IMG/VR virus record: IMGVR_UViG_3300008108_003798
Reading direction: 5' to 3' (one strand)
Origin: a virus
Lineage: Duplodnaviria; Caudoviricetes
DNA: 64,000 nt
The notes under the pieces: model-generated
Database searches by the model: none
What the model was told of the DNA's origin: nothing
The model's input: only the letters and a program-made list of their open reading frames with translations
Program-made: the position numbers and the translations under genes
Shown: one piece after another, positions 1-64,000 of the stretch
How the letters are laid out: every line of letters begins with the position of its first letter
Position numbering within the stretch: position 1 is the stretch's first letter

Positions 1-861
1 CCGTTTTTCTTCTACAACAAGATTTACACCATCGTGCTGTAGTTGATTTGTTCGGTAGTATTTGGCAATGACTTCACCACCGCCTTCATCATGTCCGGCC
101 AGCATCCCGCCCAGCATCACAAAGTCAGCACCAGCAGCAAAGGCTTTAGCAACATCGCCAGGGCAAGTACAACCGCCATCGGCAATAACATGACCACCAA
201 GACCATGAGCAGCATCCGCACACTCGATGATGGCGGATAGTTGGGGATAGCCGACCCCAGTTTGTATACGAGTAGTACAAACACTGCCAGGACCAATGCC
301 GACTTTAACAATATCTGCTCCAGCAAGAATTAATTCCTCTGTCATTTCGCCAGTAACAACATTACCAGCAATGATTACAATATGTGGATAACGTTCGCGA
401 ATATTTCGTACATGATTTACAAATGTTTCTGTGTAACCATTTGCAACGTCAATACACAGATACTTTAGTTGTTCGCTAACATTAAGATAAACCTTGCAAA
501 ATTTGTCGTAGTCTGCATTGCTAACGCCAATGCTCATAGCAACATGTTCAGTACGAATGCTGTTGCCTTTAAAGAAATCTATAAGTTCTTGAGCACTGTA
601 TGTTTTAACAAGGCAAGTAAATGTACCGGATTTTGCTAGTGTGTCAGCCATGTCAAATGTGCCAACACCGTCCATGTTAGCGGCCATAATAGGAACGCCA
701 CGATAGTGGTAATCTTCGATGTTATCTGGAAATCTCGGAACGTAATTTCTAAAACTAAATCTACGTTCTAGGTCTACTTCACTACGACTGCCTAGTGTGC
801 TTCTTTTAGGACGAATAAGAACGTCCTTATAATCTAATTTAACGTCGGTTTCTAACCGCAT
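1..861 (-). CDS. guaC: GMP reductase (3' end truncated by the window edge; not in the ORF track)
   Basis: Manual translation: [26 protein letters not shown]...[11 protein letters not shown]...DVANGY...[25 protein letters not shown]...[16 protein letters not shown]...[10 protein letters not shown]. Confidence 0.95.
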
Positions 862-870
862 GTTTGTATA

Positions 871-1098
871 TCAAACCTCTCGGTTTGCTTGTGCTTTTTT
901 ATAGCGGCGCTTTGCGGCTTCTTTTGCTTTGCGACGCTTGGTGCCTTTGCTTTCAAAGGCTTCGCGATTACGGAGTTCTTGAAAAATGCCATCATCGGCT
1001 AATTTCTTTTTAAGTTTACGCAATGCTTTTGAAATATCATTGCCATAGACCTCAACTCGAAATCCTTTTGCACTGTCAGTAGATTGATGTTTACTCAT
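871..1098 (-). CDS. rpsU: phage-encoded ribosomal protein bS21
   Basis: VEVYGNDISKALRKLKKKL...GIFQELRNREAFESKGTKRRKAKEAAKRR, the S21 pattern. Confidence 0.9.
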   Translation of the reverse strand: MSKHQSTDSAKGFRVEVYGNDISKALRKLKKKLADDGIFQELRNREAFESKGTKRRKAKEAAKRRYKKAQANREV

Positions 1099-1480
1099 TA
1101 TTTCCTCTGTTTAAAACTGTTTCTAACCAAGACAAATCGTAAATTCTGTTCTTGCTTAATAAATTATATGGTGTAATATTGTCACTTGTCAAGTAAAAAG
1201 TATTTGGCTGTGCAATAATATAAGATGCGAATTCGTATGTAAATGGTTCTGTACTATCTAAATCTAGAACAACTACATCACATCTTTTAACCTGTGCCAA
1301 TAACCATTCAATATCGTGATCGGCTTTTAATTCGTATAAAAACAAATTAACTGGTTCTACAGCGTTTATTAAAATGTTGTTGAGTATAGATTTAAGTTCA
1401 TCTCTAGGATGTATTACTAATATTGATAATACATCATTGTATAACACATCCGGAGGTGTAATTACAGTAATTTCATTCAT
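1091..1480 (-). CDS. hypothetical protein
   Basis: 129-aa ORF tightly overlapping its neighbours. Confidence 0.75.
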   Translation of the reverse strand: MNEITVITPPDVLYNDVLSILVIHPRDELKSILNNILINAVEPVNLFLYELKADHDIEWLLAQVKRCDVVVLDLDSTEPFTYEFASYIIAQPNTFYLTSDNITPYNLLSKNRIYDLSWLETVLNRGNNE

Positions 1481-3242
1481 CTTTGTTTCTTATTTTACGC
1501 CAGATGCTGTTTTCACTTTGCTCGGAGTTTTGAGAATACCCTTCCCAAGGTAGACTATCTATCTCACCATTTATATATGCTTCTTTAAACTCTTTGATGG
1601 TCAAGTCTGGATGATCTTGTTTCCACTGTATCTTGGCAAGTTTAGTGTCTGCTTGATTTTCAATAGCAACTAGTTCGTCTATTCGCTTTTGTCTATCTGC
1701 ATCAATTGGTACTTCACTCGATTCCAATCCTGCATCATCTTCAATTGCGGTGGTAGCAGGGTCTTCTGCACGAAGTTCTCCCAGGCCTGCATCTGCATCA
1801 GCGTTAATTTTCTGTATAGGTCCATCATCGATTAGTCCTCCGTTTTGAGATCTTGTTCCAGACATGGTATCATCCGTCTCAGATCCTTTATCGTCGGTGC
1901 TGGCGTTCTCTGAGGTGGTGCTGGCAGTACTATCGCTTGTTGTACTGGCTGCGGGTGTTTTACTATCTGATTGTTCATTATCAGGTCTATCAGATACATC
2001 ATTGTTTACATCCTTGTTTGTATCAACACTGTTTTGCCGAAGAGACTCCTTGCGAAGTTCTCTTTGAAAATTAAATGTGTGCTGACTTGCAATTAGAAGT
2101 AACACAGCCAATGGATCAAACACAAAAATAATTAAAATAATTACCCAACGGACTGCTTCTTCTAAAAGATCTTTATCTTCAGATTTGCCGTATACAAATT
2201 CTGCAAGATACTTGATAGGACCTACTTCTGCTTCTAGTTTTCTATATTCAGACTCAAGTCCATATTTCTGTTCTGTTAAGGCAGATACAACAGTTTCAGC
2301 CTCGACAATAATCTTATTTTGTTTTTCTACTTGAGCAGCAACTTTTGCTTCGTCGGTTACACCTAGTTGCTGTCTAAGTCTGTTGATTAATTCGTTGGAG
2401 TTTGCAATCTCTGTTTCGGCTAAACTGCGTAGTCTTTGAATCTCTGCTCGAGCAGTATCAATTACAGGTGATGATAGTTTACTGCTTTCTTGTGCAATTA
2501 ATTCTGCTAGACGTTGTTTTTCAGCAGTCTGTGCAGTTCTGTATGAGTCAATTGCTTGTGTAGTTGCAGGACCTAATTGACCATCTGCACGAACACCTAC
2601 CAATGCTTGTAATGCTTTGATGTTGTCAGTTGCAATGTATTGTTCTATGCTTTGTAGATTGCCAGTGATTGTGTTTAGTTGGTCTTCATACAAAGATAGT
2701 CCACCGCCAAGGCGTTGTTCTTCTTTGGTGATAATAACGTTTTGTTCATCAATTGCTGGTTGAATACGAGTGTATGCACTGTCGATACGTTCTTGTTCTT
2801 TGTCAATCTGTGCTTGTATTTCTGTGTCGCGATCTGTGCCGGCTACTTCAAGTTGTTCGATTTCTTGCTCTGCCTTGGCAATGACGTCTTGTTGTCTAAG
2901 TATTTGACTGTCTATCTGTTCTAATCTTGCTAGACCGTCTTTGGCACTGGCAGTTTGATCGATGTGTGCTTTGGACAAAAATCCAAAAATACCCATCGAT
3001 GTGATCAACATCAGAACAGCAACAGATATGGTTAGATAAGTTTTTAACCACCATACTGCATGTTCCCAATAATAGTGTAACCACACTACGGTAACTAATT
3101 TTGCTATTTCAAGTATACTGCCCATTATGATGATAGGCACTGCTGCCGCAGCAAATATTGCTACGAGACCTGCAACAGAATAGTATATTGCAACAGCACT
3201 GATACTCAATGCTGTTAGCATTGTAAGAATTCCTAAACCCAT
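1473..3242 (-). CDS. membrane-anchored coiled-coil protein with an embedded peptidoglycan-binding-like motif
   Basis: N-terminal TM helices, long coiled coil, IKALQALVGVRADGQLGPATTQAI motif, a further TM helix and an acidic tail. Confidence 0.7.
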   Translation of the reverse strand: MGLGILTMLTALSISAVAIYYSVAGLVAIFAAAAVPIIIMGSILEIAKLVTVVWLHYYWEHAVWWLKTYLTISVAVLMLITSMGIFGFLSKAHIDQTASAKDGLARLEQIDSQILRQQDVIAKAEQEIEQLEVAGTDRDTEIQAQIDKEQERIDSAYTRIQPAIDEQNVIITKEEQRLGGGLSLYEDQLNTITGNLQSIEQYIATDNIKALQALVGVRADGQLGPATTQAIDSYRTAQTAEKQRLAELIAQESSKLSSPVIDTARAEIQRLRSLAETEIANSNELINRLRQQLGVTDEAKVAAQVEKQNKIIVEAETVVSALTEQKYGLESEYRKLEAEVGPIKYLAEFVYGKSEDKDLLEEAVRWVIILIIFVFDPLAVLLLIASQHTFNFQRELRKESLRQNSVDTNKDVNNDVSDRPDNEQSDSKTPAASTTSDSTASTTSENASTDDKGSETDDTMSGTRSQNGGLIDDGPIQKINADADAGLGELRAEDPATTAIEDDAGLESSEVPIDADRQKRIDELVAIENQADTKLAKIQWKQDHPDLTIKEFKEAYINGEIDSLPWEGYSQNSEQSENSIWRKIRNKDE

Positions 3243-3282
3243 GTAATATTTATCCTACCATTTTTAGCAATATAGCAGTAGA

Positions 3283-3696
3283 TTAATTTCTACGCATTTG
3301 TGCAATATCTGTTGCATCTTGTTTCTTGTCTGCAAAGATAGGAACCATATTGCTTTTATGCATTGTAGCGACACCAAGCAGTTGACGTTCTCCGCTATAA
3401 ACCATAGGTTCTTTAGCAGGCCCGTGACCTGCTACACGATCGCTGGTCATTCTAGGACCAGTTGAATAATCAGGAATATCGTAAATGCCTACACGTTGAC
3501 CTTTTTTGTCCACAGGCAATTTTGCTTTGCCTACACCCATTTTCTTAAGCCACGTTTCATGATCTGCTTTTGCGGCTTCTAACTTTTTACTGTTAGAAGT
3601 CTTCTTCTTTGAATTGTATTTTGTAGTAGTAAGGTATGGTCCCACAAGGTGCATACTCATAGAAAGGCTCCATAGTTGATACAAATACTGTAACAC
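3283..3696 (-). CDS. conserved phage hypothetical protein
   Basis: LLGVATMHKSNMVPIF motif recognised from large myophage proteins. Confidence 0.7.
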   Translation of the reverse strand: MLQYLYQLWSLSMSMHLVGPYLTTTKYNSKKKTSNSKKLEAAKADHETWLKKMGVGKAKLPVDKKGQRVGIYDIPDYSTGPRMTSDRVAGHGPAKEPMVYSGERQLLGVATMHKSNMVPIFADKKQDATDIAQMRRN

Positions 3697-3716
3697 ATAT
3701 GGAGCCCGATGTCAAC

Positions 3717-3974
3717 TTAAGATTGAAACTTCTTTGGAGAACCCCAATAGTCAAATGCTTTGACTTTGATAAATCGCTTGTTAGTTTCGTTCTTGTTTGG
3801 ATTTTCGATAGTAAGAACTACATTCTTGTTCTTTTTCCAGGCCTGTAATTGATTTATTACACGCTCGCTAGATGCAAGATACTCGCTTCTTAACTGATTT
3901 GTAATTCTTGCTGAAACATTGCTGTGAAGTCCTTGAGATGTAAAACCCGAACTCTTTCCGCCTTTTTTGGCCAT
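3717..3974 (-). CDS. basic hypothetical protein
   Basis: 85-aa ORF with RBS (GGAGGA) and an ATAAATA motif upstream. Confidence 0.7.
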   Translation of the reverse strand: MAKKGGKSSGFTSQGLHSNVSARITNQLRSEYLASSERVINQLQAWKKNKNVVLTIENPNKNETNKRFIKVKAFDYWGSPKKFQS

Positions 3975-4067
3975 TGCCGATCCTCCATTATGTAGGTATT
4001 TATTGAATACAAAAAAAAAAGGGTTCTATTTTATAGGACCCTTTTTGACTTTGTATTTTAGCGTAGA

Positions 4068-4859
4068 TTAGAAGTTAAATGATACGCCAATTGCAGGAGT
4101 AGTTTCTTCAGTGTCTAGATTGTAACCAACTTCAGCAAATGCACTTAGGCTATCCTTGGTGTAGACAACGCCAGCACCGATGTTCTGTGCCATGTCGGTT
4201 TCGTCACCGTTGATGAAAGCAGAAACGTCTAGTGCGTCCATTGCACCGTAAGTACCCATTGCTTCATAAGCAAATTCATCAGCATAAGTAACAGTTACGT
4301 TAGCATAAAGTGCTTCGCTAACATCAACACCAGTTGCTACTGCAACAGTAGTGTCCTCGGTGTCAAGATTGTAGTCAAGTGCTCCGGCTACATCAATCTT
4401 ACCGTAGTCGTTGCTATAAGCAATCTGAACGTTTTCAATGTCGCCTACATTGGTGCTGATGTCAGTTAAACCAACAAGAACTTCAACTGCACCGTGGCTA
4501 ACAATCACACTCTCGTGATCGTCTGCTGGATCAGCAAGAGTATCGCCGCCAACAACTTCTAAGCCGCCAAAGCCAAACAAGTCGCCTTGATCGCCAAAAC
4601 TAACACTAGTGCCGCCAAATGCTACACCAACATGCCACGAGTCAACAACAAGATCGCTGCCGTCTGCTTCTACGCCAACAGCGCCAAATGCAGTTGCGCC
4701 TTCGGCTTTGTGACCAAATGACAATTCAACAGTTGGAGTTGCAACAAAATTGCCAGCAACGTTTTTGGTGAATTCAGCGCCAACAGTGCCGCCAAAATCA
4801 GCAGCAAATGCAGCACCAGCAAATGCAATGGCTGCAACAGTAGTAAGTAATAGTTTCAT
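4068..4859 (-). CDS. outer-membrane porin (Rhodobacter-type)
   Basis: Signal peptide (AFAGAAFA/ADF), alternating beta-strand pattern, acidic loops, C-terminal Phe (GVSFNF). Confidence 0.8.
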   Translation of the reverse strand: MKLLLTTVAAIAFAGAAFAADFGGTVGAEFTKNVAGNFVATPTVELSFGHKAEGATAFGAVGVEADGSDLVVDSWHVGVAFGGTSVSFGDQGDLFGFGGLEVVGGDTLADPADDHESVIVSHGAVEVLVGLTDISTNVGDIENVQIAYSNDYGKIDVAGALDYNLDTEDTTVAVATGVDVSEALYANVTVTYADEFAYEAMGTYGAMDALDVSAFINGDETDMAQNIGAGVVYTKDSLSAFAEVGYNLDTEETTPAIGVSFNF

Positions 4860-5008
4860 AAAGTTTTTCCCTTTGTTATTATAATGGCAAATTTCTTGCT
4901 CATTCGTAATATTAGTTATAACAGATATTCTGTAAAATACAACTAGTTTGAACAGATATCTAGGGTTTTTTGAAAATGCTTTTTAAATGTGTGTTCAATG
5001 TGCAACAG

Positions 5009-5212
5009 TTACATAACACCTTGCATTTTTTCAATTACTGGTACCAGTCTTTCAAGTATGACAGTAATCAGTATGAATGCAAGTAAACCAAATAAAACCC
5101 AATTTTTCTTTTTGCTTTGACTCAGCAGTGCCATAGCAATGATTTCATTGCCCAACAGTCTTAGGCTGATTTCAAATTTTTCTTCTGGTGCTGGGTTATC
5201 GTTGTCGTCCAT
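5009..5212 (-). CDS. small membrane protein
   Basis: 67 aa with one hydrophobic helix. Confidence 0.6.
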   Translation of the reverse strand: MDDNDNPAPEEKFEISLRLLGNEIIAMALLSQSKKKNWVLFGLLAFILITVILERLVPVIEKMQGVM

Positions 5213-5216
5213 ACAA

Positions 5217-5372
5217 CTATTTAGTTTTACGACGAGTGTTTTTCTTTGGCTGTTCCACTGTTGGCTTTAGAGTGACGTGACGTTCTTTATATCTTCCACA
5301 ACGACCTTTGCCTACATAGTAGGGAGTGCCATCTTCTCGCAGGTATTCGTAAACATAGTAATCTGTGTGCAT
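5217..5372 (-). pseudogene. truncated GIY-YIG-like homing endonuclease N-terminus (51 aa)
   Basis: Manual translation MHTDYYVYEYLREDGTPYYVGKGRCGRYKERH..., followed by an early stop. Confidence 0.6.
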
Positions 5373-5386
5373 AATAGTATTTATGA

Positions 5387-5790
5387 GGAGATTCTGTTGC
5401 TACGCTCTCCCCGGGCGCCCTGTAGTTATGCTGCTAGAGCAAACTCAGAAGGTGCAAAATTTTCATTTGCAGTTGTCATTTTCTTCGCGGTAACGGCGCT
5501 TAGATCCCGGTGACTCCATCCTGCCTAGTTCGTTGATCGATCCTATGTCAGGCCCATCATAAAAATACTGCGATTAATCCTAATACTAAAACAAATATAA
5601 TACTTACATTACCCCAAAAGATCTGTTCTTGCTCAGTCGGTACCTGTTCATCACAGTACTTTTTCCAATCAAGATCTTCGCTTCTGTCTTTACTCTCATC
5701 GTAATATACATACATCATCAGTCTTCTTATGGTGGACCTGCCGGGTGCCGCCCCCGGGTCTCATCCGTGTTCAGTGAACTTCAACATCAC
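5387..5790 (-). ncRNA. ssrA: circularly permuted two-piece tmRNA (acceptor piece ~5730-5790, coding piece ~5387-5555)
   Basis: T-arm plus acceptor end ACCCGGGGGCGGCACCCGGCAGGTCCACCA lies upstream of the 5' end GGGCCTGACATAGGATCG. They form a 7-bp acceptor stem with G3:U70. Tag frame ANENFAPSEFALAA* at 5426-5470. Confidence 0.93.
5557..5718 (-). CDS. 53-aa single-TM protein encoded inside the tmRNA intervening segment
   Basis: MMYVYYDESKDRSEDLDWKKYCDEQVPTEQEQIFWGNVSIIFVLVLGLIAVFL*; fills 162 of the 174 nt of the intervening segment. Confidence 0.65.
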   Translation of the reverse strand: MMYVYYDESKDRSEDLDWKKYCDEQVPTEQEQIFWGNVSIIFVLVLGLIAVFL

Positions 5791-5794
5791 AAGT

Positions 5795-5802
5795 TATTTA
5801 TA
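5795..5802 (-). promoter_or_regulatory. T4-like late promoter motif TATAAATA upstream of ssrA
   Basis: Exact TATAAATA. Related (A/C)TAAATA motifs precede many minus-strand genes (near 4000, 8960, 10260, 21350, 22580, 39208, 41625, 47350). Confidence 0.6.
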
Positions 5803-5850
5803 TGCTAAAACAGTCAACCAGTCAAGAACTTTTTTGTGTATGCTTGTTCG

Positions 5851-8730
5851 TCATTTCGCTGCTGCAATACGACGTGAGAGAGTGGCTTGAGCGTTGTATT
5901 CCTCTTGCCATTTCGACGGGCCGTTGGAGGGCGACACCTGAACTGCCGTAACCTTGTATTCTGGACAGTTGGTAGCCCAATCGCTGAAATCGGTGGTGAT
6001 AACATTGGCTTGGGTGTCGGGGTGGTGGAAGGTGGTGTAGACCACGCCCGGATTGACTTTGTCGGTCAGTGTTGCTCGCAGGGTGGTTTCCCCGGCACGT
6101 GAGGCCAGACGCACCCAATCACCCTCTTTGACACCGCGCACTTCAGCATCGTGGGGATGGATTTCCAACAAATCTTCAGTATGCCATATACTGTTCGCTG
6201 TGCGGCGTGTTTGGGCGCCCACGTTGTACTGCGACAGGATACGGCCCGTGGTGAGTAGCAGCGGGAAACGCGGGCCAGTGCGTTCATCAGTGGCAATATA
6301 TTCGGTGTTGATGAACCGACCTTTGCCACGCACGAAGGCATCGACGTGCATCAAAGGCGTGCCTTCAGGCGCTTTTTCGTTGCAGGGCCACTGGACCGAG
6401 CCCATCTCTTCGATCTTGTCATAGCTGACACCGGCGAAGGACGGCGTGGTCATGGCAATCTCTTCCATGATCTGCACCGGGTGGGTGTAGTTCCAGTTGG
6501 CACCCATTGCGTTAGCGAACAACTGGGTGACTTCCCAATCGGCATAACCCGGCTTCGGAGCCATTACCTTGCGTACCATGTTGATGCGGCGCTCAGTGTT
6601 GGTAAAGGTGCCGTCCTTTTCCAAGAAACTCGATCCAGGGAAGAACACATGGGCGTAGTTTGCGGTCTCGTTCAGGAACAGGTCATGCACGATCACGCAT
6701 TCCATCGCTGCCAGACCTGCCGCAACGTGCTTGGTGTCCGGGTCAGATTGCAGGATGTCTTCGCCTTGGCAGTACAACCCCTTGAAGGTGCCCTCCACGG
6801 CGGCATCCAGCATGTTGGGGATACGCAGGCCCGGCTCATTATCGATCTTCACGCCCCAGAGGTTTTCATAGATTGCCCGTACATCGTCGTTCTTCACATG
6901 GCGGTAACCCGGCAGTTCGTGCGGGAAGGATCCCATGTCGCACGAGCCTTGCACGTTGTTTTGGCCACGCAGCGGGTTCACACCCACGCCCGGACGGCCA
7001 ATGTTGCCGGTCATCATCGCCAAGTTTGCAATGCCGATCACGGTGGTCGAGCCTTGCGAATGTTCCGTCACGCCCAGACCGTAGTAGATCGAGCCGTTGC
7101 CGCCGGTGGCATAGGTGCGGGCCGCGGCGCGGACATCCTCGGCCTTGACGCCGGTTAGGATTTCCACCGCTTCGGGCGAATGGTTCGGGCGGCTGACAAA
7201 CTCGGCATAGTCTTGGAATTCATCCCAGTCGCAGCGGGTGCGGATGAACTCTTCGTTGTAGAGCTTTTCGGTCACGATCACATGCGCCAGTGCGGTGACC
7301 ATGGCCACGTTGGTGCCTGGTGTAAGTGCAAGGTGATGTACTGCTTTGATATGCGGGCTTACTACAATTTCAGTGCGGCGAGGGTCAATGACTATCAGTT
7401 TCGCTCCTTTACGCAGGCGTTTTTTTAGACGGCTTGCAAAGACCGGGTGACCTACAGCAGGATTGGCTCCAATCACAATGGCCACATCTGTATATTCTAC
7501 CGAATCAAAGTCTTGCGTTCCAGCACTGGTACCAAGAGTCTGACCCAAGCCATAACCGGTGGGCGAATGGCAGACGCGGGCGCAGGTGTCAGTGTTGTTG
7601 TTCAGGAACACTGCTCGAGTCAGTTTCTGCACCAGATAGGTTTCTTCATTGGTGCAGCGCGACGAGGTGATCACACCCACGGACTTTTGCCCGTATTTGG
7701 AAATTATGCCCTTCATGCGGTTCGCGGCGAATTCCATCGCCTCGGCCCACGAGACTTCTTTCCACGGGTCGTTGATGCTGTCGCGGATCATCGGCGACAG
7801 GATGCGGTCTTGGTGGGAGGCATAGCCATAGGCAAAGCGGCCCTTGACGCAGGAATGGCCACGGTTGGCCTTGCCGTGCTTGTAAGGGACCATCCGCACC
7901 AGCTCGTCGCCGCGCAGTTCAGCTTTAAACTGGCAACCCACACCGCAATAGGCGCAGGTGGTGATGACAGAGCGTTCCGGTGTGCCGATTTCGATGATCG
8001 ACTTTTCCTGCAAGGTCGCTGTCGGGCAGGCTTGTACGCAGGCACCGCAGGACACGCAATCCGAGGCCAGCGCATCATCGGTTTTTGCACCGAACGACAC
8101 ACGGCTGTCAAAGCCTCGACCTTCGATGGTCAGCGCAAAGGTGCCCTGCACCTCTTCACAAGCCCGCACACAGCGCGAGCAGACGATGCATTTCGCCGGG
8201 TCATAGGTGAAGTAGGGGTTGCTCTCGTCCTTGGCTTTCCACTGCGGATTGGCCTCGCCAGAGTTGTTCTTGGCGCGGAAGTGGGTGTCGATCGCCTCAT
8301 AGCGCACATCGCGCAGGCCGACGGCACCAGCCATGTCCTGCAACTCGCAATCGCCATTGGCCGAGCAGGTCAGGCAGTCCAGCGGGTGGTCCGAGATATA
8401 CAACTCCATTACGCCGCGACGCAGTTGTTTCAGATTGCCGGTTTGGGTTTTCACCCGGATGCCGGGGGCAACGGGCGTGGTGCAAGAGGCGGGCGTGCCA
8501 TTGCGGCCTTCGATTTCCACAAGGCACAGGCGGCAGGAGCCAAAGGCCTCAAGGTTGTCGGTCGCGCACAGCTTTGGCACTGTGATGCCAATCTCGGCGG
8601 CGGCTCGCATTATGCTGGTGTCTTTGGGCACGGTCACATCGAACCCGTCGATGTTCAGGGTCACCGTAGCGGTCGAACGCACATAGGGCGTGCCAAAATC
8701 GCGGTCCGAGGGAATAATGAAGTCTTTCAT
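5851..8730 (-). CDS. fdsA: NAD-dependent formate dehydrogenase alpha subunit (Mo-bisPGD, Fe-S), 959 aa
   Basis: Start MKDFIIPSDRDFGTP; 2Fe-2S motif GSCRLCLVE..ASC; HPLDCLTC; CIVCSRCVRAC; CVSCGACVQACP; CAYCGVGC; active-site TCARVCHSP; PLRGQNNVQG. Confidence 0.93.
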   Translation of the reverse strand: MKDFIIPSDRDFGTPYVRSTATVTLNIDGFDVTVPKDTSIMRAAAEIGITVPKLCATDNLEAFGSCRLCLVEIEGRNGTPASCTTPVAPGIRVKTQTGNLKQLRRGVMELYISDHPLDCLTCSANGDCELQDMAGAVGLRDVRYEAIDTHFRAKNNSGEANPQWKAKDESNPYFTYDPAKCIVCSRCVRACEEVQGTFALTIEGRGFDSRVSFGAKTDDALASDCVSCGACVQACPTATLQEKSIIEIGTPERSVITTCAYCGVGCQFKAELRGDELVRMVPYKHGKANRGHSCVKGRFAYGYASHQDRILSPMIRDSINDPWKEVSWAEAMEFAANRMKGIISKYGQKSVGVITSSRCTNEETYLVQKLTRAVFLNNNTDTCARVCHSPTGYGLGQTLGTSAGTQDFDSVEYTDVAIVIGANPAVGHPVFASRLKKRLRKGAKLIVIDPRRTEIVVSPHIKAVHHLALTPGTNVAMVTALAHVIVTEKLYNEEFIRTRCDWDEFQDYAEFVSRPNHSPEAVEILTGVKAEDVRAAARTYATGGNGSIYYGLGVTEHSQGSTTVIGIANLAMMTGNIGRPGVGVNPLRGQNNVQGSCDMGSFPHELPGYRHVKNDDVRAIYENLWGVKIDNEPGLRIPNMLDAAVEGTFKGLYCQGEDILQSDPDTKHVAAGLAAMECVIVHDLFLNETANYAHVFFPGSSFLEKDGTFTNTERRINMVRKVMAPKPGYADWEVTQLFANAMGANWNYTHPVQIMEEIAMTTPSFAGVSYDKIEEMGSVQWPCNEKAPEGTPLMHVDAFVRGKGRFINTEYIATDERTGPRFPLLLTTGRILSQYNVGAQTRRTANSIWHTEDLLEIHPHDAEVRGVKEGDWVRLASRAGETTLRATLTDKVNPGVVYTTFHHPDTQANVITTDFSDWATNCPEYKVTAVQVSPSNGPSKWQEEYNAQATLSRRIAAAK

Positions 8731-8761
8731 TCGGCGGCGTCCATCTGGGCTATTTGAGTGC

Positions 8762-8953
8762 TTACCATGTTTTTTTGCTCCATGCTTCTTCGAACCCGTC
8801 TTCGTGAACAACGTTTTCATGATTACCCCAGATACGTTCAAAGTAACCGTTGTACACACTCATGATGTCTTTTTCACTCCATGCATCTGGAATCAGGTGT
8901 CCTTTGACAATCCAATAATATCTATTGGCTTCTTTGTGTTCGTATGCTGTCAC
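8762..8953 (-). CDS. hypothetical protein
   Basis: 63-aa ORF downstream of an ATAAATA motif. Confidence 0.65.
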   Translation of the reverse strand: MTAYEHKEANRYYWIVKGHLIPDAWSEKDIMSVYNGYFERIWGNHENVVHEDGFEEAWSKKTW

Positions 8954-8967
8954 AGAGTATTTATTTT

Positions 8968-9177
8968 TTAATTCCCAAAAGAGTAGCAGGATTCAAGATC
9001 CACCCACTCATCTTCCATTTCTAGGCTTTCGGTGTAATCATAAACACCAATGCCTTTTAACCGTAGGTATGTAATGTCAATGGGTCGCATCAATACAGGA
9101 AGGGCGATTTCTCTGCAAGGATTGCTAATTTTGATTGGCCAGTCCACATCTACTAGATGTGCTTTAACTTTCGTCAT
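8968..9177 (-). CDS. hypothetical protein
   Basis: Start at MTKVKAH, overlapping the stop of the upstream gene. Confidence 0.5.
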   Translation of the reverse strand: MTKVKAHLVDVDWPIKISNPCREIALPVLMRPIDITYLRLKGIGVYDYTESLEMEDEWVDLESCYSFGN

Positions 9178-9358
9178 CGCTGACTTCAACTTCAACTTCA
9201 ATTTCAACATCTTCAACAACGACCTTTTTTTTCTTTCTGCCGTAGAATCCAGAAGTATATTCAATTTCTTCTGTTCTTTCACCTGTTGAACAAACTTTAA
9301 CTTTGCCGCCTCGGTTGAGAAACTCCTCAATTAGTTCCTTTGGAGTATTATGGTGCAT
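9164..9358 (-). CDS. hypothetical protein
   Basis: IEEFLNRGGKVKVC motif common in phage small proteins. Confidence 0.65.
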   Translation of the reverse strand: MHHNTPKELIEEFLNRGGKVKVCSTGERTEEIEYTSGFYGRKKKKVVVEDVEIEVEVEVSDDES

Positions 9359-9587
9359 ACGACCGATTGTGTTCATTGTCAAACCTTTCTAAAATTTCTG
9401 TGACGTGTTTGCATTTTCCATAGAAAGTAAATCCAGTGCAACTGCACTCGAATCCGTTTTCAGTAACTGTAATGGAATATGTGTTGTTTTTGCTGCCTTT
9501 GGCAGTCCATTCTAAACCAAGCAGCAAAGAGTTTTTAAACGGTCCCCAACCTTCGGGCTTGTAGTAGCGTTTAGAAAACTTTTTCAT
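9348..9587 (-). CDS. SWIM zinc-finger protein
   Basis: YSITVTENGFECSCTGFTFYGKCKH (CxC...CxH). Confidence 0.8.
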   Translation of the reverse strand: MKKFSKRYYKPEGWGPFKNSLLLGLEWTAKGSKNNTYSITVTENGFECSCTGFTFYGKCKHVTEILERFDNEHNRSYAP

Positions 9588-9634
9588 TGCTTGCTCCGTG
9601 TTGCTATTGAGTTATAGCATACAATAGATATCTG

Positions 9635-9967
9635 TCAAGTGTTTTTTCTGGAACGTTCCACCATGATGTCTAGAATTTCTTCAAGAGTCAAGTGATGCTG
9701 TTCCGGGTGCAGTCGCATTATTGTATTGCTAAATTCAGCATCGTCCTTGGCAATTAAACCAAAATTTACCAGCAGGTTTTCTTCTGTTAAATCATCGTTT
9801 AATTGATGTGCAGCCCAAATTGCAGACATTAACAGTACGTTAACTGATAGATCCTTACTGTTGATTTTATTATTGAGCAAGTATGAAATTGCTTTTTTTC
9901 TTACATTATAATAAAACGTTACCTTACGTGCAATTCCGTAAAGGTAATCAATGTTTTCTTTGTCCAT
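9635..9967 (-). CDS. hypothetical protein
   Basis: ORF track, operon context. Confidence 0.7.
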   Translation of the reverse strand: MDKENIDYLYGIARKVTFYYNVRKKAISYLLNNKINSKDLSVNVLLMSAIWAAHQLNDDLTEENLLVNFGLIAKDDAEFSNTIMRLHPEQHHLTLEEILDIMVERSRKNT

Positions 9968-10242
9968 TAAATCCTCGATTTGGGCATAAAAAAGTATAGC
10001 AAACTACCGCCAGGATTTACTGCCAATTTTAATTCTTCAGTGCGGAAATAGTCAATGCTGTGTCCAGTACGTTTCACGGTCCACATATCGCTGACTTTTT
10101 GATTCTGCACCATAATACTGGGTAGGTTGCGTTCAAAGGAAATTGCACGATAACGCAACACTTTGCCGTCAAATTGAGTGGGCTCAACTCCGTATTCAAC
10201 TTGAATATATTTTTTTAAATCGTTAAGTGTATCCATCGTCAT
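9967..10242 (-). CDS. hypothetical protein
   Basis: ORF track, operon context. Confidence 0.65.
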   Translation of the reverse strand: MTMDTLNDLKKYIQVEYGVEPTQFDGKVLRYRAISFERNLPSIMVQNQKVSDMWTVKRTGHSIDYFRTEELKLAVNPGGSLLYFFMPKSRI

Positions 10243-10262
10243 TTACCTCTATAGTGTATTTA

Positions 10263-10442
10263 TTATAGGTCAGTTTTCTTTTCTTGTATCTCTTTGCGAC
10301 GTTGAATGATTAGATCCTTCATTTCGTGTAGTGCTTGTCTTGCTCGAACAGCACTCGCCTTTACACCTTTTTGCTCGAACTTTTCAGTTTCCTGCAAATA
10401 GATAGCAAAGGCAAGTTTTAACTGTTCGTGCGTGTCACTCAC
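10263..10442 (-). CDS. histone H1-like (Hc1-type) small basic protein, 59 aa
   Basis: GTG start; EKFEQKGVKASAVRARQALHEMKDLIIQRRKEIQEKK. Confidence 0.65.
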   Translation of the reverse strand: MSDTHEQLKLAFAIYLQETEKFEQKGVKASAVRARQALHEMKDLIIQRRKEIQEKKTDL

Positions 10443-11004
10443 CGAGAATTACCTCACATACTTCTTGCCAGTTGTTTACGCGAACAACCGCTGGGTTTTG
10501 ATACCATTGATTGTGTGGATGATCAATAAGGATTGGACGGTGACCGTATTTCAAACCAGTGTCGCAGTTTTCTGGTTTGTCTTCGATCCACCAATGTCCC
10601 TGCTCGTACTTGTCTAAGGCGTCATCTTTGTCTGCACCAGTATCAAGGCAGATGAGATCGTCAAACGCAGCACTGCCGATAGTACGGTTAAGGTTGATCC
10701 AACGCAGTTCTTTGGCATATGGATCGAGGCTCAAACTGGTAATTACGTCAAAGCGGTAGCCCTCTGCAAACAATCGAGCAACACCTGTGTCTGCATCTCG
10801 CAGCACTGGCAAGCAACACATCCAAGCACTTTCGTTGAATTCACGTACAACGTCATGCTTGTCTTCTTTGGGGATACCGTATGCTTCAGCAAGGTTGTAG
10901 ATACCGTGCTTGATCTTGGTATAGCCTTTTTTAATCATCCACTCGTGGAATGGACCTTCCCAGTCCAGCAACACGCCGTCACAGTCCGTTAGAATCTTTT
11001 TCAT
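10435..11004 (-). CDS. HAD-family 5'(3')-deoxyribonucleotidase
   Basis: ILTDCDGVLLDW (DxD) and WIEDKPENC motifs. Confidence 0.85.
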   Translation of the reverse strand: MKKILTDCDGVLLDWEGPFHEWMIKKGYTKIKHGIYNLAEAYGIPKEDKHDVVREFNESAWMCCLPVLRDADTGVARLFAEGYRFDVITSLSLDPYAKELRWINLNRTIGSAAFDDLICLDTGADKDDALDKYEQGHWWIEDKPENCDTGLKYGHRPILIDHPHNQWYQNPAVVRVNNWQEVCEVILGE

Positions 11005-11052
11005 GTTTCACCTTTGTTTCACAACTTACTATAGCAGTAACTTTAAGGTTTG

Positions 11053-11343
11053 TCAACCAACCTTGACCGTAGACTGACCTGTTACAACTGTAGTTGCTCC
11101 ACATTTACGTAAATCACCATTTCGGTGTACAGGTGCACCGTAACAAAAAACAGTTCCGGATCCTTCGGCAGTGTCAGTTGGTGGCACAGGATGTAAGAAG
11201 CCATCTGGTTCTGCTGTGCTTTCGTGTACTATAATAGGTTTACCGTTTATTTTAACAGTTTGCGGACTAGAATCTCCGTCGGCATTTAACTCGCCGCCGC
11301 CGTGTGAATTTTGATCTCCTTCGACTGCCCACAACTCTGCCAT
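11053..11343 (-). CDS. PAAR tail-spike tip protein
   Basis: GDQNSHGGG...TVKINGKP...HP...GSGTVF...VHRNGDLRKCGA. Confidence 0.85.
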   Translation of the reverse strand: MAELWAVEGDQNSHGGGELNADGDSSPQTVKINGKPIIVHESTAEPDGFLHPVPPTDTAEGSGTVFCYGAPVHRNGDLRKCGATTVVTGQSTVKVG

Positions 11344-11352
11344 AATAACTCC

Positions 11353-11658
11353 TTATATCATCTTAATGCCGCTGGTACTGCTGATATACTGCTTGGCCAT
11401 TTCGCTGTCAGTCTTAGCAATAAAGATCACTGCATTTTTGTTAATCTCGATCTTGGAATCTGGATTAACTGTAAATGTGTAAGGACCTAGACCCAGTCCT
11501 TGCTGTGTTGCCATAATTGCCAATGGCTTGGACACCACATAGGTATTTGTTTTGGTTTCAACAAGTCTAGCAATCAGTTCATCGCCGTTGAATGTTTTAA
11601 TAGTAACGGTATCGCCGTCCTTCATTGGTGCTTCAATAAGCATTAATCGTTTCTCCAC
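11353..11658 (-). CDS. conserved hypothetical protein (SH3/Sm-like beta fold suspected)
   Basis: GDTVTIKTFNGDELIARL pattern. Confidence 0.65.
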   Translation of the reverse strand: MEKRLMLIEAPMKDGDTVTIKTFNGDELIARLVETKTNTYVVSKPLAIMATQQGLGLGPYTFTVNPDSKIEINKNAVIFIAKTDSEMAKQYISSTSGIKMI

Positions 11659-11894
11659 ATGTCATGATCTTCAAAGTATTTTTCCAGTGCGTCTGATCCG
11701 CCAATGTAATTTCCATGTAGGAAAATTTGTGGAACAGTTCTAGCATTAGGTGCTGCTTCTAACAACTGTTCCTTGGTCCAAGGCCCAGCAGTAATATTTC
11801 TTTCTTCGTAGCGTATACCTTTACCATCAAGCATACGCTTTGCTTTAACGCAATAGGGGCAGTTGTCCTTGCTCCATACAATAGTTTCGCTCAT
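11643..11894 (-). CDS. glutaredoxin
   Basis: CPYC active site; TVPQIFLHGNYIGG. Confidence 0.93.
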   Translation of the reverse strand: MSETIVWSKDNCPYCVKAKRMLDGKGIRYEERNITAGPWTKEQLLEAAPNARTVPQIFLHGNYIGGSDALEKYFEDHDMWRND

Positions 11895-13021
11895 AATGAT
11901 AATCCTTTAAATGTATCTGTGCCTACATCCTGTTTGATAGCGCCCACAGTGTATGAACTGATCTCAGTTTCTTGTGGCGCAACTTGAACTTCCGAACCGG
12001 AAATCCATTTTTGTGTCCACGGCAATGGATTGTTCTTTACAGTGTAAGGGCTCTTGAGACCAACCATGTTCATACGCTTGGTAGCAATCCACTCGATGTA
12101 TTCAGTTAGCAGTTGAGTGTTGAGACCAATCATACTGCCACCTTTGAACAGATAGTCTGCCCAAGTTTTTTCTTGATCAACTGCATCAACAAACATCTTG
12201 ATAGAATCTGCTTCTGTTTCTTTTGCAATCTTGGCGTAATCAGGATCGTCTTTTTGCAATAGTTTTAGCAGCATCTGCGTTGATGCAAGATGCAGGTTCT
12301 CATCACGTGCAATAAATTTGATGATTTTAGCATTGCCTTCCATCTTCTTCAGTTCAGCAAATGCCCACGAACAAGCAAAACTAACATAGAAGCGAACACC
12401 TTCTAGAATGTTAACACTCATCAGTGCAAGCCATAGTTTCTTCTTTAGTTCGTACAACTCAACTGCAACTTCTTTACCGTTAACTGTGTGAGTGCCTGCG
12501 CCAAGCAAATTATACCAAGTTGCAAGTTCAATCAGTTCGTCATAATTTTTGCTGATATCTTCTGCACAATCGATAATTTCTTCAATGTCCATCATCTCGT
12601 CAAAGATCTTGCTCGGATTGGCATAGACGTTGCGAATGATGTGTGTATAACTGCGGCTGTGAATTGATTCAGAAAATGTCCAAGTCAGGATCCAGTTTTC
12701 AAGTTCTGGCAAACTTACAATAGGACTAAATGCTTCTACAGGAGCACGACCTTGTACACTATCAAGTAGAATTTGACGCTTTAGATTGCTGGTAAAAATA
12801 TGTTGTTCATGTGCTGTTAGAGCCTTGAAGTCTGTTGCGTCTTTGTAAACGTCGATCTCTTCAGGACGCCAAAAGAAACCAAGTTGTTTATCAGTGAGTT
12901 GATCAAACTGTTTGTACTTCAGCGTGTCATAACGCTGGATAGTAGGACCACCTGTTGGGTCGAGAAATGCCATTACCTGTGTATGATCTGCACGGTTTTC
13001 TAAATCAAATACGCTGCTCAT
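11891..13021 (-). CDS. nrdB: class Ia ribonucleotide reductase beta subunit
   Basis: FFWRPEEID, ESIHSRSY, LEGVRFYVSF, RDENLH, QVAPQETEISSY. Confidence 0.96.
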   Translation of the reverse strand: MSSVFDLENRADHTQVMAFLDPTGGPTIQRYDTLKYKQFDQLTDKQLGFFWRPEEIDVYKDATDFKALTAHEQHIFTSNLKRQILLDSVQGRAPVEAFSPIVSLPELENWILTWTFSESIHSRSYTHIIRNVYANPSKIFDEMMDIEEIIDCAEDISKNYDELIELATWYNLLGAGTHTVNGKEVAVELYELKKKLWLALMSVNILEGVRFYVSFACSWAFAELKKMEGNAKIIKFIARDENLHLASTQMLLKLLQKDDPDYAKIAKETEADSIKMFVDAVDQEKTWADYLFKGGSMIGLNTQLLTEYIEWIATKRMNMVGLKSPYTVKNNPLPWTQKWISGSEVQVAPQETEISSYTVGAIKQDVGTDTFKGLSL

Positions 13022-13076
13022 TTTTATCCTTTGTTAAATGCTATAAGAGTGTAACAGAGCCCTCGGGCTCTGTCAA

Positions 13077-15383
13077 TTAAATTGTGCAACTTTCACAAGC
13101 GGCTTCGTCACTGATTTGTATTTCGGGCTCAAATGCGTCTTCTTTGACCATCTTGGCTACGTCTAGTTCGCCAGCGCCGTCGTTGGTGTTGAAGTAATAC
13201 AACTGCTTGCCGCCGTATTTGTAGAACATTACCATGTGCTGTAGCATCACACTCATAGGAATCTTTTCATCTTCAAAGTAGATTGGATTGTAACTGGTAT
13301 TAACACTAATGCCTTGGTCAATGTATTTTTGCAACACTGACATGATCTTTAGATAACCTTCTGGTGACTTTTGATCCCATAGTAGATCGTACTTGTTCTT
13401 TAGACGCTTGTATTCAGGAACAACCTGCTTTAGTACGCCGTGCTTGCTTTGCTTAACACTGATATATGCACGTGGCGGCTCAATTCCGTTTGTAGCATTT
13501 GCAATCTGTGCTGAAGTTTCGCTGGGCATCAATGCCATCAGTGTACTGTTGCGAATGCCAGTTTCTTTCAACTGTTTGCGAAGTTCTGCCCAGTCCATGC
13601 GTTCAACGTGTGGCACAAGATCGTCAACATCCTTCTTGTAGGTTTGGTTAGGTGTGATGCCGTGTCCGTACTTGGTTTCTAAGTTGCCGCTAGGGGCACC
13701 CTGTTCCGTTGCTAGATCAGCACTGGCTTTAATCAAATAGTAACTCCAGGCTTCTGCCCACTCGTCAATCAGTGCAAGTCCTTCTGCATCTATATGTTGA
13801 TAACTAAGTCCATGCTTGGCCATCCAGTATGCAAAGTTGATAATGCCAACACCTAGCGGACGGCGCTTTTCAGTTGACAATCTTGCTGCAAGAACTGGAT
13901 AGTCTTGATAGGATAGCAGTGCATCAAGACCTCTAACTGCCAGTGTGCAGACACGCTTGAAGTCTGCAGGTGTACGAATGTTACCCCAATTAATGGCGGA
14001 AAGGGTGCAAAGGCTGATTTCACCTTCCGCATCGTTTAGATCACTTAATGGCTTGGTTGGCAAGTCAATTTCTGCACAGAGATTGCTTTGACGAATAGGT
14101 GCAAGTTCAGGCAAGAAACTGCCGTGATCGTTTGCATTGTCCACGTTTTGTAAATAGATACGGCCTGTTGATTTGCGCTCTTCCATGAATGAGCCAAATA
14201 TTTCAAGTGCTGTTACAGTTTTTTTACGTATCTTTGGATTGCGTTCTGCTGCTTCATACAGTTCTCTAAACCGTGCTTGATCTGCAAAGAACGCATCATA
14301 CAAGCCAGGAACATCGCTTGGAGAAAACAGAGTAATATTACCGCCGGTGATTAGGCGTTCGTACATCAGTTTATTAAACTGTACACCGTAGTCCATGTGG
14401 CGTACACGAGTTTCTTCTGTGCCCTTGTTATTCTTTAGAACCAGCAGTTCTTCTACTTCGAGATGCCACAGTGGATAGTAGATAGTTGCTGCACCACCTC
14501 TGACGCCACCTTGGCTGCAACTTTTAACGGCTGCTTGGAACATTTTATAGAAAGGAATAATGCCTGTGTGATATGCATCGCCTCTGCGAACTGGCGAACC
14601 AATAGCACGTATCTTGCCGCCGCCGATGCCAATGCCTGCTTTTTGACTTACATATTTAACAATGGCACTGGTAGTAGCATTGATACTGTCGAGGCTATCA
14701 TCAGACTCAATAAGGACACAACTACTAAACTGTCTTTGCGGAGTACGAACACCGGCCATAACAGGAGTAGGTAGGCTAATGTCGTGAAGACTAATAGCAT
14801 CATAATAATCTTTGACCCATTGTAGTCTTGTTTCTTTTGAATAACTCTGGAACAGTGTTGCAGCAATTAAAATATAGCACATCTGCGGAGTTTCGAATAT
14901 CTCGCCGGATACACGATTCTGTACTAGGTACTTGCCTCTTAGTTGTTCCATTGCAACGTAGGTTAGGTCCTCGTCTCTGTCGTGTTTGACGAAACTGTTG
15001 ATTTTCTCCCATTCGTCTTCGTTGTAGTAGTTGATTAGATCAGGATCATAAAAGCCGTTTTCAATGTTACGAATTACTAGTTCTTTAACTGTGCAAGGTG
15101 TGTATTGTCCGTATACTTCTTTGCGTAAACCATAGTTGATTAGTCTGCCACCTACATATTGATAATTTGGAGTTTCTTCTGAGATAAGATCTGCTGCTGC
15201 CTTGATTAATGTTTCTTGAATGTCGTCGGTCTTGATGCCGTTATAGAATTGGATTTGACTCTTGATTTCTACTTCGCTTGGACTAACCCCTGTGATGCCT
15301 TCGCAGGCATGAAATACTACTTTGTGTAACTTTTCTATGTCAAGGGGTTCTTTTTTCCCATTGCGTTTCGTAACTTGAATCAT
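13077..15383 (-). CDS. nrdA: class Ia ribonucleotide reductase alpha subunit with ATP cone
   Basis: VTKRNG ATP cone, RQFSSCVL, QSNLCAEI, MPSETS, C-terminal CESC. Confidence 0.97.
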   Translation of the reverse strand: MIQVTKRNGKKEPLDIEKLHKVVFHACEGITGVSPSEVEIKSQIQFYNGIKTDDIQETLIKAAADLISEETPNYQYVGGRLINYGLRKEVYGQYTPCTVKELVIRNIENGFYDPDLINYYNEDEWEKINSFVKHDRDEDLTYVAMEQLRGKYLVQNRVSGEIFETPQMCYILIAATLFQSYSKETRLQWVKDYYDAISLHDISLPTPVMAGVRTPQRQFSSCVLIESDDSLDSINATTSAIVKYVSQKAGIGIGGGKIRAIGSPVRRGDAYHTGIIPFYKMFQAAVKSCSQGGVRGGAATIYYPLWHLEVEELLVLKNNKGTEETRVRHMDYGVQFNKLMYERLITGGNITLFSPSDVPGLYDAFFADQARFRELYEAAERNPKIRKKTVTALEIFGSFMEERKSTGRIYLQNVDNANDHGSFLPELAPIRQSNLCAEIDLPTKPLSDLNDAEGEISLCTLSAINWGNIRTPADFKRVCTLAVRGLDALLSYQDYPVLAARLSTEKRRPLGVGIINFAYWMAKHGLSYQHIDAEGLALIDEWAEAWSYYLIKASADLATEQGAPSGNLETKYGHGITPNQTYKKDVDDLVPHVERMDWAELRKQLKETGIRNSTLMALMPSETSAQIANATNGIEPPRAYISVKQSKHGVLKQVVPEYKRLKNKYDLLWDQKSPEGYLKIMSVLQKYIDQGISVNTSYNPIYFEDEKIPMSVMLQHMVMFYKYGGKQLYYFNTNDGAGELDVAKMVKEDAFEPEIQISDEAACESCTI

Positions 15384-15429
15384 TTTTTATTGTTTCCTCT
15401 TTATCAAATGTTTAGGTTTGGACAGATAT

Positions 15430-15855
15430 TTATTGCAAGGGTGGCAAGCAATATTTTTTCTCGATCTTTAAATTTTTGGGTATAGATTCAGCATCTACCG
15501 CTCTATCTCTAAGATAGCCAATTACGTCGTTGTCAATATAAAGCAGGTATTTCACTTCTGACATTTCCTTATTGGTACAGATATGTATCTCAAACTGACA
15601 CTGGGAAAAGCGTGTAGTTAACTGCAAACTATAGGCAATACCTAATAAACATGCAAACTCGCAGTAGGTATTTTCATAGATTAGAGTCCAAGGATCCAAC
15701 CACGATTCTTCGTCGTAGGGATCAACGGATATGGTCACCAACGGTGCTCGATTATAAAAATCAATAGCATCTTGCAACGGTGTGTGAGAAGTTTCCAGTT
15801 GACTTCTAAGATCAACCCAGGCTCTTAACCTGTCTTCGTATTTTTTATCAAACAT
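15430..15855 (-). CDS. hypothetical protein
   Basis: ORF track. Confidence 0.7.
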   Translation of the reverse strand: MFDKKYEDRLRAWVDLRSQLETSHTPLQDAIDFYNRAPLVTISVDPYDEESWLDPWTLIYENTYCEFACLLGIAYSLQLTTRFSQCQFEIHICTNKEMSEVKYLLYIDNDVIGYLRDRAVDAESIPKNLKIEKKYCLPPLQ

Positions 15856-15858
15856 ATG

Positions 15859-17442
15859 TTATGACTTGACTCTTATTGTGTAATAAAGATTGTCGTTGCT
15901 TACCGGAATACTATTAACTGCCGATAAGTTAACGATAGTAGTAGTTGCTGCACTAGGTACTGTAACAGTTTCTAAAGCGGCAGAGAACACCAACGATGAT
16001 GCATAACCGCTGTCGCCCATGAAATTATAATTGTCGTTTAAAACTACGCTGTTATTGGATAGATTAATTACCAACTCAATTGTACCTTCTCTAACAATGT
16101 CTTCTGAGTCTTCTGTATACACATAGTCAACAAAGATTGTTCCATTGTCTACCACAGGAAACTTTAGTATTGACGTGCTTGTTGCTAGCAAACCAATTGT
16201 AGTATTGTTACCGTAGAGATTGCTGTAGTTTATTCTACCTAGTACTTCAGGAGTATAAAACTTTGTAGCAGCACTATCAGCAGGACCTGCTACGGTTTTA
16301 TTTTGTGTGCGTTCAAAGAAGTCTGAACTACTCAAGTTTGTGTCTGTGGTAAATCTAATCACAGGCGATCTTGAAGTGTTGGCTTGATCATTACCTACGT
16401 TAAAGAATTTATTATTAGTACTTAGATTGTAGTTGCCTTCTCTGACGAAGATAGCTTCTTCGTCAATTCTATCAAAGAAAGAACCTTCAATCAAATTGTA
16501 GGATGGGCCGTCTGACATACCCAACAATCCAATTGAAGTATCTGTTCCGAAAGCGATTCCTTTGAGCATTGATTCTAAACGTAAATTTCTAAATGTATTA
16601 TTTTTAATGTAGTAATCACTATAAATGCCGTAGTTGAAATTGTCAATCTCTATTCCATCAAATACGTTATTTTCTGATAGTTTTACATCAGAGTAAGAAA
16701 TAATATCAATTGCTCTATGTATATCTGCTACATCACCAAATGTCCAAAAACCTTTGATTTTCAAATTCTTAAAAATGCTGCGTTGGCACGAGTCTACAAT
16801 CATACCTTTTTTAGTTAAACTGTTTACTTCGATTGAGCAATCAGAAATTTCTACATACTTGGCTAGATACTCATCACTAACTTCGTCAATTGTTTCAGTT
16901 GGGTCCGCAGGATTGTAGTGTACAGTTTTAAATACGTCTGCGGTGCTGGATCTAAATATTGTTTTTTCTTTGCCTGCACCTCTGATAACAGCATACGGAG
17001 GTACTTCAATAGTACTGGATACCACATATACACCTGCTGGAAACCAAAGTATAACTCTATTCTCTGTACTGCTGTTTAAAAATAGAGTATCAATGGCCAA
17101 TTGTATTTCGTCTGTTTGATCTGATCCATTGCCAGTTGCACCAAAAGAAAACACACTAACAGTTTCGTCTAGTCTGTCTTGTAGACTTCTTGATACTGGA
17201 ACATTTATACCCCAAATGTTGTTATCGGATTTGTATGAGTACTGATCTGCTAGTTCAAATATGTTGCTGTGTTCAGTTAATAGTTCGGTATTGCCCACAT
17301 ATGGAGCACCTTCACTGACTGCACCATTACCAATGTATAGACGTTGGTTGTCAATGCTCCATGCAATTTCACCAGATGCTAGTTGTGGTGGGTTACCTCT
17401 ACCTCTACGGTGCTGAATTCGGCTGATTTGAACAATTGCCAC
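15859..17442 (-). CDS. virion/tail protein with a pectate-lyase-like beta-helix
   Basis: MAIVQISRIQHRRG...PQLASGEIAW N-terminus; FGATGNGSDQT..LWFPAGVY beta-helix entry motif. Confidence 0.75.
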   Translation of the reverse strand: MAIVQISRIQHRRGRGNPPQLASGEIAWSIDNQRLYIGNGAVSEGAPYVGNTELLTEHSNIFELADQYSYKSDNNIWGINVPVSRSLQDRLDETVSVFSFGATGNGSDQTDEIQLAIDTLFLNSSTENRVILWFPAGVYVVSSTIEVPPYAVIRGAGKEKTIFRSSTADVFKTVHYNPADPTETIDEVSDEYLAKYVEISDCSIEVNSLTKKGMIVDSCQRSIFKNLKIKGFWTFGDVADIHRAIDIISYSDVKLSENNVFDGIEIDNFNYGIYSDYYIKNNTFRNLRLESMLKGIAFGTDTSIGLLGMSDGPSYNLIEGSFFDRIDEEAIFVREGNYNLSTNNKFFNVGNDQANTSRSPVIRFTTDTNLSSSDFFERTQNKTVAGPADSAATKFYTPEVLGRINYSNLYGNNTTIGLLATSTSILKFPVVDNGTIFVDYVYTEDSEDIVREGTIELVINLSNNSVVLNDNYNFMGDSGYASSLVFSAALETVTVPSAATTTIVNLSAVNSIPVSNDNLYYTIRVKS

Positions 17443-17465
17443 GATCGTTACTCCTACGCTTTTTA

Positions 17466-18149
17466 TTATTTAGCGTACTTTTCGTAATAGGAGTATACTC
17501 GATCCCACCATCGGTTTGACCACTCGTCAAACTCGTCCGGCCACAAGTCAAATTGCAAATACTGCTCGTCTCTGGTACACATGAACACATGACCTTCACG
17601 TATATTAGTCCCGTGTATTTCGTTGTGAGCAAGTGCATATGCCGTCATTTGAAGATAGTAGTCTTCAATCCACTCTTTCTTCTTAACTTTGTTGCTTTGT
17701 TTAAAGTCCATAATACAGGCATTGCCTTTGTATACACCAACCAAGTCAGTTGTTCCTGCATACAAACTTGGCATGTACAGAGGCACTTCGCTGCCCCATA
17801 TTTCAGTTACATCATCCAGTGCATGAACTCGTATACGAGTAGCCATTGCGTGTGCTTTTTGTGCATACGGATTTGTTCCTGCCGATGGCCACTCACCTGT
17901 AGCAATATAGTCTTCGAGATACTTGTGCATACGAGTTCCTACGCCCGCAGCCTCTGTGGTAATTTCTTTTGCTTTGGTCTCACCTACCCGTTTGCGCCAT
18001 TCAATCAAGTGTGTTTGATCTTTGGTTTCGCCAAGGATAGTAGTAACGCTGGCAACAGCACTACCGTCAGGAGTCAAGTATCTTCGTTTGCCTTCTACTT
18101 CTGTTCTAGGAATCTTTGTGTATTCAAACTTATTAACTATTAGTGTCAC
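17466..18149 (-). CDS. PD-(D/E)XK exonuclease
   Basis: SVTTILGET, GTRMH, YAGTTDLVG, IMDFKQS, QMTAYA motifs; GTG start inferred. Confidence 0.85.
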   Translation of the reverse strand: MTLIVNKFEYTKIPRTEVEGKRRYLTPDGSAVASVTTILGETKDQTHLIEWRKRVGETKAKEITTEAAGVGTRMHKYLEDYIATGEWPSAGTNPYAQKAHAMATRIRVHALDDVTEIWGSEVPLYMPSLYAGTTDLVGVYKGNACIMDFKQSNKVKKKEWIEDYYLQMTAYALAHNEIHGTNIREGHVFMCTRDEQYLQFDLWPDEFDEWSNRWWDRVYSYYEKYAK

Positions 18150-18480
18150 TATCAGATCCCCAGTTAGTGACTTCGGCAATGTCTTCGTCGTAATACGGGC
18201 TCATCATATAAGGAGCAACATTGCTATATGGGTCGTCGAAACCTTCTATTTCATTTACTTCTGGGACTAGATTGGTTAATAGATTTTTAATACCAAATTG
18301 AAGTGTTGCTGTGCTACCTGAGCAACCAGAACATGCACCACTCATTTCTAGTTTCACTCGGCCGTTGTCGTACTCTACAAAACGAACTTCGCCGCCGTGT
18401 TGTTCCACATATGGTTGTACATACTCATTTAAAATTTGTTTGATGTTTTCACTAATTACTTCTTTTGTTCTTTCAGTCAT
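18133..18480 (-). CDS. NfuA/NifU C-terminal domain Fe-S carrier
   Basis: VQPYVEQHGGEV...MSGACSGCSGSTATLQFGIKNLL (CxxC). Confidence 0.9.
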   Translation of the reverse strand: MTERTKEVISENIKQILNEYVQPYVEQHGGEVRFVEYDNGRVKLEMSGACSGCSGSTATLQFGIKNLLTNLVPEVNEIEGFDDPYSNVAPYMMSPYYDEDIAEVTNWGSDSDTNS

Positions 18481-18525
18481 GGGTCTCTCCAGTTTGACTT
18501 AATATAACATTTTTTTCTAAAGAAG

Positions 18526-18807
18526 TCAAGAGCCTATTTTGGTAGCACGTTTGGCCATTTGGCCAACGACATCTTTTTTAGACGCAGTACCACCGCCAAC
18601 ATCATCAAGTTCACGTGTCTTTAGTGTAATAGAATCTTGATTGAAATCTTTTATTAGACCACGGATCTTGTCATCTGAGTCATATGCTGCTTTGAACACA
18701 TCGTAAGAGAACTGTTGTCCGCCTACGTTTTGCATATATCTATCTAATTGTTGGATGTTAAATTTTGTTAACCCTTTGTTTTTCAAAAGGGTTAACACCT
18801 GATACAA
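18526..18807 (-). CDS. hypothetical protein
   Basis: ORF track. Confidence 0.7.
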   Translation of the reverse strand: MYQVLTLLKNKGLTKFNIQQLDRYMQNVGGQQFSYDVFKAAYDSDDKIRGLIKDFNQDSITLKTRELDDVGGGTASKKDVVGQMAKRATKIGS

Positions 18808-18830
18808 CTTGTCTGTATCGATATTCTCAG

Positions 18831-19661
18831 TTACTTTTTTTTTGAAAGGATACTTGCTAAACGAGTTGGGTTAACAGTTTCGTTTGCTTTGACACGTCCA
18901 AGAATCTTACTCATGTTGTAACTTTTTGATTCCCGCTTGGCACGACCTGCTGGCTCTTCACCGCCGGTTGCTGGCTCTGCTGCACCGAACTCGTCATCTG
19001 CAGGTTCATCCATGTCCATGCCTGCATCCATGTCGTCTGTGGGCATCTCGTCGTCCACAGTTGGTTCCATGCTCATGTCCATGTCATCTTCTCCGCCCAT
19101 TGGCATTGGACCACCTTCGCCTGTTAGTGTGCCAACACCGCCAGTTAGTGCTGTGCGAGTTGATTCCAATGCAGCATAAAGGCTTTCCAGTGCAGGTCTA
19201 ACTGCATTGGTGAAACTGTCTGCTGACTCTTGACCCATTTCGTCACGAATAGCGTCTGCAAGTTCTAACATGCTTTCTGTTTGCATTTCTGCTGTATCTT
19301 CCATCCAACTGGTGATACGATCGACCATTTCTTTTGCAGCCATGACCAATTCGGCTGTGTCCTCTGCGCCCTCACGCAATGTGCTTTCTTCTAATGATTC
19401 GTCATCCACATGTCCACGTTCACTGATTGCTGCATTTAATACATCTAACATTAGTTTTGACTTTTGATAAGTTTCGTTGTGTACTGAATCAAATGATTCA
19501 TTGGTTTCAACTTGACTTAACTGTGTACGTATTCTGTTACGAACATCTTGAAGTTGCTCTAGCGTGAAACGCTCTAGATTGATTTTTTGTCCAAAACGTG
19601 CGGCTAGGCTTTCGTTTAATGACTTGGCAGTGACTGGTTTTGCGAATTCTCTAAGTTGCAT
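18831..19661 (-). CDS. acidic coiled-coil virion/prohead core-like protein
   Basis: MQLREF leader; E/D/M-rich low-complexity tail. Confidence 0.6.
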   Translation of the reverse strand: MQLREFAKPVTAKSLNESLAARFGQKINLERFTLEQLQDVRNRIRTQLSQVETNESFDSVHNETYQKSKLMLDVLNAAISERGHVDDESLEESTLREGAEDTAELVMAAKEMVDRITSWMEDTAEMQTESMLELADAIRDEMGQESADSFTNAVRPALESLYAALESTRTALTGGVGTLTGEGGPMPMGGEDDMDMSMEPTVDDEMPTDDMDAGMDMDEPADDEFGAAEPATGGEEPAGRAKRESKSYNMSKILGRVKANETVNPTRLASILSKKK

Positions 19662-19692
19662 AGTTGGGTTTCCTATAATGCTTTATTTTTAT

Positions 19693-20124
19693 TTATCTAA
19701 TGTCGGAAAGAATGAACCCGTCTAGAACACGTTTTGCATTATCGATCTTGTCTGTGGATATCTCCAGCAGAGATTCCATTGCCACACGTCGTGGATGGTT
19801 TTCTGTGGTTTCAATAATATGATTATAAAATTGACTATCGTTATAGTTTTTCTCTATCACTCGATCGTAGTGCATTAATCCACGCCAGGGCTTTGATTTA
19901 GCATATGCCTTTGCAACTGCAACGGCACCGATCTTACTAAAGGTTGTAGTAACAGTTTTGTTGTTTTTTGTATCAACCAAAATGTACCCATGCGTTTTGC
20001 TAGGTCTAATAAGAATACTGTCAATACGAATAGTATTACCTTTGTGTTCTGGTATTAAGTAATCTTTGATTTTAAATTCTATAAGATTTTCTAGTTCTGA
20101 AACAGCCTGTTCAAGATTTTTCAT
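19693..20124 (-). CDS. hypothetical protein
   Basis: ORF track. Confidence 0.7.
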   Translation of the reverse strand: MKNLEQAVSELENLIEFKIKDYLIPEHKGNTIRIDSILIRPSKTHGYILVDTKNNKTVTTTFSKIGAVAVAKAYAKSKPWRGLMHYDRVIEKNYNDSQFYNHIIETTENHPRRVAMESLLEISTDKIDNAKRVLDGFILSDIR

Positions 20125-20317
20125 TTGGAAGTACCACCATTGATCCTTTATGATACACCTTGGAAAGAAGACTTTTGCGTATTAAGTTTTCGATAACGAA
20201 CTTTTCTCTTTCGGTGAATGTCTCAATATAGCACGGAGATTTTATCTTGTCAAGCATTGAACGTTCTTCATTGCTGGTATGAATATCAAAATCTTTTAAT
20301 AATTCGTTTAATTTCAT
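20111..20317 (-). CDS. hypothetical protein
   Basis: MKLNELL leader. Confidence 0.7.
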   Translation of the reverse strand: MKLNELLKDFDIHTSNEERSMLDKIKSPCYIETFTEREKFVIENLIRKSLLSKVYHKGSMVVLPNEKS

Positions 20318-20775
20318 ATTGCTATCGACCTTTTTAGATCTTGCTTCTTATAAACGACTTTTTTAGGTGCAGTTGGGTCTTTTAGTGCGTCAGGGTTTTC
20401 GATTTCTACATCGTCACCTTGTACTTTGGTTACTTTATAATTTTGTACGCCACCTTTGGCTGTGTTGGGCAGTGGAATTTGTTTACCCGGTTGAATCAAT
20501 TTATCTTTTGCTTGTTCAATATCGCGATTTTGTGCTTGATTGGGCTGTTGAGGAGGATTAGAAACTGTGGTGGATCCTGTGCTGCCCAAGGCTTGCCCTA
20601 CTTTAGATGTTGTTGAACCCACTGCCTTTGCTACCTGCCCGCCGATCTTTGATGCTGCGCCAACAGCCTTAGCACCTAGTTTAGCACCTGCTGCTAAACC
20701 TCTTGCAGCACCGATTACCAATGGGAGTATTTCGTCTAGTTTTGTATCTTCTTTGATAAACTCGTCGGCTCTCAT
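20314..20775 (-). CDS. hypothetical virion protein
   Basis: MRADEFIKE leader; A/G/K-rich segment. Confidence 0.7.
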   Translation of the reverse strand: MRADEFIKEDTKLDEILPLVIGAARGLAAGAKLGAKAVGAASKIGGQVAKAVGSTTSKVGQALGSTGSTTVSNPPQQPNQAQNRDIEQAKDKLIQPGKQIPLPNTAKGGVQNYKVTKVQGDDVEIENPDALKDPTAPKKVVYKKQDLKRSIAI

Positions 20776-21068
20776 TTGCGAAGTTTCCTTTTGTACTTTG
20801 GTCTTGGCTTGTTAAGTTTTTTAATTCTTTTGCTGGTAGGATGTTTTAATCTAGAAATCTGTTTAATTGCTTGTGCTTTGCCCTTGGTTCTACGTGTCTT
20901 TTTAAGAGTAGCACTCTTGCTCATAGATACTGCTGTGTTGCAGGTAGCAGGTTTTGCCACCACACGGCCTTTTTTCTTACCATCTGTGCAACGATAACGA
21001 CGTACAACGCCCTTCTTACCGCGACCCCAAACTGGCTTCCATCCTTCTACGATCTCTTCTACTAACAT
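20772..21068 (-). CDS. Arg/Lys-rich Cys-containing protein (paralogue 1)
   Basis: WGRGKKGVVRRYRCTDGKKKGRVVAKPATC. Confidence 0.7.
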   Translation of the reverse strand: MLVEEIVEGWKPVWGRGKKGVVRRYRCTDGKKKGRVVAKPATCNTAVSMSKSATLKKTRRTKGKAQAIKQISRLKHPTSKRIKKLNKPRPKYKRKLRK

Positions 21069-21343
21069 TATCTATTCATAGCCTTTAATCTACGACTTGC
21101 TGGATTGACACGTTTGGTTCGTTTTGCCTTGCGACTCATACGACCACCAATCTTTTGTTTTAGTCTTTTGAAACGCATACTCTGTTTGATGTCAATTGGT
21201 GCATAGCATTGTGCCATCTTGGCCACAACTCTACCGTGTCTACGACCGCCAGTGCAACGGTACTTGCGAACCACGTTTGTACCGCGGCGCCCCCACACTT
21301 GCTTTTCATCTAGTTCTATGTCAAATAATTCACGTAATAACAT
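21068..21343 (-). CDS. Arg/Lys-rich Cys-containing protein (paralogue 2)
   Basis: WGRRGTNVVRKYRCTGGRRHGRVVAKMAQC. Confidence 0.7.
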   Translation of the reverse strand: MLLRELFDIELDEKQVWGRRGTNVVRKYRCTGGRRHGRVVAKMAQCYAPIDIKQSMRFKRLKQKIGGRMSRKAKRTKRVNPASRRLKAMNR

Positions 21344-21361
21344 AAAGTTATTTATCGTGAT

Positions 21362-21604
21362 TTAAAATTGTGTGATCATTACTATAATAGTAGAAAGCAG
21401 GCCCGCTACAATGCTGCCTGCTGCACCCACAATAACTTTAATAAGACTGTCGTTGCCGTTCTTCATATCAAGGGCAATGCTGTCTAGTTTGTCTTCAACT
21501 TTGGTTAAACGCTGATCAAGTTGAGCATATCTTATGGCGCACAGGTCCACGTGTGCTTCTAGACTCTCTTTTTCAAGATCTGTTGATTGTGCGATAGTCA
21601 TCAT
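21362..21604 (-). CDS. coiled-coil protein with a C-terminal TM helix (holin-like topology)
   Basis: Heptads followed by VIVGAAGSIVAGLLSTIIVMI. Confidence 0.55.
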   Translation of the reverse strand: MMTIAQSTDLEKESLEAHVDLCAIRYAQLDQRLTKVEDKLDSIALDMKNGNDSLIKVIVGAAGSIVAGLLSTIIVMITQF

Positions 21605-21675
21605 ATTCTCCGTTAAACGATAGGAAATAGCCTTTTCGATGTGATGCCTATGATGCCTTTTTAATATTTATGAGA

Positions 21676-22095
21676 TCAGTTGAAATCTTCTAGTTTAACA
21701 AACACAATGTTTTTATGTTCTGCAGACGTTGTTATAAAGGCTGCATCAGTGAAGTTGATGGTTTCATCAAGACTGTCAATGATAGGAACGTAATTAAAAT
21801 CATGTACAAGATAGTCCAAGTTGTGTTGTTCATCGGATTCAAATCCAAAGTTCAGTTTCCATATACGTTGCTTGCCAGTGTACTTGGATCCAAAACCCAA
21901 ATCTTTTATCAACTTCTCTTCTGAGGTTGGTGCTGAATTGATAACAGGATTTGCTCTTAAACTTATAGTTTGTAATGCTGTAAGATAGTTTTGTTGTTGC
22001 TTTTGCAGATAAGGATCGTCGCCGCGTCTTGCATTTGTTCTAGTTATATCAACAAGTGTTAGTAATTGGAATCTCATAACGTACTTATCAGCCAT
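21676..22095 (-). CDS. hypothetical protein
   Basis: ORF track. Confidence 0.7.
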   Translation of the reverse strand: MADKYVMRFQLLTLVDITRTNARRGDDPYLQKQQQNYLTALQTISLRANPVINSAPTSEEKLIKDLGFGSKYTGKQRIWKLNFGFESDEQHNLDYLVHDFNYVPIIDSLDETINFTDAAFITTSAEHKNIVFVKLEDFN

Positions 22096-22144
22096 AAAAA
22101 AAGGGTCCGCAAAACGCGAACCCTTTCAAATAGTTATTCAACTA

Positions 22145-22522
22145 TTAGAGAGCTGGTTGAAATACTGCTTCAACAGTTACAGTAGCACCAGTTCCTGCTG
22201 CTGCGTCAGTGGTATCGAAAGTACCAGTACCTTGTACACGGAAGTATACAATGTCAGTTGTACCGCTTACAAACGCTGAACCGTTGGCAGTACCAAAACC
22301 TGCTACAGTGAAAGCATCGCCAGTGTTAGATGGTAGAACACCACTAGCACCACCTGCTTGAGTGATTGCATTGTAGAAAGCAAGTAGGTTAGCATTGGTC
22401 ATGTTTGTTAGAGCAAACTTGACAATGAGTTCACGACCTGCGTCTGATGTGTTAATTACGAATTTGTTGTAGTTGGCACCAACTGTTGTTGCACCAACTG
22501 CTAAACTTGTTACGTCTGCCAT
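22145..22522 (-). CDS. putative virion structural protein
   Basis: G/A/T-rich, biased codon usage, downstream hairpin. Confidence 0.6.
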   Translation of the reverse strand: MADVTSLAVGATTVGANYNKFVINTSDAGRELIVKFALTNMTNANLLAFYNAITQAGGASGVLPSNTGDAFTVAGFGTANGSAFVSGTTDIVYFRVQGTGTFDTTDAAAGTGATVTVEAVFQPAL

Positions 22523-22633
22523 TTTAAATCTCCTTATACTCTATGGCTACAAATCTACGCTCCGTAGATGTTGTTATTATTATTTAGCACGGAGATAGAA
22601 ATACGGGGTAATATGGTGTAAAAACGAGATTGA

Positions 22634-23824
22634 TCAGTTTGGTGTCCAGCGATGTCTTGGAACCAACTTAACCTTACTACCAGTTGATACATAGCCTTCG
22701 CCACCTGCTTCATCACCAGTTGATGCTCGTACATCAGCAGGAGCAGAATCCAGTTGATCAATCAAATGATTCTTTGCTGCTTGAATTCTACCTACCAATT
22801 TAAAGATAGCAGTCAATCCGTCAGCATTGTTTTTGTGCATATCAAATATCTTGAGTTGCTTGGGTTGACTTATCTTGCTGGTTTTGAGCCAATTGAAAAA
22901 GCCGTTTGGATTAACTTGATTCAGTTGTTTTGCTTTTGCCATTTGATTAACAAAAGTGTAGATGATGTTTTTAAGATCACTCAATCCAGCCTGCGGTGCT
23001 AGGAAACTGTCAATGATTCTGCTGTTTGCTTTTGCAAACTTTCTAATACTATCAGTTTCGCTGTTGTCAATCTTGGGCTGGTGAGTTACGTAAGTCTGTC
23101 CTAAAACAACCACATCTCGACTGTTTAGGTTTGATACATCCTCTATAGGAGTACCATCCTTCTGTCCAAATGCAGAGTATTTGCTATGCACCACTACACC
23201 AATCTTACTAGCGCCGATTCGCTTGCCGATTTCGCTATTAGGGTCAACGGTGTAGGTAACTTTGTTAGGGGTAAATGTGTAGCCTTGTTCTGTTTTTTGT
23301 ACTGGTTTGCCTGGATGATACAGTAAGTCTCCAAACAAGTATCCTTCGAAGTTCTTGGGAAAACTTGCTTGTACAGTTCGGAATATCTCCGCCATGTCAT
23401 TGCCAAACTGTTCTCTCCAGTCTTCGCCTTTGCCTGTGCTTTTAATAAAGTTTGCAAGGTCTTCTGGGCTGGTGCTTTGATTGCGTCCCCAGCCGTTCTT
23501 GCCTGTTAATACAAATGTTCCGTCCGGCTCTCTACCAAAGTAGACAGTAGGATTGCCGTCCCACTTGATAGAAATAGATTCAGTGCCGCCAGCCATGCGA
23601 TCCAGTATGTCTGCTGCTTCTATTGCACCAGCAGCACCATCTACAAATACAAGATCTTCCAAGTGTTGATATTCTCTACCAACCTTGGCTTCTTCGTTGA
23701 TACTTTCGTTTTTCTTTCTTCCAGCACAATGAGCACGTTGACTAAAACCTTTTGGGTTGCTGCAATCGATGCTGCGTTTATACTTTTGGCTCCACGCTTC
23801 TGTTACTATCTCTTGATATCTCAT
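22634..23824 (-). CDS. conserved jumbo-phage protein with a KWDG ligase-like motif (DUF6267-like)
   Basis: HLEDLVF...SIKWDGNPTVYFG...GEGYV. Confidence 0.6.
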   Translation of the reverse strand: MRYQEIVTEAWSQKYKRSIDCSNPKGFSQRAHCAGRKKNESINEEAKVGREYQHLEDLVFVDGAAGAIEAADILDRMAGGTESISIKWDGNPTVYFGREPDGTFVLTGKNGWGRNQSTSPEDLANFIKSTGKGEDWREQFGNDMAEIFRTVQASFPKNFEGYLFGDLLYHPGKPVQKTEQGYTFTPNKVTYTVDPNSEIGKRIGASKIGVVVHSKYSAFGQKDGTPIEDVSNLNSRDVVVLGQTYVTHQPKIDNSETDSIRKFAKANSRIIDSFLAPQAGLSDLKNIIYTFVNQMAKAKQLNQVNPNGFFNWLKTSKISQPKQLKIFDMHKNNADGLTAIFKLVGRIQAAKNHLIDQLDSAPADVRASTGDEAGGEGYVSTGSKVKLVPRHRWTPN

Positions 23825-24564
23825 TGCATCAACCTTGCCGTTAATTCCTTAATTCTATTAAGGTGCTTGTCATCTAAAGTTTCCGTAGGCTGTACTTCTT
23901 TCCATGCTGGATCGGCTCTTAGACCAGATAAGAATTGATCTCCGTTAGGACCAAGTGCTGCAACAATGGCTTCTACTGAACCTAGGTCTTTTGCAGATGC
24001 ATTTGGTCCTATCAGTATCTTGGCAATTTCATCTATGTCTGTTGATACTATACTATCATCTGCTCTGTTTAGCAACCCCTTAAACGCACTCCACTTCATG
24101 TCTTTTTCTTTGGCCAATTTAGCCATTGCTAACTGCTTGTTCAATCCTTTATACGGACTGCCTTTAGGAATATTGTGTATGTGAAATTTACTAACTGCTT
24201 CGCTGTTGGGTACTAACATCAAGTCAACTTGATGAGCAGTATTGCCAGCCGGAACTTTTACGTGTACGTTTATGCCAATAACTTTTGTTTCGAAACCTGC
24301 ACGTTTGAATAAGTCTTCTAGTGCTTTTTTGGTGGGTAGAGGCTTGTCTGTGCCCAATGCTGTCATTACAGCATCCTGATCTACAATAATATCTAAATCG
24401 CCACTCTTCTTTCCAGGTGTTGGTGTGGCTCCAGAACCAATTGGATAACCTTTGATCTTTATATTGTCTAGAACTGAGTTAACGGCCTTTGTTAGTTGCG
24501 GAATAACTGCATGATCAAAGTCTGATGTTCCGTCAAAAACATTGCCACCTTCGTTGAGTTTCAT
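23821..24564 (-). CDS. Pol-beta-like nucleotidyltransferase-fold protein
   Basis: IGSGATPTPGKKSGDLDIIVD (GS..DxD); later QVDLM. Confidence 0.6.
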   Translation of the reverse strand: MKLNEGGNVFDGTSDFDHAVIPQLTKAVNSVLDNIKIKGYPIGSGATPTPGKKSGDLDIIVDQDAVMTALGTDKPLPTKKALEDLFKRAGFETKVIGINVHVKVPAGNTAHQVDLMLVPNSEAVSKFHIHNIPKGSPYKGLNKQLAMAKLAKEKDMKWSAFKGLLNRADDSIVSTDIDEIAKILIGPNASAKDLGSVEAIVAALGPNGDQFLSGLRADPAWKEVQPTETLDDKHLNRIKELTARLMQ

Positions 24565-24815
24565 TTCTTTTTACTTTCGATGATCTTGTCCACTCCGGTC
24601 TTGAACTTTTGTGGATTGGCACTGCGAATAGCATTGATAAATCTACGTTCTAGATCTACGGCAGTGTCTTCTGGATAACTCTCGTGTATTTTTGTTAATA
24701 AATTGATTGCTGATTCTATAATATTATTGCCAGTTGTCTGAATAAATGCATCAGCATAGTCCTTGCGGCCTACACTGGATAGTTCTTCTAAAATACCACG
24801 AGTTCTTTTTTTCAT
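24561..24815 (-). CDS. hypothetical protein
   Basis: ORF track. Confidence 0.7.
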   Translation of the reverse strand: MKKRTRGILEELSSVGRKDYADAFIQTTGNNIIESAINLLTKIHESYPEDTAVDLERRFINAIRSANPQKFKTGVDKIIESKKK

Positions 24816-24880
24816 TTTATCGATCCTTGTAGTATTTAGTTACCTTTGCATATAAATATCTAGATAAGTGAGGGCAAACT

Positions 24881-25183
24881 ATGTGGGAAATAATTGATAA
24901 AATGTTTGGCGATACATTGTGGATTTACACAAGTATTGCTGGTAGTATTATAGGTGCAATAGTACTTGCATATCTAAGCACTACTAGAATCGGATTGTGG
25001 GGTTATGCACACTTTGATCGTATTGTGGATTATCTAGTAGAACACTGGGGATTAAAATGGTTAGAACAACCAGAAGACGCATGGCGAAAAAAATATCCAA
25101 AAATAACAGCTAAAATTGACGCAATTGAACAGCGTCTAGATCAACTTGAGGGCAAAAAAAATGATAAAGGATCTAAATTTTAA
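24881..25183 (+). CDS. membrane protein
   Basis: N-terminal TM helix; TATAAATA upstream at ~24852. Confidence 0.7.
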   Translation: MWEIIDKMFGDTLWIYTSIAGSIIGAIVLAYLSTTRIGLWGYAHFDRIVDYLVEHWGLKWLEQPEDAWRKKYPKITAKIDAIEQRLDQLEGKKNDKGSKF

Positions 25184-25925
25184 AGAGCGTAGCCTCTTAT
25201 TCGCTAGACTATCTGCCATTGCATATGGCAATCTCAAAGAAGTAAAAAAGCAAGCCAAAGAATTGGGCTTCACTACTGTAGAATTTTACAATAAAGACGG
25301 CGCACAAGCCTACCGTTTCCAAAACAAAAATGATCTAGTTATTGCATGTAGAGGTACAGAACCCACTTGCTTCAACGACATCAAAGCAGATTTAAAAGCA
25401 ATACCTGTTATAGCAGAAACAGTCAGTCGTGTACACAGAGGATTCAAACGAGAAGTTGACGATCTTTGGCCTATGGTTGTCGAAGACCTATCGGCCAAAC
25501 GTGCCGAGCAATCGCTTTGGTTCACTGGACACAGTCTTGGTGCTGCAATGGCAACCATTATGGCCAGCCGTTGTTTGTATTGCGAGGAACTACCTGATCC
25601 TGTAGAACTCTACACATTTGGTTCACCGCGTGTAGGTTGGAAGGGTTATGTTGTTCATCTTGGTGTCGAACATCACCGTTGGGTAAACAACAATGATGTT
25701 GTTACTCGTGTACCATTAAATATCATGGGCTATCGTCATCACGGTACAGAACACTATATGAACGCCTATGGACAGGTACGAAAGAACACAGGATGGCAGC
25801 GTGTAAAGGATCGTTGGCGCGGTATGTGGATGGGTATTAAGAAAGGTAGTATTGATAACTTTTCAGATCACTCAATGTCAAACTATATTGCCAATATAGA
25901 AGCATGGAACAAGGAGCAGGATTAA
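25161..25925 (+). CDS. class 3 lipase (alpha/beta hydrolase)
   Basis: CRGTE, VHRGF, FTGHSLGAA, YTFGSPRVG, NNNDVVTRVP, terminal DH. Confidence 0.9.
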   Translation: MIKDLNFKERSLLFARLSAIAYGNLKEVKKQAKELGFTTVEFYNKDGAQAYRFQNKNDLVIACRGTEPTCFNDIKADLKAIPVIAETVSRVHRGFKREVDDLWPMVVEDLSAKRAEQSLWFTGHSLGAAMATIMASRCLYCEELPDPVELYTFGSPRVGWKGYVVHLGVEHHRWVNNNDVVTRVPLNIMGYRHHGTEHYMNAYGQVRKNTGWQRVKDRWRGMWMGIKKGSIDNFSDHSMSNYIANIEAWNKEQD

Positions 25926-25947
25926 TCCTGCTCCTTGAGTATTTCGA

Positions 25948-26910
25948 TTACTTGTTAGCCCACTCTGCTTGAGTTGCTGCAAGTTCTGGATCTGGAACAA
26001 GACCGTATTGTGCTAGAGCACCGTCTGAGCCTGCCATTTCATCACTTACGAAGAATTGTACGTATTCTTTCAGTCCTGGGATTACTTCAAGGTGTGCATC
26101 CTTGACATAGAAGTAAAGCGGACGGCTGATTGGATAATCGCCACTTGAGATTGTTTCTACGCTGGGGAATACGCCGCTTACTGTAGCAACTTCTAGCTTG
26201 TCAGTGTTGTTCTGATAGAAACTAAGACCAAACACACCCAGTGCTGTATTATTCGCTGCAAGACGTGCAAGTGTCTCAGTGTAGTCGCCGTCGATATCAA
26301 TTGCTGCGCCATCAGTGCGAACCTTAACACAAGCCTTCTTCTGATCGTCGTCTAGTTTTTCAACACCTAGTGCTTCTTTACAACCTGCTTCCATAACCTT
26401 TACATCAAACACTTCTCTAGTGCCGTGCTTGGTACCTGGAATATAAGCAAGAATCTCTACCGCTGGTAGAGCAGGATCAACATCACTCCATAGTTTTGCA
26501 GTGCTGTCTGCGTGTAGTGCAGTGTACAGTTGAACTACAGTCAAGTCATCAATGTTGAGTTGATCAATGTTAGATGCAAATACAATGCCATCGTAACCAA
26601 TTCTAACTTCTGTAATAGGACCAACAACTTCTTCGCACTTGGCCCATTCTTCTTCTTTCATCTTTGAACTGCTGTTTGCAATGTCAACAGTGTTTTCACC
26701 AACGCCTTCGCATAATTTCTTACGGCCAGCGCCTGAACCACCGCCTTCAACTACTGGCGACGGAAATTCAAAATTTTCTCCAAATGCTTCAGCAACAATG
26801 GTTGCATATGGTAGAACTGTAGATGAACCAGTAACTTGAACATTGTCTCTTGCAAGTGCTGGTGTGGATAGTACTAGGGCTGCAACGGCAGCGATAGCAA
26901 ATGAACGCAT
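25948..26910 (-). CDS. pstS: phosphate-binding periplasmic protein
   Basis: Signal peptide; VTGSSTVLP, GGSGAG, DIANSS, IGYDGIV, GTKHGT, YPISRPLYFY. Confidence 0.9.
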   Translation of the reverse strand: MRSFAIAAVAALVLSTPALARDNVQVTGSSTVLPYATIVAEAFGENFEFPSPVVEGGGSGAGRKKLCEGVGENTVDIANSSSKMKEEEWAKCEEVVGPITEVRIGYDGIVFASNIDQLNIDDLTVVQLYTALHADSTAKLWSDVDPALPAVEILAYIPGTKHGTREVFDVKVMEAGCKEALGVEKLDDDQKKACVKVRTDGAAIDIDGDYTETLARLAANNTALGVFGLSFYQNNTDKLEVATVSGVFPSVETISSGDYPISRPLYFYVKDAHLEVIPGLKEYVQFFVSDEMAGSDGALAQYGLVPDPELAATQAEWANK

Positions 26911-26987
26911 ATATGTCTCCTTCTGTGCGTATAGTGCATAGGTCTCTCCTATACAAAACTATATAGTCGTTAGTATAACAAAAAATT

Positions 26988-27030
26988 GTAACAGATTTAT
27001 GAAATTCTACTGTTGTTACAAAAATTTCAT
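26988..27030. promoter_or_regulatory. back-to-back PhoB (Pho) boxes
   Basis: Minus strand ATTTCAT-AAAT-CTGTTAC (26988-27005) and plus strand TTGTTAC-AAAA-ATTTCAT (27013-27030), each an 11-bp-period direct repeat resembling CTGTCAT-AAAT-CTGTCAC. Confidence 0.65.
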
Positions 27031-27136
27031 ATTTCTAGGTATGCACGAACTGCATATCGGAATTGCACAAATCACGCTTGATTTTGTCAAGTATTAGCAC
27101 TAAATATGTAAGATACAGAAACACAGGAAGAGAAAA

Positions 27137-27304
27137 ATGTTAACACTAAAACTATTTGACGGTTGGGTTCGTAGCCTTGCTCCACGTCCAGCAGACAAAG
27201 ACCTAGAAACTTGGGCTCGTATAGAATACAAAAAAGATTCTACATTTGCCTATCATCATATGAAAGAATTTGGCGTGGCTCCTAGTATGGGAGCAACAGA
27301 ATGA
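27137..27304 (+). CDS. small hypothetical protein (55 aa)
   Basis: Manual translation MLTLKLFDGWVRSLAPRPADKDLETWARIEYKKD... Confidence 0.6.
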   Translation: MLTLKLFDGWVRSLAPRPADKDLETWARIEYKKDSTFAYHHMKEFGVAPSMGATE

Positions 27305-27459
27305 TCGCAAAATTTAAAACTTGGCTTGTTCGTCATAAAACCTATAAGCAAACTCTAAGAGAGTTAAATTCGCTTAACTATCATCAGTTACGCGATCTTG
27401 GACTTTCGCCAGACATGATTCCAGTTATTGCCAGTGAAGCAGCATATGGAATACGATAA
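27301..27459 (+). CDS. DUF1127 small protein (52 aa)
   Basis: HKTYKQTLRELNSLNYHQLRDLGLSPDMIPVIASEAAYG matches the DUF1127 pattern. Confidence 0.8.
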   Translation: MIAKFKTWLVRHKTYKQTLRELNSLNYHQLRDLGLSPDMIPVIASEAAYGIR

Positions 27460-27650
27460 TGTTGGGTACAGTAATGCTTAAAAACATGTTCAAAGATTTG
27501 CTCAATACTCGCACTGAAAAACAATTTGTAGAAGAGTATCTAGCAGACAGCATCAGTTTAGAAGACCTAGAACGCAGACAGCGTTCAATCAGCAGAGGTG
27601 AAGCACCTTGGCAACTAAGAGCAAATCAAAATTTAAAAGGATGGATATAA
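27459..27650 (+). CDS. DUF3563-like small protein
   Basis: EEYLADSISLEDLERRQRSI. Confidence 0.55.
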   Translation: MLGTVMLKNMFKDLLNTRTEKQFVEEYLADSISLEDLERRQRSISRGEAPWQLRANQNLKGWI

Positions 27651-27946
27651 TGTTAGACCCAGATCACAGTTATCTTCGCGACAAGAACGAAAAGAAAGCA
27701 GGCGGCAAGTAATGTGGCAACGCATTATTAACTTATTTGAACGCACAGGTCGTGCTAGAGCCGCTGCCGAACTAGCACGTCAAGGACATCATGATCTTGC
27801 TCGTAAGATCATGCTAGGAGAAAATCTATGAGTCATATTCCATACTACGGCGAAGATACTTCAAAAAAAGAATCTAAACCCGTTGACAAACAATAAATAA
27901 TCAACTATATTAACAATATAGCAAACACAGACACAGGAGAAAACAA

Positions 27947-28255
27947 ATGAACGATTACGCAAAACAAATGCAGGAAGCCGCTGCGACATTCGGCGAACAA
28001 CTAAAGGCAGCAATGCCCAAAGTTACTTTTAATAAAAATGGATACGAAATTCGAGCCCAAGTTTTAGAAATGGCGCAAGGCCAAGTTTGGCAAGACTTCC
28101 ACGCTAGGTTAGGTGCCTTCGAAGCATCAGTTGCCAAAGATGGTAAAGAAGTTGTTACCAAAGTAGAAATGCCAAAAGTACCGGGTGCCGACGAAGTATT
28201 GGCTGCGGCAGAAAAGTTTTATAACTTTGTAAACGGTAAGACTGACACTAAATAA
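27947..28255 (+). CDS. conserved phage hypothetical protein
   Basis: KNGYEIRAQVLEMA...AEKFYNFVN. Confidence 0.7.
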   Translation: MNDYAKQMQEAAATFGEQLKAAMPKVTFNKNGYEIRAQVLEMAQGQVWQDFHARLGAFEASVAKDGKEVVTKVEMPKVPGADEVLAAAEKFYNFVNGKTDTK

Positions 28256-28378
28256 ACTATATTTTTAATCTTATAAAAAAGAGGGCATAGCCCGTTTATT
28301 ATATTAATCAAAAGCAGCCCCTGTTAGCAAAAACACACACTTGTTTAGATCGAGTGTAACGCTAACAGGGGTTAATCT

Positions 28379-31300
28379 TTATCTACGCTTAAAGTGATAG
28401 TCACCATCGGGGCCATAGTTTGTAAACTGTGCTACCAACTCAAATCCTATGCTGTGCATATATTCAAACACAGTTTCTCTTAGAGGCGCACCTTTATTAT
28501 ATTCAACGCTTTGCAGTTCTAGTATAACATGTTCTACAGTTTCTAACACTTCTGCTGCACCACGCAGTACATCGAGTTCTGCGCCCTGTACATCCATTTT
28601 TAACAGTTCAGGCTCGGGCAACTGTTTTAATCTATGCACTGCATCCAGTGTTACTGTTTGATAAGTGCGCTTGTGTGTTTCATTAAAGTAAAATGCACTG
28701 TTGGCATTGATGTCACTGTTTTCAATATAATAACTGTTGCCGCCAGGGTGCCAATCATTCTGATAGAACTCTACAGTTTTGCCACTCTCATCACTTAGTA
28801 CGCCAACATGATACATCATGTTGTTTTCTTTGTAAAGAAACTCACAACTGGGCATGGCTTCAAATGCTATAACAGTACTGTCTGGCCAAATCTGTTTTGC
28901 TTCGTTGGTCCAATGCAGTACACATGCACCTACATCGTAAATAGTTTTTGGAGTAAATCCTCCATCCTTTAATTGTTGCAAATAATCTACATGCGGTTTT
29001 GGTAACAATCTCTGCGAACTTAGATCTCTCAATCGTAGTTCTATACTGTTGTCTATAGCAGGTATTGAATCGTCTACGGTAAACTCGCCCTGACCTATGT
29101 GTCTACACTTAATAGCAGTGTCGGCGTAGATCTTAAATCCTTTCTTAAGTGCTTTGGCACAGAAGTCTACATCTTCACTAATAGTATTGGCGTGATTCAG
29201 TGCGCTGTGATAAACAAAGTGTGGATAGGGTATTGCTTGAAACACAGACTTTTTAATTAGTACACATCCAAAGCCACAGCCGTTAATGGGCACAAGTCCG
29301 CGGTCTTTGATTTTACCGTAAGGTATGTTGCTAACACCGCCTCGGTCATTGTTTTCGTATATTTCTAAAGTGTGCTGCCCTGGCTTGCGTTGTATGTACA
29401 AGCCGCTGACCATGTCAACGTCATGTGATAAAAATCTTCTCAGTGTGTCTCTTGGTAGTACAATGTCGCTGTCTACACTCAGTAGATAGTCATATCCTTT
29501 GACTACCCAGTCTGCAATTAGATTTCGTATTTGATCTATGTTATAACCATAGAAGTATTGAAACACTGTCTGATAGCCTTCTGGAACGTCCAGATCGTAT
29601 ATACTCTTGAAGGTTTCCGGTTCTATATACTTGGCTGTGGGTATCGCTATCAGGATCTTTTTTTTTTGTTGATTCATGTTGACAATCTCTCTTGCATTTT
29701 TGTTCTGTTCTGTGCTGTTTACTTTGTAATCATTAAGTGGATTAACGTCATTGTAGTTTACCATTATGTCTTGTACTGCCTGTACACTGTTAGGATCAGC
29801 CTGCTCTATCAATGCATAGAATACACTGCCATCGCCACCGGCGCCGTACCATTCGCCCTTGTTATCTTTGAACAGTGTGTCATCTACGCTGTCTATTAGA
29901 CTTTTTCTAAATGTTCTTAGATGTGTATAGGGCAGTATCCAGTTGAAATGGTGTGTTCTATATGCTCGTGTTTCTTTGATGTGCTGTGGATATTCCTGTG
30001 CTATCAAAGGAATGTTGTCTGCTATGCTCCAACAACTGCCATAGGTAAACTCTGCTCCGTCTAGGTATCGATCGTTGTAGTAGTGAAATATGCTGTTGTC
30101 ATTGGTTAAACTGTCATCGCCATCCAGTAGCATGACAATGCTGTCTGTTTCTAAACTTCTAACAGTTTCAATTTGATTTCTCACTGCACCGTAGTGACCA
30201 GTTCTCTTTACAATTTTGAACTTGCTTTGTATATGTTCAGGCAAAGATGCAATAGTCTGTTCTATTACAGCAACGCTTTGATCTGTAGAACAGTCATCAA
30301 TCAGCGTGTGTTCCCAGTTGTCATAGTCCTGTGCAGCAACACTGAGTATGTGATTTTCTAAGTAGTGTTCTGCATTATAGAAAGGACTTACAATCTCTAT
30401 CTTCTGCTGTGGATAACTGGCTGTGTGCGACATTTCACAAGGATTGGTATAGCGTCTTTTCCATATCTTGTGTATGCGTTGATTTATTTTTTGCACTGCT
30501 CTGTATTCATCCACAGGTAGATGCTGTTTTAATTTGTAATAGAAATGCTGTTTCCACTGTAGAGCCACTGTGTCCCAACCTACTACGTCTTTTATTATAT
30601 TACAATAGTTTTGTTTTTGTTGATGTAGATATCGGTCACGATATGCCTGTACAGTTGTAGCAACAAACTTTTCAATCTGTTGTGGCGAGTCGATATTAGG
30701 AAACAGATTGTTTGGCACTACAGAATAATCAATCACGTAGCAGGCTTCGGCTAGTGCTATTTCTTCCAGTGCTCCGAATCTGCAGGTTATCAACGGTGTG
30801 TTGTAGCAGAGGCTTTCCACTGAACTGATACCAAACGTTTCTGGAAACGCACTTGGATAGATCATAAAGCTAGATTTTTGAAGTATGTGTGCAATAGACT
30901 TTTGTGATATGACACCTGTAAACTCTATGTCCAACTGTTGGTTTACAGTATCGTTAGCCATAACATGCCAATCCTGTTCCTGTTGATCAGGAGCACTGCT
31001 TTTGCCAAATCTATAGTATCCGCCTATTATTTTTAGTTTAGCATTGGGCAACTGTTGTTTGACTCTGGGCCAAATTTCTTTAACCAAGGGTACCATGCCT
31101 TTGGTAACACTGGCGTTGTATACAAACAGATCAGGGTCTTTGCTTTTTAGGTCCGTCTGCGTATCGTAGATGTTAACGCCGTTTCTAGTTATAAAAACTT
31201 TGGGTTTAAGCACTTCGAAGTTGCGTCTTGCACCGTGATCACAGTTGGTAATATAGGTTAGATGCCAGTCGCTCAGTGTAAAGATGTCTGTGATTCTGTT

Positions 31301-31729
31301 TTCAGTTGCAAGTTTTTCTATCAGCGAATCTCCTAAACAGAATGTGTCGTGCATCCACAGTATTCTCATTTTGGCTTTGCTGAGTATTCTGTTGTAGAGA
31401 TCAATCTGTTGAAATGGTACTGCTCTGTTGTCTCTCATCTGTGGATAGTCTTTGGGATCGGTGAAAGGTATTACAGTTCTTGAACTGATTACAATATCAA
31501 ATTCCCAGTCTTTGGCTAGATCTCTTGTGGGTCTGTAGACAACGCCGTTGTATGTGCCAGGCTGTGTGTCTTCTGAATCACAGTTGTTGAATACTGTTAC
31601 ACCAAAACCCAGTTTGGCCAGTTGTTCGCTGACGAAAGTAACAGCACTTTCTGAGCCACCCAGTCCTTGTTTGTATACTGTTGTGCCATCATAGGGTATA
31701 CCAATGATGTCTATGATTGCTATCTTCAT
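28379..31729 (-). CDS. multi-domain glycosyltransferase (GT-B, two GT-A/GT2 domains, FkbM-type methyltransferase)
   Basis: GLGGSESAV, YPSAFPETFGISSVE; IVSPFYNA..DDCSTD..LDGDD; IAIPT..VDSD..GCGFGCVL..SEDVDFC; YDVGA..KMDVQGAELDVL. Confidence 0.85.
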   Translation of the reverse strand: MKIAIIDIIGIPYDGTTVYKQGLGGSESAVTFVSEQLAKLGFGVTVFNNCDSEDTQPGTYNGVVYRPTRDLAKDWEFDIVISSRTVIPFTDPKDYPQMRDNRAVPFQQIDLYNRILSKAKMRILWMHDTFCLGDSLIEKLATENRITDIFTLSDWHLTYITNCDHGARRNFEVLKPKVFITRNGVNIYDTQTDLKSKDPDLFVYNASVTKGMVPLVKEIWPRVKQQLPNAKLKIIGGYYRFGKSSAPDQQEQDWHVMANDTVNQQLDIEFTGVISQKSIAHILQKSSFMIYPSAFPETFGISSVESLCYNTPLITCRFGALEEIALAEACYVIDYSVVPNNLFPNIDSPQQIEKFVATTVQAYRDRYLHQQKQNYCNIIKDVVGWDTVALQWKQHFYYKLKQHLPVDEYRAVQKINQRIHKIWKRRYTNPCEMSHTASYPQQKIEIVSPFYNAEHYLENHILSVAAQDYDNWEHTLIDDCSTDQSVAVIEQTIASLPEHIQSKFKIVKRTGHYGAVRNQIETVRSLETDSIVMLLDGDDSLTNDNSIFHYYNDRYLDGAEFTYGSCWSIADNIPLIAQEYPQHIKETRAYRTHHFNWILPYTHLRTFRKSLIDSVDDTLFKDNKGEWYGAGGDGSVFYALIEQADPNSVQAVQDIMVNYNDVNPLNDYKVNSTEQNKNAREIVNMNQQKKKILIAIPTAKYIEPETFKSIYDLDVPEGYQTVFQYFYGYNIDQIRNLIADWVVKGYDYLLSVDSDIVLPRDTLRRFLSHDVDMVSGLYIQRKPGQHTLEIYENNDRGGVSNIPYGKIKDRGLVPINGCGFGCVLIKKSVFQAIPYPHFVYHSALNHANTISEDVDFCAKALKKGFKIYADTAIKCRHIGQGEFTVDDSIPAIDNSIELRLRDLSSQRLLPKPHVDYLQQLKDGGFTPKTIYDVGACVLHWTNEAKQIWPDSTVIAFEAMPSCEFLYKENNMMYHVGVLSDESGKTVEFYQNDWHPGGNSYYIENSDINANSAFYFNETHKRTYQTVTLDAVHRLKQLPEPELLKMDVQGAELDVLRGAAEVLETVEHVILELQSVEYNKGAPLRETVFEYMHSIGFELVAQFTNYGPDGDYHFKRR

Positions 31730-31774
31730 AACTGTAATTATCTAGCATTTTTTAGACAGCCAATTATTACGATT

Positions 31775-32059
31775 TTATCCTGCCCACCTTTCTAAAAACG
31801 TGAGCGGCACCGGAGCAGGTAGGTTAAAATTTGTTATACTTACAAAATCAACTGAAACAAAAACCTTGCCAGATAGTATCGTAGATTCTTCTATTCCACG
31901 GCTAAAAATGTATATGTCGTCTACAGTTAGCAGTGTTATTTCAAGCATGTGAGTAACAACTGATAGATCTATTATGTTAAGATCTGTAAGACTAGTAAAT
32001 GTTAAGTTGCTATCACCGGATAGTTGTTCATACAGTGCCACGATCAGGCCCCTATCCAA
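31775..32059 (-). CDS. hypothetical protein (paralogue of 32044-32307)
   Basis: Shared LTFTS..VIDLS.V..LYIEI pattern. Confidence 0.55.
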   Translation of the reverse strand: MDRGLIVALYEQLSGDSNLTFTSLTDLNIIDLSVVTHMLEITLLTVDDIYIFSRGIEESTILSGKVFVSVDFVSITNFNLPAPVPLTFLERWAG

Positions 32060-32307
32060 TATTGCGGAGCATCAAAATCTAGAATTTCTGTTGTGTTAAA
32101 CGATGTAATACTAACAAAATCTATAGTAAGAAGTTGTCGAACTTCCAACAGCACACTAGAAGATGTTCCTAGATTAAATGTGTATTTTTGGGCCGGAGAT
32201 AATATTTCAATATAAAGTACATTATCAACACTGGTCAAATCAATCACACTCAGCGTTGCTGATGTAAAAGTCAATGATGGAGATTCTGTTAGAGTAATAT
32301 ATGACAC
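32044..32307 (-). CDS. hypothetical protein
   Basis: ORF track. Confidence 0.6.
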   Translation of the reverse strand: MSYITLTESPSLTFTSATLSVIDLTSVDNVLYIEILSPAQKYTFNLGTSSSVLLEVRQLLTIDFVSITSFNTTEILDFDAPQYWIGA

Positions 32308-32311
32308 TGTC

Positions 32312-33373
32312 TTACCTTATTGGGACCCCTATTGTTAATCCAGCAAAGGCAGGCTGTCTACTGGTCCTATCGTGTGTGCAAACAAACTTGTAATATCTAT
32401 TTGCTCCTATATAAAAAGTTTGTCCAGTTTCATGATTCTGTCCACTGAGAATAACCAATCCGTCAACAGTTTGGTATGCGTTTCCTTTGATAGGATTGCC
32501 AATAATAATAGGATATATCGCAGTAGTTTTTTTACCATCAGCATCATATCTATCAAGAAATCCTTGATTGGATAGAGAATATGGATAAAGATTTAAGAAA
32601 TTGGTAGTGTTAGGCGCGGCAGTGCTGTCGCTGTTTAATTGTTGGTTGAAGCTTGACAACTCATTATATGCAGTACCGGATCCACTATCATACTTGTGTA
32701 CATGAACTCTTAAATCGTGCCTAGTCAATGAGGTAGTAGCGTCTCCTAGTCCGGTCAATCCAATCATAGGAATAGATGCAGAAGTAGAAAATTGATGTAT
32801 TGGAAGAGCTGTTCCATTACACACGGCCCAAAAAGTAGCTTGAGTAACATTTCCTATAAACAAATAACCGTTGGCTGCCGACACAATAAATCTGTCCTGA
32901 TAAATACCCCTGACGGAGCTGCTCAGAGTATCGTACCTGGCAGTAATCCCGCCAGTGCTAGTAGTAAAATTATGATTCAACGGCCTTGCAAAGTCAAACC
33001 CTGCAAAAGTTGTTCTGCTTGCTGGATCTTGAAATGCACCCATAAATCCATTATAATAGTTGTTGGCTATGGTTGTAGTCGCATCACCATTATATCTTAA
33101 GGCAAAACCTTTGTGAAAAAATGCTTGATCAGATTTTCCTGTTACAGACTGACTCCACGCCCAGTAATTATTAACAGTACTAAAGGTTCCAACTGTTTCT
33201 CTTCTGGTCCAAGCACCCGGATTTGCATCAGAAAATAATTGATAATAAGATAGGTTAGGTTGTGCTGTTGACAAACTCTCAGCGGTATTGGTCATAGCAT
33301 AATCAATAATGTTAGCAAAGGGAATTAAACCCCGTCCGGAACCAGTGTCAGTAGTCTGAAATTCTATAAACAT
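32312..33373 (-). CDS. putative tail-fibre-associated/receptor-binding protein
   Basis: S/T/N/G-rich, tail cluster context. Confidence 0.55.
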   Translation of the reverse strand: MFIEFQTTDTGSGRGLIPFANIIDYAMTNTAESLSTAQPNLSYYQLFSDANPGAWTRRETVGTFSTVNNYWAWSQSVTGKSDQAFFHKGFALRYNGDATTTIANNYYNGFMGAFQDPASRTTFAGFDFARPLNHNFTTSTGGITARYDTLSSSVRGIYQDRFIVSAANGYLFIGNVTQATFWAVCNGTALPIHQFSTSASIPMIGLTGLGDATTSLTRHDLRVHVHKYDSGSGTAYNELSSFNQQLNSDSTAAPNTTNFLNLYPYSLSNQGFLDRYDADGKKTTAIYPIIIGNPIKGNAYQTVDGLVILSGQNHETGQTFYIGANRYYKFVCTHDRTSRQPAFAGLTIGVPIR

Positions 33374-34464
33374 TATATTCCTCCTATTGTTGTAGGAACC
33401 ATATATGTACCTGCGTTAACACCAGTAGTACCATTGCCGACGTTATGTAATCTTACAAACCTATATTCAACTCCACTTACTGTTGCTGTTTGTCCAGTTT
33501 GACCTGCATTATCTGTGGTTCTCCACAGATAAGGTATTCTACCGTTTAATACAGCACGACTAGAACTTCCAGTGGTTGATATTGGAAATCCAGTGAAATA
33601 ATATACAGGTATCATATAATTTTGTGTGTCTCCAATAGAGTCTCGAGTGGAAAAGAATGCATTGGATATATTAGGATAAAGTTGAGGTAATTCGCTGGAG
33701 GCTGAAATGGCATGGCTGGAGGACGTAAGGTAGGATTTACTATTAAATAGGGTGTCGCCGTTGTAGGCCAGGTTGTGGTAGATTGCTTGGTTGCGGGCTG
33801 CGGTCTCTGTAGTTTGCAGAGTTGCCGAAGATGGCCAACTGTTTCCATGACAAGATATAAGAATCTGTGGAGAATACAAACTATTGAGAGTTCTAGCCCA
33901 AACATCGGATCCTGTTGATTCTACATCAAATAATCCTGCTGTGCCGCCATTGCCACTTGTGTTTAGTACACTCCAAATTACCCAATGTGCAGATATAAAA
34001 AATTGATATTCTACATTGGCTAGAGTGGCACTCATATAATTTGATTCAGTGCCAGCATTAAACCAATAACTGCTAGTGCCCGAGGCGGCGGGCACTTCAT
34101 TTGTACTGTTTGAACTCAGCATTCTAGGTATTCCGTGTGCATAGCCAGCATTTATATTTGATTGATATATTCTAAATAGACTAACAAAATTTGAATTTTG
34201 ACTGTGTTGTTTTGTAAACTGTACATAATTTCCAGCCGATGTGCCGGCAACGCCTTGTCCAGTTACGGTAATACCGGCTGGTAATGATCCTGTTATTGAA
34301 CAATTGTTGATGTCAAACACAGCCGGCGGTAAAGCAGAAGGTAGTGTTGTTCCATTTAATACCCGTGCTATCCATTGTGCAATTGAAGCAGTCACCCCCC
34401 CTGCAGTGAAAGTACCGGTGTTAAAACTATTACCAGCCGATGTGAATTTTATTCTACAATACAT
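33373..34464 (-). CDS. putative tail-fibre-associated/receptor-binding protein
   Basis: S/T/N/G-rich; C-terminal GQTGQT..GVEYRF parallels the neighbouring gene. Confidence 0.55.
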   Translation of the reverse strand: MYCRIKFTSAGNSFNTGTFTAGGVTASIAQWIARVLNGTTLPSALPPAVFDINNCSITGSLPAGITVTGQGVAGTSAGNYVQFTKQHSQNSNFVSLFRIYQSNINAGYAHGIPRMLSSNSTNEVPAASGTSSYWFNAGTESNYMSATLANVEYQFFISAHWVIWSVLNTSGNGGTAGLFDVESTGSDVWARTLNSLYSPQILISCHGNSWPSSATLQTTETAARNQAIYHNLAYNGDTLFNSKSYLTSSSHAISASSELPQLYPNISNAFFSTRDSIGDTQNYMIPVYYFTGFPISTTGSSSRAVLNGRIPYLWRTTDNAGQTGQTATVSGVEYRFVRLHNVGNGTTGVNAGTYMVPTTIGGI

Positions 34465-34733
34465 TACACAATCTCCGAAGGATTAAACCCGTCTTGCAAC
34501 AAGCACTGATCAGATTTAACAACAGGATTTCCATTATGCATTACTAAACAAACTAACTTTCCAGCCGCCTCTGTTGAAAAAATCTGACCATCTCCATCTA
34601 TGTACATGTTGATTGGACCAACTTGATAATTCATTTGATGAAAAACCGAGTAGTTAGATTCTCCTAAAGAATCTAAGTCTACACCAAAAGTATTATTTAA
34701 AAAAGTTTTTTGTTCTTGTGTAAGTGCGGTCAT
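34464..34733 (-). CDS. hypothetical protein
   Basis: ORF track. Confidence 0.6.
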   Translation of the reverse strand: MTALTQEQKTFLNNTFGVDLDSLGESNYSVFHQMNYQVGPINMYIDGDGQIFSTEAAGKLVCLVMHNGNPVVKSDQCLLQDGFNPSEIV

Positions 34734-34746
34734 ATTTTATTCTCCA

Positions 34747-36584
34747 TTATATACTTGTAAATTGATACAAAAATACTACGTTTAATCCCGAGCCTTGTGT
34801 AGTTGATCCTGCTGAACCACTAGTGGTTACATCAACAGTTAGATAATCATCTTCTGCCATACTAAACGCTGTAGTATTTACTGTTTTTAAGGACGCAACA
34901 GGCATAACAAGAGTTCTAGTAGCGACCCCATTCTTTTTTATCACAATTGTTGCTTCTTGATCTGCTGCTACATCTAATCTAAAAGTTATTTGCAAGATAG
35001 TTAATGCTGCTGGAGCATACCATCTTGCAGTGCCTTCCCTAACTACTAACAATCCTTCCTGGGCCAACATTACGCTTCTATTACCATTGGCACCAACACT
35101 GCCAGTAAATCCAGTTGTTCCTGCTGATCCTGTGAAGCCAACTGAACCAGTGAAGCCGACTGAACCAGTGAAACCGACTGAGCCAGTGAAGCCCTGGTCT
35201 CCTTTAGAACCAGTATAACCTGTGTCGCCCTGCGATCCAGTGAAGCCGACACTACCAGTGAAGCCCTGATCTCCTTTAGAACCAGTATAACCTGTGTCGC
35301 CCTGCGATCCAGTGAAGCCGACACTGCCAGTAAATCCAACACTACCAGTGAAGCCTTGGTCGCCTTTAGATCCTGTAAATCCTGTTTCACCTTGACTGCC
35401 ACTAAATCCAACACTGCCAGTAAATCCAACACTGCCTGTAAACCCAGTAACACCTTGACTGCCACTAAATCCAACACTGCCAGTAAACCCAATATCGCCT
35501 TGTGAGCCAGTAAATCCAACACTGCCTGTAAATCCTGTTTCACCTTGACTGCCACTAAATCCAACACTGCCAGTAAACCCAATATCGCCTTGTGAGCCAG
35601 TAAATCCAACACTGCCTGTAAACCCAGTAACACCTTGTGATCCAGTATAACCCGTATCTCCTTGACTACCTGTAAATCCAATAAAACCTTGTGAGCCAGT
35701 AAATCCAATATCACCCTTATCTCCAGTTCTTGCAAACGTGACGATAATATCTTCTAAGTTGTTGAATCCAGTTGCTGTACCAGATACAAATGCCACTGGT
35801 ACTGTAAAGTATGTTGTATTGTTTGTGCTTATGCCAGTTATAGAAAAAATTGCAAAATCATTTGAATCTGCCTTGTTGCTAATTCTAACGTGACCTTTTA
35901 ATTGACTGGTACTGTCATCGATTGTGGTTAAATATGCATCTAAGTTAGCGTTGGCGTCGTCTGTGTTGTGTATGTATAACTGCATTGCAGACACTATTGC
36001 TGCATTGTTGAGTCGCAATTTACCTGCACCAGGATCAGCATTGCTAGTTTCAGAATCAAATGTATAGTCAAAAGTAACACCGCCAAAATTTCCCTGCGGC
36101 CCTTGCGAACCAACAAAGCCGATATCCCCTCGACTGCCAGTAAACCCAATATCACCCTGACTGCCAGTAAATCCAATAACGCCTTGTGATCCAGTAAACC
36201 CAATATCACCCTGACTGCCAGTAAATCCAATAACGCCTTGTGATCCAGTATAAATCCAATAACGCCTTGTGATCCAGTGTACCCAACGTCACCTCGACTG
36301 CCAGTAAATCCAAAACTACCTGTAAACCCAACGTCACCTCGACTGCCAGTAAATCCAATAACGCCTTGTGACCCTGTGTAACCTTTAAACTCTTCAGCAT
36401 AGGTTGTAATGTCAATCCAGGTTCTTGTACCGTCGGTGTCACCTACAAGTATAGACTCATCAACTGTTGGTAGTCCTAGATCCGGTTCTGCATTGGCAAG
36501 ATTAAGAAAACTGCTTCTGTCAGAATCTAGTTCTGAACCTACAAGTTTCTTTACCTTTCCGCTGACTAGTCTGCTTTTACTCAT
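34747..36584 (-). CDS. collagen-like (Gly-X-Y) fibre protein, interrupted by a frameshift near 36250
   Basis: GFTGSQG repeats continue in another frame after GGATTT-AT-ACTGGATCA; joins ORFs 35994-36584 and 34747-36018. Confidence 0.75.
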
Positions 36585-36915
36585 TGCTGGTCTCTAATAT
36601 ACTCAAAACTAAATTTACTGCATTATTTGCACTGACCACTGCTTTTACACTGGCCCCTTCTTCAATAACCAACTTGCCTGTGGTTACTTCTGCTGCATCA
36701 TTGGGTGGAATTGTAAACTCTTTAAGCATGATATAATCAGTATTGTTTTTTCTAAGAGTAAACGTAACAGTTGCATTACTTGCACTTATATTACTGGCTT
36801 GGGCTCCCAACACAATAGTTGTAATGCCACTGGGTGTGGTATAAATAGTTTGTTCTGAAGTTGTCAGCTCAACTGCTCTAGTTTTAAATACGTTTAACGG
36901 TAATGCTGTTGCCAT
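36577..36915 (-). CDS. conserved virion protein
   Basis: IYTTPSGITTIVLGAQASN pattern typical of myophage tail clusters. Confidence 0.65.
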   Translation of the reverse strand: MATALPLNVFKTRAVELTTSEQTIYTTPSGITTIVLGAQASNISASNATVTFTLRKNNTDYIMLKEFTIPPNDAAEVTTGKLVIEEGASVKAVVSANNAVNLVLSILETSNE

Positions 36916-36918
36916 ATC

Positions 36919-39183
36919 TTAATCTCCAATTGCCAGTATGTAGGGTGTCATTACGGCAAACAAACTTTTTGTAAATGTTCTACCACTAATAGTACCTGTG
37001 TTTCTATTAATTACCAAATCATTACCAATTCTAAAATCGCCTTTTTGATCAGTTCCTGTGTAGTAGACTCTACCTCCATTAACTTCAATAACTTGATTTT
37101 CAGTTATAGGAGTACCACCTAGATAGGGCAGTGCAGTATTTACATTAGTTCCAGCACCTATCCATTCAAAAGTGTGTCCACTGCTGGTTATTAAACTGTA
37201 TTGATGGAATGTAACATTTGTATTATCCGAAATTGTATTTACTACAGATTCTTCTAATGTGATTGTGCTAGAATAAGCATTTTCAATTAGATTAATAACT
37301 ACATTAAACAAATTGCCTACTTCTGTTTGTTCAGTACTTGTTGCTGCGGGTAGGCTAGTATTCTGCGAAACTGAGCCATTTAATGGTGTTACTGCTGTAT
37401 TGACTACACAGGATTGTGCCACTGTTTTAATATAATTGTAAGTGTCGCGTGTGATTAAGCGTTGCACACTAGGTATTGTTAAATATCCGCCCGAATAATA
37501 TTCGTCTGCTGCATCTGCTGTTTGACTGTTGCCACCATACAGTACATCGTAGGTAATTGCATCTACAATGAAGTTTATATCTGATCTGCATTTTGTTGAA
37601 TTGTATGTAAGATTAGGTTCAGTTTGTGTAATATAAGCAATACCTTCTTCAATTAAAAAGTTTTTATTAGCCTGTAGTATATTTTTTGCTTTAACTTTGT
37701 TTTGATTGACACTGGTTGGACTTGCATATATAATGCTTGGTGCAACTCCTACACCGTTTTCTAAAATATCAATTATAGTTGTTAGGTTTGTGTTGATACG
37801 TTGATATTCAGGACCTTGTGAACTGTCGCTTGATATTAGATCTAGAACTTGTGTTTTTAGAAAATTTAAACTGGCAACTGTTTCAGTTTTTTGATTTGAG
37901 ATAACGTTGGCGCTGCTGGCTCTATAATAACTTTTTCCTGCCAACACACTTTTATAATTGGTACTAAACATCATATCATCCACAGCCGCGTCAATGATCA
38001 ATCCAACATCTCTACTGCATTTAAATTGATTGAAATCAAAACTGGGATAAGTTTCATTTAAAAAGTCTATAACATCTACTTGTATTTTACTTTTTGCATC
38101 AAGTATGGTTTGTCTAGTGTTTTTTGCATCTGCGGGTTCATTATTAAAGTTTGGGTATGTAATATCTGTATCAGCACTTTTAATTGCAGTTGCAGTTGCC
38201 ACAGTATAATAGTCTTCATCACCTGCAAATTTTACAGCGTCACCTATGTTTGGTTTGGCTAGTAAGTTGTCTAGCGTAAATGTATCTCCCGAAGTTGCCC
38301 CTACTGTTTTAGCAGTATATAGTGATGTACTTACTCCGTCTGCCTTTAGTGCATAGTTACCAAAACTGCTGTTACTGTTGGTCACACTGCAAAAGCCGCC
38401 ACTTTCACATAAAAAACCAATGTCACAGCAGATAGTAAACACAGACACCAACTGTGTATTACCTTGATTCAGCATATGAATGCCTATACCGCCTTGATTA
38501 TACTGTGTAAACGCATCTACCACCATACTTCTTAGGCCGTTTACATGAGCACCATCTACTCTCATACCTGTACCTGTAGTAGTCATGCTGGTGCAGTTTT
38601 GAACATATGGGCTGGTATGAATCACAGTACCTTGTGAACTATCACTCGGAAATGCTACTGCGGCAGCAGGTGCTTCATGATCCTTAAAGGTCATCTGTTC
38701 TAAATAAACACCATTAGTAACCCAAAACAAATCTTCAGTTTTGTTAGCAGGTCTAACGGTAACTGTTCTTAAATTATCGCCTACAATAGCAACACCTTCT
38801 GGAAGTACAATAGGATTGTCTTCTGTGTAGTCACCGCTTTTTACAAATATAGTTGTGCCTGTTGTAGCAATGCTTACTGCACTTTTGATTGTGAGTTTAC
38901 TACTGCTAAGATTTTGTCCGTTATTAGCATCATTGCCGCTTTTACTTACATAGAGAACATTCTGTACAGCAATATTTCCTACACCTGTAGAACCTACCAA
39001 ACCTATACTTCCTGTAAATCCTCTTATACCACCATAGGGCAAACTGTTCCAATTTTGTGTGCCATTGCCAATTTTGAACAATTGAGTATCTGTTTCGAGA
39101 CCCATTTCTGCTTCCGCAAGAATTGGGTTAACACTTGCCCATTCAGATGCTGTACCTCGTCTAAATTGAATTTGTATTGCCAT
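36919..39183 (-). CDS. tail-fibre/baseplate-associated protein
   Basis: IQFRRGTASEW..NPILAEAEMGLETDT N-terminus; LYVSKSGNDAN; KCSRDVGLI repeats. Confidence 0.75.
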   Translation of the reverse strand: MAIQIQFRRGTASEWASVNPILAEAEMGLETDTQLFKIGNGTQNWNSLPYGGIRGFTGSIGLVGSTGVGNIAVQNVLYVSKSGNDANNGQNLSSSKLTIKSAVSIATTGTTIFVKSGDYTEDNPIVLPEGVAIVGDNLRTVTVRPANKTEDLFWVTNGVYLEQMTFKDHEAPAAAVAFPSDSSQGTVIHTSPYVQNCTSMTTTGTGMRVDGAHVNGLRSMVVDAFTQYNQGGIGIHMLNQGNTQLVSVFTICCDIGFLCESGGFCSVTNSNSSFGNYALKADGVSTSLYTAKTVGATSGDTFTLDNLLAKPNIGDAVKFAGDEDYYTVATATAIKSADTDITYPNFNNEPADAKNTRQTILDAKSKIQVDVIDFLNETYPSFDFNQFKCSRDVGLIIDAAVDDMMFSTNYKSVLAGKSYYRASSANVISNQKTETVASLNFLKTQVLDLISSDSSQGPEYQRINTNLTTIIDILENGVGVAPSIIYASPTSVNQNKVKAKNILQANKNFLIEEGIAYITQTEPNLTYNSTKCRSDINFIVDAITYDVLYGGNSQTADAADEYYSGGYLTIPSVQRLITRDTYNYIKTVAQSCVVNTAVTPLNGSVSQNTSLPAATSTEQTEVGNLFNVVINLIENAYSSTITLEESVVNTISDNTNVTFHQYSLITSSGHTFEWIGAGTNVNTALPYLGGTPITENQVIEVNGGRVYYTGTDQKGDFRIGNDLVINRNTGTISGRTFTKSLFAVMTPYILAIGD

Positions 39184-39213
39184 GTTAAAATCTCTGCATA
39201 TTTAATGTATTTA

Positions 39214-41298
39214 TTAGACTACACCGCCAGCATCAATACTGGTAATTCCGCCATAATTACTGTCAGGTTCGCCGCCATCTAGATTTCCAAATGACGCACC
39301 AGTTCCGGACGCAGTACTAGATATAACCAATGCTTTAGGATTACTGCTGGTATCAGTTGTAAGAACAATATTATTGCCTGCAACAATTTCTAAAGTATCT
39401 AAACCTATAGCAATTAAATCTTCTTCACCATCTACTTTGATAGTTTTGAAGGTGCTGTTCATACCTATTTTAACTGAGCCTGATCCTAGATCTGTTACAT
39501 CAAACCCGCTATCAGTGTCAAAGCGTATAGCCTCGACATTGAGGACAGTAATCTCTCCTATGTTGTTGTCGCTGTCAATCGTACCTACTGTTACAGTAGC
39601 ACCACTACCAGCATCACCTTTGCTACCTACAAAGCCAGTATTACCAGGTATGCCTTGACTTCCTACAAAGCCAGTATCACCTTTGCTTCCGGTATAGCCT
39701 ATTTCTCCATAACTACCTGTATATCCAGTAGAGCCAGTGTAGCCGACACTTCCAGTGAATCCAGTATCACCAAGGCTACCTGTATACCCAATTTCGCCTC
39801 GACTTCCTACGAAGCCAACACTGCCAGTGAATCCAGTATCACCAAGGCTACCAGTGAATCCTATGTCTCCCTGCGATCCAGTATAACCAACGTCACCTCG
39901 ACTACCGGTGTATCCTTGAATTCCTCTACTGCCGGTGTATCCTAATATTCGACCAACATTATTCCAGAGTTCTCCGTCATATACCCATAGGTTGCCACTG
40001 GCCTGATCAATAACACCATTACTGATTTGTGCATTAGGAAATGCAGAGTTTATTATATCTTGAGCGCTGCCTGCACTGGTATTTGCTACGCTCCCTATGA
40101 TAGAAACACTTTTACCGTCAGCACCAGTATCGCCTTTACTACCAGTGAATCCAACGTCACCTTGACTACCGGTATATCCTTGACTGCCAACAAAGCCATT
40201 ACTACCTGTAAAGCCTTGTGAGCCAACAAATCCTATATCTCCTTTGCTTCCAGTATAGCCTATTTCTCCATAACTACCTGTATATCCAGTAGAGCCAGTG
40301 TAACCTATATCACCAATAGAACCAGTGTAACCCATGTCACCTTGACTGCCAGTAAAACCTACTGAACCAGTATAACCCGTGTCACCCTGTGAACCAGTAA
40401 ATCCTTTACTACCTACAAAGCCAGTATCACCTTTGCTACCAGTATAACCAATATCGCCTTGACTTCCAGTGTAGCCAATATCACCTTGACTTCCAGTATA
40501 ACCAATATCGCCTTGACTGCCAGTGTAGCCAGTATCACCTTGACTGCCAGTATAACCAATATCGCCTTGACTACCTGCAAAGCCAACATCACCTCTGCTA
40601 CCCACAAAGCCAGTATCGCCTTGACTTCCGGTATAACCAATATCACCTTGACTTCCAGTATAACCAATATCACCTCGACTACCTACAAAGCCAGTATCAC
40701 CTTTGCTACCAGTATAACCAATCAACCCCTGGCTACCAGTGTATCCAATAGAACCAGTGTAACCTAGGTCACCTTGACTGCCAGTGAATCCTGTGTCACC
40801 TCGTGATCCAACGAAACCTCTACTGCCTGTGTATCCTTGTGGACCTCTAATTGGTCCTACGTTTTCCCATTCAGACCCTTTCCACACATGCAATTCACTG
40901 GCAATTAAATAACTATCGCCTATAGTTGCTGTTTGTGGAAGTTGATTAACATTATTAAAACTGCCTAGAATATTAATGTTTGAGCCACTACCAACACCAT
41001 CGTTGTCTATGCCTATCACACTGATTTTAATAGTGCCGCTGGGCAAAACTTCTAATGCAAAATTGTCTGTGTCAAAAGCAAGAGTTCCGGTGAATACACT
41101 GTTATCGACTGTGCCTGCTGTGTAATTTTGTACTCTTAAAGAATTTAGCAGGTTACCGCCAGGTGTAACGCCGTCAGAAATTACTATTACTCGTAGATCA
41201 GAACTGTAAAATAACTCTCCTTGGTCGCCAAGAAAAGTTTCTATTTCGGCAGTAGGTTTATAACCGGAAGTGATTTTGAAAAGGCCCGGTAAGGACAT
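39214..41298 (-). CDS. collagen-like (Gly-X-Y) fibre protein
   Basis: Long G[FY][TV]GS[QKR]GD repeats; C-terminal LDGGEP..IDAGG. Confidence 0.8.
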   Translation of the reverse strand: MSLPGLFKITSGYKPTAEIETFLGDQGELFYSSDLRVIVISDGVTPGGNLLNSLRVQNYTAGTVDNSVFTGTLAFDTDNFALEVLPSGTIKISVIGIDNDGVGSGSNINILGSFNNVNQLPQTATIGDSYLIASELHVWKGSEWENVGPIRGPQGYTGSRGFVGSRGDTGFTGSQGDLGYTGSIGYTGSQGLIGYTGSKGDTGFVGSRGDIGYTGSQGDIGYTGSQGDTGFVGSRGDVGFAGSQGDIGYTGSQGDTGYTGSQGDIGYTGSQGDIGYTGSQGDIGYTGSKGDTGFVGSKGFTGSQGDTGYTGSVGFTGSQGDMGYTGSIGDIGYTGSTGYTGSYGEIGYTGSKGDIGFVGSQGFTGSNGFVGSQGYTGSQGDVGFTGSKGDTGADGKSVSIIGSVANTSAGSAQDIINSAFPNAQISNGVIDQASGNLWVYDGELWNNVGRILGYTGSRGIQGYTGSRGDVGYTGSQGDIGFTGSLGDTGFTGSVGFVGSRGEIGYTGSLGDTGFTGSVGYTGSTGYTGSYGEIGYTGSKGDTGFVGSQGIPGNTGFVGSKGDAGSGATVTVGTIDSDNNIGEITVLNVEAIRFDTDSGFDVTDLGSGSVKIGMNSTFKTIKVDGEEDLIAIGLDTLEIVAGNNIVLTTDTSSNPKALVISSTASGTGASFGNLDGGEPDSNYGGITSIDAGGVV

Positions 41299-41326
41299 TA
41301 GATCCCTCGCTAAATTAATATAGTAT

Positions 41327-41620
41327 TTAGCGTGTTAATCCGGCTAGAGTTCTTAAGTTTTTGATGTTGTCCGGTTGATCTGTGTCGTCTTCTGCACCAA
41401 CGTCTTCGTCGTCGATCATTTTATCTATAACTGGAGAATTTTTACCTAGTTCGGCTTTTTTTAGTTCTAATTCTTGTTGCTGCGGTGAGATCATAACTGG
41501 ATTTTGGTCCAACTCATCGTCATCATCGCTAGCATCTTTGCCAGCAACGTTTACTCGTGGTTTAACACCATCTAGGTCGATTGTGATTGGAATGTTTATT
41601 GTGATCTCATCCATACGCAT
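41327..41620 (-). CDS. acidic hypothetical protein
   Basis: MRMDEI leader; LRTLAGL terminal motif. Confidence 0.65.
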   Translation of the reverse strand: MRMDEITINIPITIDLDGVKPRVNVAGKDASDDDDELDQNPVMISPQQQELELKKAELGKNSPVIDKMIDDEDVGAEDDTDQPDNIKNLRTLAGLTR

Positions 41621-41628
41621 ATTATTAT

Positions 41629-42957
41629 TTATCTCTGTTCAATCCAAGTCATTGCGGCTAGAGCGTCTTTGTTAGTATTAGGGCAAGCCATAGCCAGCGT
41701 CAGTGTATCACTAACTGTTCCCATACTGCCACGGCCGAGTTGATATTCTGTGCTTTGATCCAACCTAATACCAGTGCCGCCGCCGCCTGCAATAACGAAT
41801 CCACTGTCAATATCTATGCCGCCGGTATAACTAGTAGCACTGACATCATACTGTGTGAATGCGTTGGCGTCAGGCATGTTTACAAAGTTAGCACCAGTTA
41901 GTGTAGCATTACGAACCAGTTTATAAAACACTGATGTGTTGTCTACGGTGGCCGCTTGGAAGAATGTGGGCAATACAATACCTTTGAGTGCAGAACTTTT
42001 TAATCTAATGCTGAGTATAGGATAGAAGGTGTTGGAACTGGCCATGGTCCTACCAGTAATAGGACTGGTAATGTTCTGTGCAATACCCATTTTAGTTGGG
42101 GTACCTTCTGATATAAGACTGTTGGATCCTTGATAGAGATAGTGTGTGCCTGCCACCCCTGTGAGATTTTCAATCTCTAATCTGATAGGCAGGAAAGGCG
42201 TTGAACTCCATGGTACAGTGGATATGTTTCCGTGATTAAAGGTGTGTATTATGTGTGTAGATCCGTTGATCACAAAACCTACAACAACCTGTCCAGCACC
42301 ATACCACTCGTAATCAAAACTCACCATCTGTACTTTGGTGGGGTCAGCAGTGATACCATCTACTCCTAACCCATCTAATTTATCGCCGTTCCATTGACTG
42401 CGAGGAATACGATTTTCAACCAAACTGCCCGATGTGCTGGTGCGTACCACCACGTTGTATTCAGGCAATCCGTCGTTGCCGATTACTCCTGCATCTTCAA
42501 AGTAAAAGCCGTTGTTATCATCATATAGCCCAAAGCGTCTACGTATACCTACGACTGGTGTTTGTAATCTAACTGCATAGGTCAGTGTGCTACTTCGTCC
42601 TGGAATGTATCGCATCACATTGCGAGTCTGTCGAATAACCTTTGCTCCTTGTGTGCTGTCCACTGCCATGTCTATCCAGTTGGTATTACTATTCCAAGTG
42701 GCAGATCCGCCCGAGGCAGTGCTTTCATCCCAAACATCTGTCTCTTTACCGTATTGGAATGTGTTGAAGAAGTCAGTGGTGTAGTTGGATACCTTCATAC
42801 GATTCTTGCTGGTGTAACCTGCTTGGCTGTCTATGGTCCTCAGGGTTGGTCTACCTTCAGTATCATACTGCATACTCATAGTTAGATCGTTGGTGTTGGG
42901 TTCGTAACTGTGAATGTAGTTTGTGCTGTTGGGATTTAAATTAGGCATTAGGTCCAA
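41629..42957 (-). CDS. conserved phage structural-region protein
   Basis: NRMKVS..FFNTFQYGKETDVWDE..YIPGRS..RRRFGLYD motifs. Confidence 0.65.
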   Translation of the reverse strand: MDLMPNLNPNSTNYIHSYEPNTNDLTMSMQYDTEGRPTLRTIDSQAGYTSKNRMKVSNYTTDFFNTFQYGKETDVWDESTASGGSATWNSNTNWIDMAVDSTQGAKVIRQTRNVMRYIPGRSSTLTYAVRLQTPVVGIRRRFGLYDDNNGFYFEDAGVIGNDGLPEYNVVVRTSTSGSLVENRIPRSQWNGDKLDGLGVDGITADPTKVQMVSFDYEWYGAGQVVVGFVINGSTHIIHTFNHGNISTVPWSSTPFLPIRLEIENLTGVAGTHYLYQGSNSLISEGTPTKMGIAQNITSPITGRTMASSNTFYPILSIRLKSSALKGIVLPTFFQAATVDNTSVFYKLVRNATLTGANFVNMPDANAFTQYDVSATSYTGGIDIDSGFVIAGGGGTGIRLDQSTEYQLGRGSMGTVSDTLTLAMACPNTNKDALAAMTWIEQR

Positions 42958-43364
42958 GGTCTCCCTAGAACTAATCCACCTACGTTAGGGTTGTCAACTA
43001 TATTGTTACCTGAATATCGTGTAGGCAGTTGTGTAATATCATAAGTATCTGATCTTTTTAATGCTGCAATGTCTAGTTTCTGTAGCTGTCTTGATTCTCT
43101 GCTACCAGTTTGATTAGGTGTGCAAAGTATAGTATCCCCATCAACAATTCCTAAGTCAGCTACACTAGTGGTACTATCTCCATATACAATACTTAATGTA
43201 TCACTTGGATTGCCGAGTTTGCTGATTGTATAATAGTTGGTGTCTAATCCTTCATCTGCGGCTATTGCAATGATAAGGTCGTCTATGGTTGTGGTATCAT
43301 CAAACCCTGTGATACTGCCATATGCTCCTGTAAGTCCTTTGTAGGTTAGGTCAATGCTGGCCAT
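42948..43364 (-). CDS. protein with an N-terminal ubiquitin-like (beta-grasp) domain
   Basis: KGLTG...TTIDDLIIAIAADEGL...SVADLGIVDGDTILC aligns by eye with ubiquitin KTLTG..DTIENVKAKIQDKEGI..TLSDYNIQKESTLHL. Confidence 0.5.
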   Translation of the reverse strand: MASIDLTYKGLTGAYGSITGFDDTTTIDDLIIAIAADEGLDTNYYTISKLGNPSDTLSIVYGDSTTSVADLGIVDGDTILCTPNQTGSRESRQLQKLDIAALKRSDTYDITQLPTRYSGNNIVDNPNVGGLVLGRPWT

Positions 43365-43666
43365 TATTCATACCCTCTCGGATCTTTGACTCTTATATCT
43401 TTAGGATGCTTGATTCCGTTTGGTCCACCACCAACATCAGTTGTAACGCTGGCTACATCTGTAACTGTTTCATTTGGTGTATTGCTATATTCTGTAGGGG
43501 CATTTCTATTTGCCAGCACCTGATGTATCTGTCGAAATCTAGATACCAACTCTCCGTCTGCGTTGGGTGTAGGCAACAGTTCAGGTGAAGACTGCGTATG
43601 ACCCCGACCACCGTCTACTTGATCAATCAAATCCAATACACTTCTAATTATGTCTGTTGCTCTCAT
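43364..43666 (-). CDS. hypothetical protein
   Basis: MRATDII leader; YSNTPNE motif. Confidence 0.7.
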   Translation of the reverse strand: MRATDIIRSVLDLIDQVDGGRGHTQSSPELLPTPNADGELVSRFRQIHQVLANRNAPTEYSNTPNETVTDVASVTTDVGGGPNGIKHPKDIRVKDPRGYE

Positions 43667-43896
43667 TGTATACCGCCTAGTCGCTTGATAGTGTCTAATT
43701 CGTCTGACTGTTTGTTCTTGTTCATGTAAGCGAGAATGTTTTCGTAGTCGTCCATGGTTACCACACGGTCTTGGCTAATACGTGTGACTATTTCAGTAAC
43801 AAAATGCAAACTTACATCGTCTTTGATATCTTCACGTGCTAGTTCCATTAAACGCAAGAACAGGGCTACATTCAAACGTATGACATCATCTTCCAT
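43663..43896 (-). CDS. hypothetical protein
   Basis: ORF track. Confidence 0.7.
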   Translation of the reverse strand: MEDDVIRLNVALFLRLMELAREDIKDDVSLHFVTEIVTRISQDRVVTMDDYENILAYMNKNKQSDELDTIKRLGGIQ

Positions 43897-44064
43897 AACA
43901 ATTCTCCTATACTTTATTTATGGTTAAATACTGCATGTGGAAACGTATTGTAAATTTTTGGAACGAATGGGCAGAAACCTACAATGATCTGTTCAGTGGA
44001 AATTTGATTTATTTAAATTCCTATGATGGCAACATCGTTTGGGTTCTTGACATGGAAGAAGACA

Positions 44065-45267
44065 GTGATCAATCTAGATCCGTTCAATCAGAAAATCAAT
44101 GAACTAAAAAGCCAAGGCAAGTATCGCGTGTTCAACTCCATAGTTAGAGAACGCGGTAAGTTTCCACGATCAATTTGGTATGGTCCTTATGCTATCAAAG
44201 AAATAGTCAATTGGTGTAGCAATGACTATCTAGGCATGGGCCAACATCGCGTTGTAACAGACGCAATGCATACTGCACTTGATCAAACAGGTGCAGGATC
44301 CGGCGGTACTAGAAACATATCCGGTACCAGTTCGTATCATATAGCACTAGAACGTGAACTCGCCACACTGCATAGCAAAAGCGGGGCATTGTTGTTTTCT
44401 AGTGCCTATGTCGCAAATGAATGGAGTCTGGTTGCTCTAAGCCAAATCGTTCCCGACATTGTGTTTTTGAGTGATAGCAAAAATCACGCAAGCCTCATAC
44501 AAGGTATCCGACACAGTGGTGCAGCCAAAGTGATTTGGCAACACAACGATATGAGTGACCTTGCTGCTAAACTGGCCCAGGTCGTCGCACAAAACCAAAC
44601 CCCCTGCATAGTGTTTGAGTCTGTGTATAGCATGGACGGTGATGTAAGCCCAATAGCAGACATTTGCGATCTCGCCCAGCGTTACGGTGCAATTACCTAT
44701 ATTGATGAAGTCCATGCTGTGGGATTGTATGGCCAGCATGGAGCAGGGTACCTGGAACACCTAGGTCTTCAAGATCGAGTAGATATTGTCAACGGAACGC
44801 TGGGCAAAGCATTTGGTGTATCAGGTGGATACATAGCAGCCGATTCAGTGGTCATAGACGCTGTTCGACTGTTGGCCAGTGGATTTATTTTCACCACCAG
44901 CATATCCCCTGTCATTTGCGCTGGTGCGTTGGCCAGCGTTAAATGGTTAAAGGTTCACAACGAAATTCGCATCCAACATCAGGCGCAAGCACTGAAGTTT
45001 AAAAACAGTTTGCTTGACGTGGGTGTAGAAGTTTATGATAAAGCCTGTACCCATATCGTGCCCGTAATGATTAAAAATGCTGAACGTTGTAAACAGTTGT
45101 CCGATAGGCTATTAGATGAATACGGGATCTATGTACAATCTATCGGATACCCAACTGTGGCAGTAGGCGCAGAACGATTGCGTTTTGCTCCTACTCCATT
45201 GCATACCGACGGTATGATAGAAGATTGCGTCCATGCAGTCAGAAAGGTCATTGATGAAATTAAGTAA
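44065..45267 (+). CDS. hemA: 5-aminolevulinate synthase (Shemin pathway)
   Basis: [66 protein letters not shown]. Confidence 0.93.
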
Positions 45268-45670
45268 AGCACTGTGGTTTGCCACTGGCATACTCTCCAT
45301 AGGAGTTGCATTTATAGGAGTTGTGGTTCCGGGTATTCCGTGGAGCACACCCACTGTGATTGCTGCCTACTGTTTTGCTAAAAGTTCGGATCGTATGCAC
45401 AATTGGCTGCACAATCATCCACGCTTTGGACCATTCCTACGTGGGTGGAGTGAAAAACGCATATTCCCTAGACGACTAAAATACCTCATGCTGGTAACCA
45501 TGAGCACCAGTTTGTTGATCACAGGGCTGCTAACCGGCAACTTGAATGCTGTGCTGTGGACCGGAGGCTTTATGGCCTTTGTAGCCGGCTGGGCTTGGAG
45601 ATATCCAGATTCAGAAGAGGAATACCAACGCCGTGTAGACGCTGGCGAACCCATTGCTTGGTTGCGTTAA
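45254..45670 (+). CDS. ybaN: YbaN/DUF454 inner-membrane protein
   Basis: [40 protein letters not shown]. Confidence 0.85.
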
Positions 45671-46197
45671 GCAATCACGTCGTCGAGACCCAACCACTGA
45701 TACCAACTGTCGTGCTTGACATCAAACGGCATCTGCTTGCGCTTGCGAACCAATTCATAGTAGCCCGGCTGATAAGGCTTGTAATGTGGCTTCATACGGC
45801 TGAAGTTGGCTTTGCGACTGTTGCAAGGAGCACAGGCTGTGATGATGTTGTCCCAACGAGTCTTACCACCTTTTGACAGTGGAATCACGTGGTCCATGGT
45901 AGCAGTCTTGTTGCTCACACGAGTGCTGCAATATTGGCAAGTGTAGAGGTCACGTAGATACACGTTGCTCTTGGAGAAGCGTGGTGTTGTGTTTCTACGT
46001 AGGTAATCACGTAGCATGATTACTGCTGGGACACGGGTTTCCCAACGGGCCGAATGCACAACCCAATCATCGTACCATTCCAATACGTCACACTTGTCGT
46101 GGTACATATATAGAATTGCTTCTTTCCAGCTTACCGCACTTAGCGGCACTAAACTAACTGGCTGGCCGTCTGCGTTAATAAGCAATGTGTCTGACAT
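45667..46197 (-). CDS. HNH endonuclease
   Basis: LINADGQP; RDLYTCQYC..TMDHVIPLSKGG..WDNIITACAPCN. Confidence 0.9.
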   Translation of the reverse strand: MSDTLLINADGQPVSLVPLSAVSWKEAILYMYHDKCDVLEWYDDWVVHSARWETRVPAVIMLRDYLRRNTTPRFSKSNVYLRDLYTCQYCSTRVSNKTATMDHVIPLSKGGKTRWDNIITACAPCNSRKANFSRMKPHYKPYQPGYYELVRKRKQMPFDVKHDSWYQWLGLDDVIA

Positions 46198-46214
46198 GAT
46201 TTTCTTCTTTCTAG

Positions 46215-46559
46215 TTACTGTGGTTCAAAGTTTATACCTGTTAATATTTCACATGCTACACCATCTGGGTACAGCATAGCCACGGAAACCGTTCCGGTCT
46301 CTTGATTTGATAATACAGTGAGAACACCTATTGCGTCAACTACTTTTTGTTCATCTAAGATAAAACTATAGCCTTGACTGAAAAACAATGGCGTCTCACC
46401 GTAGACTGCTTTTCTTTCTGCAAGATATGCTGTGCCGCTGGGACTGCACACCCCATACATGGTAACCGGCATCAATGTGCTGTCCAGTTCTGGTTCTGCT
46501 GTTTGTGCCAACACCGCTCCTGGAAGAAACACTGCTAGTACTGCTGTTTTTATATTCAC
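46215..46559 (-). CDS. secreted hypothetical protein
   Basis: Signal peptide; terminal GVACEILTG. Confidence 0.65.
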   Translation of the reverse strand: MNIKTAVLAVFLPGAVLAQTAEPELDSTLMPVTMYGVCSPSGTAYLAERKAVYGETPLFFSQGYSFILDEQKVVDAIGVLTVLSNQETGTVSVAMLYPDGVACEILTGINFEPQ

Positions 46560-46568
46560 TGCCTTCTC

Positions 46569-47096
46569 CTAAAAATAACGTGCAATGGTTTGACTGGCCA
46601 CCGATTCTATTGCTGCTGTCCACTGCGGTTCACCTGACAGTGAAAACACTATATCAGGATCAAGATTCGCCACCAACCAAGCACCACGGGCAATTTCCAT
46701 ATCCAACTGTCCTGGAGCCCAAACCGAAGCCCCCACAGTCAATCTAAAGTACACAGGATCCACACCTCCGGCCAACTTCTCCAACATGATTTCGTCGGAA
46801 CTGACATTCAACCCTGTGCCGGTGTGCAGAGTATTGGAACTGGCAAACTCTTCGGAATGCAACATCATCACAGCCGAAGTGTTCACAGGACCACCTGCAT
46901 AGATAGCATGAGCAGTTACTGAAGCACCAAATCCACGTTCCTGTGCAAGATGTGCAAATGTGATCTCAGTTGGACGAGTTAGAGCAACACCGGCTGTACC
47001 TTTAGAGTTTTCTTCGTAGATGAATACTGTGCTCTTACTAAAAAATCCTAAGTTTACAGTGGGTCTAGCAATTAAAAATTTACCGACCCTGCTCAT
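46569..47096 (-). CDS. YqgE/AlgH (DUF179) family protein
   Basis: GKFLIA, GTAGVAL, YAGGPV, GASVWAPGQLDMEI, W motifs. Confidence 0.85.
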   Translation of the reverse strand: MSRVGKFLIARPTVNLGFFSKSTVFIYEENSKGTAGVALTRPTEITFAHLAQERGFGASVTAHAIYAGGPVNTSAVMMLHSEEFASSNTLHTGTGLNVSSDEIMLEKLAGGVDPVYFRLTVGASVWAPGQLDMEIARGAWLVANLDPDIVFSLSGEPQWTAAIESVASQTIARYF

Positions 47097-47098
47097 GT

Positions 47099-47344
47099 CT
47101 AACTCCAGTCCGGGAGGGGTCCGCCATAGCGTCGGCCCTTGATCTTTCTACCTGAAATATTTTGACGCTTCTTACCAATGGTGTGCCGTACTTTACTGTC
47201 ACGACTGCGTAGGCCTTGACTCCTGCAACTGCTCAATGCACTGGCGCCAAGACTGCTGTCACTGCGAGGGCTGAGACACAGTTCACGGCTGGCCTTCCAC
47301 TCTTCAATATCATCTTCACGGGTTAATACTTCAAGTATTTTCAT
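47099..47344 (-). CDS. basic hypothetical protein
   Basis: MKILEVLTRE leader; YGGPLPDWS. Confidence 0.7.
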   Translation of the reverse strand: MKILEVLTREDDIEEWKASRELCLSPRSDSSLGASALSSCRSQGLRSRDSKVRHTIGKKRQNISGRKIKGRRYGGPLPDWS

Positions 47345-47354
47345 ACAGTATTTA

Positions 47355-47573
47355 TCATCTGTATCTGTCCGCAGGTGCCCCAGATTCGGACACTGATTCC
47401 TGTGGCAATCTAAAGGTCAAGGCCTTGCGTGGACCACGAGTTGTGTTCAGTGAGATCTCGCCGGTCTTCTCAAAATATTCAATCTTGGTAATGGTGGCTG
47501 GCTGAAGATTTGGGCCAACAAGAATAGTCTGCCCTAGTTCTAGGTCTAGGGTGATACGATTAAGTGTACTCAT
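47355..47573 (-). CDS. hypothetical protein
   Basis: Start MSTLNR with an RBS. Confidence 0.65.
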   Translation of the reverse strand: MSTLNRITLDLELGQTILVGPNLQPATITKIEYFEKTGEISLNTTRGPRKALTFRLPQESVSESGAPADRYR

Positions 47574-47599
47574 GGGAGATCTCCTTCTGTGGATATACA

Positions 47600-47611
47600 T
47601 ATTTATAAATA
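47600..47611. promoter_or_regulatory. palindromic bidirectional late promoter TATTTATAAATA
   Basis: Contains TATAAATA on both strands, between divergent genes. Confidence 0.6.
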
Positions 47612-47616
47612 CCGTT

Positions 47617-47940
47617 ATGCTGTTCATTAAAAATATTCCCATAAGTTCACCTCCATGGCGTGTGCAAAATATACGCAGAGGAATCATCTTTGACCAAGAC
47701 GATAGACACATAGCCACTGTGCCCAAAGCCGGTGAGATACCTTTCCCGGAACGCAGTGCAAACCTAGCCGTGATCTGTGCTGCACCAGAACTGCTGGCAG
47801 CACTGAGAGAAGCAGCCTATCACTTGGAAAACGCAGGCGTGCCACTGAATCAATCCTACTACGACTTGATCAATAGAGCCAGCGAGGGTGTTCCCCCACT
47901 GACGAGAAAACAACCCCAAGGCCCCGCTGTTAGTGGTTGA
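47617..47940 (+). CDS. hypothetical protein
   Basis: ANLAVICAAPELLAAL motif. Confidence 0.65.
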   Translation: MLFIKNIPISSPPWRVQNIRRGIIFDQDDRHIATVPKAGEIPFPERSANLAVICAAPELLAALREAAYHLENAGVPLNQSYYDLINRASEGVPPLTRKQPQGPAVSG

Positions 47941-47972
47941 CCAAACTGTGCCGCGGCGTATATAATCAGTGC

Positions 47973-48215
47973 ATGAACGATACTACCACACTGTCAATAC
48001 GCTTTCACACCCATGAACTGCACAGGGACAGCATAAAACAACACCTCAATCAACGTATAGGTAACCTCATAGATCCTAGAGACTTCCGTGTGGAGTATGA
48101 CTATAGCATGACCCGAAGTGAGGGACAGGAATACACCTGGAGACTGCACATACTCACCGCCATCAGCGAACACCGTGTGGATCTAATTCGGTTGGCCATC
48201 AGTGAATACCTATGA
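47973..48215 (+). CDS. hypothetical protein
   Basis: ORF track, start adjusted. Confidence 0.55.
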   Translation: MNDTTTLSIRFHTHELHRDSIKQHLNQRIGNLIDPRDFRVEYDYSMTRSEGQEYTWRLHILTAISEHRVDLIRLAISEYL

Positions 48216-48406
48216 AGTTCACGGAGGAACGAATTCTCAAAATCCGAGACAGTGGTTATAGTTGGGCAGAATATCACTGGGACTCAGGATCAGAACTATG
48301 GTGCTATCGCAGATGCAGCGAAGGCTTTTTCGCTCGCTATGACCTACCCAGTAGATTCACAGAAGCAGAACGATTGCTGTTCACAATCAAACTCAGCGAC
48401 CTATAA
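48212..48406 (+). CDS. hypothetical protein
   Basis: ORF track. Confidence 0.55.
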   Translation: MKFTEERILKIRDSGYSWAEYHWDSGSELWCYRRCSEGFFARYDLPSRFTEAERLLFTIKLSDL

Positions 48407-48579
48407 CTGATCGCCCACAATCTCCCAAGCCAACCCTGACTGCAACTCTGCTCTGCTGAACTGCGAATAACTGAGATGTGCCAGCCACGCAGTCAAGTGA
48501 TCCGGATCCACTGGCTGAAGATCTTCCACACTGTCCAGACCCTGACTGTACAAACTGGAGACTGCACTCTCACCTAGTG

Positions 48580-49113
48580 CTACCGTAGGTAATCCACGAA
48601 ACTGTTGTAAATCAATCTATCACAACGATGCGGCGGACGCTGTCTTATACGCACGGGTCTTGAACTGACCTGAGCAATACGACCAACAGTTTCTTCAATC
48701 CACGACGCTTGTGATCCTAAATCCCATCTATGACAGGCTTTCTCATCCGGCGGTACCAACACTATACTACTACCTTGTGGTATCGCTGTAGTATCCACAG
48801 TTAAACGCTGCAACCTATCTAGTGGTCTCGGTACTATACTGGTCAAGTTTTGATAACTGTTTTTGCTGAGTCTGAACAGGCTTTTGTGCTTGCCTGAGTC
48901 CCCGAAGTATGCACTGTCTGTGTTGTAAAATGATAACCCATGAGCAGCACAATGATCATGTAGACCACGCTTATAACCGCCAGACCAAGCACGATCATGT
49001 ACTGTATCCGCCAGCATGGTCCCCACATCAACAAACTCTCCACCGGAGCCGCGACAGAAGTCACTGACACCATAGTCATTGCCTGAACGATCTACACAGA
49101 TAAAATTAAACAT
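48580..49113 (-). CDS. hypothetical protein, possibly a glycosyltransferase/capsule-related fragment
   Basis: DSAYFG..IVLVPP..RPVRIRQRP. Confidence 0.45.
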   Translation of the reverse strand: MFNFICVDRSGNDYGVSDFCRGSGGEFVDVGTMLADTVHDRAWSGGYKRGLHDHCAAHGLSFYNTDSAYFGDSGKHKSLFRLSKNSYQNLTSIVPRPLDRLQRLTVDTTAIPQGSSIVLVPPDEKACHRWDLGSQASWIEETVGRIAQVSSRPVRIRQRPPHRCDRLIYNSFVDYLR

Positions 49114-49140
49114 GCAGATATTTATAATCTGGCCCCGCTG

Positions 49141-49434
49141 TTAACTGCCCAACAATGGATCATCCGCCCAACGTATAATACAATAGTCTAATAAACTTCT
49201 AGCATGAGCAGCCGAAATTCTAAACCATTCCCCGCGAGTTCTATACGGACCCAACTCAAAATGCACTTTACGCTCTAATAGACGAACACGCGATCGATCT
49301 ACCCGTACCGTATAATACACACGCAATGGCAGAGGATATCCTGTTTGTAAACTTCTACATCTACTCTCAGGATCCGTACTATAACCTATCTTAACCACAC
49401 TCTCAGAAACATCACACACTATATACAAAAACAT
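49141..49434 (-). CDS. GIY-YIG T5orf172/MUG113-like protein
   Basis: LYIV..VKIGYSTDPESRCRSLQTGYP..LERKVH..RGEWF. Confidence 0.85.
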   Translation of the reverse strand: MFLYIVCDVSESVVKIGYSTDPESRCRSLQTGYPLPLRVYYTVRVDRSRVRLLERKVHFELGPYRTRGEWFRISAAHARSLLDYCIIRWADDPLLGS

Positions 49435-49525
49435 AATAGTATATAGTAATTAAAAGGCCCCGCTGTTAGGTTCTGTAAACACACACTCTAAACTATACTG
49501 TTACAGCAAACCCATGGCCCCGCTG

Positions 49526-49711
49526 TTAGGTTTTGCGTTTAGACTGTTTAGCGGATAACTCTGCTACGCTGGAGACTAGACTGCGGCAATCGCCACACAC
49601 AAATCTTTTTCTCAGTATACGAAAGATCTCTTCCGCAGATCCTGCACCAGTGAAGTTCACTGTGTCCCGAATCTCATCTACTGTGAGGTTGTTGCACACG
49701 CATACTCGCAT
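49526..49711 (-). CDS. Bfd-like [2Fe-2S] ferredoxin
   Basis: VCVCNNLT..I..CGDC. Confidence 0.75.
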   Translation of the reverse strand: MRVCVCNNLTVDEIRDTVNFTGAGSAEEIFRILRKRFVCGDCRSLVSSVAELSAKQSKRKT

Positions 49712-49940
49712 AATACTATATATCAGGGAGATGGTATAAGCCTGTGATACCGCTGTATAAAGAGCGACTGTATAGAATGAAACGATTGGTGAGAAAGCGA
49801 ATAAAATGGTTTGAAAAGGTTTGGAGAGAAACTGAAAAGTATTTACACATAGCCTCTCAGGACCTCAGCCAAAGGTTTAAAAAACTGTTATAACCGTATG
49901 ATCATAATAGAGAAATCATAAAAAACCACGTCATACGGTG

Positions 49941-49993
49941 TCTAACGACACGCCGATCGGCCCCTAACGACAGGCCATACGGCCCCTAACGAC
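49941..49993 (+). repeat. three CTAACGAC iteron-like repeats with a 22-bp period
   Basis: Copies at 49942, 49964 and 49986; two share GGCCCCTAACGAC. Confidence 0.7.
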
Positions 49994-50399
49994 GCCCCGT
50001 TAGAGGTCTAATGGAGGTTACAGCCAAGATTGGGTCACTGTTCTACCATCGCAAGTATTCTCTAATAGGATCAATGGGTCAGCAGCGGGTCTAACTACGC
50101 AGTATAAGTGTTTGATCGTGTTGGATTTTTTTATACAGTGAGATCACGGGCTTATAAGTCATTGATCGTGTTGAACTTTTTCTACTATACAATTCAAGGG
50201 GTTACTAAGTCATTGAAAAGATTCGGAAATTTTTTCTTGTTTGATTTCACAGACTTAGGCGGAATGGTATTTGTCAATGAGTTTAAATGGTTACATTCGG
50301 GGTGGTGGTGGTGCTAAGTCATTGAAAACGTTGTGGGGAGGTGGAGACTGTATACTGTGGCGGAATTGTGGGGTGGCACAATGGGGCAATTTGGTGGAT

Positions 50400-50542
50400 G
50401 GTTTAACGTTAAACCAATTTGGCAGGATGGTTTAGTGTTAAACTATCGTGGAGGAAATGGTTTAATGTTAAACCTTCTCCCGCGGGTGGTTTAGAGTTAA
50501 ACCTTACAACCGGAGGTTGTGAGATGGTTTAATCATTAAACC
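50400..50542. repeat. five palindromic GGTTTA-N4/5-TAAACC repeats
   Basis: Copies at 50400, 50429, 50459, 50488 and 50526. Confidence 0.8.
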
Positions 50543-50974
50543 ATAGGTTCAGGGTTCGGCGACCCTCGCGTTCCCTACTCGGTGCGTGTCCGCACACCTT
50601 TCCTGGCCTCACTTACAGTATAACACATCTTGCCCCGAACGCAACCAGAAGTGATCTAACAAAATCAATGACTTACAAAATAAATTTTTTTTCTAAGTCG
50701 TTGAGATTGTTGGAGACTTTGTGCTTGCATATACGTGTAGACAGTGTATAACTAACACATAGAGGGACATACAAGAGGGAACACACAATGACATTCCATC
50801 AACAAGTAGCCAAGTTCGTAGCCAACAACCTCAACCGAGACGCAGACCGCTATGAACAGATCTGGAGCATCAAGAGCGCACTGCTCGCACACGGTTTTCT
50901 CAGCATAAACCGGTTGACAGTGCCCTGCTCATGTGCTATTGTATATGAGTAGGGCAACACAAGAGGGAACGAAG

Positions 50975-51259
50975 ATGGGATACTTTCTTTACGATCGGCA
51001 CGACACTCGCATCGTCAGCAAGGAGTACAAGACTCACGCCGCCGCTCAAGCTCAACTGACTCGGATGGGCAAGGGTCAATTGCAAACAGATCCTAATCAT
51101 CCAATCTACTGTTACGGCGTCGCAGAGAAAGAGTACTACTTCCGTCACATTGAGCGCAAGGTTGTGCGAGTTAACTTGATGAGCGGTGTTGAGTACGAGG
51201 AGAGTGTGAACACGCCGTTGGCTTGCTCGCCTGCTTCGGAAACCTACTGGAGCATGTAG
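50975..51259 (+). CDS. early hypothetical protein
   Basis: Cassette with own promoter; C-terminal NLMSG..ESVNTPLACSPASETYWSM motif. Confidence 0.75.
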   Translation: MGYFLYDRHDTRIVSKEYKTHAAAQAQLTRMGKGQLQTDPNHPIYCYGVAEKEYYFRHIERKVVRVNLMSGVEYEESVNTPLACSPASETYWSM

Positions 51260-51325
51260 AAACTGGTTGACACGGCCAGCGGGTCGTGTTATAACTGTGA
51301 CATAGGGCAACACAACGAGGGCACG

Positions 51326-51517
51326 ATGGAAAGCAAACCGTTCTACGTCAAGCAAGACTTTGTCAAACTCCTGCGTCAGAAGCGCGGCACAGAATACACC
51401 ATTGGCTGGTTGGCTATGGCTTACTCCATGCCGCCCGTGCCCGAAGCACAGGAGATGGAGATCATCCAAAAGGAAATCCCCGTCCTGCAGGCTTTGCCGG
51501 ACTACGACGGCATCTAA
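51326..51517 (+). CDS. early hypothetical protein
   Basis: Promoter and RBS. Confidence 0.7.
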   Translation: MESKPFYVKQDFVKLLRQKRGTEYTIGWLAMAYSMPPVPEAQEMEIIQKEIPVLQALPDYDGI

Positions 51518-51589
51518 GAGGTTGACAGCACAGACTAGACGTGCTATAACTAACACATAGAGCAACACAGTGTAGAGGGAATATACACA

Positions 51590-52000
51590 ATGGGAACTCG
51601 TTCAACTATTGGGATCCAGAACGCAGACGGCACTGTCACTGGCATCTACTGCCACTGGGACGGCTACTTGAGCCACAACGGCCGAATCCTTGCTGAGAAC
51701 TACACGGACGAAGACAAGGTGCGTAAGTTGATCGGTCTTGGCGATATCAGCAGCCTGGGACCGCACATTGGCAATCAGCACGACTTTGACAATGCTCCTA
51801 CGCTGTCGTGCAATGCTTACGGTCGCGATCGTGGCGAGAAGGATGTTGCTGCTCGCACTCTGCACAACTGGCGTCAGTTCTGTGCTGAGAACGGGCAGGA
51901 GTATGACTACCTGTTCACTCCTGGTGCTGGCTGGCAGGTTCGCACCTACAACGGCATCTACGACCTTGCTCGTGCATTGGCAACAGAAACCGTAGAATAA
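51590..52000 (+). CDS. conserved phage early protein
   Basis: MGTRSTIG..IYCHWDGY motif. Confidence 0.8.
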   Translation: MGTRSTIGIQNADGTVTGIYCHWDGYLSHNGRILAENYTDEDKVRKLIGLGDISSLGPHIGNQHDFDNAPTLSCNAYGRDRGEKDVAARTLHNWRQFCAENGQEYDYLFTPGAGWQVRTYNGIYDLARALATETVE

Positions 52001-52063
52001 TGGTTGACACAGCCCTGCTCATGTGCTATTGTATATGAGTAGGGCAACACAAGAGGGACTGAG

Positions 52064-52303
52064 ATGTACAAGATCTATGGCGACTATGGTTACACCAGCG
52101 AATGCCTGCTGCATGAAGCTGACACTCGTAGCGAAGCCCTGCGTTGGGCAGACCGTTACACTGCCGACGACTTTGGCGGCTATGCTGTGATTGATGTTGC
52201 GGTTCACCTCAGCAACGGCGAATACAGCACCATCCAGACCTACCGTGCAGAAGACTACGAGTACGAAGGCGATGACGATTTTGCGCTGATTGATGAATTC
52301 TAA
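52064..52303 (+). CDS. early hypothetical protein
   Basis: Promoter and RBS. Confidence 0.75.
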   Translation: MYKIYGDYGYTSECLLHEADTRSEALRWADRYTADDFGGYAVIDVAVHLSNGEYSTIQTYRAEDYEYEGDDDFALIDEF

Positions 52304-52372
52304 GGTTGACAACCACTGTAGATGTGTTAGTATGTGTGAGTAGAGAGAAACATAGCAGAGAGGGAACACGCT

Positions 52373-52738
52373 ATGACCAACGCTATCGCAATCCGCAACG
52401 AAATGCTGGAACAGGCTGCAACCGTTGCCACGGACTATGTTCGTGAGTGGACTGCTAAGACGGGCGGCAATGCCTACGGTGAACCCATGTATTGCGGCTT
52501 CGCTTGGGTCACTGTATATCCTCAGCACAAAGGCAACACCCGCGACGGCAAAGCTGAGCGCAAGGTGCTGGAAGACATGGGCTTCCGCAAAGACTGGACG
52601 GGCAAGGCTTACGAATACTGGAACCCCAGCAAGTGGGGCGGGCAGAGCATGGATGTGAAGGAAGCAGGTGCTCGTGCTGCCGCTGACGTGCTCCGCAAGT
52701 ATGGATTCACTGCCTACGCTGGTTCGCGAGCAGACTGA
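52373..52738 (+). CDS. conserved phage early protein
   Basis: CGFAWV..QSMDVKEAGARA motif. Confidence 0.8.
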   Translation: MTNAIAIRNEMLEQAATVATDYVREWTAKTGGNAYGEPMYCGFAWVTVYPQHKGNTRDGKAERKVLEDMGFRKDWTGKAYEYWNPSKWGGQSMDVKEAGARAAADVLRKYGFTAYAGSRAD

Positions 52739-52809
52739 GGCAGAAAGAGGTTGACAGGGCGGCAACGCCCTGTTATAACTAACACATAGGGCAACAAGGA
52801 GACGACGAG

Positions 52810-53043
52810 ATGGCACGTTCGATTCGCGAAATTACCAACCGTATCTATGAAGCCGTTGACGAAGGCGTGCTGACTTGGCAGCAGATTGCCGAAGCCGCTC
52901 TGACGTATATGAGCGAAAGCGATGTGGCTGACATGGCTCACAACGAAGAGTTCTTCATGTATGAAGACGAGGAAGAAGACGAGGAAGAGTGGTCGCCCTA
53001 CACCGCAGACTTCAATGACAAAGGTTCCATCCACCACTACTGA
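52810..53043 (+). CDS. acidic early protein
   Basis: ALTYMSESDVADM motif. Confidence 0.75.
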   Translation: MARSIREITNRIYEAVDEGVLTWQQIAEAALTYMSESDVADMAHNEEFFMYEDEEEDEEEWSPYTADFNDKGSIHHY

Positions 53044-53116
53044 TTTTGGTTGACACACCCCTACTTGTGTGCTATAACATACGAGTAGGGCAACACTGCT
53101 AGAGGAGCACAAGCAG

Positions 53117-53512
53117 ATGGCATACGGTGATTTCGTTACTGAGGTTGGTGAAACGGTTGGTATTGTTCGTCAACATCGCCACGGCACGATCTTGATGAGC
53201 CGCTTTGGCACTGTAACCAAAGTCAACGGACACGGACACATCTTTGTCCAGTGCGAAGACCGGGAGTATCGCTTCACCAAGACGGGAGATGCTTACAAAG
53301 ACTCCTACGGTCCTAGTTTGATGCAGGCTGCTAAACTGCGTATGATCCAGGAGAGTGAGACTCGTCGCAAGGAGCAGGTGCGTGTGGCTCGTGCTATGGA
53401 GCAGACGCTCAAGGAGGGATACTCCTATGCGGGTCGCTTCTTCCCCACCGCAGAGCGTATCGCGGCTCTGAAAAATCTTTTGTCAGAGTTGGAAAATCTG
53501 GTTGACCATTGA
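53117..53512 (+). CDS. early hypothetical protein
   Basis: Promoter and RBS. Confidence 0.75.
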   Translation: MAYGDFVTEVGETVGIVRQHRHGTILMSRFGTVTKVNGHGHIFVQCEDREYRFTKTGDAYKDSYGPSLMQAAKLRMIQESETRRKEQVRVARAMEQTLKEGYSYAGRFFPTAERIAALKNLLSELENLVDH

Positions 53513-53558
53513 GTCAACCAGTGCTATAACTAACACATAGGGCAACGAGGAGCACACG

Positions 53559-53744
53559 ATGAACGACGCAAGAGCAGAACAGTGGCAGCGGCTGATCGAC
53601 CTGCTTGACGAAGCAGATGCGATTCAGCAGAAACTGCTGGGCGACGAGGATGCTGCGGCGTGCTATGAGTTCCACAATCAGTTGAACAACATGGCCGACG
53701 AGTTCACTGACTTGGCCAACAAAGATGGCTACGAAATCGGTTGA
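53559..53744 (+). CDS. early hypothetical protein
   Basis: Promoter and RBS. Confidence 0.7.
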   Translation: MNDARAEQWQRLIDLLDEADAIQQKLLGDEDAAACYEFHNQLNNMADEFTDLANKDGYEIG

Positions 53745-53805
53745 CACTGTAGACTAGACGTGCTATAACTAACACATAGGGCAACACAGTAGAGGGAACT
53801 ACAAG

Positions 53806-54075
53806 ATGCTGACACTGGAACACACCGTCCGTTCGTACGCCGGCAAGCCTGGCTGCATGTGCGGCTGCAACGGAGTCTACAACGAAGGCGACCGTGCTCG
53901 CAAGATGGCGCTGACGGCGCTGCTGAAGAACCCAGAGGTTCGCTTGCAGGCTTGGAAGCCCAGCGATGATGCTGGTTGCTTGTTTGTTGAAACTGATACT
54001 CGCAACCGTGTGCTGTACCTCACTGAAGCAGGTGTAGCCGCTGCCCGTGCTATGGGCGTGAAAGAGGAGAAATAA
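53806..54075 (+). CDS. early hypothetical protein with a GCMCGC motif
   Basis: YAGKPGCMCGCNG. Confidence 0.75.
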   Translation: MLTLEHTVRSYAGKPGCMCGCNGVYNEGDRARKMALTALLKNPEVRLQAWKPSDDAGCLFVETDTRNRVLYLTEAGVAAARAMGVKEEK

Positions 54076-54076
54076 G

Positions 54077-54319
54077 ATGTCTGTTATGGAACTGTTGAAG
54101 ACTGCTTTTCCGCGCACCAAGAGCACCAAGCACACTGCGTTCTGCGAACGTATCCCAATGGTGGTTTTTGAACTTGTGGAAGAGCAAGTGCGGACTGAGA
54201 TGCGGGCAAAAGGTTATGTCACTCGCTATCGTGGGCCGCGTGTGAGCAATAACACCTACGGCAATCCTACAACCACTCGGCGCTGCGACGCAACTCATGT
54301 TCTGCTCTATCGCAAATAA
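54077..54319 (+). CDS. early hypothetical protein
   Basis: ORF track. Confidence 0.7.
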   Translation: MSVMELLKTAFPRTKSTKHTAFCERIPMVVFELVEEQVRTEMRAKGYVTRYRGPRVSNNTYGNPTTTRRCDATHVLLYRK

Positions 54320-54380
54320 TGGTTGACACAGGTCACGATTCGCGCTATAACTAACACACAACGAGGCAATGGAGGGTAAC

Positions 54381-54935
54381 ATGCCGAACTGGTGCAATAA
54401 CTCAATTGAAATCGAAGGTCCTGTAGAGAAGATTGCTGCACTGTGGGCTGAGGCTTCCGCTGGCGGCGAAGGCGCGGCTCTGCTCAATGCTCTGTGTCCG
54501 ATGCCAGCAGAACTCTTAGAAGGTGAAGCCTGGTATGGCTGGCGTGTGGCACACTGGGGAACCAAGTGGGACATTGACATGCAAGGTCTCGAGTTTGTTG
54601 ACAACGAACAAGGTCGTGCCTGTATCACAGGTTGGTTTGATTCGGCTTGGAGCCCGCCTGTTGATGCGTTCCAGTCTTATGCTAATGAGAATCCTGATGT
54701 AGACATGGAACTCAAATACTTCGAGCCCGGCATGTCGTTTGTAGGTGTTTGGGATAGTGAAGGTGGTGATGCCTATTGGGATGGCGTTGGCGAGTTGCTG
54801 GACACCACTGAAGAGCAAGACGCTGTTCTGTTTGAACTGTTGGAACACTTTGATGTGGCCGGTTGGTTCGAGACTGACGAAGAAGAGAACCTTGAGATCG
54901 ACCTTGACGGCGGTGTGAGTGCCATCAACGAATAA
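54381..54935 (+). CDS. DUF1281/YubB (Api92-like) ferredoxin-fold protein
   Basis: MPNWCNN..WRVAHWGTKWD..FDSAWSPP..YFEPG. Confidence 0.8.
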   Translation: MPNWCNNSIEIEGPVEKIAALWAEASAGGEGAALLNALCPMPAELLEGEAWYGWRVAHWGTKWDIDMQGLEFVDNEQGRACITGWFDSAWSPPVDAFQSYANENPDVDMELKYFEPGMSFVGVWDSEGGDAYWDGVGELLDTTEEQDAVLFELLEHFDVAGWFETDEEENLEIDLDGGVSAINE

Positions 54936-55004
54936 TAATGGTTGACACACCCCTACTCGTGTGCTATAACATACGAGTAGGGCAACGCTGCTGAGGAGCA
55001 CACG

Positions 55005-55280
55005 ATGGCACGTAAGACGATCGAAGTTGGCAAGATACTGCGGATGGCTAACACCTTCCTTGCTGCAACTAACACCCGCGACGACGAGCGTGAAGGCGTG
55101 TGTGCGCTGCTGGAGGCTGTGCTGTTTGAGTCGGGCAACTATGAAGGCTTCCGCTATTTGGAAGGCAGTGACTATCCGGAAGAAGTTCCAAGCGGTAGCC
55201 GCCGCTTCTACTTCGCAAGCAAGACTGTGCTTGCAGATGAAGCAGAGGAACTTCGCAACGTCAACCGCATCCGTGTGTGA
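55005..55280 (+). CDS. early hypothetical protein
   Basis: LEAVLFESGNYEGFRYL motif. Confidence 0.75.
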   Translation: MARKTIEVGKILRMANTFLAATNTRDDEREGVCALLEAVLFESGNYEGFRYLEGSDYPEEVPSGSRRFYFASKTVLADEAEELRNVNRIRV

Positions 55281-55290
55281 GGAGAACCGC

Positions 55291-55455
55291 ATGAACCCTT
55301 TGGCTTTTTTTGCAATGGTAGGGTTTGTACTGTTGCTGATCGTCAGCACCGCAGCCTACACCTTTTCCAAATGCGGCTGGTATGCCTTTGCACTGGGCAA
55401 AGGTGCTGGGATGGCTGCCGTCACTGGCATGTGCGATAAACTCAACGAGGAATAA
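55291..55455 (+). CDS. small membrane/exported protein
   Basis: RBS GGAG; hydrophobic N-terminus. Confidence 0.6.
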   Translation: MNPLAFFAMVGFVLLLIVSTAAYTFSKCGWYAFALGKGAGMAAVTGMCDKLNEE

Positions 55456-55456
55456 C

Positions 55457-55576
55457 ATGGACTGGACTATTGAAGAATACCTAGCGTTCGAACAGCACCT
55501 GTTGGAACAAGCAGAAAAAGATGCAGACGATTATGAGATTCCGGTTGACGAACCTGTCTACTGGTGCTATAACTAA
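55457..55576 (+). CDS. small acidic protein whose 3' end contains the next promoter
   Basis: ...PVDEPVYWCYN* is encoded by TTGACG-N17-TATAAC. Confidence 0.55.
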   Translation: MDWTIEEYLAFEQHLLEQAEKDADDYEIPVDEPVYWCYN

Positions 55577-55603
55577 CACATAGGGCAACAAGAGGACCAC
55601 AAG

Positions 55604-55885
55604 ATGAACAACTTTGCAACCGCCATCACTGCAATCCACAAGATGGACAACGACGAACTGAACGCTGTGGTTCGTGCAATCAAAGACCGCCGCACCTATC
55701 TTGCTCGTCAGCAGGCTGTGACCTTTGCTGTGGGCGACCGTGTGTCGTTCGCTGCTCGTGGTATGCAGGTGCTGGGTACCGTTACCAAGATCAACATCAA
55801 GACCGTCCAAGTTCGTCAGAGCAACACTGCTACGGTTTGGAAAGTCCACGCAAGCCTGCTCCGGCCAGTGAAAGAAATGGCTTGA
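55604..55885 (+). CDS. early protein with an SH3/KOW-like C-terminus
   Basis: FAVGDRVSF..GTVTKINIKTV..WKVHASLL. Confidence 0.75.
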   Translation: MNNFATAITAIHKMDNDELNAVVRAIKDRRTYLARQQAVTFAVGDRVSFAARGMQVLGTVTKINIKTVQVRQSNTATVWKVHASLLRPVKEMA

Positions 55886-55938
55886 CAGGTTGCTGTATAC
55901 GTGCTATAACTAACACATAGAAACACAAGAGGGACACG

Positions 55939-56127
55939 ATGAAAGATTACATGACACTGATCGCAGTCATTGACCGGTTGGGCGATATTGCAGAACTTCC
56001 GTCAGCTAAGATCCGCGAAGCACTGGATCAATACATTGCTCAGTTGGAAACAGAGGTTGCTTATGTTGAACGAGAGATGGAACGTGAACACCAGATCGAT
56101 GTGATGTTCGAGAACGTGCCAGTATAA
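55939..56127 (+). CDS. early hypothetical protein
   Basis: Promoter and RBS. Confidence 0.7.
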   Translation: MKDYMTLIAVIDRLGDIAELPSAKIREALDQYIAQLETEVAYVEREMEREHQIDVMFENVPV

Positions 56128-56136
56128 ATAGACAAC

Positions 56137-56212
56137 GCCCGGTTAGCCCAAAGGTAGAGGCAACAGACTTAAAATCTGTCAAGCGTCGGTTCGACCCCGA
56201 CACTGGGTACCA
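56137..56212 (+). tRNA. tRNA-Leu(UAA) with a short variable arm
   Basis: Cloverleaf; anticodon loop CTTAAAA; GGTTCGA; encoded CCA; TATAAATA at 56123-56130. Confidence 0.8.
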
Positions 56213-56218
56213 AACATT

Positions 56219-56295
56219 GGGGGATTAGCTCAATTGGTTAGAGCGTCGGACTCATAATCCGCAGGTTATCGGTTCAAGTCCGGTATCCCCTACCA
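56219..56295 (+). tRNA. tRNA with a CAU anticodon (elongator Met or Ile2)
   Basis: Anticodon loop CTCATAA; GGTTCAAGTCC; CCA. Confidence 0.9.
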
Positions 56296-56297
56296 TA

Positions 56298-56374
<77 letters not shown>

Positions 56375-56392
56375 ACTTTACAAGAGAGCAAG

Positions 56393-56800
56393 ATGAGTTA
56401 CACTGAAAAGACTATGGTCGCTGGTGAAGCAGAGATCATCTACACCACCTTCTCCTACTGGAACTTGGTGTTTGGGTTTGGCATTGGCCTTGCCCTTGCT
56501 CCGATCACCCTTGGTTTGAGTATGCTGTTCGCACTTGCGGCTGTGCTGGATCACTACTTCACAGAGTATTCCATTACCACAAGGCGTGTGTTGACCAAGC
56601 GTGGTGTGATCCGGCGGCGGGTGAGTGAAGTGAACATCCGCAAGGTCGAAGGTGTTTCGGTGCGTCAAACGGTGCTGGGACGCATCTTGGGTTATGGTGA
56701 TGTGATCGTGCGTGGCACTGGCACAGAGCATTTGACCATCCGGATGGTGCAGGCCCCGCTGTTAGTGAAAGTTTCTATCCAGAATCAGGTTGACAAGTAA
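56393..56800 (+). CDS. bacterial PH-domain (bPH_2) membrane protein
   Basis: YSITTRRVLTKRGVI..KVEGVSVRQTVLGRILGYGDV. Confidence 0.85.
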   Translation: MSYTEKTMVAGEAEIIYTTFSYWNLVFGFGIGLALAPITLGLSMLFALAAVLDHYFTEYSITTRRVLTKRGVIRRRVSEVNIRKVEGVSVRQTVLGRILGYGDVIVRGTGTEHLTIRMVQAPLLVKVSIQNQVDK

Positions 56801-56826
56801 GTGTGTCTGTCGTATAGTATACAAGT

Positions 56827-57847
56827 AGGCAAAGAGGGAAGCAACATGTCTAACGTTAAATTTCTTGATGGTACTTTTAAACTGCGCGGCAAAGATGTAG
56901 ATATGTCGGGCATGGTTCTGCCCATGTTGGAAGGTTTTAAGGTTGGTGTTCGTGGCGGCTACGTGACTGTGGATGGTAAGGCAGTCCCTGGGTTTCCTGA
57001 TCGTGCGATTAAGGTGTATGTTGCAGGTGCAGGCTCGGTTGAAGAGACCGAAGACTCCGTGGCCGCCACTGCCAGAGAAGAATCCGACGAAGAAGTGATT
57101 GAACGACTGCGTGAACGCTTTGATATGCTGTCGGACATGACCAGAGCAGTCAAGCGCGGCGAAGTACGTGCTATGATCGTAAGTGGTCCTCCGGGCGTGG
57201 GCAAGAGCCACGGTGTTGAAGAAGTTCTTGATCGCTACAAGATGATGGAGACTCTTGGTGCTGCCAAGACTCACGAAGTTGTCAAAGGTGCTATGAGTGC
57301 GTTGGGTCTCTATGCCAAACTGTTCAAGATGAGTGCTCCAGGCAACATTGTTGTGTTTGACGACTGTGACAGTGTGTTCTCAGACGAACTGAGCCTGAAC
57401 ATCCTCAAGGCTGCACTGGACTCAAAGAAGACTCGTACTATCCACTGGAACACTGATAGCCGACTGTTGCGTCAAGAAGGTATTCCAGGTTCGTTCAAGT
57501 TTGAAGGTAGTGCTATCTTCATCACCAACTTGAAGTTCGACAAGGTCAGAGGTAAACTGCGTGAACACCTTGCAGCATTGGAATCACGCTGCCACTATAT
57601 CGACTTGACCATTGACACTGATCGTGAGAAGATGCTGCGTATCCAACAGATCGTTCGTGACGGCATGTTGGATGAATATGAGTTTGACGAAGAAATGCAA
57701 CAGGAGATTGTTGACTTCGTTGATGTGAATAAGAAGCGACTGCGCGAACTTTCCCTCAGGTCCGTGCTCAAGGTCGCCGACTTGGCAAAGGCCTTTCCTA
57801 CCAAATGGGAAGCCGTTGCCGAAAGCACTGTGATGCGTCGAGACTGA
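56827..57847 (+). CDS. AAA+ ATPase
   Basis: Walker A SGPPGVGKS; Walker B VVFDDCD; IFITN; ALESR. Confidence 0.85.
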
Positions 57848-57862
57848 CTCCGCATCACAGTA

Positions 57863-58002
57863 TGCTACACGGACCGCCCTCATCCGTGTAGCAGCCCAGG
57901 TAGACAGTGTGCCCTCGCTGGTCTACCGACTACGGAGAAGCGTCGCCCTCACGCCCTCTCCACAGTGCCCTAGCAGGATGCCCTCCCTGCTAGGGCTTTT
58001 TT
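57863..58002 (+). ncRNA. putative four-hairpin sRNA with GCCCUC loops, ending in an intrinsic terminator
   Basis: Stems TGCTACACGGA/TCCGTGTAGCA, GGTAGAC/GTCTACC, GGAGA..GCGT/ACGC..TCTCC, GCCCTAGCAGG/CCTGCTAGGGC+T6; every loop contains GCCCTC. Confidence 0.65.
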
Positions 58003-58086
58003 ATTGCAATCGCAGTCTTAGAGGTTGACAGGGCGGAACTGCTGTGCTATACATAACAAGTAAGCAACGCATAGAGGGAATACACA

Positions 58087-58386
58087 ATGCGTAAAGTTAC
58101 TGTCCTCCGCAAGTTCCAAACTGTTAAAGCAATGCGCGACTGTATTGCTGCTTATACTGCAAATGTTTTTGCAGACGAACTGCGCGAAGCTGCTGTTGCA
58201 ATGTATGCAAATGACATTGCGAGAGCTGTTGTTGCGCTTAACGAGTTTATTAGAACGAGTGACGCTGTTGCATTGCACAAGCGTATTATGTATTGGGACA
58301 CAGACGTGCGGGAAGCATTTGTTAGCGTGTTGCACTACATAGAGCAAGAGCAAATGGTGCCTGCTACGGAGTTTGCTGTGCTGTAA
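58087..58386 (+). CDS. early hypothetical protein (largely TC/CC-free)
   Basis: Promoter and RBS. Confidence 0.7.
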   Translation: MRKVTVLRKFQTVKAMRDCIAAYTANVFADELREAAVAMYANDIARAVVALNEFIRTSDAVALHKRIMYWDTDVREAFVSVLHYIEQEQMVPATEFAVL

Positions 58387-58453
58387 CAACGAGGAGTTGA
58401 CAGCACAGTCTATCCGTGCTATACAATACAAATAGGGCAACAAGGAGCACACC

Positions 58454-58654
58454 ATGTCTAATGCACGTCTTGCAGAAATTGCTGCAAAGCACAGCGCAGC
58501 AATCCACGTCTACAAAACCACAGGAGAAATTGACAGCACGTCAGATCTCTACTTTGAAGTATATGAATATTTCGCAAACGAAATGGACTCTAAAGTCCGC
58601 CGCAGTGCTGCACGCCAGTTTGACTACATAACAGAAAAAATCCGCAGCCTGTAA
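58454..58654 (+). CDS. early hypothetical protein
   Basis: Promoter and RBS. Confidence 0.7.
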   Translation: MSNARLAEIAAKHSAAIHVYKTTGEIDSTSDLYFEVYEYFANEMDSKVRRSAARQFDYITEKIRSL

Positions 58655-58721
58655 GAATGTGGTTGACACAGCCCTGTAGATATGCTATAACGTATGAGTA
58701 GGGCAACAAAGGACAACACCA

Positions 58722-58901
58722 ATGATCAAGATTACTATTCCAGCAGTGTCGGTTCGCGAAGCAGTCGACATCCGCGACAGAATTCAGGGCGTGATCCTTG
58801 TGAAGGGTGAGACGGCTGTGATTGGCGATGGCGGTGTTGTGATCACCACAGACAATCCTGTGCGTGTGTGCCTTGAACTGCAAGGCGATGGCTTCATCTA
58901 A
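58722..58901 (+). CDS. early hypothetical protein (59 aa)
   Basis: Manual translation MIKITIPAVSVREAVDIRDRIQG... Confidence 0.65.
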   Translation: MIKITIPAVSVREAVDIRDRIQGVILVKGETAVIGDGGVVITTDNPVRVCLELQGDGFI

Positions 58902-59056
58902 CCCCGGCCAGGCGGGCTAAGTCATTGAAAACAATGGCAAATTTTTCTCGCACAAAAATGCTAAGTCGTTGTTTTTAAACGAATCATTTTGCTTGCAAAC
59001 TGTGCTGCATAGTGTATAACTGTACTTGTAAGCAACACAGCAGAGGGAAACACGCT

Positions 59057-59263
59057 ATGCAAAACACAGTTAAACTTGTGGACGTTGAGTATAACTATAA
59101 AAGCGAGCTTTGCGCTACGCTTACAAACAGCGTTAAAGCTGTGCGCTGCGAGGACGTGCTGTATTTGGACTTTGTAAGCTATGCTGCAATGTGTGCAGTA
59201 TACGAGGAGTGGTGCGAGCTTGCGGACGCGGGCGAAGAGGGTTATTTTTACGTAGCAGCGTAA
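59057..59263 (+). CDS. early hypothetical protein in the YC-free island
   Basis: GAGGGA RBS; MQNTVKLV... Confidence 0.7.
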   Translation: MQNTVKLVDVEYNYKSELCATLTNSVKAVRCEDVLYLDFVSYAAMCAVYEEWCELADAGEEGYFYVAA

Positions 59264-59361
59264 AAAAACTTGCAGCACACAGCACTTTTTAGTTGACAAG
59301 TGCTGTGTGCTGTGCTATACATAACTTGTAAGCAACACAGCACAGCAGAGGGAAACACGCT

Positions 59362-59649
59362 ATGCAAAACACAGTAGCAAATACAGCAAATACTAATTAC
59401 GTTTTTGTAATGCTTGATGACGCTACAAACGCAATTGTACTGCGTATTAATAAAACTGTTGACGTTTTTTGTAATAGTGCAAACGACATAATTGCTGCAT
59501 TTAAACAATATAATATTACGGACTGCGACACTATTATGTGCAGCAGTGACGTGGATTTTGCTACGGAGTTTGACTATGCGTACGACAGTGCAGTACACGA
59601 CATGCTTGACGAAGCTTTTGACGCACTAAATTTTAAACAATACGTTTAA
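59362..59649 (+). CDS. early hypothetical protein in the YC-free island
   Basis: GAGGGA RBS; MQNTVANT... Confidence 0.7.
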   Translation: MQNTVANTANTNYVFVMLDDATNAIVLRINKTVDVFCNSANDIIAAFKQYNITDCDTIMCSSDVDFATEFDYAYDSAVHDMLDEAFDALNFKQYV

Positions 59650-59739
59650 AAAAACAGCAGCACACAGCACTTTTTACTTGACGAGTGCTGTGTGCTGTGC
59701 TATAACTTACACACGGGCAACACACGAGAGGGACTGCAC

Positions 59740-59931
59740 ATGACACGCGAAGAACTGTTTGCTAAAATTGCTGCAATTGCTGCTGACGCATACGACAGCA
59801 CGGATGCTGACGAAGTGCAAAGCTGGGATGCATACGAAGCAGCGAAACAGATTGTTATTGCAATGCAGACGGTTGGCTACGACATAACATATATGTTGGA
59901 GCAAATTGAGGAAGACGCTGACGAAGCGTAA
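59740..59931 (+). CDS. early hypothetical protein in the YC-free island
   Basis: GAGGGA RBS; MTREELFA... Confidence 0.7.
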   Translation: MTREELFAKIAAIAADAYDSTDADEVQSWDAYEAAKQIVIAMQTVGYDITYMLEQIEEDADEA

Positions 59932-60027
59932 CACAAAAAAAACTTGCAGCGCACAGCACTTTTTACTTGACGAGTGCTGTGTGCTGTGCTATACATAACT
60001 TGTAAGCAACGCAAGAGGGAACACGCT

Positions 60028-60315
60028 ATGCACACAGTAATTGCAGAATTTTTGCAGTGTTTTGCAGCATATATGCAGCATGTAGCCGCGCTAGCGGACG
60101 ACACGGAACTCGAGCCCGCGGATGCGGAAGACGCTGTTAAAATTGCACAGCAACTTCCTTTGCTGTATGCAGTTGTTTACAGTCCCCGTGCAGCACAATG
60201 CGCTGCGCTTGATGCGCTAGAAGTCGACTGCATTAACATGCTCGACACCAACGTGCGCGATTTCTTTGCTAACCTGTATACTGTTAACGCACTGTTCCGC
60301 AGCAACGAGTTGTAA
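60028..60315 (+). CDS. early hypothetical protein
   Basis: GAGGGA RBS; MHTVIAEF... Confidence 0.7.
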   Translation: MHTVIAEFLQCFAAYMQHVAALADDTELEPADAEDAVKIAQQLPLLYAVVYSPRAAQCAALDALEVDCINMLDTNVRDFFANLYTVNALFRSNEL

Positions 60316-60402
60316 TAAAAACTTGCAGCACACAGCACTTTTTACTTGACGAGTGCTGTGTGCTGTGCTATACATATTGCATAGGGCAAACAGGAGGGCA
60401 AG

Positions 60403-60543
60403 ATGAAGATTCAAATTAAAGCCGAAGACATCCAGCGCCGCGATCCGGTTGCTCGTGCATTGGCAGACAGTCGGTTCCAGCCTCGCACTGTGCGTGACAG
60501 AACCAAATACACCCGCAAACAGAAACACCGCAAAGCCTACTAA
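60403..60543 (+). CDS. small basic ArfA-like protein (46 aa)
   Basis: DPVARALADSRFQPRTVRDRTKYTRKQKH resembles the ArfA core. Confidence 0.55.
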   Translation: MKIQIKAEDIQRRDPVARALADSRFQPRTVRDRTKYTRKQKHRKAY

Positions 60544-60567
60544 GGCCCCGCTGTTAAGGAGATCGAC

Positions 60568-60744
60568 ATGACTTTCTACCATTACTTCAAGACCGTGTGC
60601 CTCTTGCTTGCTAGCCTTGTGGCGTTCATTGCAGTGATTAGCCCCGAGACTGTGGGCAAATGGCAGGCCCGCAAAGACGTTGCCTACGACAGTATCTGGA
60701 TCGAATGGATCAGTGACTGTGATTGCACAGAGCCACTGGAGTAA
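60568..60744 (+). CDS. small membrane protein (58 aa)
   Basis: AGGAG RBS; hydrophobic N-terminus. Confidence 0.55.
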   Translation: MTFYHYFKTVCLLLASLVAFIAVISPETVGKWQARKDVAYDSIWIEWISDCDCTEPLE

Positions 60745-60833
60745 GCGACTTTCCGCTTACTGCGGATAAAACCCGTTGACTCACCTGTAGATCATGCTAT
60801 AAGTATAATACGAACGACAAAAAGGAGAAACCA

Positions 60834-61433
60834 ATGCGGATGATTCACATCCTCGGCGGCGTCGCTTCTTCAGCCGTGATCGTTGCAATGGCAGTGGTTT
60901 ACTTGACGGCAGATGAGGCAAAAGCAGCCGTTGACCCCGTAGAAATCGTATATGTTGACCGAGTAGTAGAACGAGTGGTGGAGCGTGTGGTGCATGTGCC
61001 CATGCCCACCAGACCTGGCCAAGATCCTGAGGCTATCTTTGCTGATGCCGGCACAGAAGACCTATACTGTCTAGCACAGAACATCTACTTTGAAAGCAGA
61101 GGCGAGAGCAAGGTAGGCCAAGAGTTTGTAGGTTGGGTTACACTGAACAGAGTTCAGAACTCAGACTTCCCCAGCGAGATCTGCAGGGTAGTGTGGCAGG
61201 ACAGCCAGTTCTCATGGACACATGACGGCAAGAGCGACCAACCACGAGATGCTGCGGCTTGGGCAACAGCACAGACCATTGCCCTTGAAGTGGTGCAGGC
61301 CTATGGTGTAGAACGTGATCCAACCGAAGGCGCAACCTACTTCCATGCTACCTCAGTCCGACCTAGTTGGGCCAAGAAGTTCGAACGTGTGGTACAGATC
61401 GATAACCATATCTTCTACGTAGATAGAGGTTGA
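60834..61433 (+). CDS. SleB-like cell wall hydrolase (Hydrolase_2)
   Basis: CLAQNIYFESRGES..VTLNRV..QFSW..TEGATYFH..IDNHIFY. Confidence 0.92.
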   Translation: MRMIHILGGVASSAVIVAMAVVYLTADEAKAAVDPVEIVYVDRVVERVVERVVHVPMPTRPGQDPEAIFADAGTEDLYCLAQNIYFESRGESKVGQEFVGWVTLNRVQNSDFPSEICRVVWQDSQFSWTHDGKSDQPRDAAAWATAQTIALEVVQAYGVERDPTEGATYFHATSVRPSWAKKFERVVQIDNHIFYVDRG

Positions 61434-61786
61434 CACACTGGTTGCCCTGTGCTATACATAACGTATAGGGCAACACAGGAGACACCAGATGTGGCAAGTA
61501 AGAACACAGTTCTCCAAACCTAACGCAGACAATCCTACTGGGCCTTTGGAGTGGAACGCGGTGTTGGTGGCGACAGAAGCAGAAGCAGAAGCATGGTGGC
61601 ACACTCGGACCACTAGTTAGAGTCCTGTTCAAATAACGGTTGACAACCCAGTTGCCCTGTGCTATACATAACACATAGGGCAACACAACAACGAGGCACA
61701 AGATGAAACTTCCGATCCTGCTTTCCGCAATTATGATTGCTGTCGCTGCACATCACTACTTCACTTTCGCCTAAGGGGGCTGCGCT

Positions 61787-61975
61787 ATGCTGAACTCACA
61801 AGAACTCACAGAGCGTGGTTGGAACATCTATCGTTCCAACAACTGGATTGGTCGTCATCGTGAAACTGGTCGGAAGATCACTGCTGGCACACACCTCACC
61901 CTGCTGCACCTGCTGAACTACGAAGAGTGGCAGAACTCGCAAACTTGGAGCACCGTGCTGGAACAAACTGGTTGA
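61787..61975 (+). CDS. early hypothetical protein
   Basis: ORF track. Confidence 0.6.
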   Translation: MLNSQELTERGWNIYRSNNWIGRHRETGRKITAGTHLTLLHLLNYEEWQNSQTWSTVLEQTG

Positions 61976-62034
61976 CAGCACACCAAACAGATGTTATAGT
62001 TAACGCATAGGGCAACACACTAGAGGGCAAACAC

Positions 62035-62436
62035 ATGTATACCTTTGATGAACAGATTGTTAGCGACCTCCACAAGGACGCTCGCGGCTATCGTCCGGAT
62101 GAGTACTTCTGGGAAGAGTGGAGCCAGTGCGGCGACCTTACTCGTCAATCCATGTGGGACAACCTGCTGGAGGAACTGGCAGCGGAGACAGCACGGCAGC
62201 GGGACGCTTATGCTCGTGCAGAGATCCACTTCCACCAGCGTGTCCAAGGCACTATGTTGGCAGGTGCCGAAGACGAACTCACTGCCATCCGTTGGATCCT
62301 TGAGGCCGAACAGTTCACTAACTCGGACTTGGCCTACGGTTCGGACTATGTGGCTTGGCACTTTGGACTGCCCTACAAAGGCGAATTTGATCAGCAGATC
62401 CAGACTGTGATCACGGCTATGGAGTCTGAGAACTAA
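62035..62436 (+). CDS. early hypothetical protein
   Basis: SDLHKDARGYRP motif common in phage early proteins. Confidence 0.75.
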   Translation: MYTFDEQIVSDLHKDARGYRPDEYFWEEWSQCGDLTRQSMWDNLLEELAAETARQRDAYARAEIHFHQRVQGTMLAGAEDELTAIRWILEAEQFTNSDLAYGSDYVAWHFGLPYKGEFDQQIQTVITAMESEN

Positions 62437-62505
62437 GTGGTTGACACAGTGTAACGGCCGTGCTATACATACGACATAGGGCAACACACTAGAGGGACTA
62501 CACCA

Positions 62506-62868
62506 ATGATGAAGTATGCAATCCTGTTCTCCATCCTTGCTTTTCCAGTGTTTGCACACAGCGGCGGTCTCGATCGCAACGGCTGCCACAACGACAACAT
62601 CAATGGTGGATACCACTGCCATCGTGAATCATCCAACAGCGAAGTTGCTCACAACGACAACAACGACCTTGAACGGCTGTTGATGGGTATCGTGGCTGTT
62701 GGTGTTATTTCTGCTGCGATTGCTCCTCAATCAGAACCTGTGTACCACCAGCCCGCAGTCCGTGCATGTGTGGTTGAAGAAGTAGAGTATACTCCGACTC
62801 GCGTTTACGTGGCAGTGATCGATACTTGTGCTGGACACATCCTAGATCAATATTCCTACAATCGCTGA
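62506..62868 (+). CDS. secreted YHYH-domain protein
   Basis: Signal peptide, then HSGGLDRNGCHND..GGYHCH. Confidence 0.8.
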   Translation: MMKYAILFSILAFPVFAHSGGLDRNGCHNDNINGGYHCHRESSNSEVAHNDNNDLERLLMGIVAVGVISAAIAPQSEPVYHQPAVRACVVEEVEYTPTRVYVAVIDTCAGHILDQYSYNR

Positions 62869-62938
62869 ACTAAGTGGTTGACAACCCTGCTCAAGCCTGC
62901 TATACATAACACATAGGGCAACACAAGAGGAACACACC

Positions 62939-63190
62939 ATGAACCTTAACGCACAGAACATCCAGAAGATTCAAGCCATGCTGCGTAACGTTGCAGAAGT
63001 AGACCCCAACGACATCATCTCCAACCGTGCAAGCCAACTGGCTGTGGACTTGGAACTGGTGCGTGTTCCGTTCCTATACGAAAGCCTTACAGAAGCAGAA
63101 CGCATGTTGGTACAGTATGCTATCAGCAAGCGTGACGTGTATGTGTTGCGCCCAGACGCAAGACATGCTGTGAACCTCCAAGCAGCCTAA
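62939..63190 (+). CDS. early hypothetical protein
   Basis: Promoter and RBS. Confidence 0.7.
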   Translation: MNLNAQNIQKIQAMLRNVAEVDPNDIISNRASQLAVDLELVRVPFLYESLTEAERMLVQYAISKRDVYVLRPDARHAVNLQAA

Positions 63191-63717
63191 TCCGACACTG
63201 CGGCCCGACTCCTTAATGAATGTATACAGAACTTCCGCAGTGTTGGACAACCTGCGGATTTTCTCTTGAGGTCAGGTATGAGAAAATAAAAAATTTTTCT
63301 TTGGGGTGGTCGCTTAACAAACAATATATTGACACACACATACGCTAGCGTAACACCTGGTGTTGCCCGATCACCACCTCAAAACTATAAGTACTTCTCT
63401 ATAATTTTTCTCGGCAGATTTTTTTACTCTGGTAGAACCCCTTCAGGGAATCGTATCTCCACAGCCACGCATCGTGCCGCAGTGTATTCCTCTGCTCTGC
63501 TTTCACACTCCGCTAGAGTTTTATGCACTGTGTCTGCAGTCAATCCATTCACAGTCAGTATCAGCAGTATCCACCACATTGTTCACCCTCCAAAAACAAC
63601 CTCACTGAGTATTTAAGTACTCCAGCAAATTTTTTTGCTGCAAAATTTTTTCTCCCGCAGCAACCCCTCCAGCGTAGAGTTGGTTGACACCCAACCAAGG
63701 TATGTTATACTGTGTGC

Positions 63718-63969
63718 ATGACACGTTGGTTGATCACAGTACACATTTTTAACAACAACGATTATTTTGACTCTGTACAGCGGTCACGTATCTTCAACAT
63801 ACGTGGTCTGTTCAAGGATTCAGGTTTTGCTGTGATACTCAAAGAAAGTCTATACTACAATCCGCACAGTCAACGTATGTTTTATGTAGAGCATGCCAAG
63901 GAGTCTGCCATCACCATGTTTTTATTGAAATACAATCTTGCTGGTCATCTAACCATAGAGCAGGTATAA
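63718..63969 (+). CDS. hypothetical protein
   Basis: ORF downstream of a TTGACA/TATACT promoter. Confidence 0.55.
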   Translation: MTRWLITVHIFNNNDYFDSVQRSRIFNIRGLFKDSGFAVILKESLYYNPHSQRMFYVEHAKESAITMFLLKYNLAGHLTIEQV

Positions 63970-64000
63970 TGTGGATACTCATTGATTCCCAGGACTACTA

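What the first reader, a model, noticed from the sequence alone, without database searches (positions are those of the whole stretch)
5387..5790. Phage permuted tmRNA whose intervening segment encodes a 53-aa membrane protein
Seen: the gene order is acceptor piece (ending CCA at 5730), a 174-nt intervening segment, then the coding piece (GGGCCUG 5' end, G3:U70, tag ANENFAPSEFALAA). An ORF with an acidic N-terminus and one C-terminal TM helix fills 162 of the 174 nt. It starts 12 nt after CCA and stops 1 nt before the RNase P cleavage point. Established: alphaproteobacterial ssrA is circularly permuted, and its intervening segment is normally short, non-coding and discarded. Inference: the precursor may double as an mRNA, coupling expression of a small membrane protein to tmRNA maturation, or the spacer serves as a safe insertion site for cargo.
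Basis: partly seen in the sequence, partly recalled or inferred. Interest (0 to 1): 0.85.

Follow-up and report, generated by a model that had tools for sequence, protein, structure and literature searches.

The report
Membrane-protein gene inside phage tmRNA spacer
A freshwater T4-like phage carries a split (two-piece) tmRNA gene, and the spacer that is cut out during maturation holds a real, conserved 53-codon membrane-protein gene; related phages use the same spacer as an exchangeable slot for other small genes, so a supposedly throw-away part of a stable RNA probably also serves as a messenger RNA.

Summary
Two Rfam models call a complete permuted alpha-type tmRNA on the minus strand (5829..5382). 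CCA ends at 5730, the intervening segment (IVS) is 174 nt, and the coding piece starts with GGGCCUG at 5555 (G3:U pair, tag ANENFAPSEFALAA). The 53-aa ORF (5718..5557) is not a chance frame. It belongs to an unnamed small-protein family with 18 representative clusters at 35-54% identity, four invariant residues, third-codon-position wobble and a C-terminal membrane helix. The eight distant homologs I examined are free-standing phage genes with their own ribosome-binding sites. Only the window's close relatives (87-96% aa) carry the gene inside the tmRNA.

A survey gives the context. In 103 bacterial alpha-type genes the IVS has a median of 30 nt and a maximum of 83. In viral contigs 48 of 119 are 100 nt or longer. 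Half of the non-redundant long ones hold a sense ORF that fills them. Two ORF families there have dN/dS of 0.10-0.24. Segment identities show cassette exchange: the same cargo sits in different tmRNA backbones, and the same backbone holds different cargo.

Translation from the pre-tmRNA is inferred, not shown. The window's ribosome-binding site is weak and lies inside the closing helix. I found no paper describing this. The scan has noted the same layout on other DNA (44 notes, at least 39 genomes).

The parts
5795..5825 (-). Probable promoter of the tmRNA gene: -35 TTGACT (5825..5820), a 17-nt spacer, and -10 TATAAA within TATAAATA (5802..5795), which also matches the T4-type late promoter motif.
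   Evidence: Read. Both hexamers are invariant in five relatives whose flanks differ. The layout resembles the phage's own repeated TTGACA-17-TATACATAAC elements at 58-63 kb. The consensus scan did not call it, because it requires T at the last -10 position.
5730..5791 (-). Acceptor piece of the two-piece tmRNA: 5' strand of P2, T-arm (stem 5757..5753 and 5745..5741, loop 5752..5746), 3' acceptor strand CAGGUCC (5740..5734), and ACCA (5733..5730).
   Evidence: Rfam alignments and the sequence. The 5' end is taken from the RF04321 model start and is approximate.
5556..5729 (-). Intervening segment (IVS), 174 nt, absent from the mature tmRNA.
   Evidence: It is an unaligned insert in both Rfam models. 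Its length was computed.
5719..5729 (-). 5' arm of the IVS closing helix (UAAGAAGACUG). It holds the weak Shine-Dalgarno-like AAGAAG.
   Evidence: It pairs with 5570..5560 at 10 of 11 positions, one of them G:U, and the helix appears in the MFE and centroid folds. Pairing in this same register is specific across phage and bacterial IVS.
5557..5718 (-). 53-aa ORF plus TGA: a tail-anchored small membrane protein with an acidic N-terminal part (residues 1-32; 4 basic and 10 acidic) and a hydrophobic helix (residues 33-53).
5556..5570 (-). 3' arm of the closing helix (CAGUAUUUUUA, 5570..5560) followed by the conserved UGAU (5559..5556). It overlaps the last codons (A-V-F-L) and the stop codon.
5382..5555 (-). 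Coding piece of the tmRNA: 5' acceptor strand GGGCCUG (5555..5549), 3' strand of P2, the tag reading frame, and the 3' tail up to the end of the RF01849 model.
   Evidence: The 3' end is approximate, and no terminator was found.
5426..5470 (-). Tag reading frame: GCA resume codon through UAA, encoding ANENFAPSEFALAA.

Best explanation
The phage encodes a complete alpha-type two-piece tmRNA. In this lineage, the hairpin spacer between the CCA end of the acceptor piece and the RNase P site of the coding piece has captured a pre-existing phage gene. The gene encodes a 53-aa tail-anchored membrane protein. No separate promoter is apparent between the tmRNA promoter and the ORF, so the gene can only be transcribed as part of the pre-tmRNA (inferred). 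The most likely sequence of events is as follows. Ribosomes load on the nascent precursor before the downstream acceptor strand is made. They terminate at the UGA one nt before G1. The acceptor stem and the 11-bp closing helix then form, which hides the ribosome-binding region and the start codons. RNase P and the 3'-end processing enzymes then release the two tmRNA pieces and the spacer (all inferred). The spacer acts as an exchangeable slot. The highly conserved T-arm and acceptor sequences on either side let cargo move between tmRNA genes by homologous recombination (shown by mosaic identities). What the protein does is unknown. Its free-standing homologs often lie beside phage superoxide dismutase and IscU/IscA-like genes, and its shape suggests a small membrane modulator.
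For: 1. The tmRNA anatomy is confirmed.
2. The ORF is a real gene family. HMMER against 1.84 billion representatives gives 18 hits with E from 2.6e-10 to 1e-3. In the alignment S13, W18, Q32 and W35 are invariant, and Y6, D11, K20, E24 and E31 are nearly so. Identity by codon position is 0.57/0.69/0.415. AlphaFold2 gives mean pLDDT 85 with a helix at residues 29-52.
3. All eight distant homologs examined are free-standing genes, most with a canonical ribosome-binding site. None lies in a tmRNA. This indicates capture into the spacer.
4. The ORF is intact in six further contig loci from five distinct IMG/VR and JGI contigs. One has an in-frame extra codon.
5. Cassette exchange is visible in segment identities. 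Window versus L247: IVS 94% identical, flanking tmRNA segments 44-55%. L247 versus L005: flanks 82-91%, IVS 33%. The T-arm is 94-100% identical in all.
6. The layout is general. 20 of 40 non-redundant viral IVS of 100 nt or more have a sense ORF covering at least 70%. The antisense strand gives 4 of 40, and shuffled sequences give 5% (at most 7 of 40 in any of 200 shuffles). Families A and B have dN/dS of 0.10-0.24 at dS 0.7-1.6. A Shine-Dalgarno core lies upstream of 14 of 19 such ORFs against a 10% background. No bacterial IVS among 103 species exceeds 83 nt.
7. One RNA-library contig spans 5466-5623, which covers the coding piece and the 3' half of the ORF. This is weak evidence.
Against: Translation of this particular ORF is not shown. 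The window's family has no canonical Shine-Dalgarno core (AAGAAG). Its leader and its AUG codons are paired in the closing helix. Among the IVS-borne copies there are only 2-9 nucleotide differences, so dN/dS is uninformative; window versus L247 gives about 1.0-1.5. A known analog, the ORF in the Coxiella 23S rRNA intervening sequence, is reported not to be made in vivo (PMC4990558). The RNA contig could come from DNA carry-over. Contigs cannot show RNA ends, so processing at 5730 and 5555 is assumed from what is known of permuted tmRNA (PMC11915505).
Confidence: 0.75

Rival explanations
1. The gene is a silent passenger. It was captured into the spacer but is not translated there. It persists only because the insertion is recent or because the RNA is constrained as part of the precursor hairpin, as with the S23p ORF in the Coxiella 23S rRNA intervening sequence.
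For: The ribosome-binding site is weak and interrupted, and it lies with the start codons inside the closing helix. Most changes between the window and L247 are non-synonymous, and the 3' half is identical at the nucleotide level. There is a precedent in PMC4990558.
Against: All invariant and nearly invariant family residues are kept. The frame is intact in six further contig loci, and the only indel is one whole codon. The L247 changes move towards the family consensus, for example D17G giving 'FGW'. Other spacer ORF families are clearly under purifying selection and most have good ribosome-binding sites.
Confidence: 0.17
2. The ORF is mainly regulatory. What matters is the act of translating it, which times or gates formation of the acceptor stem and therefore tmRNA maturation. 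The peptide itself is irrelevant.
For: The ORF lies between the two strands of the acceptor stem, and its stop codon is one nt from the RNase P site. A terminating ribosome must therefore cover the 5' acceptor strand.
Against: The peptide sequence is conserved at 35-54% identity in free-standing genes that have no tmRNA context. Unrelated proteins occupy the same slot in other phages. A relative with the same coding-piece body has only a 12-nt spacer, so the ORF is not needed for maturation.
Confidence: 0.06
3. The ORF is a chance open frame in an AT-rich spacer.
For: The spacer is 33% G+C and short. The terminal TGA is an ancestral part of the precursor.
Against: Family-wide conservation and the codon-position pattern argue against chance. 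Sense ORFs are in excess over antisense ORFs and shuffles.
Confidence: 0.02

Closest known systems
Circularly permuted (two-piece) tmRNA genes of Alphaproteobacteria and of aquatic T4-like phages such as Methylophilales phage Melnitz and the pelagimyophages (Rfam RF01849 and RF04321; PMC11915505, PMC9004378)
   Same: The gene order is acceptor piece, spacer, coding piece. The acceptor stem has a G3:U pair. The tag ends in ALAA. The spacer is a hairpin ending in UGAU before G1. The gene is phage-borne and follows an early-type promoter.
   Different: The described spacers are treated as non-coding. The 2025 tmRNA database paper mentions only one tRNA gene and one repetitive element inside spacers. 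Here the spacer is 174 nt and holds a conserved protein gene. In my sample the bacterial spacers had a median of 30 nt and a maximum of 83. Melnitz itself has an unannotated 58-codon frame that starts in its spacer.
Intervening sequences of bacterial 23S rRNA that carry the S23p ORF (Coxiella burnetii; PMC4990558)
   Same: A protein-coding frame lies inside a stem-closed segment that is excised from a stable-RNA precursor.
   Different: That element lies in rRNA helix 45, is excised by RNase III, and its ORF is reported as not translated in vivo and decaying. Here the host RNA is a tmRNA, excision would be by tRNA-processing enzymes, and the ORF families are under purifying selection.
Group I introns with homing-endonuclease genes in the T-loop of tmRNA genes (PMC11915505)
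   Same: A protein gene is nested in a tmRNA gene and removed from the mature RNA.
   Different: There is no intron here: Rfam reports no group I intron. The spacer is removed by cleavage without ligation. The cargo is a small membrane protein, not an endonuclease.
tRNA-punctuated transcripts, in which mRNAs are released by RNase P and 3'-end tRNA processing (mitochondrial punctuation model; from general knowledge)
   Same: The coding segment is bounded on both sides by tRNA-type processing sites.
   Different: Here both sites belong to one tRNA-like domain of a single permuted gene, so the message lies inside the stable-RNA gene rather than between genes.

Membership tests
Permuted two-piece tmRNA, alpha type (RF01849 / RF04321) | Covariance-model score above the curated threshold over the full model | tested here: met
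   95.6 bits against a cut-off of 50, and 89.2 bits against 47; both models matched end to end.
Permuted two-piece tmRNA, alpha type (RF01849 / RF04321) | Gene order: acceptor piece (ending in CCA), then intervening segment, then coding piece | tested here: met
   CCA ends at 5730, the IVS is 5729..5556, and G1 is at 5555.
Permuted two-piece tmRNA, alpha type (RF01849 / RF04321) | 7-bp acceptor stem with a G3:U pair (alanine identity) and a T-arm | tested here: met
   GGGCCUG pairs with CAGGUCC, and position 3 is G:U. The T stem-loop aligns to the model.
Permuted two-piece tmRNA, alpha type (RF01849 / RF04321) | Tag reading frame with a GCA resume codon that ends in a hydrophobic ..LAA tail plus a stop | tested here: met
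   5470..5426 encodes ANENFAPSEFALAA plus stop.
Permuted two-piece tmRNA, alpha type (RF01849 / RF04321) | Precursor cleaved into two base-paired RNAs that act in trans-translation with SmpB | not testable with these tools
   Only RNA-library contigs were available, and they show no RNA ends.
Unnamed phage small-protein family (consensus YDPxxDRSEEFGWKKxCDExxPTExEQxxWG followed by a C-terminal membrane helix) | Conserved N-terminal motif with invariant S, W, Q and W | tested here: met
   Alignment of 18 sequences. HMMER E-values from 2.6e-10 to 1e-3.
Unnamed phage small-protein family (consensus YDPxxDRSEEFGWKKxCDExxPTExEQxxWG followed by a C-terminal membrane helix) | Single C-terminal hydrophobic helix (tail anchor) | tested here: met
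   Mean Kyte-Doolittle hydropathy of residues 33-53 is +2.58. The AlphaFold2 model has a helix at 29-52 with pLDDT 95-98.
Unnamed phage small-protein family (consensus YDPxxDRSEEFGWKKxCDExxPTExEQxxWG followed by a C-terminal membrane helix) | Listed in a curated family library | tested here: not met
   No PHROG family and no significant Pfam family matches.
Group I intron in a tmRNA gene | Group I intron core structure interrupting the T-loop | tested here: not met
   Rfam reports no intron family in the window at the gathering threshold. The insert lies after CCA, not in the T-loop.
rRNA-type intervening sequence (RNase III-excised) | Located in 23S rRNA helix 25 or 45 | tested here: not met
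   The host RNA is a tmRNA. This is an analogy, not membership.

The most novel reading that the evidence does not exclude
In aquatic T4-like phages the pre-tmRNA is a true dual-function transcript. Its stem-closed spacer is a general, recombination-exchangeable expression slot for small, mostly membrane, proteins. The slot is transcribed from the tmRNA promoter, translated before or after tRNA-type processing, and switched off when the closing helix forms. This would make it a new class of gene nested in a stable-RNA gene.
Probability: 0.55. Interest if true: 0.85.

Novelty: new variant of a known kind. Interest (0 to 1): 0.74.

Why it matters
The spacer of permuted tmRNA genes has been treated as disposable RNA. 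If it is a working gene slot, four things follow. First, phage and metagenome annotation pipelines that mask tmRNA genes are discarding real small-protein genes; Melnitz appears to be an example. Second, pre-tmRNA becomes a natural case of one transcript serving as both mRNA and stable-RNA precursor, with a built-in structural switch, the closing helix over the ribosome-binding site and the stop codon. This can be tested with simple reporter constructs. Third, the conserved tRNA-like arms act as portable homology arms for exchange of small genes between phages. Fourth, it points to a set of small phage membrane proteins co-expressed with a ribosome-rescue RNA early in infection, whose functions are unknown.

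Tried and rejected
- ARAGORN on the window found three tRNAs but not the tmRNA.
- blastn of the locus against 50,697 phage records found nothing. tblastn of the 53-aa protein there gave only chance-level hits.
- No whole genome is held for the window.
- The word-indexed protein search found a single close relative. Only the exhaustive HMMER search revealed the family.
- Pfam and PHROGs have no family for the protein.
- The 38-aa ORF of L005 is too short for the homology tool, so its coding status is untested.
A trimmed alignment found one more free-standing homolog.
- The consensus scan called no promoter and no terminator around the gene.
- RNA evidence was thin. The metatranscriptome runs hold only small parts of the locus as contigs. 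No RNA ends, no joints and no cover of the acceptor piece or the 5' half of the ORF were obtained. This says nothing about absence.
- dN/dS within the window's own IVS-borne clade is uninformative because there are only 2-9 differences.
- The Pfam scan does not support the GIY-YIG appearance of the ORF at 5217-5372.
- Keiler 2000 and Sharkady & Williams 2004 could not be read.
- I did not run a fold search on the 53-aa model or a complex prediction, because neither would discriminate between the explanations.

Full report
**1. What is at the coordinates**

Rfam at gathering thresholds calls one tmRNA on the minus strand. RF01849 (alpha_tmRNA) matches 5829..5382 at 95.6 bits. RF04321 (tmRNA_permuted) matches 5791..5426 at 89.2 bits. 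Both are full-length matches, and both leave a large unaligned insert between the CCA end and the 5' end of the coding piece.

The sequence gives the following layout:
- The T-arm and the 3' acceptor strand CAGGUCC, followed by ACCA ending at 5730.
- A 174-nt intervening segment (IVS), 5729..5556.
- GGGCCUG at 5555..5549, which forms a 7-bp acceptor stem whose third pair is G:U.
- A tag frame at 5470..5426 encoding ANENFAPSEFALAA.

ARAGORN misses the gene. The ORF at 5718..5557 is 53 codons plus TGA. It starts at the 12th nt after CCA and ends one nt before G1.

The contig is a T4-like phage. It carries class I ribonucleotide reductase genes, tail fibre genes, and a virion protein 57% identical to those of cyanomyophages. 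Near-identical DNA occurs in lake, freshwater and estuary metagenomes.

**2. Is the ORF a gene?**

Yes. An exhaustive HMMER search of 1.84 billion cluster representatives found 18 proteins, most of them 44-67 aa long, with E from 2.6e-10 to 1e-3. Seventeen of them aligned with the window protein share 35-52% identity with it. They share the motif YDPxxDRSEEFGWKKxCDExxPTExEQxxWG followed by a hydrophobic C-terminal segment. S13, W18, Q32 and W35 are invariant, and Y6, D11, K20, E24 and E31 are nearly so.

Across seven homologs with DNA in hand, plus the window's own gene, nucleotide identity is 0.57, 0.69 and 0.415 at codon positions 1, 2 and 3. This is the signature of a protein under selection. 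AlphaFold2 on this alignment gives mean pLDDT 85 and a helix at residues 29-52. Residues 1-32 carry 4 basic and 10 acidic residues, and residues 33-53 have mean hydropathy +2.58. The protein is a tail-anchored single-pass membrane protein. The family is in neither Pfam nor PHROGs.

**3. Where the family normally lives**

All eight distant homologs whose contigs I examined are free-standing genes in phage-like gene arrays. Most have a canonical ribosome-binding site such as AGGAG or AAGGAG.

Several of them lie in a recurring neighbourhood. In some contigs the gene follows a Sod_Fe gene and another small ORF. In others it precedes NifU_N and Fe-S_biosyn genes. One contig shows both flanks, and one lies next to a T4 gp9/10-like baseplate gene.

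No tmRNA is present in the seven loci scanned with Rfam, and none of the eight contexts has the CCACCA hallmark upstream. Only the window and its close relatives carry the gene inside a tmRNA: L001-L004, L006 and L247, at 87-96% amino-acid identity. The window has no second copy.

The simplest reading is that an existing phage gene was captured into the spacer. On capture, its last codons (A-V-F-L-stop) came to coincide with the 3' arm of the spacer hairpin. The free-standing homologs end differently.

**4. The spacer as a slot**

I located alpha-type permuted tmRNA genes by the coding-piece motif plus a complementary ...UCCACCA.
- In 103 bacterial species the spacer has a median of 30 nt, an interquartile range of about 24-37, and a maximum of 83.
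- In 119 IMG/VR loci it ranges from 5 to 499 nt, and 48 are 100 nt or longer.
- Of 40 non-redundant long viral spacers, 20 have a sense-strand ORF covering at least 70% of the spacer. The antisense strand gives 4. Shuffled sequences give 5%, and no set of shuffles exceeded 7 of 40. The Wilcoxon test of sense against antisense gives p = 1e-5.

Rfam confirmed full tmRNA genes around twelve of these ORFs.

Two ORF families had enough divergence to test. Family A is a 44-aa membrane peptide, with dN/dS of 0.10-0.15 at dS 0.7-1.0. Family B is a 62-aa cysteine-rich protein, with dN/dS of 0.13-0.24 at dS 0.9-1.6. A Shine-Dalgarno core lies 4-16 nt upstream of 14 of 19 non-redundant spacer ORFs, against a 10% background (p = 7e-11).

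Some families occur both inside and outside spacers:
- Family B is the free-standing gene 85 just upstream of the tmRNA in the cultured phage Melnitz.
- The spacer ORF of L041 resembles the window's free-standing ORF at 5009-5212 (BLASTP E = 1e-6).

**5. Cassette exchange**

Segment-by-segment identities show three things:
- The same cargo sits in different backbones. Window versus L247: spacer 94% identical, acceptor 5' part 44%, coding-piece 5' part 55%.
- The same backbone holds different cargo. L247 versus L005: 91% and 82% in those flanks, but 33% in the spacer. L005 has an unrelated 38-codon frame that starts and stops at the same places.
- The T-arm through CCA is 94-100% identical in all.

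The tag also varies independently: ANENFAPSEFALAA, ANTNAAPAMAIAA, ANSNYAPAMAIAA and ANNNFAPQAYALAA.

One RNA-library contig comes from a relative with the same coding-piece body (3 mismatches in 85 nt), a different acceptor stem and a spacer of only 12 nt. This is an empty slot, seen in a single low-depth contig. The conserved tRNA-like arms thus behave as homology arms for exchanging spacer cargo.

**6. Architecture and likely mechanism**

In bacteria and phages alike, the spacer is a hairpin. Its 5' arm starts right after CCA. Its 3' arm ends four nt (usually UGAU) before G1. Pairing is specific to this register. In many phage spacers the 5' arm contains the ribosome-binding site (for example UAAGGAG), and the UGA of UGAU serves as the stop codon.

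In the window, UAAGAAGACUG (5729..5719) pairs with CAGUAUUUUUA (5570..5560) at 10 of 11 positions. The MFE and centroid folds extend the acceptor stem through this helix and over the AUG codons.

The probable promoter has a -35 TTGACT, a 17-nt spacer and TATAAATA. It is conserved in relatives and resembles the phage's own repeated early-type elements. It lies only about 70 nt upstream of the ORF, so the ORF's transcript must be the pre-tmRNA.

My reading is inferred, not shown. Ribosomes can initiate on the nascent RNA before the downstream arm and acceptor strand exist. After termination at the UGA the helices close and occlude the initiation region. tRNA-type processing (PMC11915505) then yields the two tmRNA pieces and releases the spacer.

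One metatranscriptome contig bridges 5466-5623, the coding piece plus the 3' half of the ORF. This is compatible with a precursor, but DNA carry-over cannot be excluded.

**7. Weak points for this particular ORF**

- It lacks a canonical Shine-Dalgarno core.
- Its initiation region is paired in the closing helix.
- The IVS-borne copies differ at only 2-9 positions, so selection inside the slot cannot be measured. Window versus L247 is mostly non-synonymous, although the changes fall at variable positions and one restores the family consensus.
- The Coxiella 23S rRNA intervening sequence shows that an ORF in an excised segment can be silent (PMC4990558).

I therefore give about 0.75 to 'real gene, expressed from the pre-tmRNA' and about 0.17 to 'captured but silent'.

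**8. Novelty**

Phage two-piece tmRNAs are known (PMC9004378). The 2025 tmRNA database paper notes spacers holding a tRNA gene or a repetitive element, but no protein genes (PMC11915505). Four full-text searches aimed at spacer ORFs found no description of them.

In Melnitz, a 58-codon frame begins in the spacer behind a GGAG and reads through G1. It is not annotated, and two locus tags are missing at that place.

Earlier notes of this scan report the same layout on other DNA (44 notes, at least 39 genomes). This window is a further instance. It adds a new cargo family whose members outside the tmRNA are free-standing, and an explicit demonstration of cassette exchange.

Noticed in passing
window 5851-8859 (-): A 1002-aa formate dehydrogenase alpha-like gene (2Fe-2S, 4Fe-4S and molybdopterin domains) with 56% G+C sits in a 40% G+C phage, directly upstream of the tmRNA promoter. 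Relatives L003 and L247 have a Band_7 gene there instead. The junction is present in many independent metagenome runs, so it is probably a recent host-derived acquisition rather than a misassembly.
   Followed up: partly
window 5217-5372 (-): A 51-aa ORF just downstream of the tmRNA begins with a GIY-YIG-like motif (YVYEY...YYVGKG). It looks like a truncated homing endonuclease, but Pfam gives no hit. It could relate to the mosaic tag region.
   Followed up: partly
window 5009-5212 (-); L041 5211-5432 (-): A 67-aa small membrane protein downstream of the tmRNA is homologous to the ORF that fills the 247-nt tmRNA spacer of L041 (BLASTP E = 1e-6). This is another family found both inside and outside spacers.
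   Followed up: partly
L248 2793-2969 (Melnitz MZ577097, about 46084-46260): The spacer of the cultured phage Melnitz starts a 58-codon frame behind a GGAG. The frame has no stop before the RNase P site and reads into the coding piece. RNase P cleavage would make it a non-stop message. Similar peptides (...IPKYLSG.R) occur in the spacers of L100 and L038. It is not annotated, and locus tags 87-88 are missing.
   Followed up: partly
L038 2106-2606 (-): A 499-nt tmRNA spacer appears to hold two ORFs in tandem: a peptide of about 34 aa of the IPKYLSG type and a 120-aa multi-pass membrane protein.
   Followed up: no
window 58018-62925: About a dozen copies of a repeated intergenic element with the layout TTGACA, 17 nt, (TGC)TATACATAAC, ... 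TAGGGCAACACA. This is probably a family of early promoters with a conserved leader in front of small genes.
   Followed up: partly
L253, L254, L257, L258, L259, L260: Free-standing homologs of the 53-aa protein recur next to phage-borne Sod_Fe, NifU_N (IscU-like) and Fe-S_biosyn (IscA-like) genes in T4-like contigs. This may be a functional hint towards iron-sulfur or oxidative-stress biology.
   Followed up: no
L055 2150-2198; L248 3107-3155: Glutamine riboswitch aptamers (RF01739) lie beside phage tmRNA genes: upstream in L055 and downstream in Melnitz. The Melnitz case has been reported.
   Followed up: no
window 56137-56374 (+): A cluster of three tRNA genes: Leu-TAA, Met-CAT and Arg-TCT.
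   Followed up: no

Follow-up and report, generated by a model that had tools for sequence, protein, structure and literature searches.

We asked how the gene for a single subunit of a multi-subunit formate dehydrogenase came to be in a phage genome, whether it is an authentic and intact part of that genome, and what it might contribute during infection. The gene lies in a 64,000-nucleotide stretch of viral DNA (the window). A preliminary description, made from the letters of the window, had proposed that fdsA was captured as a single gene from a Rhodobacterales host and serves the phage as an auxiliary metabolic gene.

An intact fdsA in a phage genome

The gene encodes the whole alpha (catalytic) subunit of a formate dehydrogenase of the NAD-dependent, Mo-bisMGD-containing type. 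It occupies positions 5851..8730, stop included, on the minus strand of the window (a correction of the strand in the preliminary description), with an ATG start at 8730, a stop at 5851-5853, and a product of 959 amino acids. We rejected a longer in-frame N-terminus (ATG at 8818 or GTG at 8859) because it would overlap a 63-codon open reading frame and because the start at 8730 is of the host type. Pfam searches identified Fer2_4, NADH-G_4Fe-4S_3, Fer4 dicluster, Molybdop_Fe4S4, Molybdopterin, and Molydop_binding domains. The order is that of the FdsA/Fdh-alpha family: an N-terminal [2Fe-2S]/NuoG-type Fe-S module, a 2x[4Fe-4S] ferredoxin module, Molybdop_Fe4S4, and the molybdopterin/MGD-binding domains. 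The score against the NCBIfam Fdh-alpha model TIGR01591 was 927 bits (cut-off 666).

The phage protein resembles FdsA of the known FdsABG(D) enzymes (R. capsulatus, 6TGA/6TG9; Cupriavidus necator) in length and domain order, with an alignment E value of 0. It aligned over its full length with R. capsulatus FdsA (PDB 6TGA chain A) and has equivalents of Cys386, His387, and Arg587, with the motifs RVCHSP at 385 and NPLRGQNNVQG at 585. In R. capsulatus FdsA, Cys386 and His387 are the Cys-His pair of the active site, and Arg587 is the conserved arginine. In an alignment with 120 host representatives, 574 of the 576 host-invariant columns were retained, and all 26 invariant cysteines, among them all the conserved Cys ligands, were still Cys. 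G37D and A712T are changes at residues invariant in these representatives, and we counted them against a functional phage-supplied subunit, our preferred explanation below. The claim of an intact 959-residue FdsA with all of its Fe-S and Mo-site motifs was borne out by the Pfam, TIGR01591, and 6TGA comparisons and by the cysteines.

fdsA truly belongs to the phage genome and is not contaminating host DNA. Exactly this 959-residue protein is encoded, amid the same phage genes, by 20 public contigs drawn from at least seven assemblies (JGI, ENA, NCBI, and Logan), the longest contig being 148.6 kb. These contigs have in common the neighboring genes nrdAB, glutaredoxin, PAAR, bS21, HSP20, ClpS, heme oxygenase, and bilin reductase, and were 100% identical across up to 18.7 kb. 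At least 81% of the 31-mers of positions 5300-9400 were present in fourteen DNA runs from ten or more studies. Contigs of run X9 spanned both junctions and a contig of run X6 spanned the upstream one, with 0-1 mismatches. The gene is thus part of an authentic phage genome, flanked on either side by phage genes and joined to them at reproducible junctions, as expected of an auxiliary metabolic gene. Its GC content is 57%, compared with 36-46% (about 40%) in the flanks, and the reported GC-rich gene in AT-rich surroundings is therefore real. It is extremely improbable that a 2.9-kb host piece was misjoined into a phage contig during assembly: the GC step from 40% to 57% is sharp and falls exactly at the gene borders, and a host with about 91% identical DNA is found in the same kinds of sample, but the insert lies within the contig and is flanked at either end by phage DNA, its junctions are identical in the 20 contigs from different assemblers and samples and are spanned in independent runs, and the phage copy is a distinct allele because 125 AT-biased substitutions separate it from every host allele.

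Megablast of window positions 5000-9800 against GenBank phages gave no match, tblastn of FdsA against GenBank phages gave only mislabelled host fragments and distant paralogues, and an exact 39-mer across a junction had no match in IMG/VR. Elsewhere in the window, we considered a block of 52% GC (50.9-57.8 kb) as further host DNA and rejected this because the block is a run of small phage genes.

The phage is T4-like. It encodes tail-fibre, baseplate, and virion proteins, the best matches of the virion proteins being to cyanomyophages (57%), and immediately ahead of the window is a CsgF-CsgG-FecR-CHASE2 cassette. It is a freshwater T4-like myovirus of a pelagimyophage/cyanomyophage-like group with a curli cassette, and its putative host is an alphaproteobacterium (SAR11 or other Alphaproteobacteria). 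A BLAST comparison of the phage tmRNA with 301 alphaproteobacterial genomes matched only the conserved core of about 30 nt and was uninformative on the host.

Capture from a lake Paracoccaceae and selection in the phage

The junctions show that fdsA was captured as a single gene. Homology to host DNA by blastn was confined to the interval from window position 8750 to about 5845. At the upstream end, alignment with two host loci (L001 and L002) identified the last six codons and stop of host fdsB, overlapping the fdsA ATG, at 8731..8750 on the minus strand. The phage sequence is CAG ATG GAC GCC GCC GAA TGA (QMDAAE, then stop), and host fdsB ends in QKEAAE and a stop that likewise overlaps the fdsA ATG. 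The remnant of a neighboring gene noticed in the preliminary description is thus the end of fdsB. The host Shine-Dalgarno sequence at this place, AAGGAAG, is now ATGGACG in the phage, and this degraded ribosome-binding site was counted against our preferred explanation. At the downstream junction (5837..5850, minus strand), the same alignments showed that sequence matching the beginning of host fdhD/fdsC persists for about 14 nt at most and then gives way to phage sequence. Phage DNA had been said to resume within about 50 nt of the gene; because host homology ends at about 5845, it actually resumes about 6-15 nt past the stop.

The insertion site has defined phage genes at both edges. Downstream is a two-piece (alpha-type) phage tmRNA gene at 5382..5829 on the minus strand (Rfam RF01849, 95.6 bits), with a promoter, TTGACT-17-TATAAA, at 5825-5797, the -35 box of which begins 26 nt past the fdsA stop. 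The tmRNA is conserved in the IMG/VR relatives L010, L011, L012, and L014 as far as window position 5802. The upstream edge is a conserved phage gene of 120 amino acids (8968..9330, minus strand), with a homologue in L014 that is 54% identical in amino acids. In L014 the site is empty, with just some 70-120 nt separating the shared flanks.

Between the upstream phage gene and fdsA is an orphan phage open reading frame of 63 codons (8762..8953, minus strand), seen in the list of translated reading frames and also predicted by the gene callers of the public assemblies. It had no homologue in related loci or NCBIfam and is missing from the empty-site relative. Upstream of it and of fdsA, at 8957..8965 on the minus strand, is a motif resembling a T4 late promoter, AATAAATAC. 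There are four copies in the window (chance expectation 0.77), all on the minus strand and each just upstream of a minus-strand open reading frame; one precedes the tail-fibre gene that starts at 39183. We regard them as putative promoters. Phage fdsA is thus downstream of a late-promoter-like motif, whereas host fdsA is within a LysR-controlled operon.

The donor belonged to the freshwater Paracoccaceae. The nearest match to phage fdsA was on a lake Rhodobacteraceae contig (97% identical in amino acids and 91.3% in nucleotides). In the tree, which had been proposed as a check against Rhodobacterales FdsA, phage fdsA was sister to lake contig L001, and the pair was nested inside freshwater Paracoccaceae. 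We place the donor lineage among the freshwater Paracoccaceae, as a relative of Tabrizicola. The gene order in L001 is LysR-fdsG-fdsB-DUF4287-fdsA-fdhD-fdsD. The fdsGBA(C)D operon, with its diaphorase and maturation genes, is present in the host loci and missing from about 81 kb of the phage; it is a property of the gene's surroundings rather than of the protein family. The phage gene differs from host fdsA in standing alone, without fdsG, fdsB, fdsC, and fdsD, in its AT-shifted silent sites, and in the G37D and A712T replacements. Together, the extent of blastn homology, the L001 and L002 alignments, and the tree uphold capture of a single gene from a Rhodobacterales host, with only stubs of its neighbors left. 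The GC content of the phage (40%) is far from that of Paracoccaceae (60% or more), and this was counted against the preferred explanation.

Since its arrival in the phage, fdsA has been kept by purifying selection. The phage branch was 3.5 times the length of the sister branch; part of the phage branch may belong to a host lineage that was not sampled. We polarized 125 substitutions on the phage branch; 114 were GC to AT, and 106 were synonymous and 19 non-synonymous. Synonymous changes made up 98 of the 114 GC-to-AT changes, compared with an expected 36-42% (p<1e-22). Omega was about 0.06-0.1, and the pairwise dN/dS was 0.057. GC3 was 0.69 in phage fdsA and 0.78-0.88 in the hosts. The changes on the phage branch are AT-biased and mostly synonymous, and we therefore conclude that the gene has resided in the phage under purifying selection, behaving in this respect as the proposed auxiliary metabolic gene.

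Divergence from host alleles was uneven along the gene. Sliding-window identity and GC3 delimited an AT-shifted patch at 7230..7680 on the minus strand (codons about 384-500), in which GC3 was 0.45-0.53 and dS to the nearest host was 0.64, compared with 0.25-0.28 in the adjoining segments; this patch sets the phage allele apart from host alleles. Segment dN/dS revealed a second AT-shifted segment at 5854-6330, minus strand (codons 801-959). Segment divergence was overdispersed in the phage (chi-square p=2e-7) and not in a host-host pair (p=0.49). Because the divergence is patchy, it suggests repeated recombination with host alleles.

Solitary fdsA genes in marine phages

Capture of fdsA is convergent, since distant marine, pelagimyophage-like relatives carry a separate clade of solitary fdsA genes. 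At 90% identity or more, this marine clade comprises about 65 clusters. The marine T4-like relatives (G001, G002/L110/L131, and L132) each have a solitary fdsA, in three different neighborhoods, and these genes are only about 66% identical to the freshwater phage gene. Their donor belongs to a different, low-GC marine group. It could not be named: the best match among 401 alphaproteobacterial genomes was about 70%, and the ESM Atlas resolved it to phylum level only. By this comparison, the freshwater gene is an independent and more recent capture than the marine clade. An IMG/VR match, L003, was considered as cellular DNA and rejected by its synteny with the phage of the window.

The claim that large molybdoenzyme subunits are rarely reported in phages holds as to rarity; the freshwater gene is not unprecedented, given the marine clade and one published case. 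Zaragoza-Solas et al. 2020 (mSystems, PMC7029224) noted in one sentence a formate dehydrogenase, unique to one deep-water pelagimyophage, as a putative energy gene. That deep-ecotype phage is likewise a T4-like aquatic myovirus with curli genes (CsgF/CsgG), and the paper did not include subunit identity, origin, or selection analysis.

Possible roles of FdsA during infection

Over about 81 kb of phage DNA, we found none of the usual partners of FdsA. There were no matches by tblastn to FdsG, FdsB, FdhD, or FdsD in the window or in the 4 kb beyond its start, and no fds partner genes had been called in a further 13 kb. The reported lack of fdsG, fdsB, fdsC, and fdsD in the window is thus correct and holds for the whole of these 81 kb. 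Since neither partner nor maturation genes turned up there, activity of phage FdsA would rely fully on a host with FdsBG, FdhD, and Moco, a point that we counted against the preferred explanation. The phage does encode a NifU-type Fe-S protein that could support maturation. Available RNA data were neutral on transcription: in run X16, all fdsA pieces were 5-10% divergent from the phage (host relatives) and were accompanied by part of the tmRNA, and in every RNA run the share of words from the phage-specific patch was 0.24 or less.

Based on these results, we believe that fdsA is probably a genuine auxiliary metabolic gene, captured from a lake Paracoccaceae and kept by purifying selection, whose product sustains formate oxidation by host FdsBG(D). 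Illegitimate recombination with the chromosome of a Tabrizicola-related lake host would have placed fdsA between a small phage open reading frame and the tmRNA promoter, trimming the neighbors so that 20 nt of fdsB and about 6-15 nt of fdhD are left. Since then, under purifying selection, silent sites have drifted toward the AT-rich composition of the phage, and recombination has probably replaced parts of the gene with host alleles on several occasions. During infection, the phage would make apo-FdsA, its maturation would be carried out by FdhD/FdsC and the Moco and Fe-S machinery of the host, and the product would join host FdsB/FdsG(/FdsD), so that conversion of formate to CO2 and NADH is sustained or raised while host gene expression declines. 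Most likely, then, the phage supplies a fresh catalytic subunit that keeps formate-to-NADH oxidation by host FdsBG(D) running; it may boost or replace the host subunit, as the preliminary description proposed.

Cyanophages offer a parallel. They carry psbA and psbD, encoding photosystem II core subunits, as single genes, and psbA replaces a catalytic subunit limited by turnover. Like phage fdsA, these genes encode a single cofactor-rich catalytic subunit of a multi-subunit host energy complex, with the partners left behind, and show purifying selection, a mosaic of host-phage recombination, and a presumed role in energy upkeep during infection. They differ in that the energy source is light and not formate oxidation, and in that FdsA needs Mo-bisMGD insertion and sulfuration by host FdhD.

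A broader reading, which we hold only tentatively, is that aquatic T4-like phages repeatedly capture the alpha subunit by itself, maintain its fit to the host through recurrent gene conversion, and use it as a replaceable "wear part" of the host enzyme or, more radically, as a stand-alone, formate-driven source of electrons for their own ferredoxin-dependent enzymes. The specific proposal that the alpha subunit works without the host diaphorase seems unlikely. It would pass electrons along its own Fe-S chain to ferredoxin-type acceptors, or run in the CO2-reducing direction, and the acceptors would feed the phage heme oxygenase and PcyX-like bilin reductase (ferredoxin-dependent) or other redox needs. 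Only the alpha subunit was kept in both independent phage lineages, and heme oxygenase, a ferredoxin-dependent bilin reductase, NifU, and glutaredoxin are encoded nearby. However, phage FdsA is 97% identical to a canonical FdsABG alpha subunit and retains nearly all host-invariant columns, including those of the N-terminal NuoG-like module, and is thus apparently constrained to fit its usual partners. In addition, no dedicated acceptor gene adjoins fdsA, and we know of no description of alpha-only FdsA activity with a physiological acceptor.

It is also improbable that fdsA is a neutral or nearly neutral passenger, picked up recently by accident, not yet lost, and of no benefit to the phage. 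The allele is known from one nearly clonal phage genotype only, fdsA is missing in close relatives, its ribosome-binding site is degraded, and its partner genes were not found in about 81 kb. Against this, the gene has changed at about 4% of its nucleotides after separating from the closest host allele and yet has no stops or frameshifts, although about 4-5% of random GC-to-AT mutations would create stops. The low omega, the retention of every cofactor ligand, the precise trimming of the neighboring genes, and the independent retention of the alpha subunit alone across a diversified marine phage clade also argue against it.

Auxiliary metabolic genes reveal which host processes limit virus production. 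FdsA has 959 residues, five Fe-S clusters, and a molybdenum cofactor, and few catalytic subunits seen in phages are as large or as dependent on maturation. The same lone subunit was captured in two unrelated events, in fresh water and in the sea, which argues that formate oxidation is important to infected surface-water alphaproteobacteria and their relatives. The freshwater gene is also a clean natural experiment, with datable capture junctions, clear AT amelioration, and a mosaic suggesting that phage and host still exchange genes. A functional protein would mean that viral infection affects C1/formate turnover in lakes and the ocean and, should the reading of repeated alpha-only capture be true, formate would be a previously unrecognized energy currency of viral infection in these waters.

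An intact fdsA that belongs to the phage

The fdsA gene of this phage encodes a complete formate dehydrogenase alpha subunit. The long open reading frame is on the minus strand rather than the plus strand (5851-8730, host-type start at 8730, stop at 5851-5853). The preliminary description's reading of an intact 959-aa protein with Fe-S and Mo motifs was borne out by four lines of evidence. Matches to the Pfam families Fer2_4, NADH-G_4Fe-4S_3, 4Fe-4S dicluster, Molybdop_Fe4S4, Molybdopterin, and Molydop_binding make up the complete architecture of an NAD-linked formate dehydrogenase alpha subunit, and the NCBIfam equivalog TIGR01591 scored 927 bits (cut-off 666). Rhodobacter capsulatus FdsA (PDB 6TGA) aligned end to end, with the active-site Cys-His and Arg present. 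Compared to 120 host cluster representatives, the phage protein retained 574 of 576 invariant columns, including 26 of 26 cysteines; the two changes are G37D and A712T. The gene is GC-richer than its surroundings, as described (57% versus 36-46% in the rest of the window).

The exact FdsA sequence was found in 20 contigs, the longest of 148.6 kb. At each of seven listed places (from JGI, ENA, NCBI, and Logan), the phage neighbors of fdsA were the same, and the six with DNA were 100% identical to the window across up to 18.7 kb, the sole difference being one synonymous SNP. Coverage of the 31-mers in window 5300-9400 was 81-100% in 14 DNA sequencing runs, drawn from at least 10 studies dated 2017-2024 (metagenomes labeled lake, freshwater, 'fungus', or crustacean). 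We checked the junctions in contigs of three runs not flagged as possible sources. Two contigs from run X9 (spanning 5476-6051 and 8629-10846) and one from run X6 (8330-10846) matched with 0-1 mismatches, and therefore both fdsA junctions are bridged independently. The k-mer depths of contigs, which are coarse, were alike within and outside fdsA.

A related phage contig from IMG/VR, L014, has an empty site. It is syntenic with window 870-12754, and where the window has fdsA and ORF63 (8762-8953, minus strand), a Trp-rich 63-codon orphan ORF preceding fdsA, it has only ~70-120 nt, which include the tmRNA promoter and a hairpin resembling a terminator. The bridged junctions, the 20 exact-protein contigs, and this empty site rule out a chimeric contig with host DNA, and we conclude that fdsA is a genuine phage gene. 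The checks of junction coverage and independent assemblies proposed in the preliminary description thus both came out in its favor.

Products of the window include a class Ia ribonucleotide reductase, collagen-like tail fibers, baseplate-like proteins, and a virion protein whose closest relatives are from cyanomyophages (57%). Public contigs reaching beyond the window start encode bS21, IMPDH, HSP20, ClpS, heme oxygenase, a ferredoxin-dependent bilin reductase, and a CsgF-CsgG-FecR-CHASE2 cassette; a curli cassette is reported as typical for pelagimyophages (PMC7029224). Existing Pfam annotations of public contigs identical to the window add a NifU-type Fe-S protein (18133-18480, minus strand), an Hc1 (chlamydial histone-like) domain protein (~10263-10442, minus strand), and, close to nrdAB, a glutaredoxin and a PAAR protein. 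A separate block of 52% GC (50900-57850) has short ORFs on both strands and three tRNAs (Leu-TAA, Met, and Arg-TCT; 56137-56374). Its only Pfam matches were a bacterial PH domain protein and an AAA ATPase, and it is not host DNA.

Origin, residence, and selection

Alignments and phylogeny indicate that fdsA is host-derived. The nearest protein (97% identity) is on L001, a 31-kb lake-metagenome Rhodobacteraceae contig with an operon in canonical host order (LysR-fdsG-fdsB-DUF4287-fdsA-fdhD-fdsD) flanked by gyrB, uvrC, and genes for molybdate transport. The next relatives were Rhodobacteraceae MAGs (92-94%), followed by named genera (Tabrizicola, Cypionkella, and Rhodobacter sp.; 86-88%). A maximum-likelihood tree, the comparison to Rhodobacterales suggested previously, placed the phage copy sister to L001 (SH-aLRT 99), nested deep in freshwater Paracoccaceae.

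Nucleotide homology to the host (91.3%) was confined to window 8750 to ~5845. The upstream junction reads CAGATGGACGCCGCCGAATGA in the phage versus CAGAAGGAAGCCGCCGAATGA in hosts. The host-gene remnant that was correctly noted as overlapping the fdsA start is, by host alignment, the last six codons of fdsB (hosts end QKEAAE*), its stop overlapping the start of fdsA. In L001, a 70-aa DUF4287 gene (9787-9999) lies between fdsB and fdsA, unlike the direct overlap in other close hosts and the phage remnant. Downstream, phage sequence had been said to resume within ~50 nt; similarity to the first fdhD codons is lost already within ~6-15 nt.

Most changes on the phage branch of fdsA accumulated in the phage. 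GC3 was 0.69 in the phage gene and 0.78-0.88 in twelve host copies. Polarizing the differences with eleven outgroups assigned 125 changes to the phage branch and 36 to the L001 branch. The phage-branch changes were 91% GC to AT (114/125), and 106 were synonymous versus 19 non-synonymous. This AT bias indicates that most arose in the AT-rich phage. When every possible GC-to-AT mutation of fdsA was enumerated, 36-42% were synonymous and ~4-5% created stops; 98 of the 114 observed were synonymous (p<1e-22; ratio ~0.1). Nei-Gojobori dN/dS between phage and L001 was 0.057, in the same range as host-host pairs (0.07). Since most changes arose within the phage, fdsA was kept functional there. The AT-biased, mostly synonymous changes argue strongly against a fresh passenger, and fdsA is almost certainly a selected phage gene.

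The divergence from L001 was uneven. Differing codons per 50-codon bin were strongly over-dispersed (chi-square p=2e-7), in contrast to a host-host pair in the same bins (p=0.49). dS was 0.25-0.28 in codons 1-383 and 501-800 and 0.64-0.66 in codons 384-500 and 801-959, and GC3 dropped to 0.45-0.53 at window 7230-7680. The simplest reading is that recombination with alleles of the host replaced parts of an older, ameliorated phage allele. Such replacement would imply that the phage replicates in cells with an L001-like fdsA.

Insertion site and upstream elements

Directly downstream of fdsA is a gene for a two-piece alpha-type tmRNA (5382-5829, minus strand) with its own strong promoter (TTGACT-17-TATAAA). 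In three phage relatives (L010-L012), tmRNA homology (93-98% identity) extends as far as window 5802, with unrelated genes beyond, and therefore this spot is a variable junction in the phage group. The tmRNA promoter marks a boundary of recombination in the group.

No homolog of ORF63 turned up in NCBIfam or among the loci of related phages. The ORF is missing from L014, and therefore came with or near the fdsA insertion. Upstream of it is AATAAATAC, found four times in the window versus 0.77 expected by chance (3996-4004, 8957-8965, 10256-10264, and 39207-39215, all on the minus strand), 3-24 nt 5' of minus-strand ORF starts; one copy precedes a tail-fiber gene. By resemblance only, AATAAATAC is a candidate T4-type late promoter. 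The host Shine-Dalgarno sequence ahead of fdsA is degraded in the phage. RNA sequencing runs yielded no usable evidence on transcription of the phage copy.

Marine relatives and a possible role

A second solitary fdsA was found in marine phages. G001 (IMG/VR hit L003; 72 kb, 37% GC) shares a syntenic block with the window's phage (nrdA, nrdB, several structural genes, HSP20, and ClpS). This shared gene order shows that G001 is not cellular DNA but a distant relative of this phage. Its FdsA (946 aa) is 66% identical to that of the window. The gene lies within a curli/CHASE2 cassette, adjoining a 624-aa PQQ-dependent dehydrogenase (methanol/ethanol dehydrogenase-like; L003 8020-9894), directly upstream, and a fused SoxY-SoxZ (16101-16820), a few kb downstream; this is possibly a C1-oxidation and sulfur-oxidation gene set in one phage.

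About 65 cluster representatives matched G001 FdsA at 90-100%. After a gap, the next group was at 76%; its one checked member had a cellular context (fdsA-fdhD-fdsD-rho, 34% GC). In the 90%-plus group, fdsA of three marine T4-like phage contigs (G002, L110, and L131) is downstream of S-adenosylhomocysteine hydrolase, and contigs with that context also encode T4 gp32-type SSB and UvsX (seen in G002). Two radical-SAM enzymes, an NTP-transferase, and a GatZ-like protein also lie upstream in these contigs (L109, which is G002, L110, and L131). In L132, fdsA is downstream of CsgF-CsgG-FecR-curlin-CHASE2 and an RNase H-like gene. No fdsB, fdsG, fdsC, or fdsD adjoins fdsA in G001, G002, L110, L131, or L132, and the marine phage proteins keep all catalytic motifs and 26 cysteines.

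The six marine-phage rows in the tree (contexts of G001 and L110 checked when it was built, those of P0139/L132 and P0177/L131 afterwards) were monophyletic (support 100) and sister to a marine cellular group, far from the Paracoccaceae clade with the window gene. This separation means that the alpha subunit alone was captured at least twice by this phage group, and that fdsA was acquired convergently. A third IMG/VR hit, L005 (8.8 kb, 53-58% GC), has an FdsA fragment at the contig end (61% identity over residues 49-212) and may be cellular.

As previously described, partner genes are absent from the window. Searches (tblastn) with host FdsG, FdsB, DUF4287, FdhD, and FdsD gave no match (E>0.4) in the window and the 4 kb before its start, and gene calls in a further 13 kb included none of them. 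In the most likely model, the phage would provide a fresh catalytic subunit to the host FdsBG(D) complex, with maturation by FdhD and by the Moco and Fe-S systems of the host. We consider this full mechanism moderately probable. The core of the auxiliary-metabolic-gene interpretation (real, intact, host-derived, and selected) stands; the mode of action is one that we infer.

In Zaragoza-Solas et al. (2020), 'a formate dehydrogenase' is one of the genes found only in a deep-ecotype pelagimyophage, with speculation on energy generation (PMC7029224). Other literature matches concerned a Citromicrobium phage with a distant FdnH-like protein and a digester virus with an fwdH call; full-text searches found no published analysis of the subunit identity, origin, selection, or recurrence of phage fdsA. 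With this brief precedent, fdsA is an unusually well-documented addition to a known class, the auxiliary genes of energy metabolism.

Follow-up and report, generated by a model that had tools for sequence, protein, structure and literature searches.

What might a phage gain from a row of RNA hairpins that have nothing in common except the sequence in their loops? This question is raised by the window (the whole 64-kb stretch of DNA that was analyzed), in which an AAA ATPase gene is followed by consecutive hairpins with unrelated stems and loops built on the motif GCCCUC (Table 1). The source phage is an uncultured freshwater giant phage. Its host is likely to be alphaproteobacterial, because the phage carries an alpha-type tmRNA.

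Structure of the hairpin array and its early-gene surroundings

Table 1. Coordinates of the array, its transcript, and the proposed target genes in the window.
Feature	Position	Strand	Basis or remark
Sigma-70-type promoter of the ATPase/array transcript, TTGACA-17-TATAGT	56790-56818	+	Promoter scan, 11/12 matches
AAA ATPase gene, T4 NrdC.10-like, RBS AGAGGGAA	56846-57847	+	Pfam AAA and AAA_16
Hairpin array	57863-58002	+	Four strong hairpins; H0 across the ATPase stop is a fifth
H0, 14 pairs, over the ATPase stop codon, 5' arm coding	57827-57861	+	MFE fold
H1, 11 pairs, loop CCGCCCUCA at 57874-57882	57863-57893	+	MFE fold
H2, 11 pairs, loop UGCCCU inside UGUGCCCUCG at 57908-57917	57899-57927	+	MFE fold
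H3, 12 pairs plus internal loops, loop CGCCCUC at 57944-57950	57929-57966	+	MFE fold
H4, terminator hairpin, 11 pairs, loop AUGCCCUC at 57978-57985	57967-57996; 58002 with U6 tail	+	Terminator scan
Next early promoter, bounding the array on its 3' side	58025-58053	+	Leader table
Proposed target set, about 25 early promoter-leader-gene cassettes	50914-63190	+	Repeat families D4, D7, and D10, and leader table

The structure of the array is shown by its folding. The region 57820-58010 folds at -90.4 kcal/mol, compared to -55.7 ± 4.5 kcal/mol for dinucleotide shuffles (z = -7.74), and none of 200 such shuffles did as well. No sequence is common to the stems of the window hairpins. The loop motif is not enriched window-wide, with 17 GCCCTC sites against 14.9 expected, and five of these 17 fall within the 110 nt from 57876 to 57985. 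Four of the five are unpaired in the ensemble, with probabilities of 0.78-1.0 per base (0.93-1.0 for the H1 loop), while the fifth, a second GCCCUC of H3 at 57953-57958, lies in the stem rather than the loop. Among the loop motifs only the final C of H2 is inaccessible, being paired (unpaired probability 0.01). H4, in which GCCCUAGCAGG pairs with CCUGCUAGGGC, has 8 G-C among its 11 pairs followed by TTTTTT, which meets the criterion for a Rho-independent terminator, and it was recovered independently by the terminator scan. The array from H0 to H4, about 180 nt long, ends there. We assigned it to the plus strand because of the gene orientation and the U tail; the plus-strand fold was more stable than the minus-strand fold in 15 of 21 loci, which is only a modest asymmetry.

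How might the array be transcribed? The ATPase, for which tblastn matched the nrdC.10 genes of T4-like phages and, at 48% identity, gp126 of PA5oct, is likely to start at the ATG at 56846, which stands behind both the RBS AGAGGGAA and the promoter at 56790-56818. The same promoter arrangement is found upstream of the ATPase in relatives. The promoter scan detected no promoter-like site from 56818 to 58025, hence none between the ATPase stop and the array, and the terminator is common to the array and the ATPase mRNA. The two marks of a 3'UTR-derived sRNA, no promoter of its own and a terminator shared with the mRNA, are therefore present, and the array is likely to be the 3'UTR of the ATPase mRNA, as inferred from the sequence alone. 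Public RNA data contain some traces of the locus. A riverine metatranscriptome yielded a 231-nt contig, 213 nt of which are identical to 57767-57979. Another run, likewise from a riverine sample, yielded a contig over the next gene, and other parts of the 64-kb stretch are covered by a wastewater run whose label as "RNA" is doubtful. These contigs are possibly a weak hint of expression: they are assembled, of low depth, and carry no information on ends or abundance, and DNA carry-over is conceivable.

The array is surrounded by early cassettes built to one plan: TTGACA-N17-TATAAC/TATACA, 7 nt, TAGGGCAAC, 3-12 nt, an RBS (GAGGG, GGAG, or GAGGA), 6-9 nt, and ATG, with UAGGGCAAC near the 5' end. 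Judging by promoter geometry (the spacing from the -10 element), UAGGGCAAC is inferred to be the extreme 5' end of each early transcript. When only cassettes with an ORF are counted there are 25, among which TAGGGCAAC is exact in 16 and the RBS is GAGGG in 13 (GGAG or GAGGA in the others), with GAGGGC in 3. If one mismatch is allowed, TAGGGCAAC occurs 36 times against 13 expected. AGGGCA and GAGGG are concentrated on the plus strand at 48-64 kb. The RBSs of the minus-strand structural/late block are AGGAG, GGAG, or AAGGA, not the tag, and the late genes of the window carry neither the UAGGGCAAC leader nor a GAGGG RBS.

Loops and early leaders are predicted to form duplexes of -14.5 kcal/mol on average, compared to -8.35 kcal/mol for the translation-initiation regions of 36 late genes (Mann-Whitney p = 8e-9) and -9.7 kcal/mol for shuffled leaders. 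The contact that each loop could make is short, consisting of 6 bp for AGGGCA/UGCCCU (H2 and H4) or 5 bp for GAGGG/CCCUC. Since most RBSs in the window are GAGGG or GGAG, only 5-6 bp per loop are available there, which counts against a reading based on pairing. The phage tRNAs and tmRNA were also considered as partners of the loops and rejected, the tRNAs having neither AGGGC nor GAGGG and the tmRNA a single AGGGC.

Much of this had been proposed in a first-pass annotation made from the letters and open reading frames of the window. Its claim of four consecutive stem-loops at 57863-58002 after the ATPase stop, with unrelated stems and GCCCTC loops, held, as did its reading of the last one as a U-tailed terminator; H0 had been missed. 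The leader that it attributed to some 30 early transcripts is real, the count being slightly generous (25 with an ORF), and the complementarity of this leader and of the GAGGG RBS to GCCCU(C) was confirmed and is conserved in relatives. The claimed derivation from a 3'UTR is supported by the absence of an own promoter and by the common terminator, while a separate species of about 140 nt has not been shown.

Conservation and stem covariation in relatives

We wondered how widespread such arrays might be. Two IMG/VR scans with the ATPase returned 117 loci, and our census comprises 40 array loci, 24 of the GCCCUC type (including this window) and 16 of a UCGCUCC type described below. Hairpins were called from MFE folds, since a permissive detector that accepted G-U pairs and one mismatch did not discriminate. 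In all 24 GCCCUC loci the stop codon of an orthologous ATPase is followed by two to five hairpins with unrelated stems and GCCCUC loops, and the orthologous ATPases show 56-73% amino acid identity. Four apical types recur: GGA-CCGCCCUCA-UCC, AG-UGUGCCCUCG-CU, GCGU-AGCCCUC-ACGC, and CAGGA-UG(U)GCCCUC. The first, which is the apex of H1, is also present in L001, L006, L014, L034, and L036, where it sits on unrelated lower stems. The H3 type, GCGU-(A/C)GCCCUC-ACGC(UCUGC), was found in 13 distinct relatives (14 loci), and H4 has an identical counterpart in one relative (L010) and near-identical stems in three others (L003, L005, and L018).

Covariation was assessed on the H2 type (A1), for which 17 hairpins could be aligned without gaps. 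Three pairs above the conserved apex switch among A-U, G-C, and U-A, and the apical pairs have only zero to two unpaired cells of 17. The covariation score was 0.447, compared to 0.211 in shuffles (none of 500 as high), and slid partners reached at most 0.226. H0, which occurs in relatives of both clade A (the GCCCUC arrays) and clade B and also holds GCCCUC in its loop in several of them, offers a second case. The synonymous third base of a Thr codon in its coding arm is tracked by the 3' arm (T-A, C-G, G-C, and A-T). For H0 we matched the arms directly, because MAFFT followed by RNAalifold misaligned the 3' arms owing to the variable loops.

Longer genomes showed a single array each: G001 (155 kb), G002 (257 kb), G003 (330 kb, 93% complete), and G008 (372 kb), the last being complete with terminal repeats. 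Reversed-pattern controls for these single-array searches gave none. Structure, conservation with stem covariation, and once-per-genome occurrence of the array are thus shown. When the ATPase and array were searched as DNA against cultured phage genomes, the sole match was one of 83 nt in an Aeromonas phage, and there is therefore no cultured close relative. Two cultured ATPase homologs have no array, PA5oct gp126 being followed by a 44-nt gap and the Cronobacter S13 gene by an ordinary terminator with a small ORF behind it. Finally, scanning the whole collection for three spaced copies of GCCCTC was unspecific: the matches lay mostly in G+C-rich coding DNA, and none of 80 loci examined contained a real hairpin array.

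Loops and ribosome-binding sites change together

We next consider the tag in these relatives, counting a site as lying at RBS position if the ATG of an ORF follows after 3-11 nt. On the plus strand of the 24 GCCCUC-array loci, GAGGGC is at RBS position in 87 of its 108 sites, and GGAGCG in only 1 of 13. In most of these relatives the RBS itself is GAGGGCAA, located 3-10 nt from the ATG, whereas the window phage splits the tag between the 5'-terminal UAGGGCAAC and a GAGGG RBS; some array-bearing relatives (L004, L008/L019, and L011) have few exact GAGGGC sites. The 16 remaining array loci have the same layout of ATPase and array, with loops that instead read (A/U)UCGCUCC (AUUCGCUCC), and here it is GGAGCG, the exact complement of the loop, that is found at RBS position (59 of 64 sites), GAGGGC being there in 0 of 9. 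No locus mixes the two systems by carrying one type of array alongside the other type of tag. Since the complementarity between loop and tag is kept in 24 loci and replaced by a different matched pair in 16, it is not a coincidence. Accessible loops together with a matched change of the RBS motif are what is expected of the anti-Shine-Dalgarno class of regulators, and both are observed.

The tag is also restricted to early genes near the array. In G002, 12 of the 15 GAGGGC-N3-10-ATG sites lie within the 8.5 kb that end at the array, and in G008, 18 of 25 GGAGCG-type sites are on the strand of the array in the 28-kb terminal early arm that holds it. This restriction, the complementarity, and its change in the UCGCUCC clade are shown.

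How often has the pair changed? In a tree of the ATPase, the GCCCUC/GAGGGC combination forms one clade (25 rows), whose sister (9 rows) lacks both array and tag. UCGCUCC arrays with GGAGCG tags make up a separate clade (17 rows, support 99/98), and the deeper outgroups have neither. The covariation of loop and tag thus amounts to two events, that is, two independent pairs with one clade each, not many. We found no third state of loop and tag among 80 further ATPase loci, the other clades having neither or the tag only. The tag alone is seen in a third clade, clade C (tag-positive in 31 of the 32 rows of its crown), which has GGAGCG RBSs and a small ORF directly behind the ATPase. No UCGCUCC array was detected in its fragments of 13.8-87 kb, apart from one chance pair in coding-like DNA. 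These records are only 4-25% complete, so absence of the array is not shown. The array may lie elsewhere in these genomes; alternatively, something other than the array may read the tag, the array being an optional extra layer.

Two other explanations fare poorly against these findings. In the first, the hairpins are ordinary terminators or stabilizers of a 3' end, the loop motif is a relic of duplication, and its match to the RBS is due to chance. H4 is indeed a canonical intrinsic terminator, and stacked hairpins do protect 3' ends. However, stems have diverged fully while loops have stayed invariant, down to about 55-60% ATPase identity, two different motifs each fit the local tag, and arrays are absent where the tag is absent. 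We consider this explanation very unlikely. The second, to which we give even less credence, is that GAGGGC and GCCCTC are one asymmetric site on double-stranded DNA for a protein that binds or modifies DNA, seen in opposite orientations. On duplex DNA both motifs would be the same site. Against this, orientation is strict, with GAGGGC invariably on the coding strand, spaced as a Shine-Dalgarno sequence, and GCCCTC invariably in the loops of hairpins that have covarying stems. Such orientation, spacing, and covarying stems argue against a duplex-DNA site because they are meaningful only in single-stranded RNA.

A proposed RNA switch for early translation

Since a motif presented by hairpins complements a motif in Shine-Dalgarno position and changes with it, RNA-RNA pairing at the RBS is the simplest account. 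We consider it very likely that loops and tags base-pair to control early protein synthesis, an inference for which there are no pairing data. With less confidence, we favor on balance a more specific model, in which the array is a cuckoo-like, 3'UTR-borne RNA directed against ribosome-binding sites that represses early translation as a group. In this model, host RNA polymerase would transcribe the ATPase gene and array from the sigma-70-type promoter at 56790, and the four loops present (U)GCCCU(C), the Watson-Crick complement of (G)AGGGC(A), the private tag on early mRNAs. Contacts of 5-7 G+C-rich base pairs between loop and single strand would then mask the Shine-Dalgarno region. Because it is cotranscribed with an early gene and has long G+C-rich stems, the array is proposed to outlive the mRNAs and to accumulate during infection, being far stabler than mRNA whether cut off or not. 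It would thereby progressively silence the whole tagged early set, the ATPase mRNA included. Pairing in vivo, repression, action in trans, and a processed small RNA of about 140 nt are all inferred, with no experimental data. C-rich loops that pair with Shine-Dalgarno regions are nevertheless an established repressive design, as exemplified by the anti-Shine-Dalgarno-like loops of cuckoo RNAs and the UCCC loops of RNAIII (PMC4615179), and pairing of the icaR 3'UTR likewise represses initiation (PMC3868564).

Could the array act only on its own mRNA? In this alternative, the loops pair with nothing except the Shine-Dalgarno sequence of the ATPase mRNA that carries them, an autoregulation for which icaR is the precedent (PMC3868564). 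It is supported by the constant linkage of array and ATPase in both clades while the neighboring small genes differ, and by the ATPase having its own promoter and, in 14 of 22 clade A loci, GAGGGC in its own RBS (AGAGGGAA in the window). However, a single site would not need three to five loops, and dozens of other early genes clustered around the array bear the tag. We regard a purely cis-acting element as unlikely, and the cis and trans modes are not exclusive.

The outcome of pairing might also be positive. The array could shield early Shine-Dalgarno sequences from a nuclease, whether a host defense or a RegB-like enzyme, or hold the mRNAs in reserve. The evidence from complementarity and covariation applies equally to this possibility, the sequence itself does not determine whether the effect is positive or negative, and early Shine-Dalgarno sequences are indeed targets of RegB in T4-like phages (PMC9409239). 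Still, 30S binding is normally blocked when a Shine-Dalgarno sequence is occluded, and we judge a protective role improbable.

A third alternative is that the loops are sites for an RNA-binding protein (DUF1127/CcaF1-like, Hfq, ProQ, or another), which is sponged by the array or takes part in its maturation. Loop size and flanking bases are kept beyond the 6-mer in recurrent types, the phage has a DUF1127 gene (38.6 bits, 27301-27459), and CcaF1 binds CcsR RNAs (PMC8034643). Yet this would leave unexplained why the loops are exact complements of the RBS tags in two clades with different motifs, and the DUF1127 gene belongs to a different transcript at a distance of 30 kb. We therefore hold the protein-binding array to be unlikely as an alternative to pairing. 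A protein reader remains possible, since this could be the meaning of the loop bases kept beyond the complement in CCGCCCUCA and UGUGCCCUCG.

These considerations bear on the functional claims of the first-pass annotation. The core of its functional reading is supported as far as sequence analysis reaches, while neither shut-off as opposed to protection or activation nor action in trans has been shown. The other function it offered, a sponge for the phage DUF1127 protein, finds no support, because protein binding would not explain why loops and RBSs change together; the gene itself is real and belongs to another operon. One check it had named, covariation analysis in relatives, was run, and stems covary while loops are conserved.

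The repression model admits a bolder form, which we would narrowly bet against. Here the early genes have a private translation address, a lineage-specific extension of the Shine-Dalgarno sequence (GAGGGCAA or GGAGCG) that would be read by a single multi-loop RNA. This RNA would act as an intrinsic off-timer for the early class, and key and lock would have been recoded together. It is even possible that the four loops of the RNA and the two sites on each mRNA of this phage could cross-link early mRNAs into inactive assemblies.

Virulent phages are known to time their gene expression with proteins, such as sigma-factor appropriators, RegA/RegB, and polymerases of their own, and most phage small RNAs reported to date target host genes or lysogeny. 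The open-access literature that we searched contains no description of these motifs or of phage RNAs masking their own early RBSs. If the repression model is true, it would represent an RNA-based switch by which a phage controls its own early genes as a class, in the form of a programmable key-and-lock pair, and would account for the odd RBS sequence of early genes in abundant uncultured giant phages of lakes and the sea. It would also supply a sequence rule to predict early genes in metagenomic phage genomes and, for synthetic biology, two naturally orthogonal pairs of repressor RNA and RBS. The array would then be a phage branch of the multi-hairpin anti-Shine-Dalgarno design known from alphaproteobacteria and staphylococci.

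How close is it to those RNAs? The likeness to the cuckoo/CcsR RNAs of Alphaproteobacteria (RSs0680a-d, alpha-r14; PMC4615179 and PMC8034643), with different loops, had been noted beforehand and held. In both, neighboring hairpins differ greatly in their stems, with many compensatory changes, and share a conserved C-rich anti-Shine-Dalgarno-like motif that is present in every loop, and the R. sphaeroides versions are made from an mRNA 3'UTR, where the phage array also lies. Membership was judged by the family definition in PMC4615179. The criterion of two to four adjacent variable-stem hairpins is met (four plus the stop-codon hairpin in the window, two to five in relatives). The criterion that every loop be CCUCCUCCC is not, the loops being CCGCCCUCA, UGCCCU, CGCCCUC, and AUGCCCUC here and AUUCGCUCC in the UCGCUCC clade, which means GCCCUC or UCGCUCC where the family has CCUCCUCCC. 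Nor is the criterion of the CIN1 subgroup met, which is an adjacent and cotranscribed DUF1127 ORF. The array is phage-borne, present once per genome, and placed behind an AAA ATPase gene rather than beside such an ORF, and its loops complement a private tag of the phage's early genes instead of the Shine-Dalgarno sequence in general. Rfam gave no family match in the window at the gathering threshold or by E-value threshold, and the best subthreshold match on 57700-58150 was NsiR1, with 21 bits against a cut-off of 39. The array is thus not a member, since loop motif, DUF1127 neighborhood, and model match all fail; that it works like the family is inferred.

Three other systems resemble the array in part. 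The RNAIII of S. aureus and other sRNAs with UCCC loops (PMC4615179) have several loops with the same C-rich motif, which bind the RBSs of many mRNAs and repress translation. RNAIII differs in organism and motif, has its own promoter, encodes a peptide, and has no private tag. In the icaR mRNA (PMC3868564), a C-rich 3'UTR motif pairs with the Shine-Dalgarno sequence and blocks initiation, and the ATPase mRNA likewise bears both partners; there, however, a single motif acts on its own mRNA, whereas the phage has four to five loops for about 25 tagged mRNAs. The proposed purpose is the same as that of RegB of T4 (PMC9409239), through which early mRNAs are inactivated as a class via a Shine-Dalgarno motif, and the phage type is related, since the ATPase linked to the array is NrdC.10-like. 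RegB is a protein that cuts GGAG, while the array would be its RNA counterpart, masking an extended Shine-Dalgarno sequence by pairing.

Loop-like and leader-like motifs in the terminator, upstream hairpins and early promoters

The array of hairpins with GCCCUC loops, located in the 3'UTR of the AAA ATPase gene, ends with a U-tailed terminator (H4) whose stem base is conserved, GCCCUAG pairing with CUAGGGC both in the window and in four related IMG/VR phage loci (L003, L005, L010 and L018). The 3' arm of this stem is a copy of the leader motif UAGGGC found at the inferred 5' end of early transcripts, and its 5' arm is a copy of the loop-like GCCCUA. The stem amounts to an intramolecular copy of the proposed loop–leader duplex. 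Some relatives also have lone hairpins 1.6-3.9 kb before the array that share its UGUGCCCUC(G/A) loop, and one of these hairpins is a U-tailed terminator, showing that the loop motif is not strictly limited to the ATPase 3'UTR.

Complementarity to the leader is also found within early promoters. Eight of the 25 (window 50914-62905) have (G/C)CCCT in the spacer, the 17 nt that separate the -35 and -10 elements. In RNA reading through from an upstream gene, the spacer (G/C)CCCT and the leader tag would form a hairpin sequestering the tag, with base pairs identical to those proposed for the array loops acting in trans. A similar arrangement is seen in T4-type phages, in their promoter-early stem-loops.

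Coordinates of the features described in this part
Feature	Location	Strand	Remarks
Terminator stem with GCCCUAG/CUAGGGC base	window 57967-57996; L003:4112-4149; L005:4091-4128; L010:4121-4152; L018:4172-4209
Lone upstream hairpins, UGUGCCCUC(G/A) loop	L003:1721-1758; L005:2342-2379; L018:127-164
Promoter spacers with (G/C)CCCT (examples)	window 50920-50936, 53056-53072, 61436-61452		complementary to leader (U)AGGGC(AAC)
Two GAGGGCAA-bearing genes	window 24881-25925	+	100-aa protein without family; class-3 lipase
71-aa Cys-rich ORF	L023:3782-3997		same ORF in L020-L031 and L047-L067
Alpha-type tmRNA	window 5382-5829	-	Rfam alpha_tmRNA
tRNAs Leu-UAA, Met-CAU, Arg-UCU	window 56137-56374	+	just upstream of ATPase operon
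DUF1127 protein gene	window 27301-27459	+	Pfam DUF1127, 38.6 bits, E = 9e-10
Bacterial PH-domain protein gene	window 56393-56800	+	early, precedes ATPase; bPH_2, 53 bits
46-aa ORF	window 60403-60543	+	Pfam DUF7230, 34 bits

Tagged genes and a clade with no array found

Perfect GAGGGCAA ribosome-binding sites precede two plus-strand genes within the mainly minus-strand late block. For the class-3 lipase encoded by one of them, the match is to Pfam Lipase_3 at 72 bits. Both genes lie away from the early cluster and would belong to the same regulon, which is itself only proposed. The 46-aa DUF7230 ORF has GGAGGGCAAG as its ribosome-binding site. In the GGAGCG-tagged clade, whose available fragments (up to 87 kb, at most 25% complete) show no array, a 71-aa Cys-rich ORF lies immediately 3' of the ATPase gene. 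It resembles the C-terminal part of the cell-cycle regulator GcrA, with a sub-threshold Pfam match (E = 5e-5, 24.1 bits against a cut-off of 26.9).

Host, DUF1127 protein and environmental occurrence

The phage encodes a permuted tmRNA of the alphaproteobacterial type (Rfam alpha_tmRNA, 95.6 bits), and its host is therefore likely to be an alphaproteobacterium. The first-pass annotation had referred to a DUF1127 protein of the phage, and the presence of such a gene was upheld by a Pfam match. In Rhodobacter, DUF1127 proteins such as CcaF1 bind cuckoo RNAs, which are sRNAs of adjacent hairpins with a common loop motif, and aid their maturation (PMC8034643). A connection between the phage protein and the array is possible, but is no more than a lead.

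DNA near-identical to window 56400-59400 was found in 17 runs from 12 studies (labeled lake-water, freshwater or "fungus metagenome"), which indicates that the phage is widespread among freshwater samples. Short contigs identical to this stretch were also present in two riverine metatranscriptomes.
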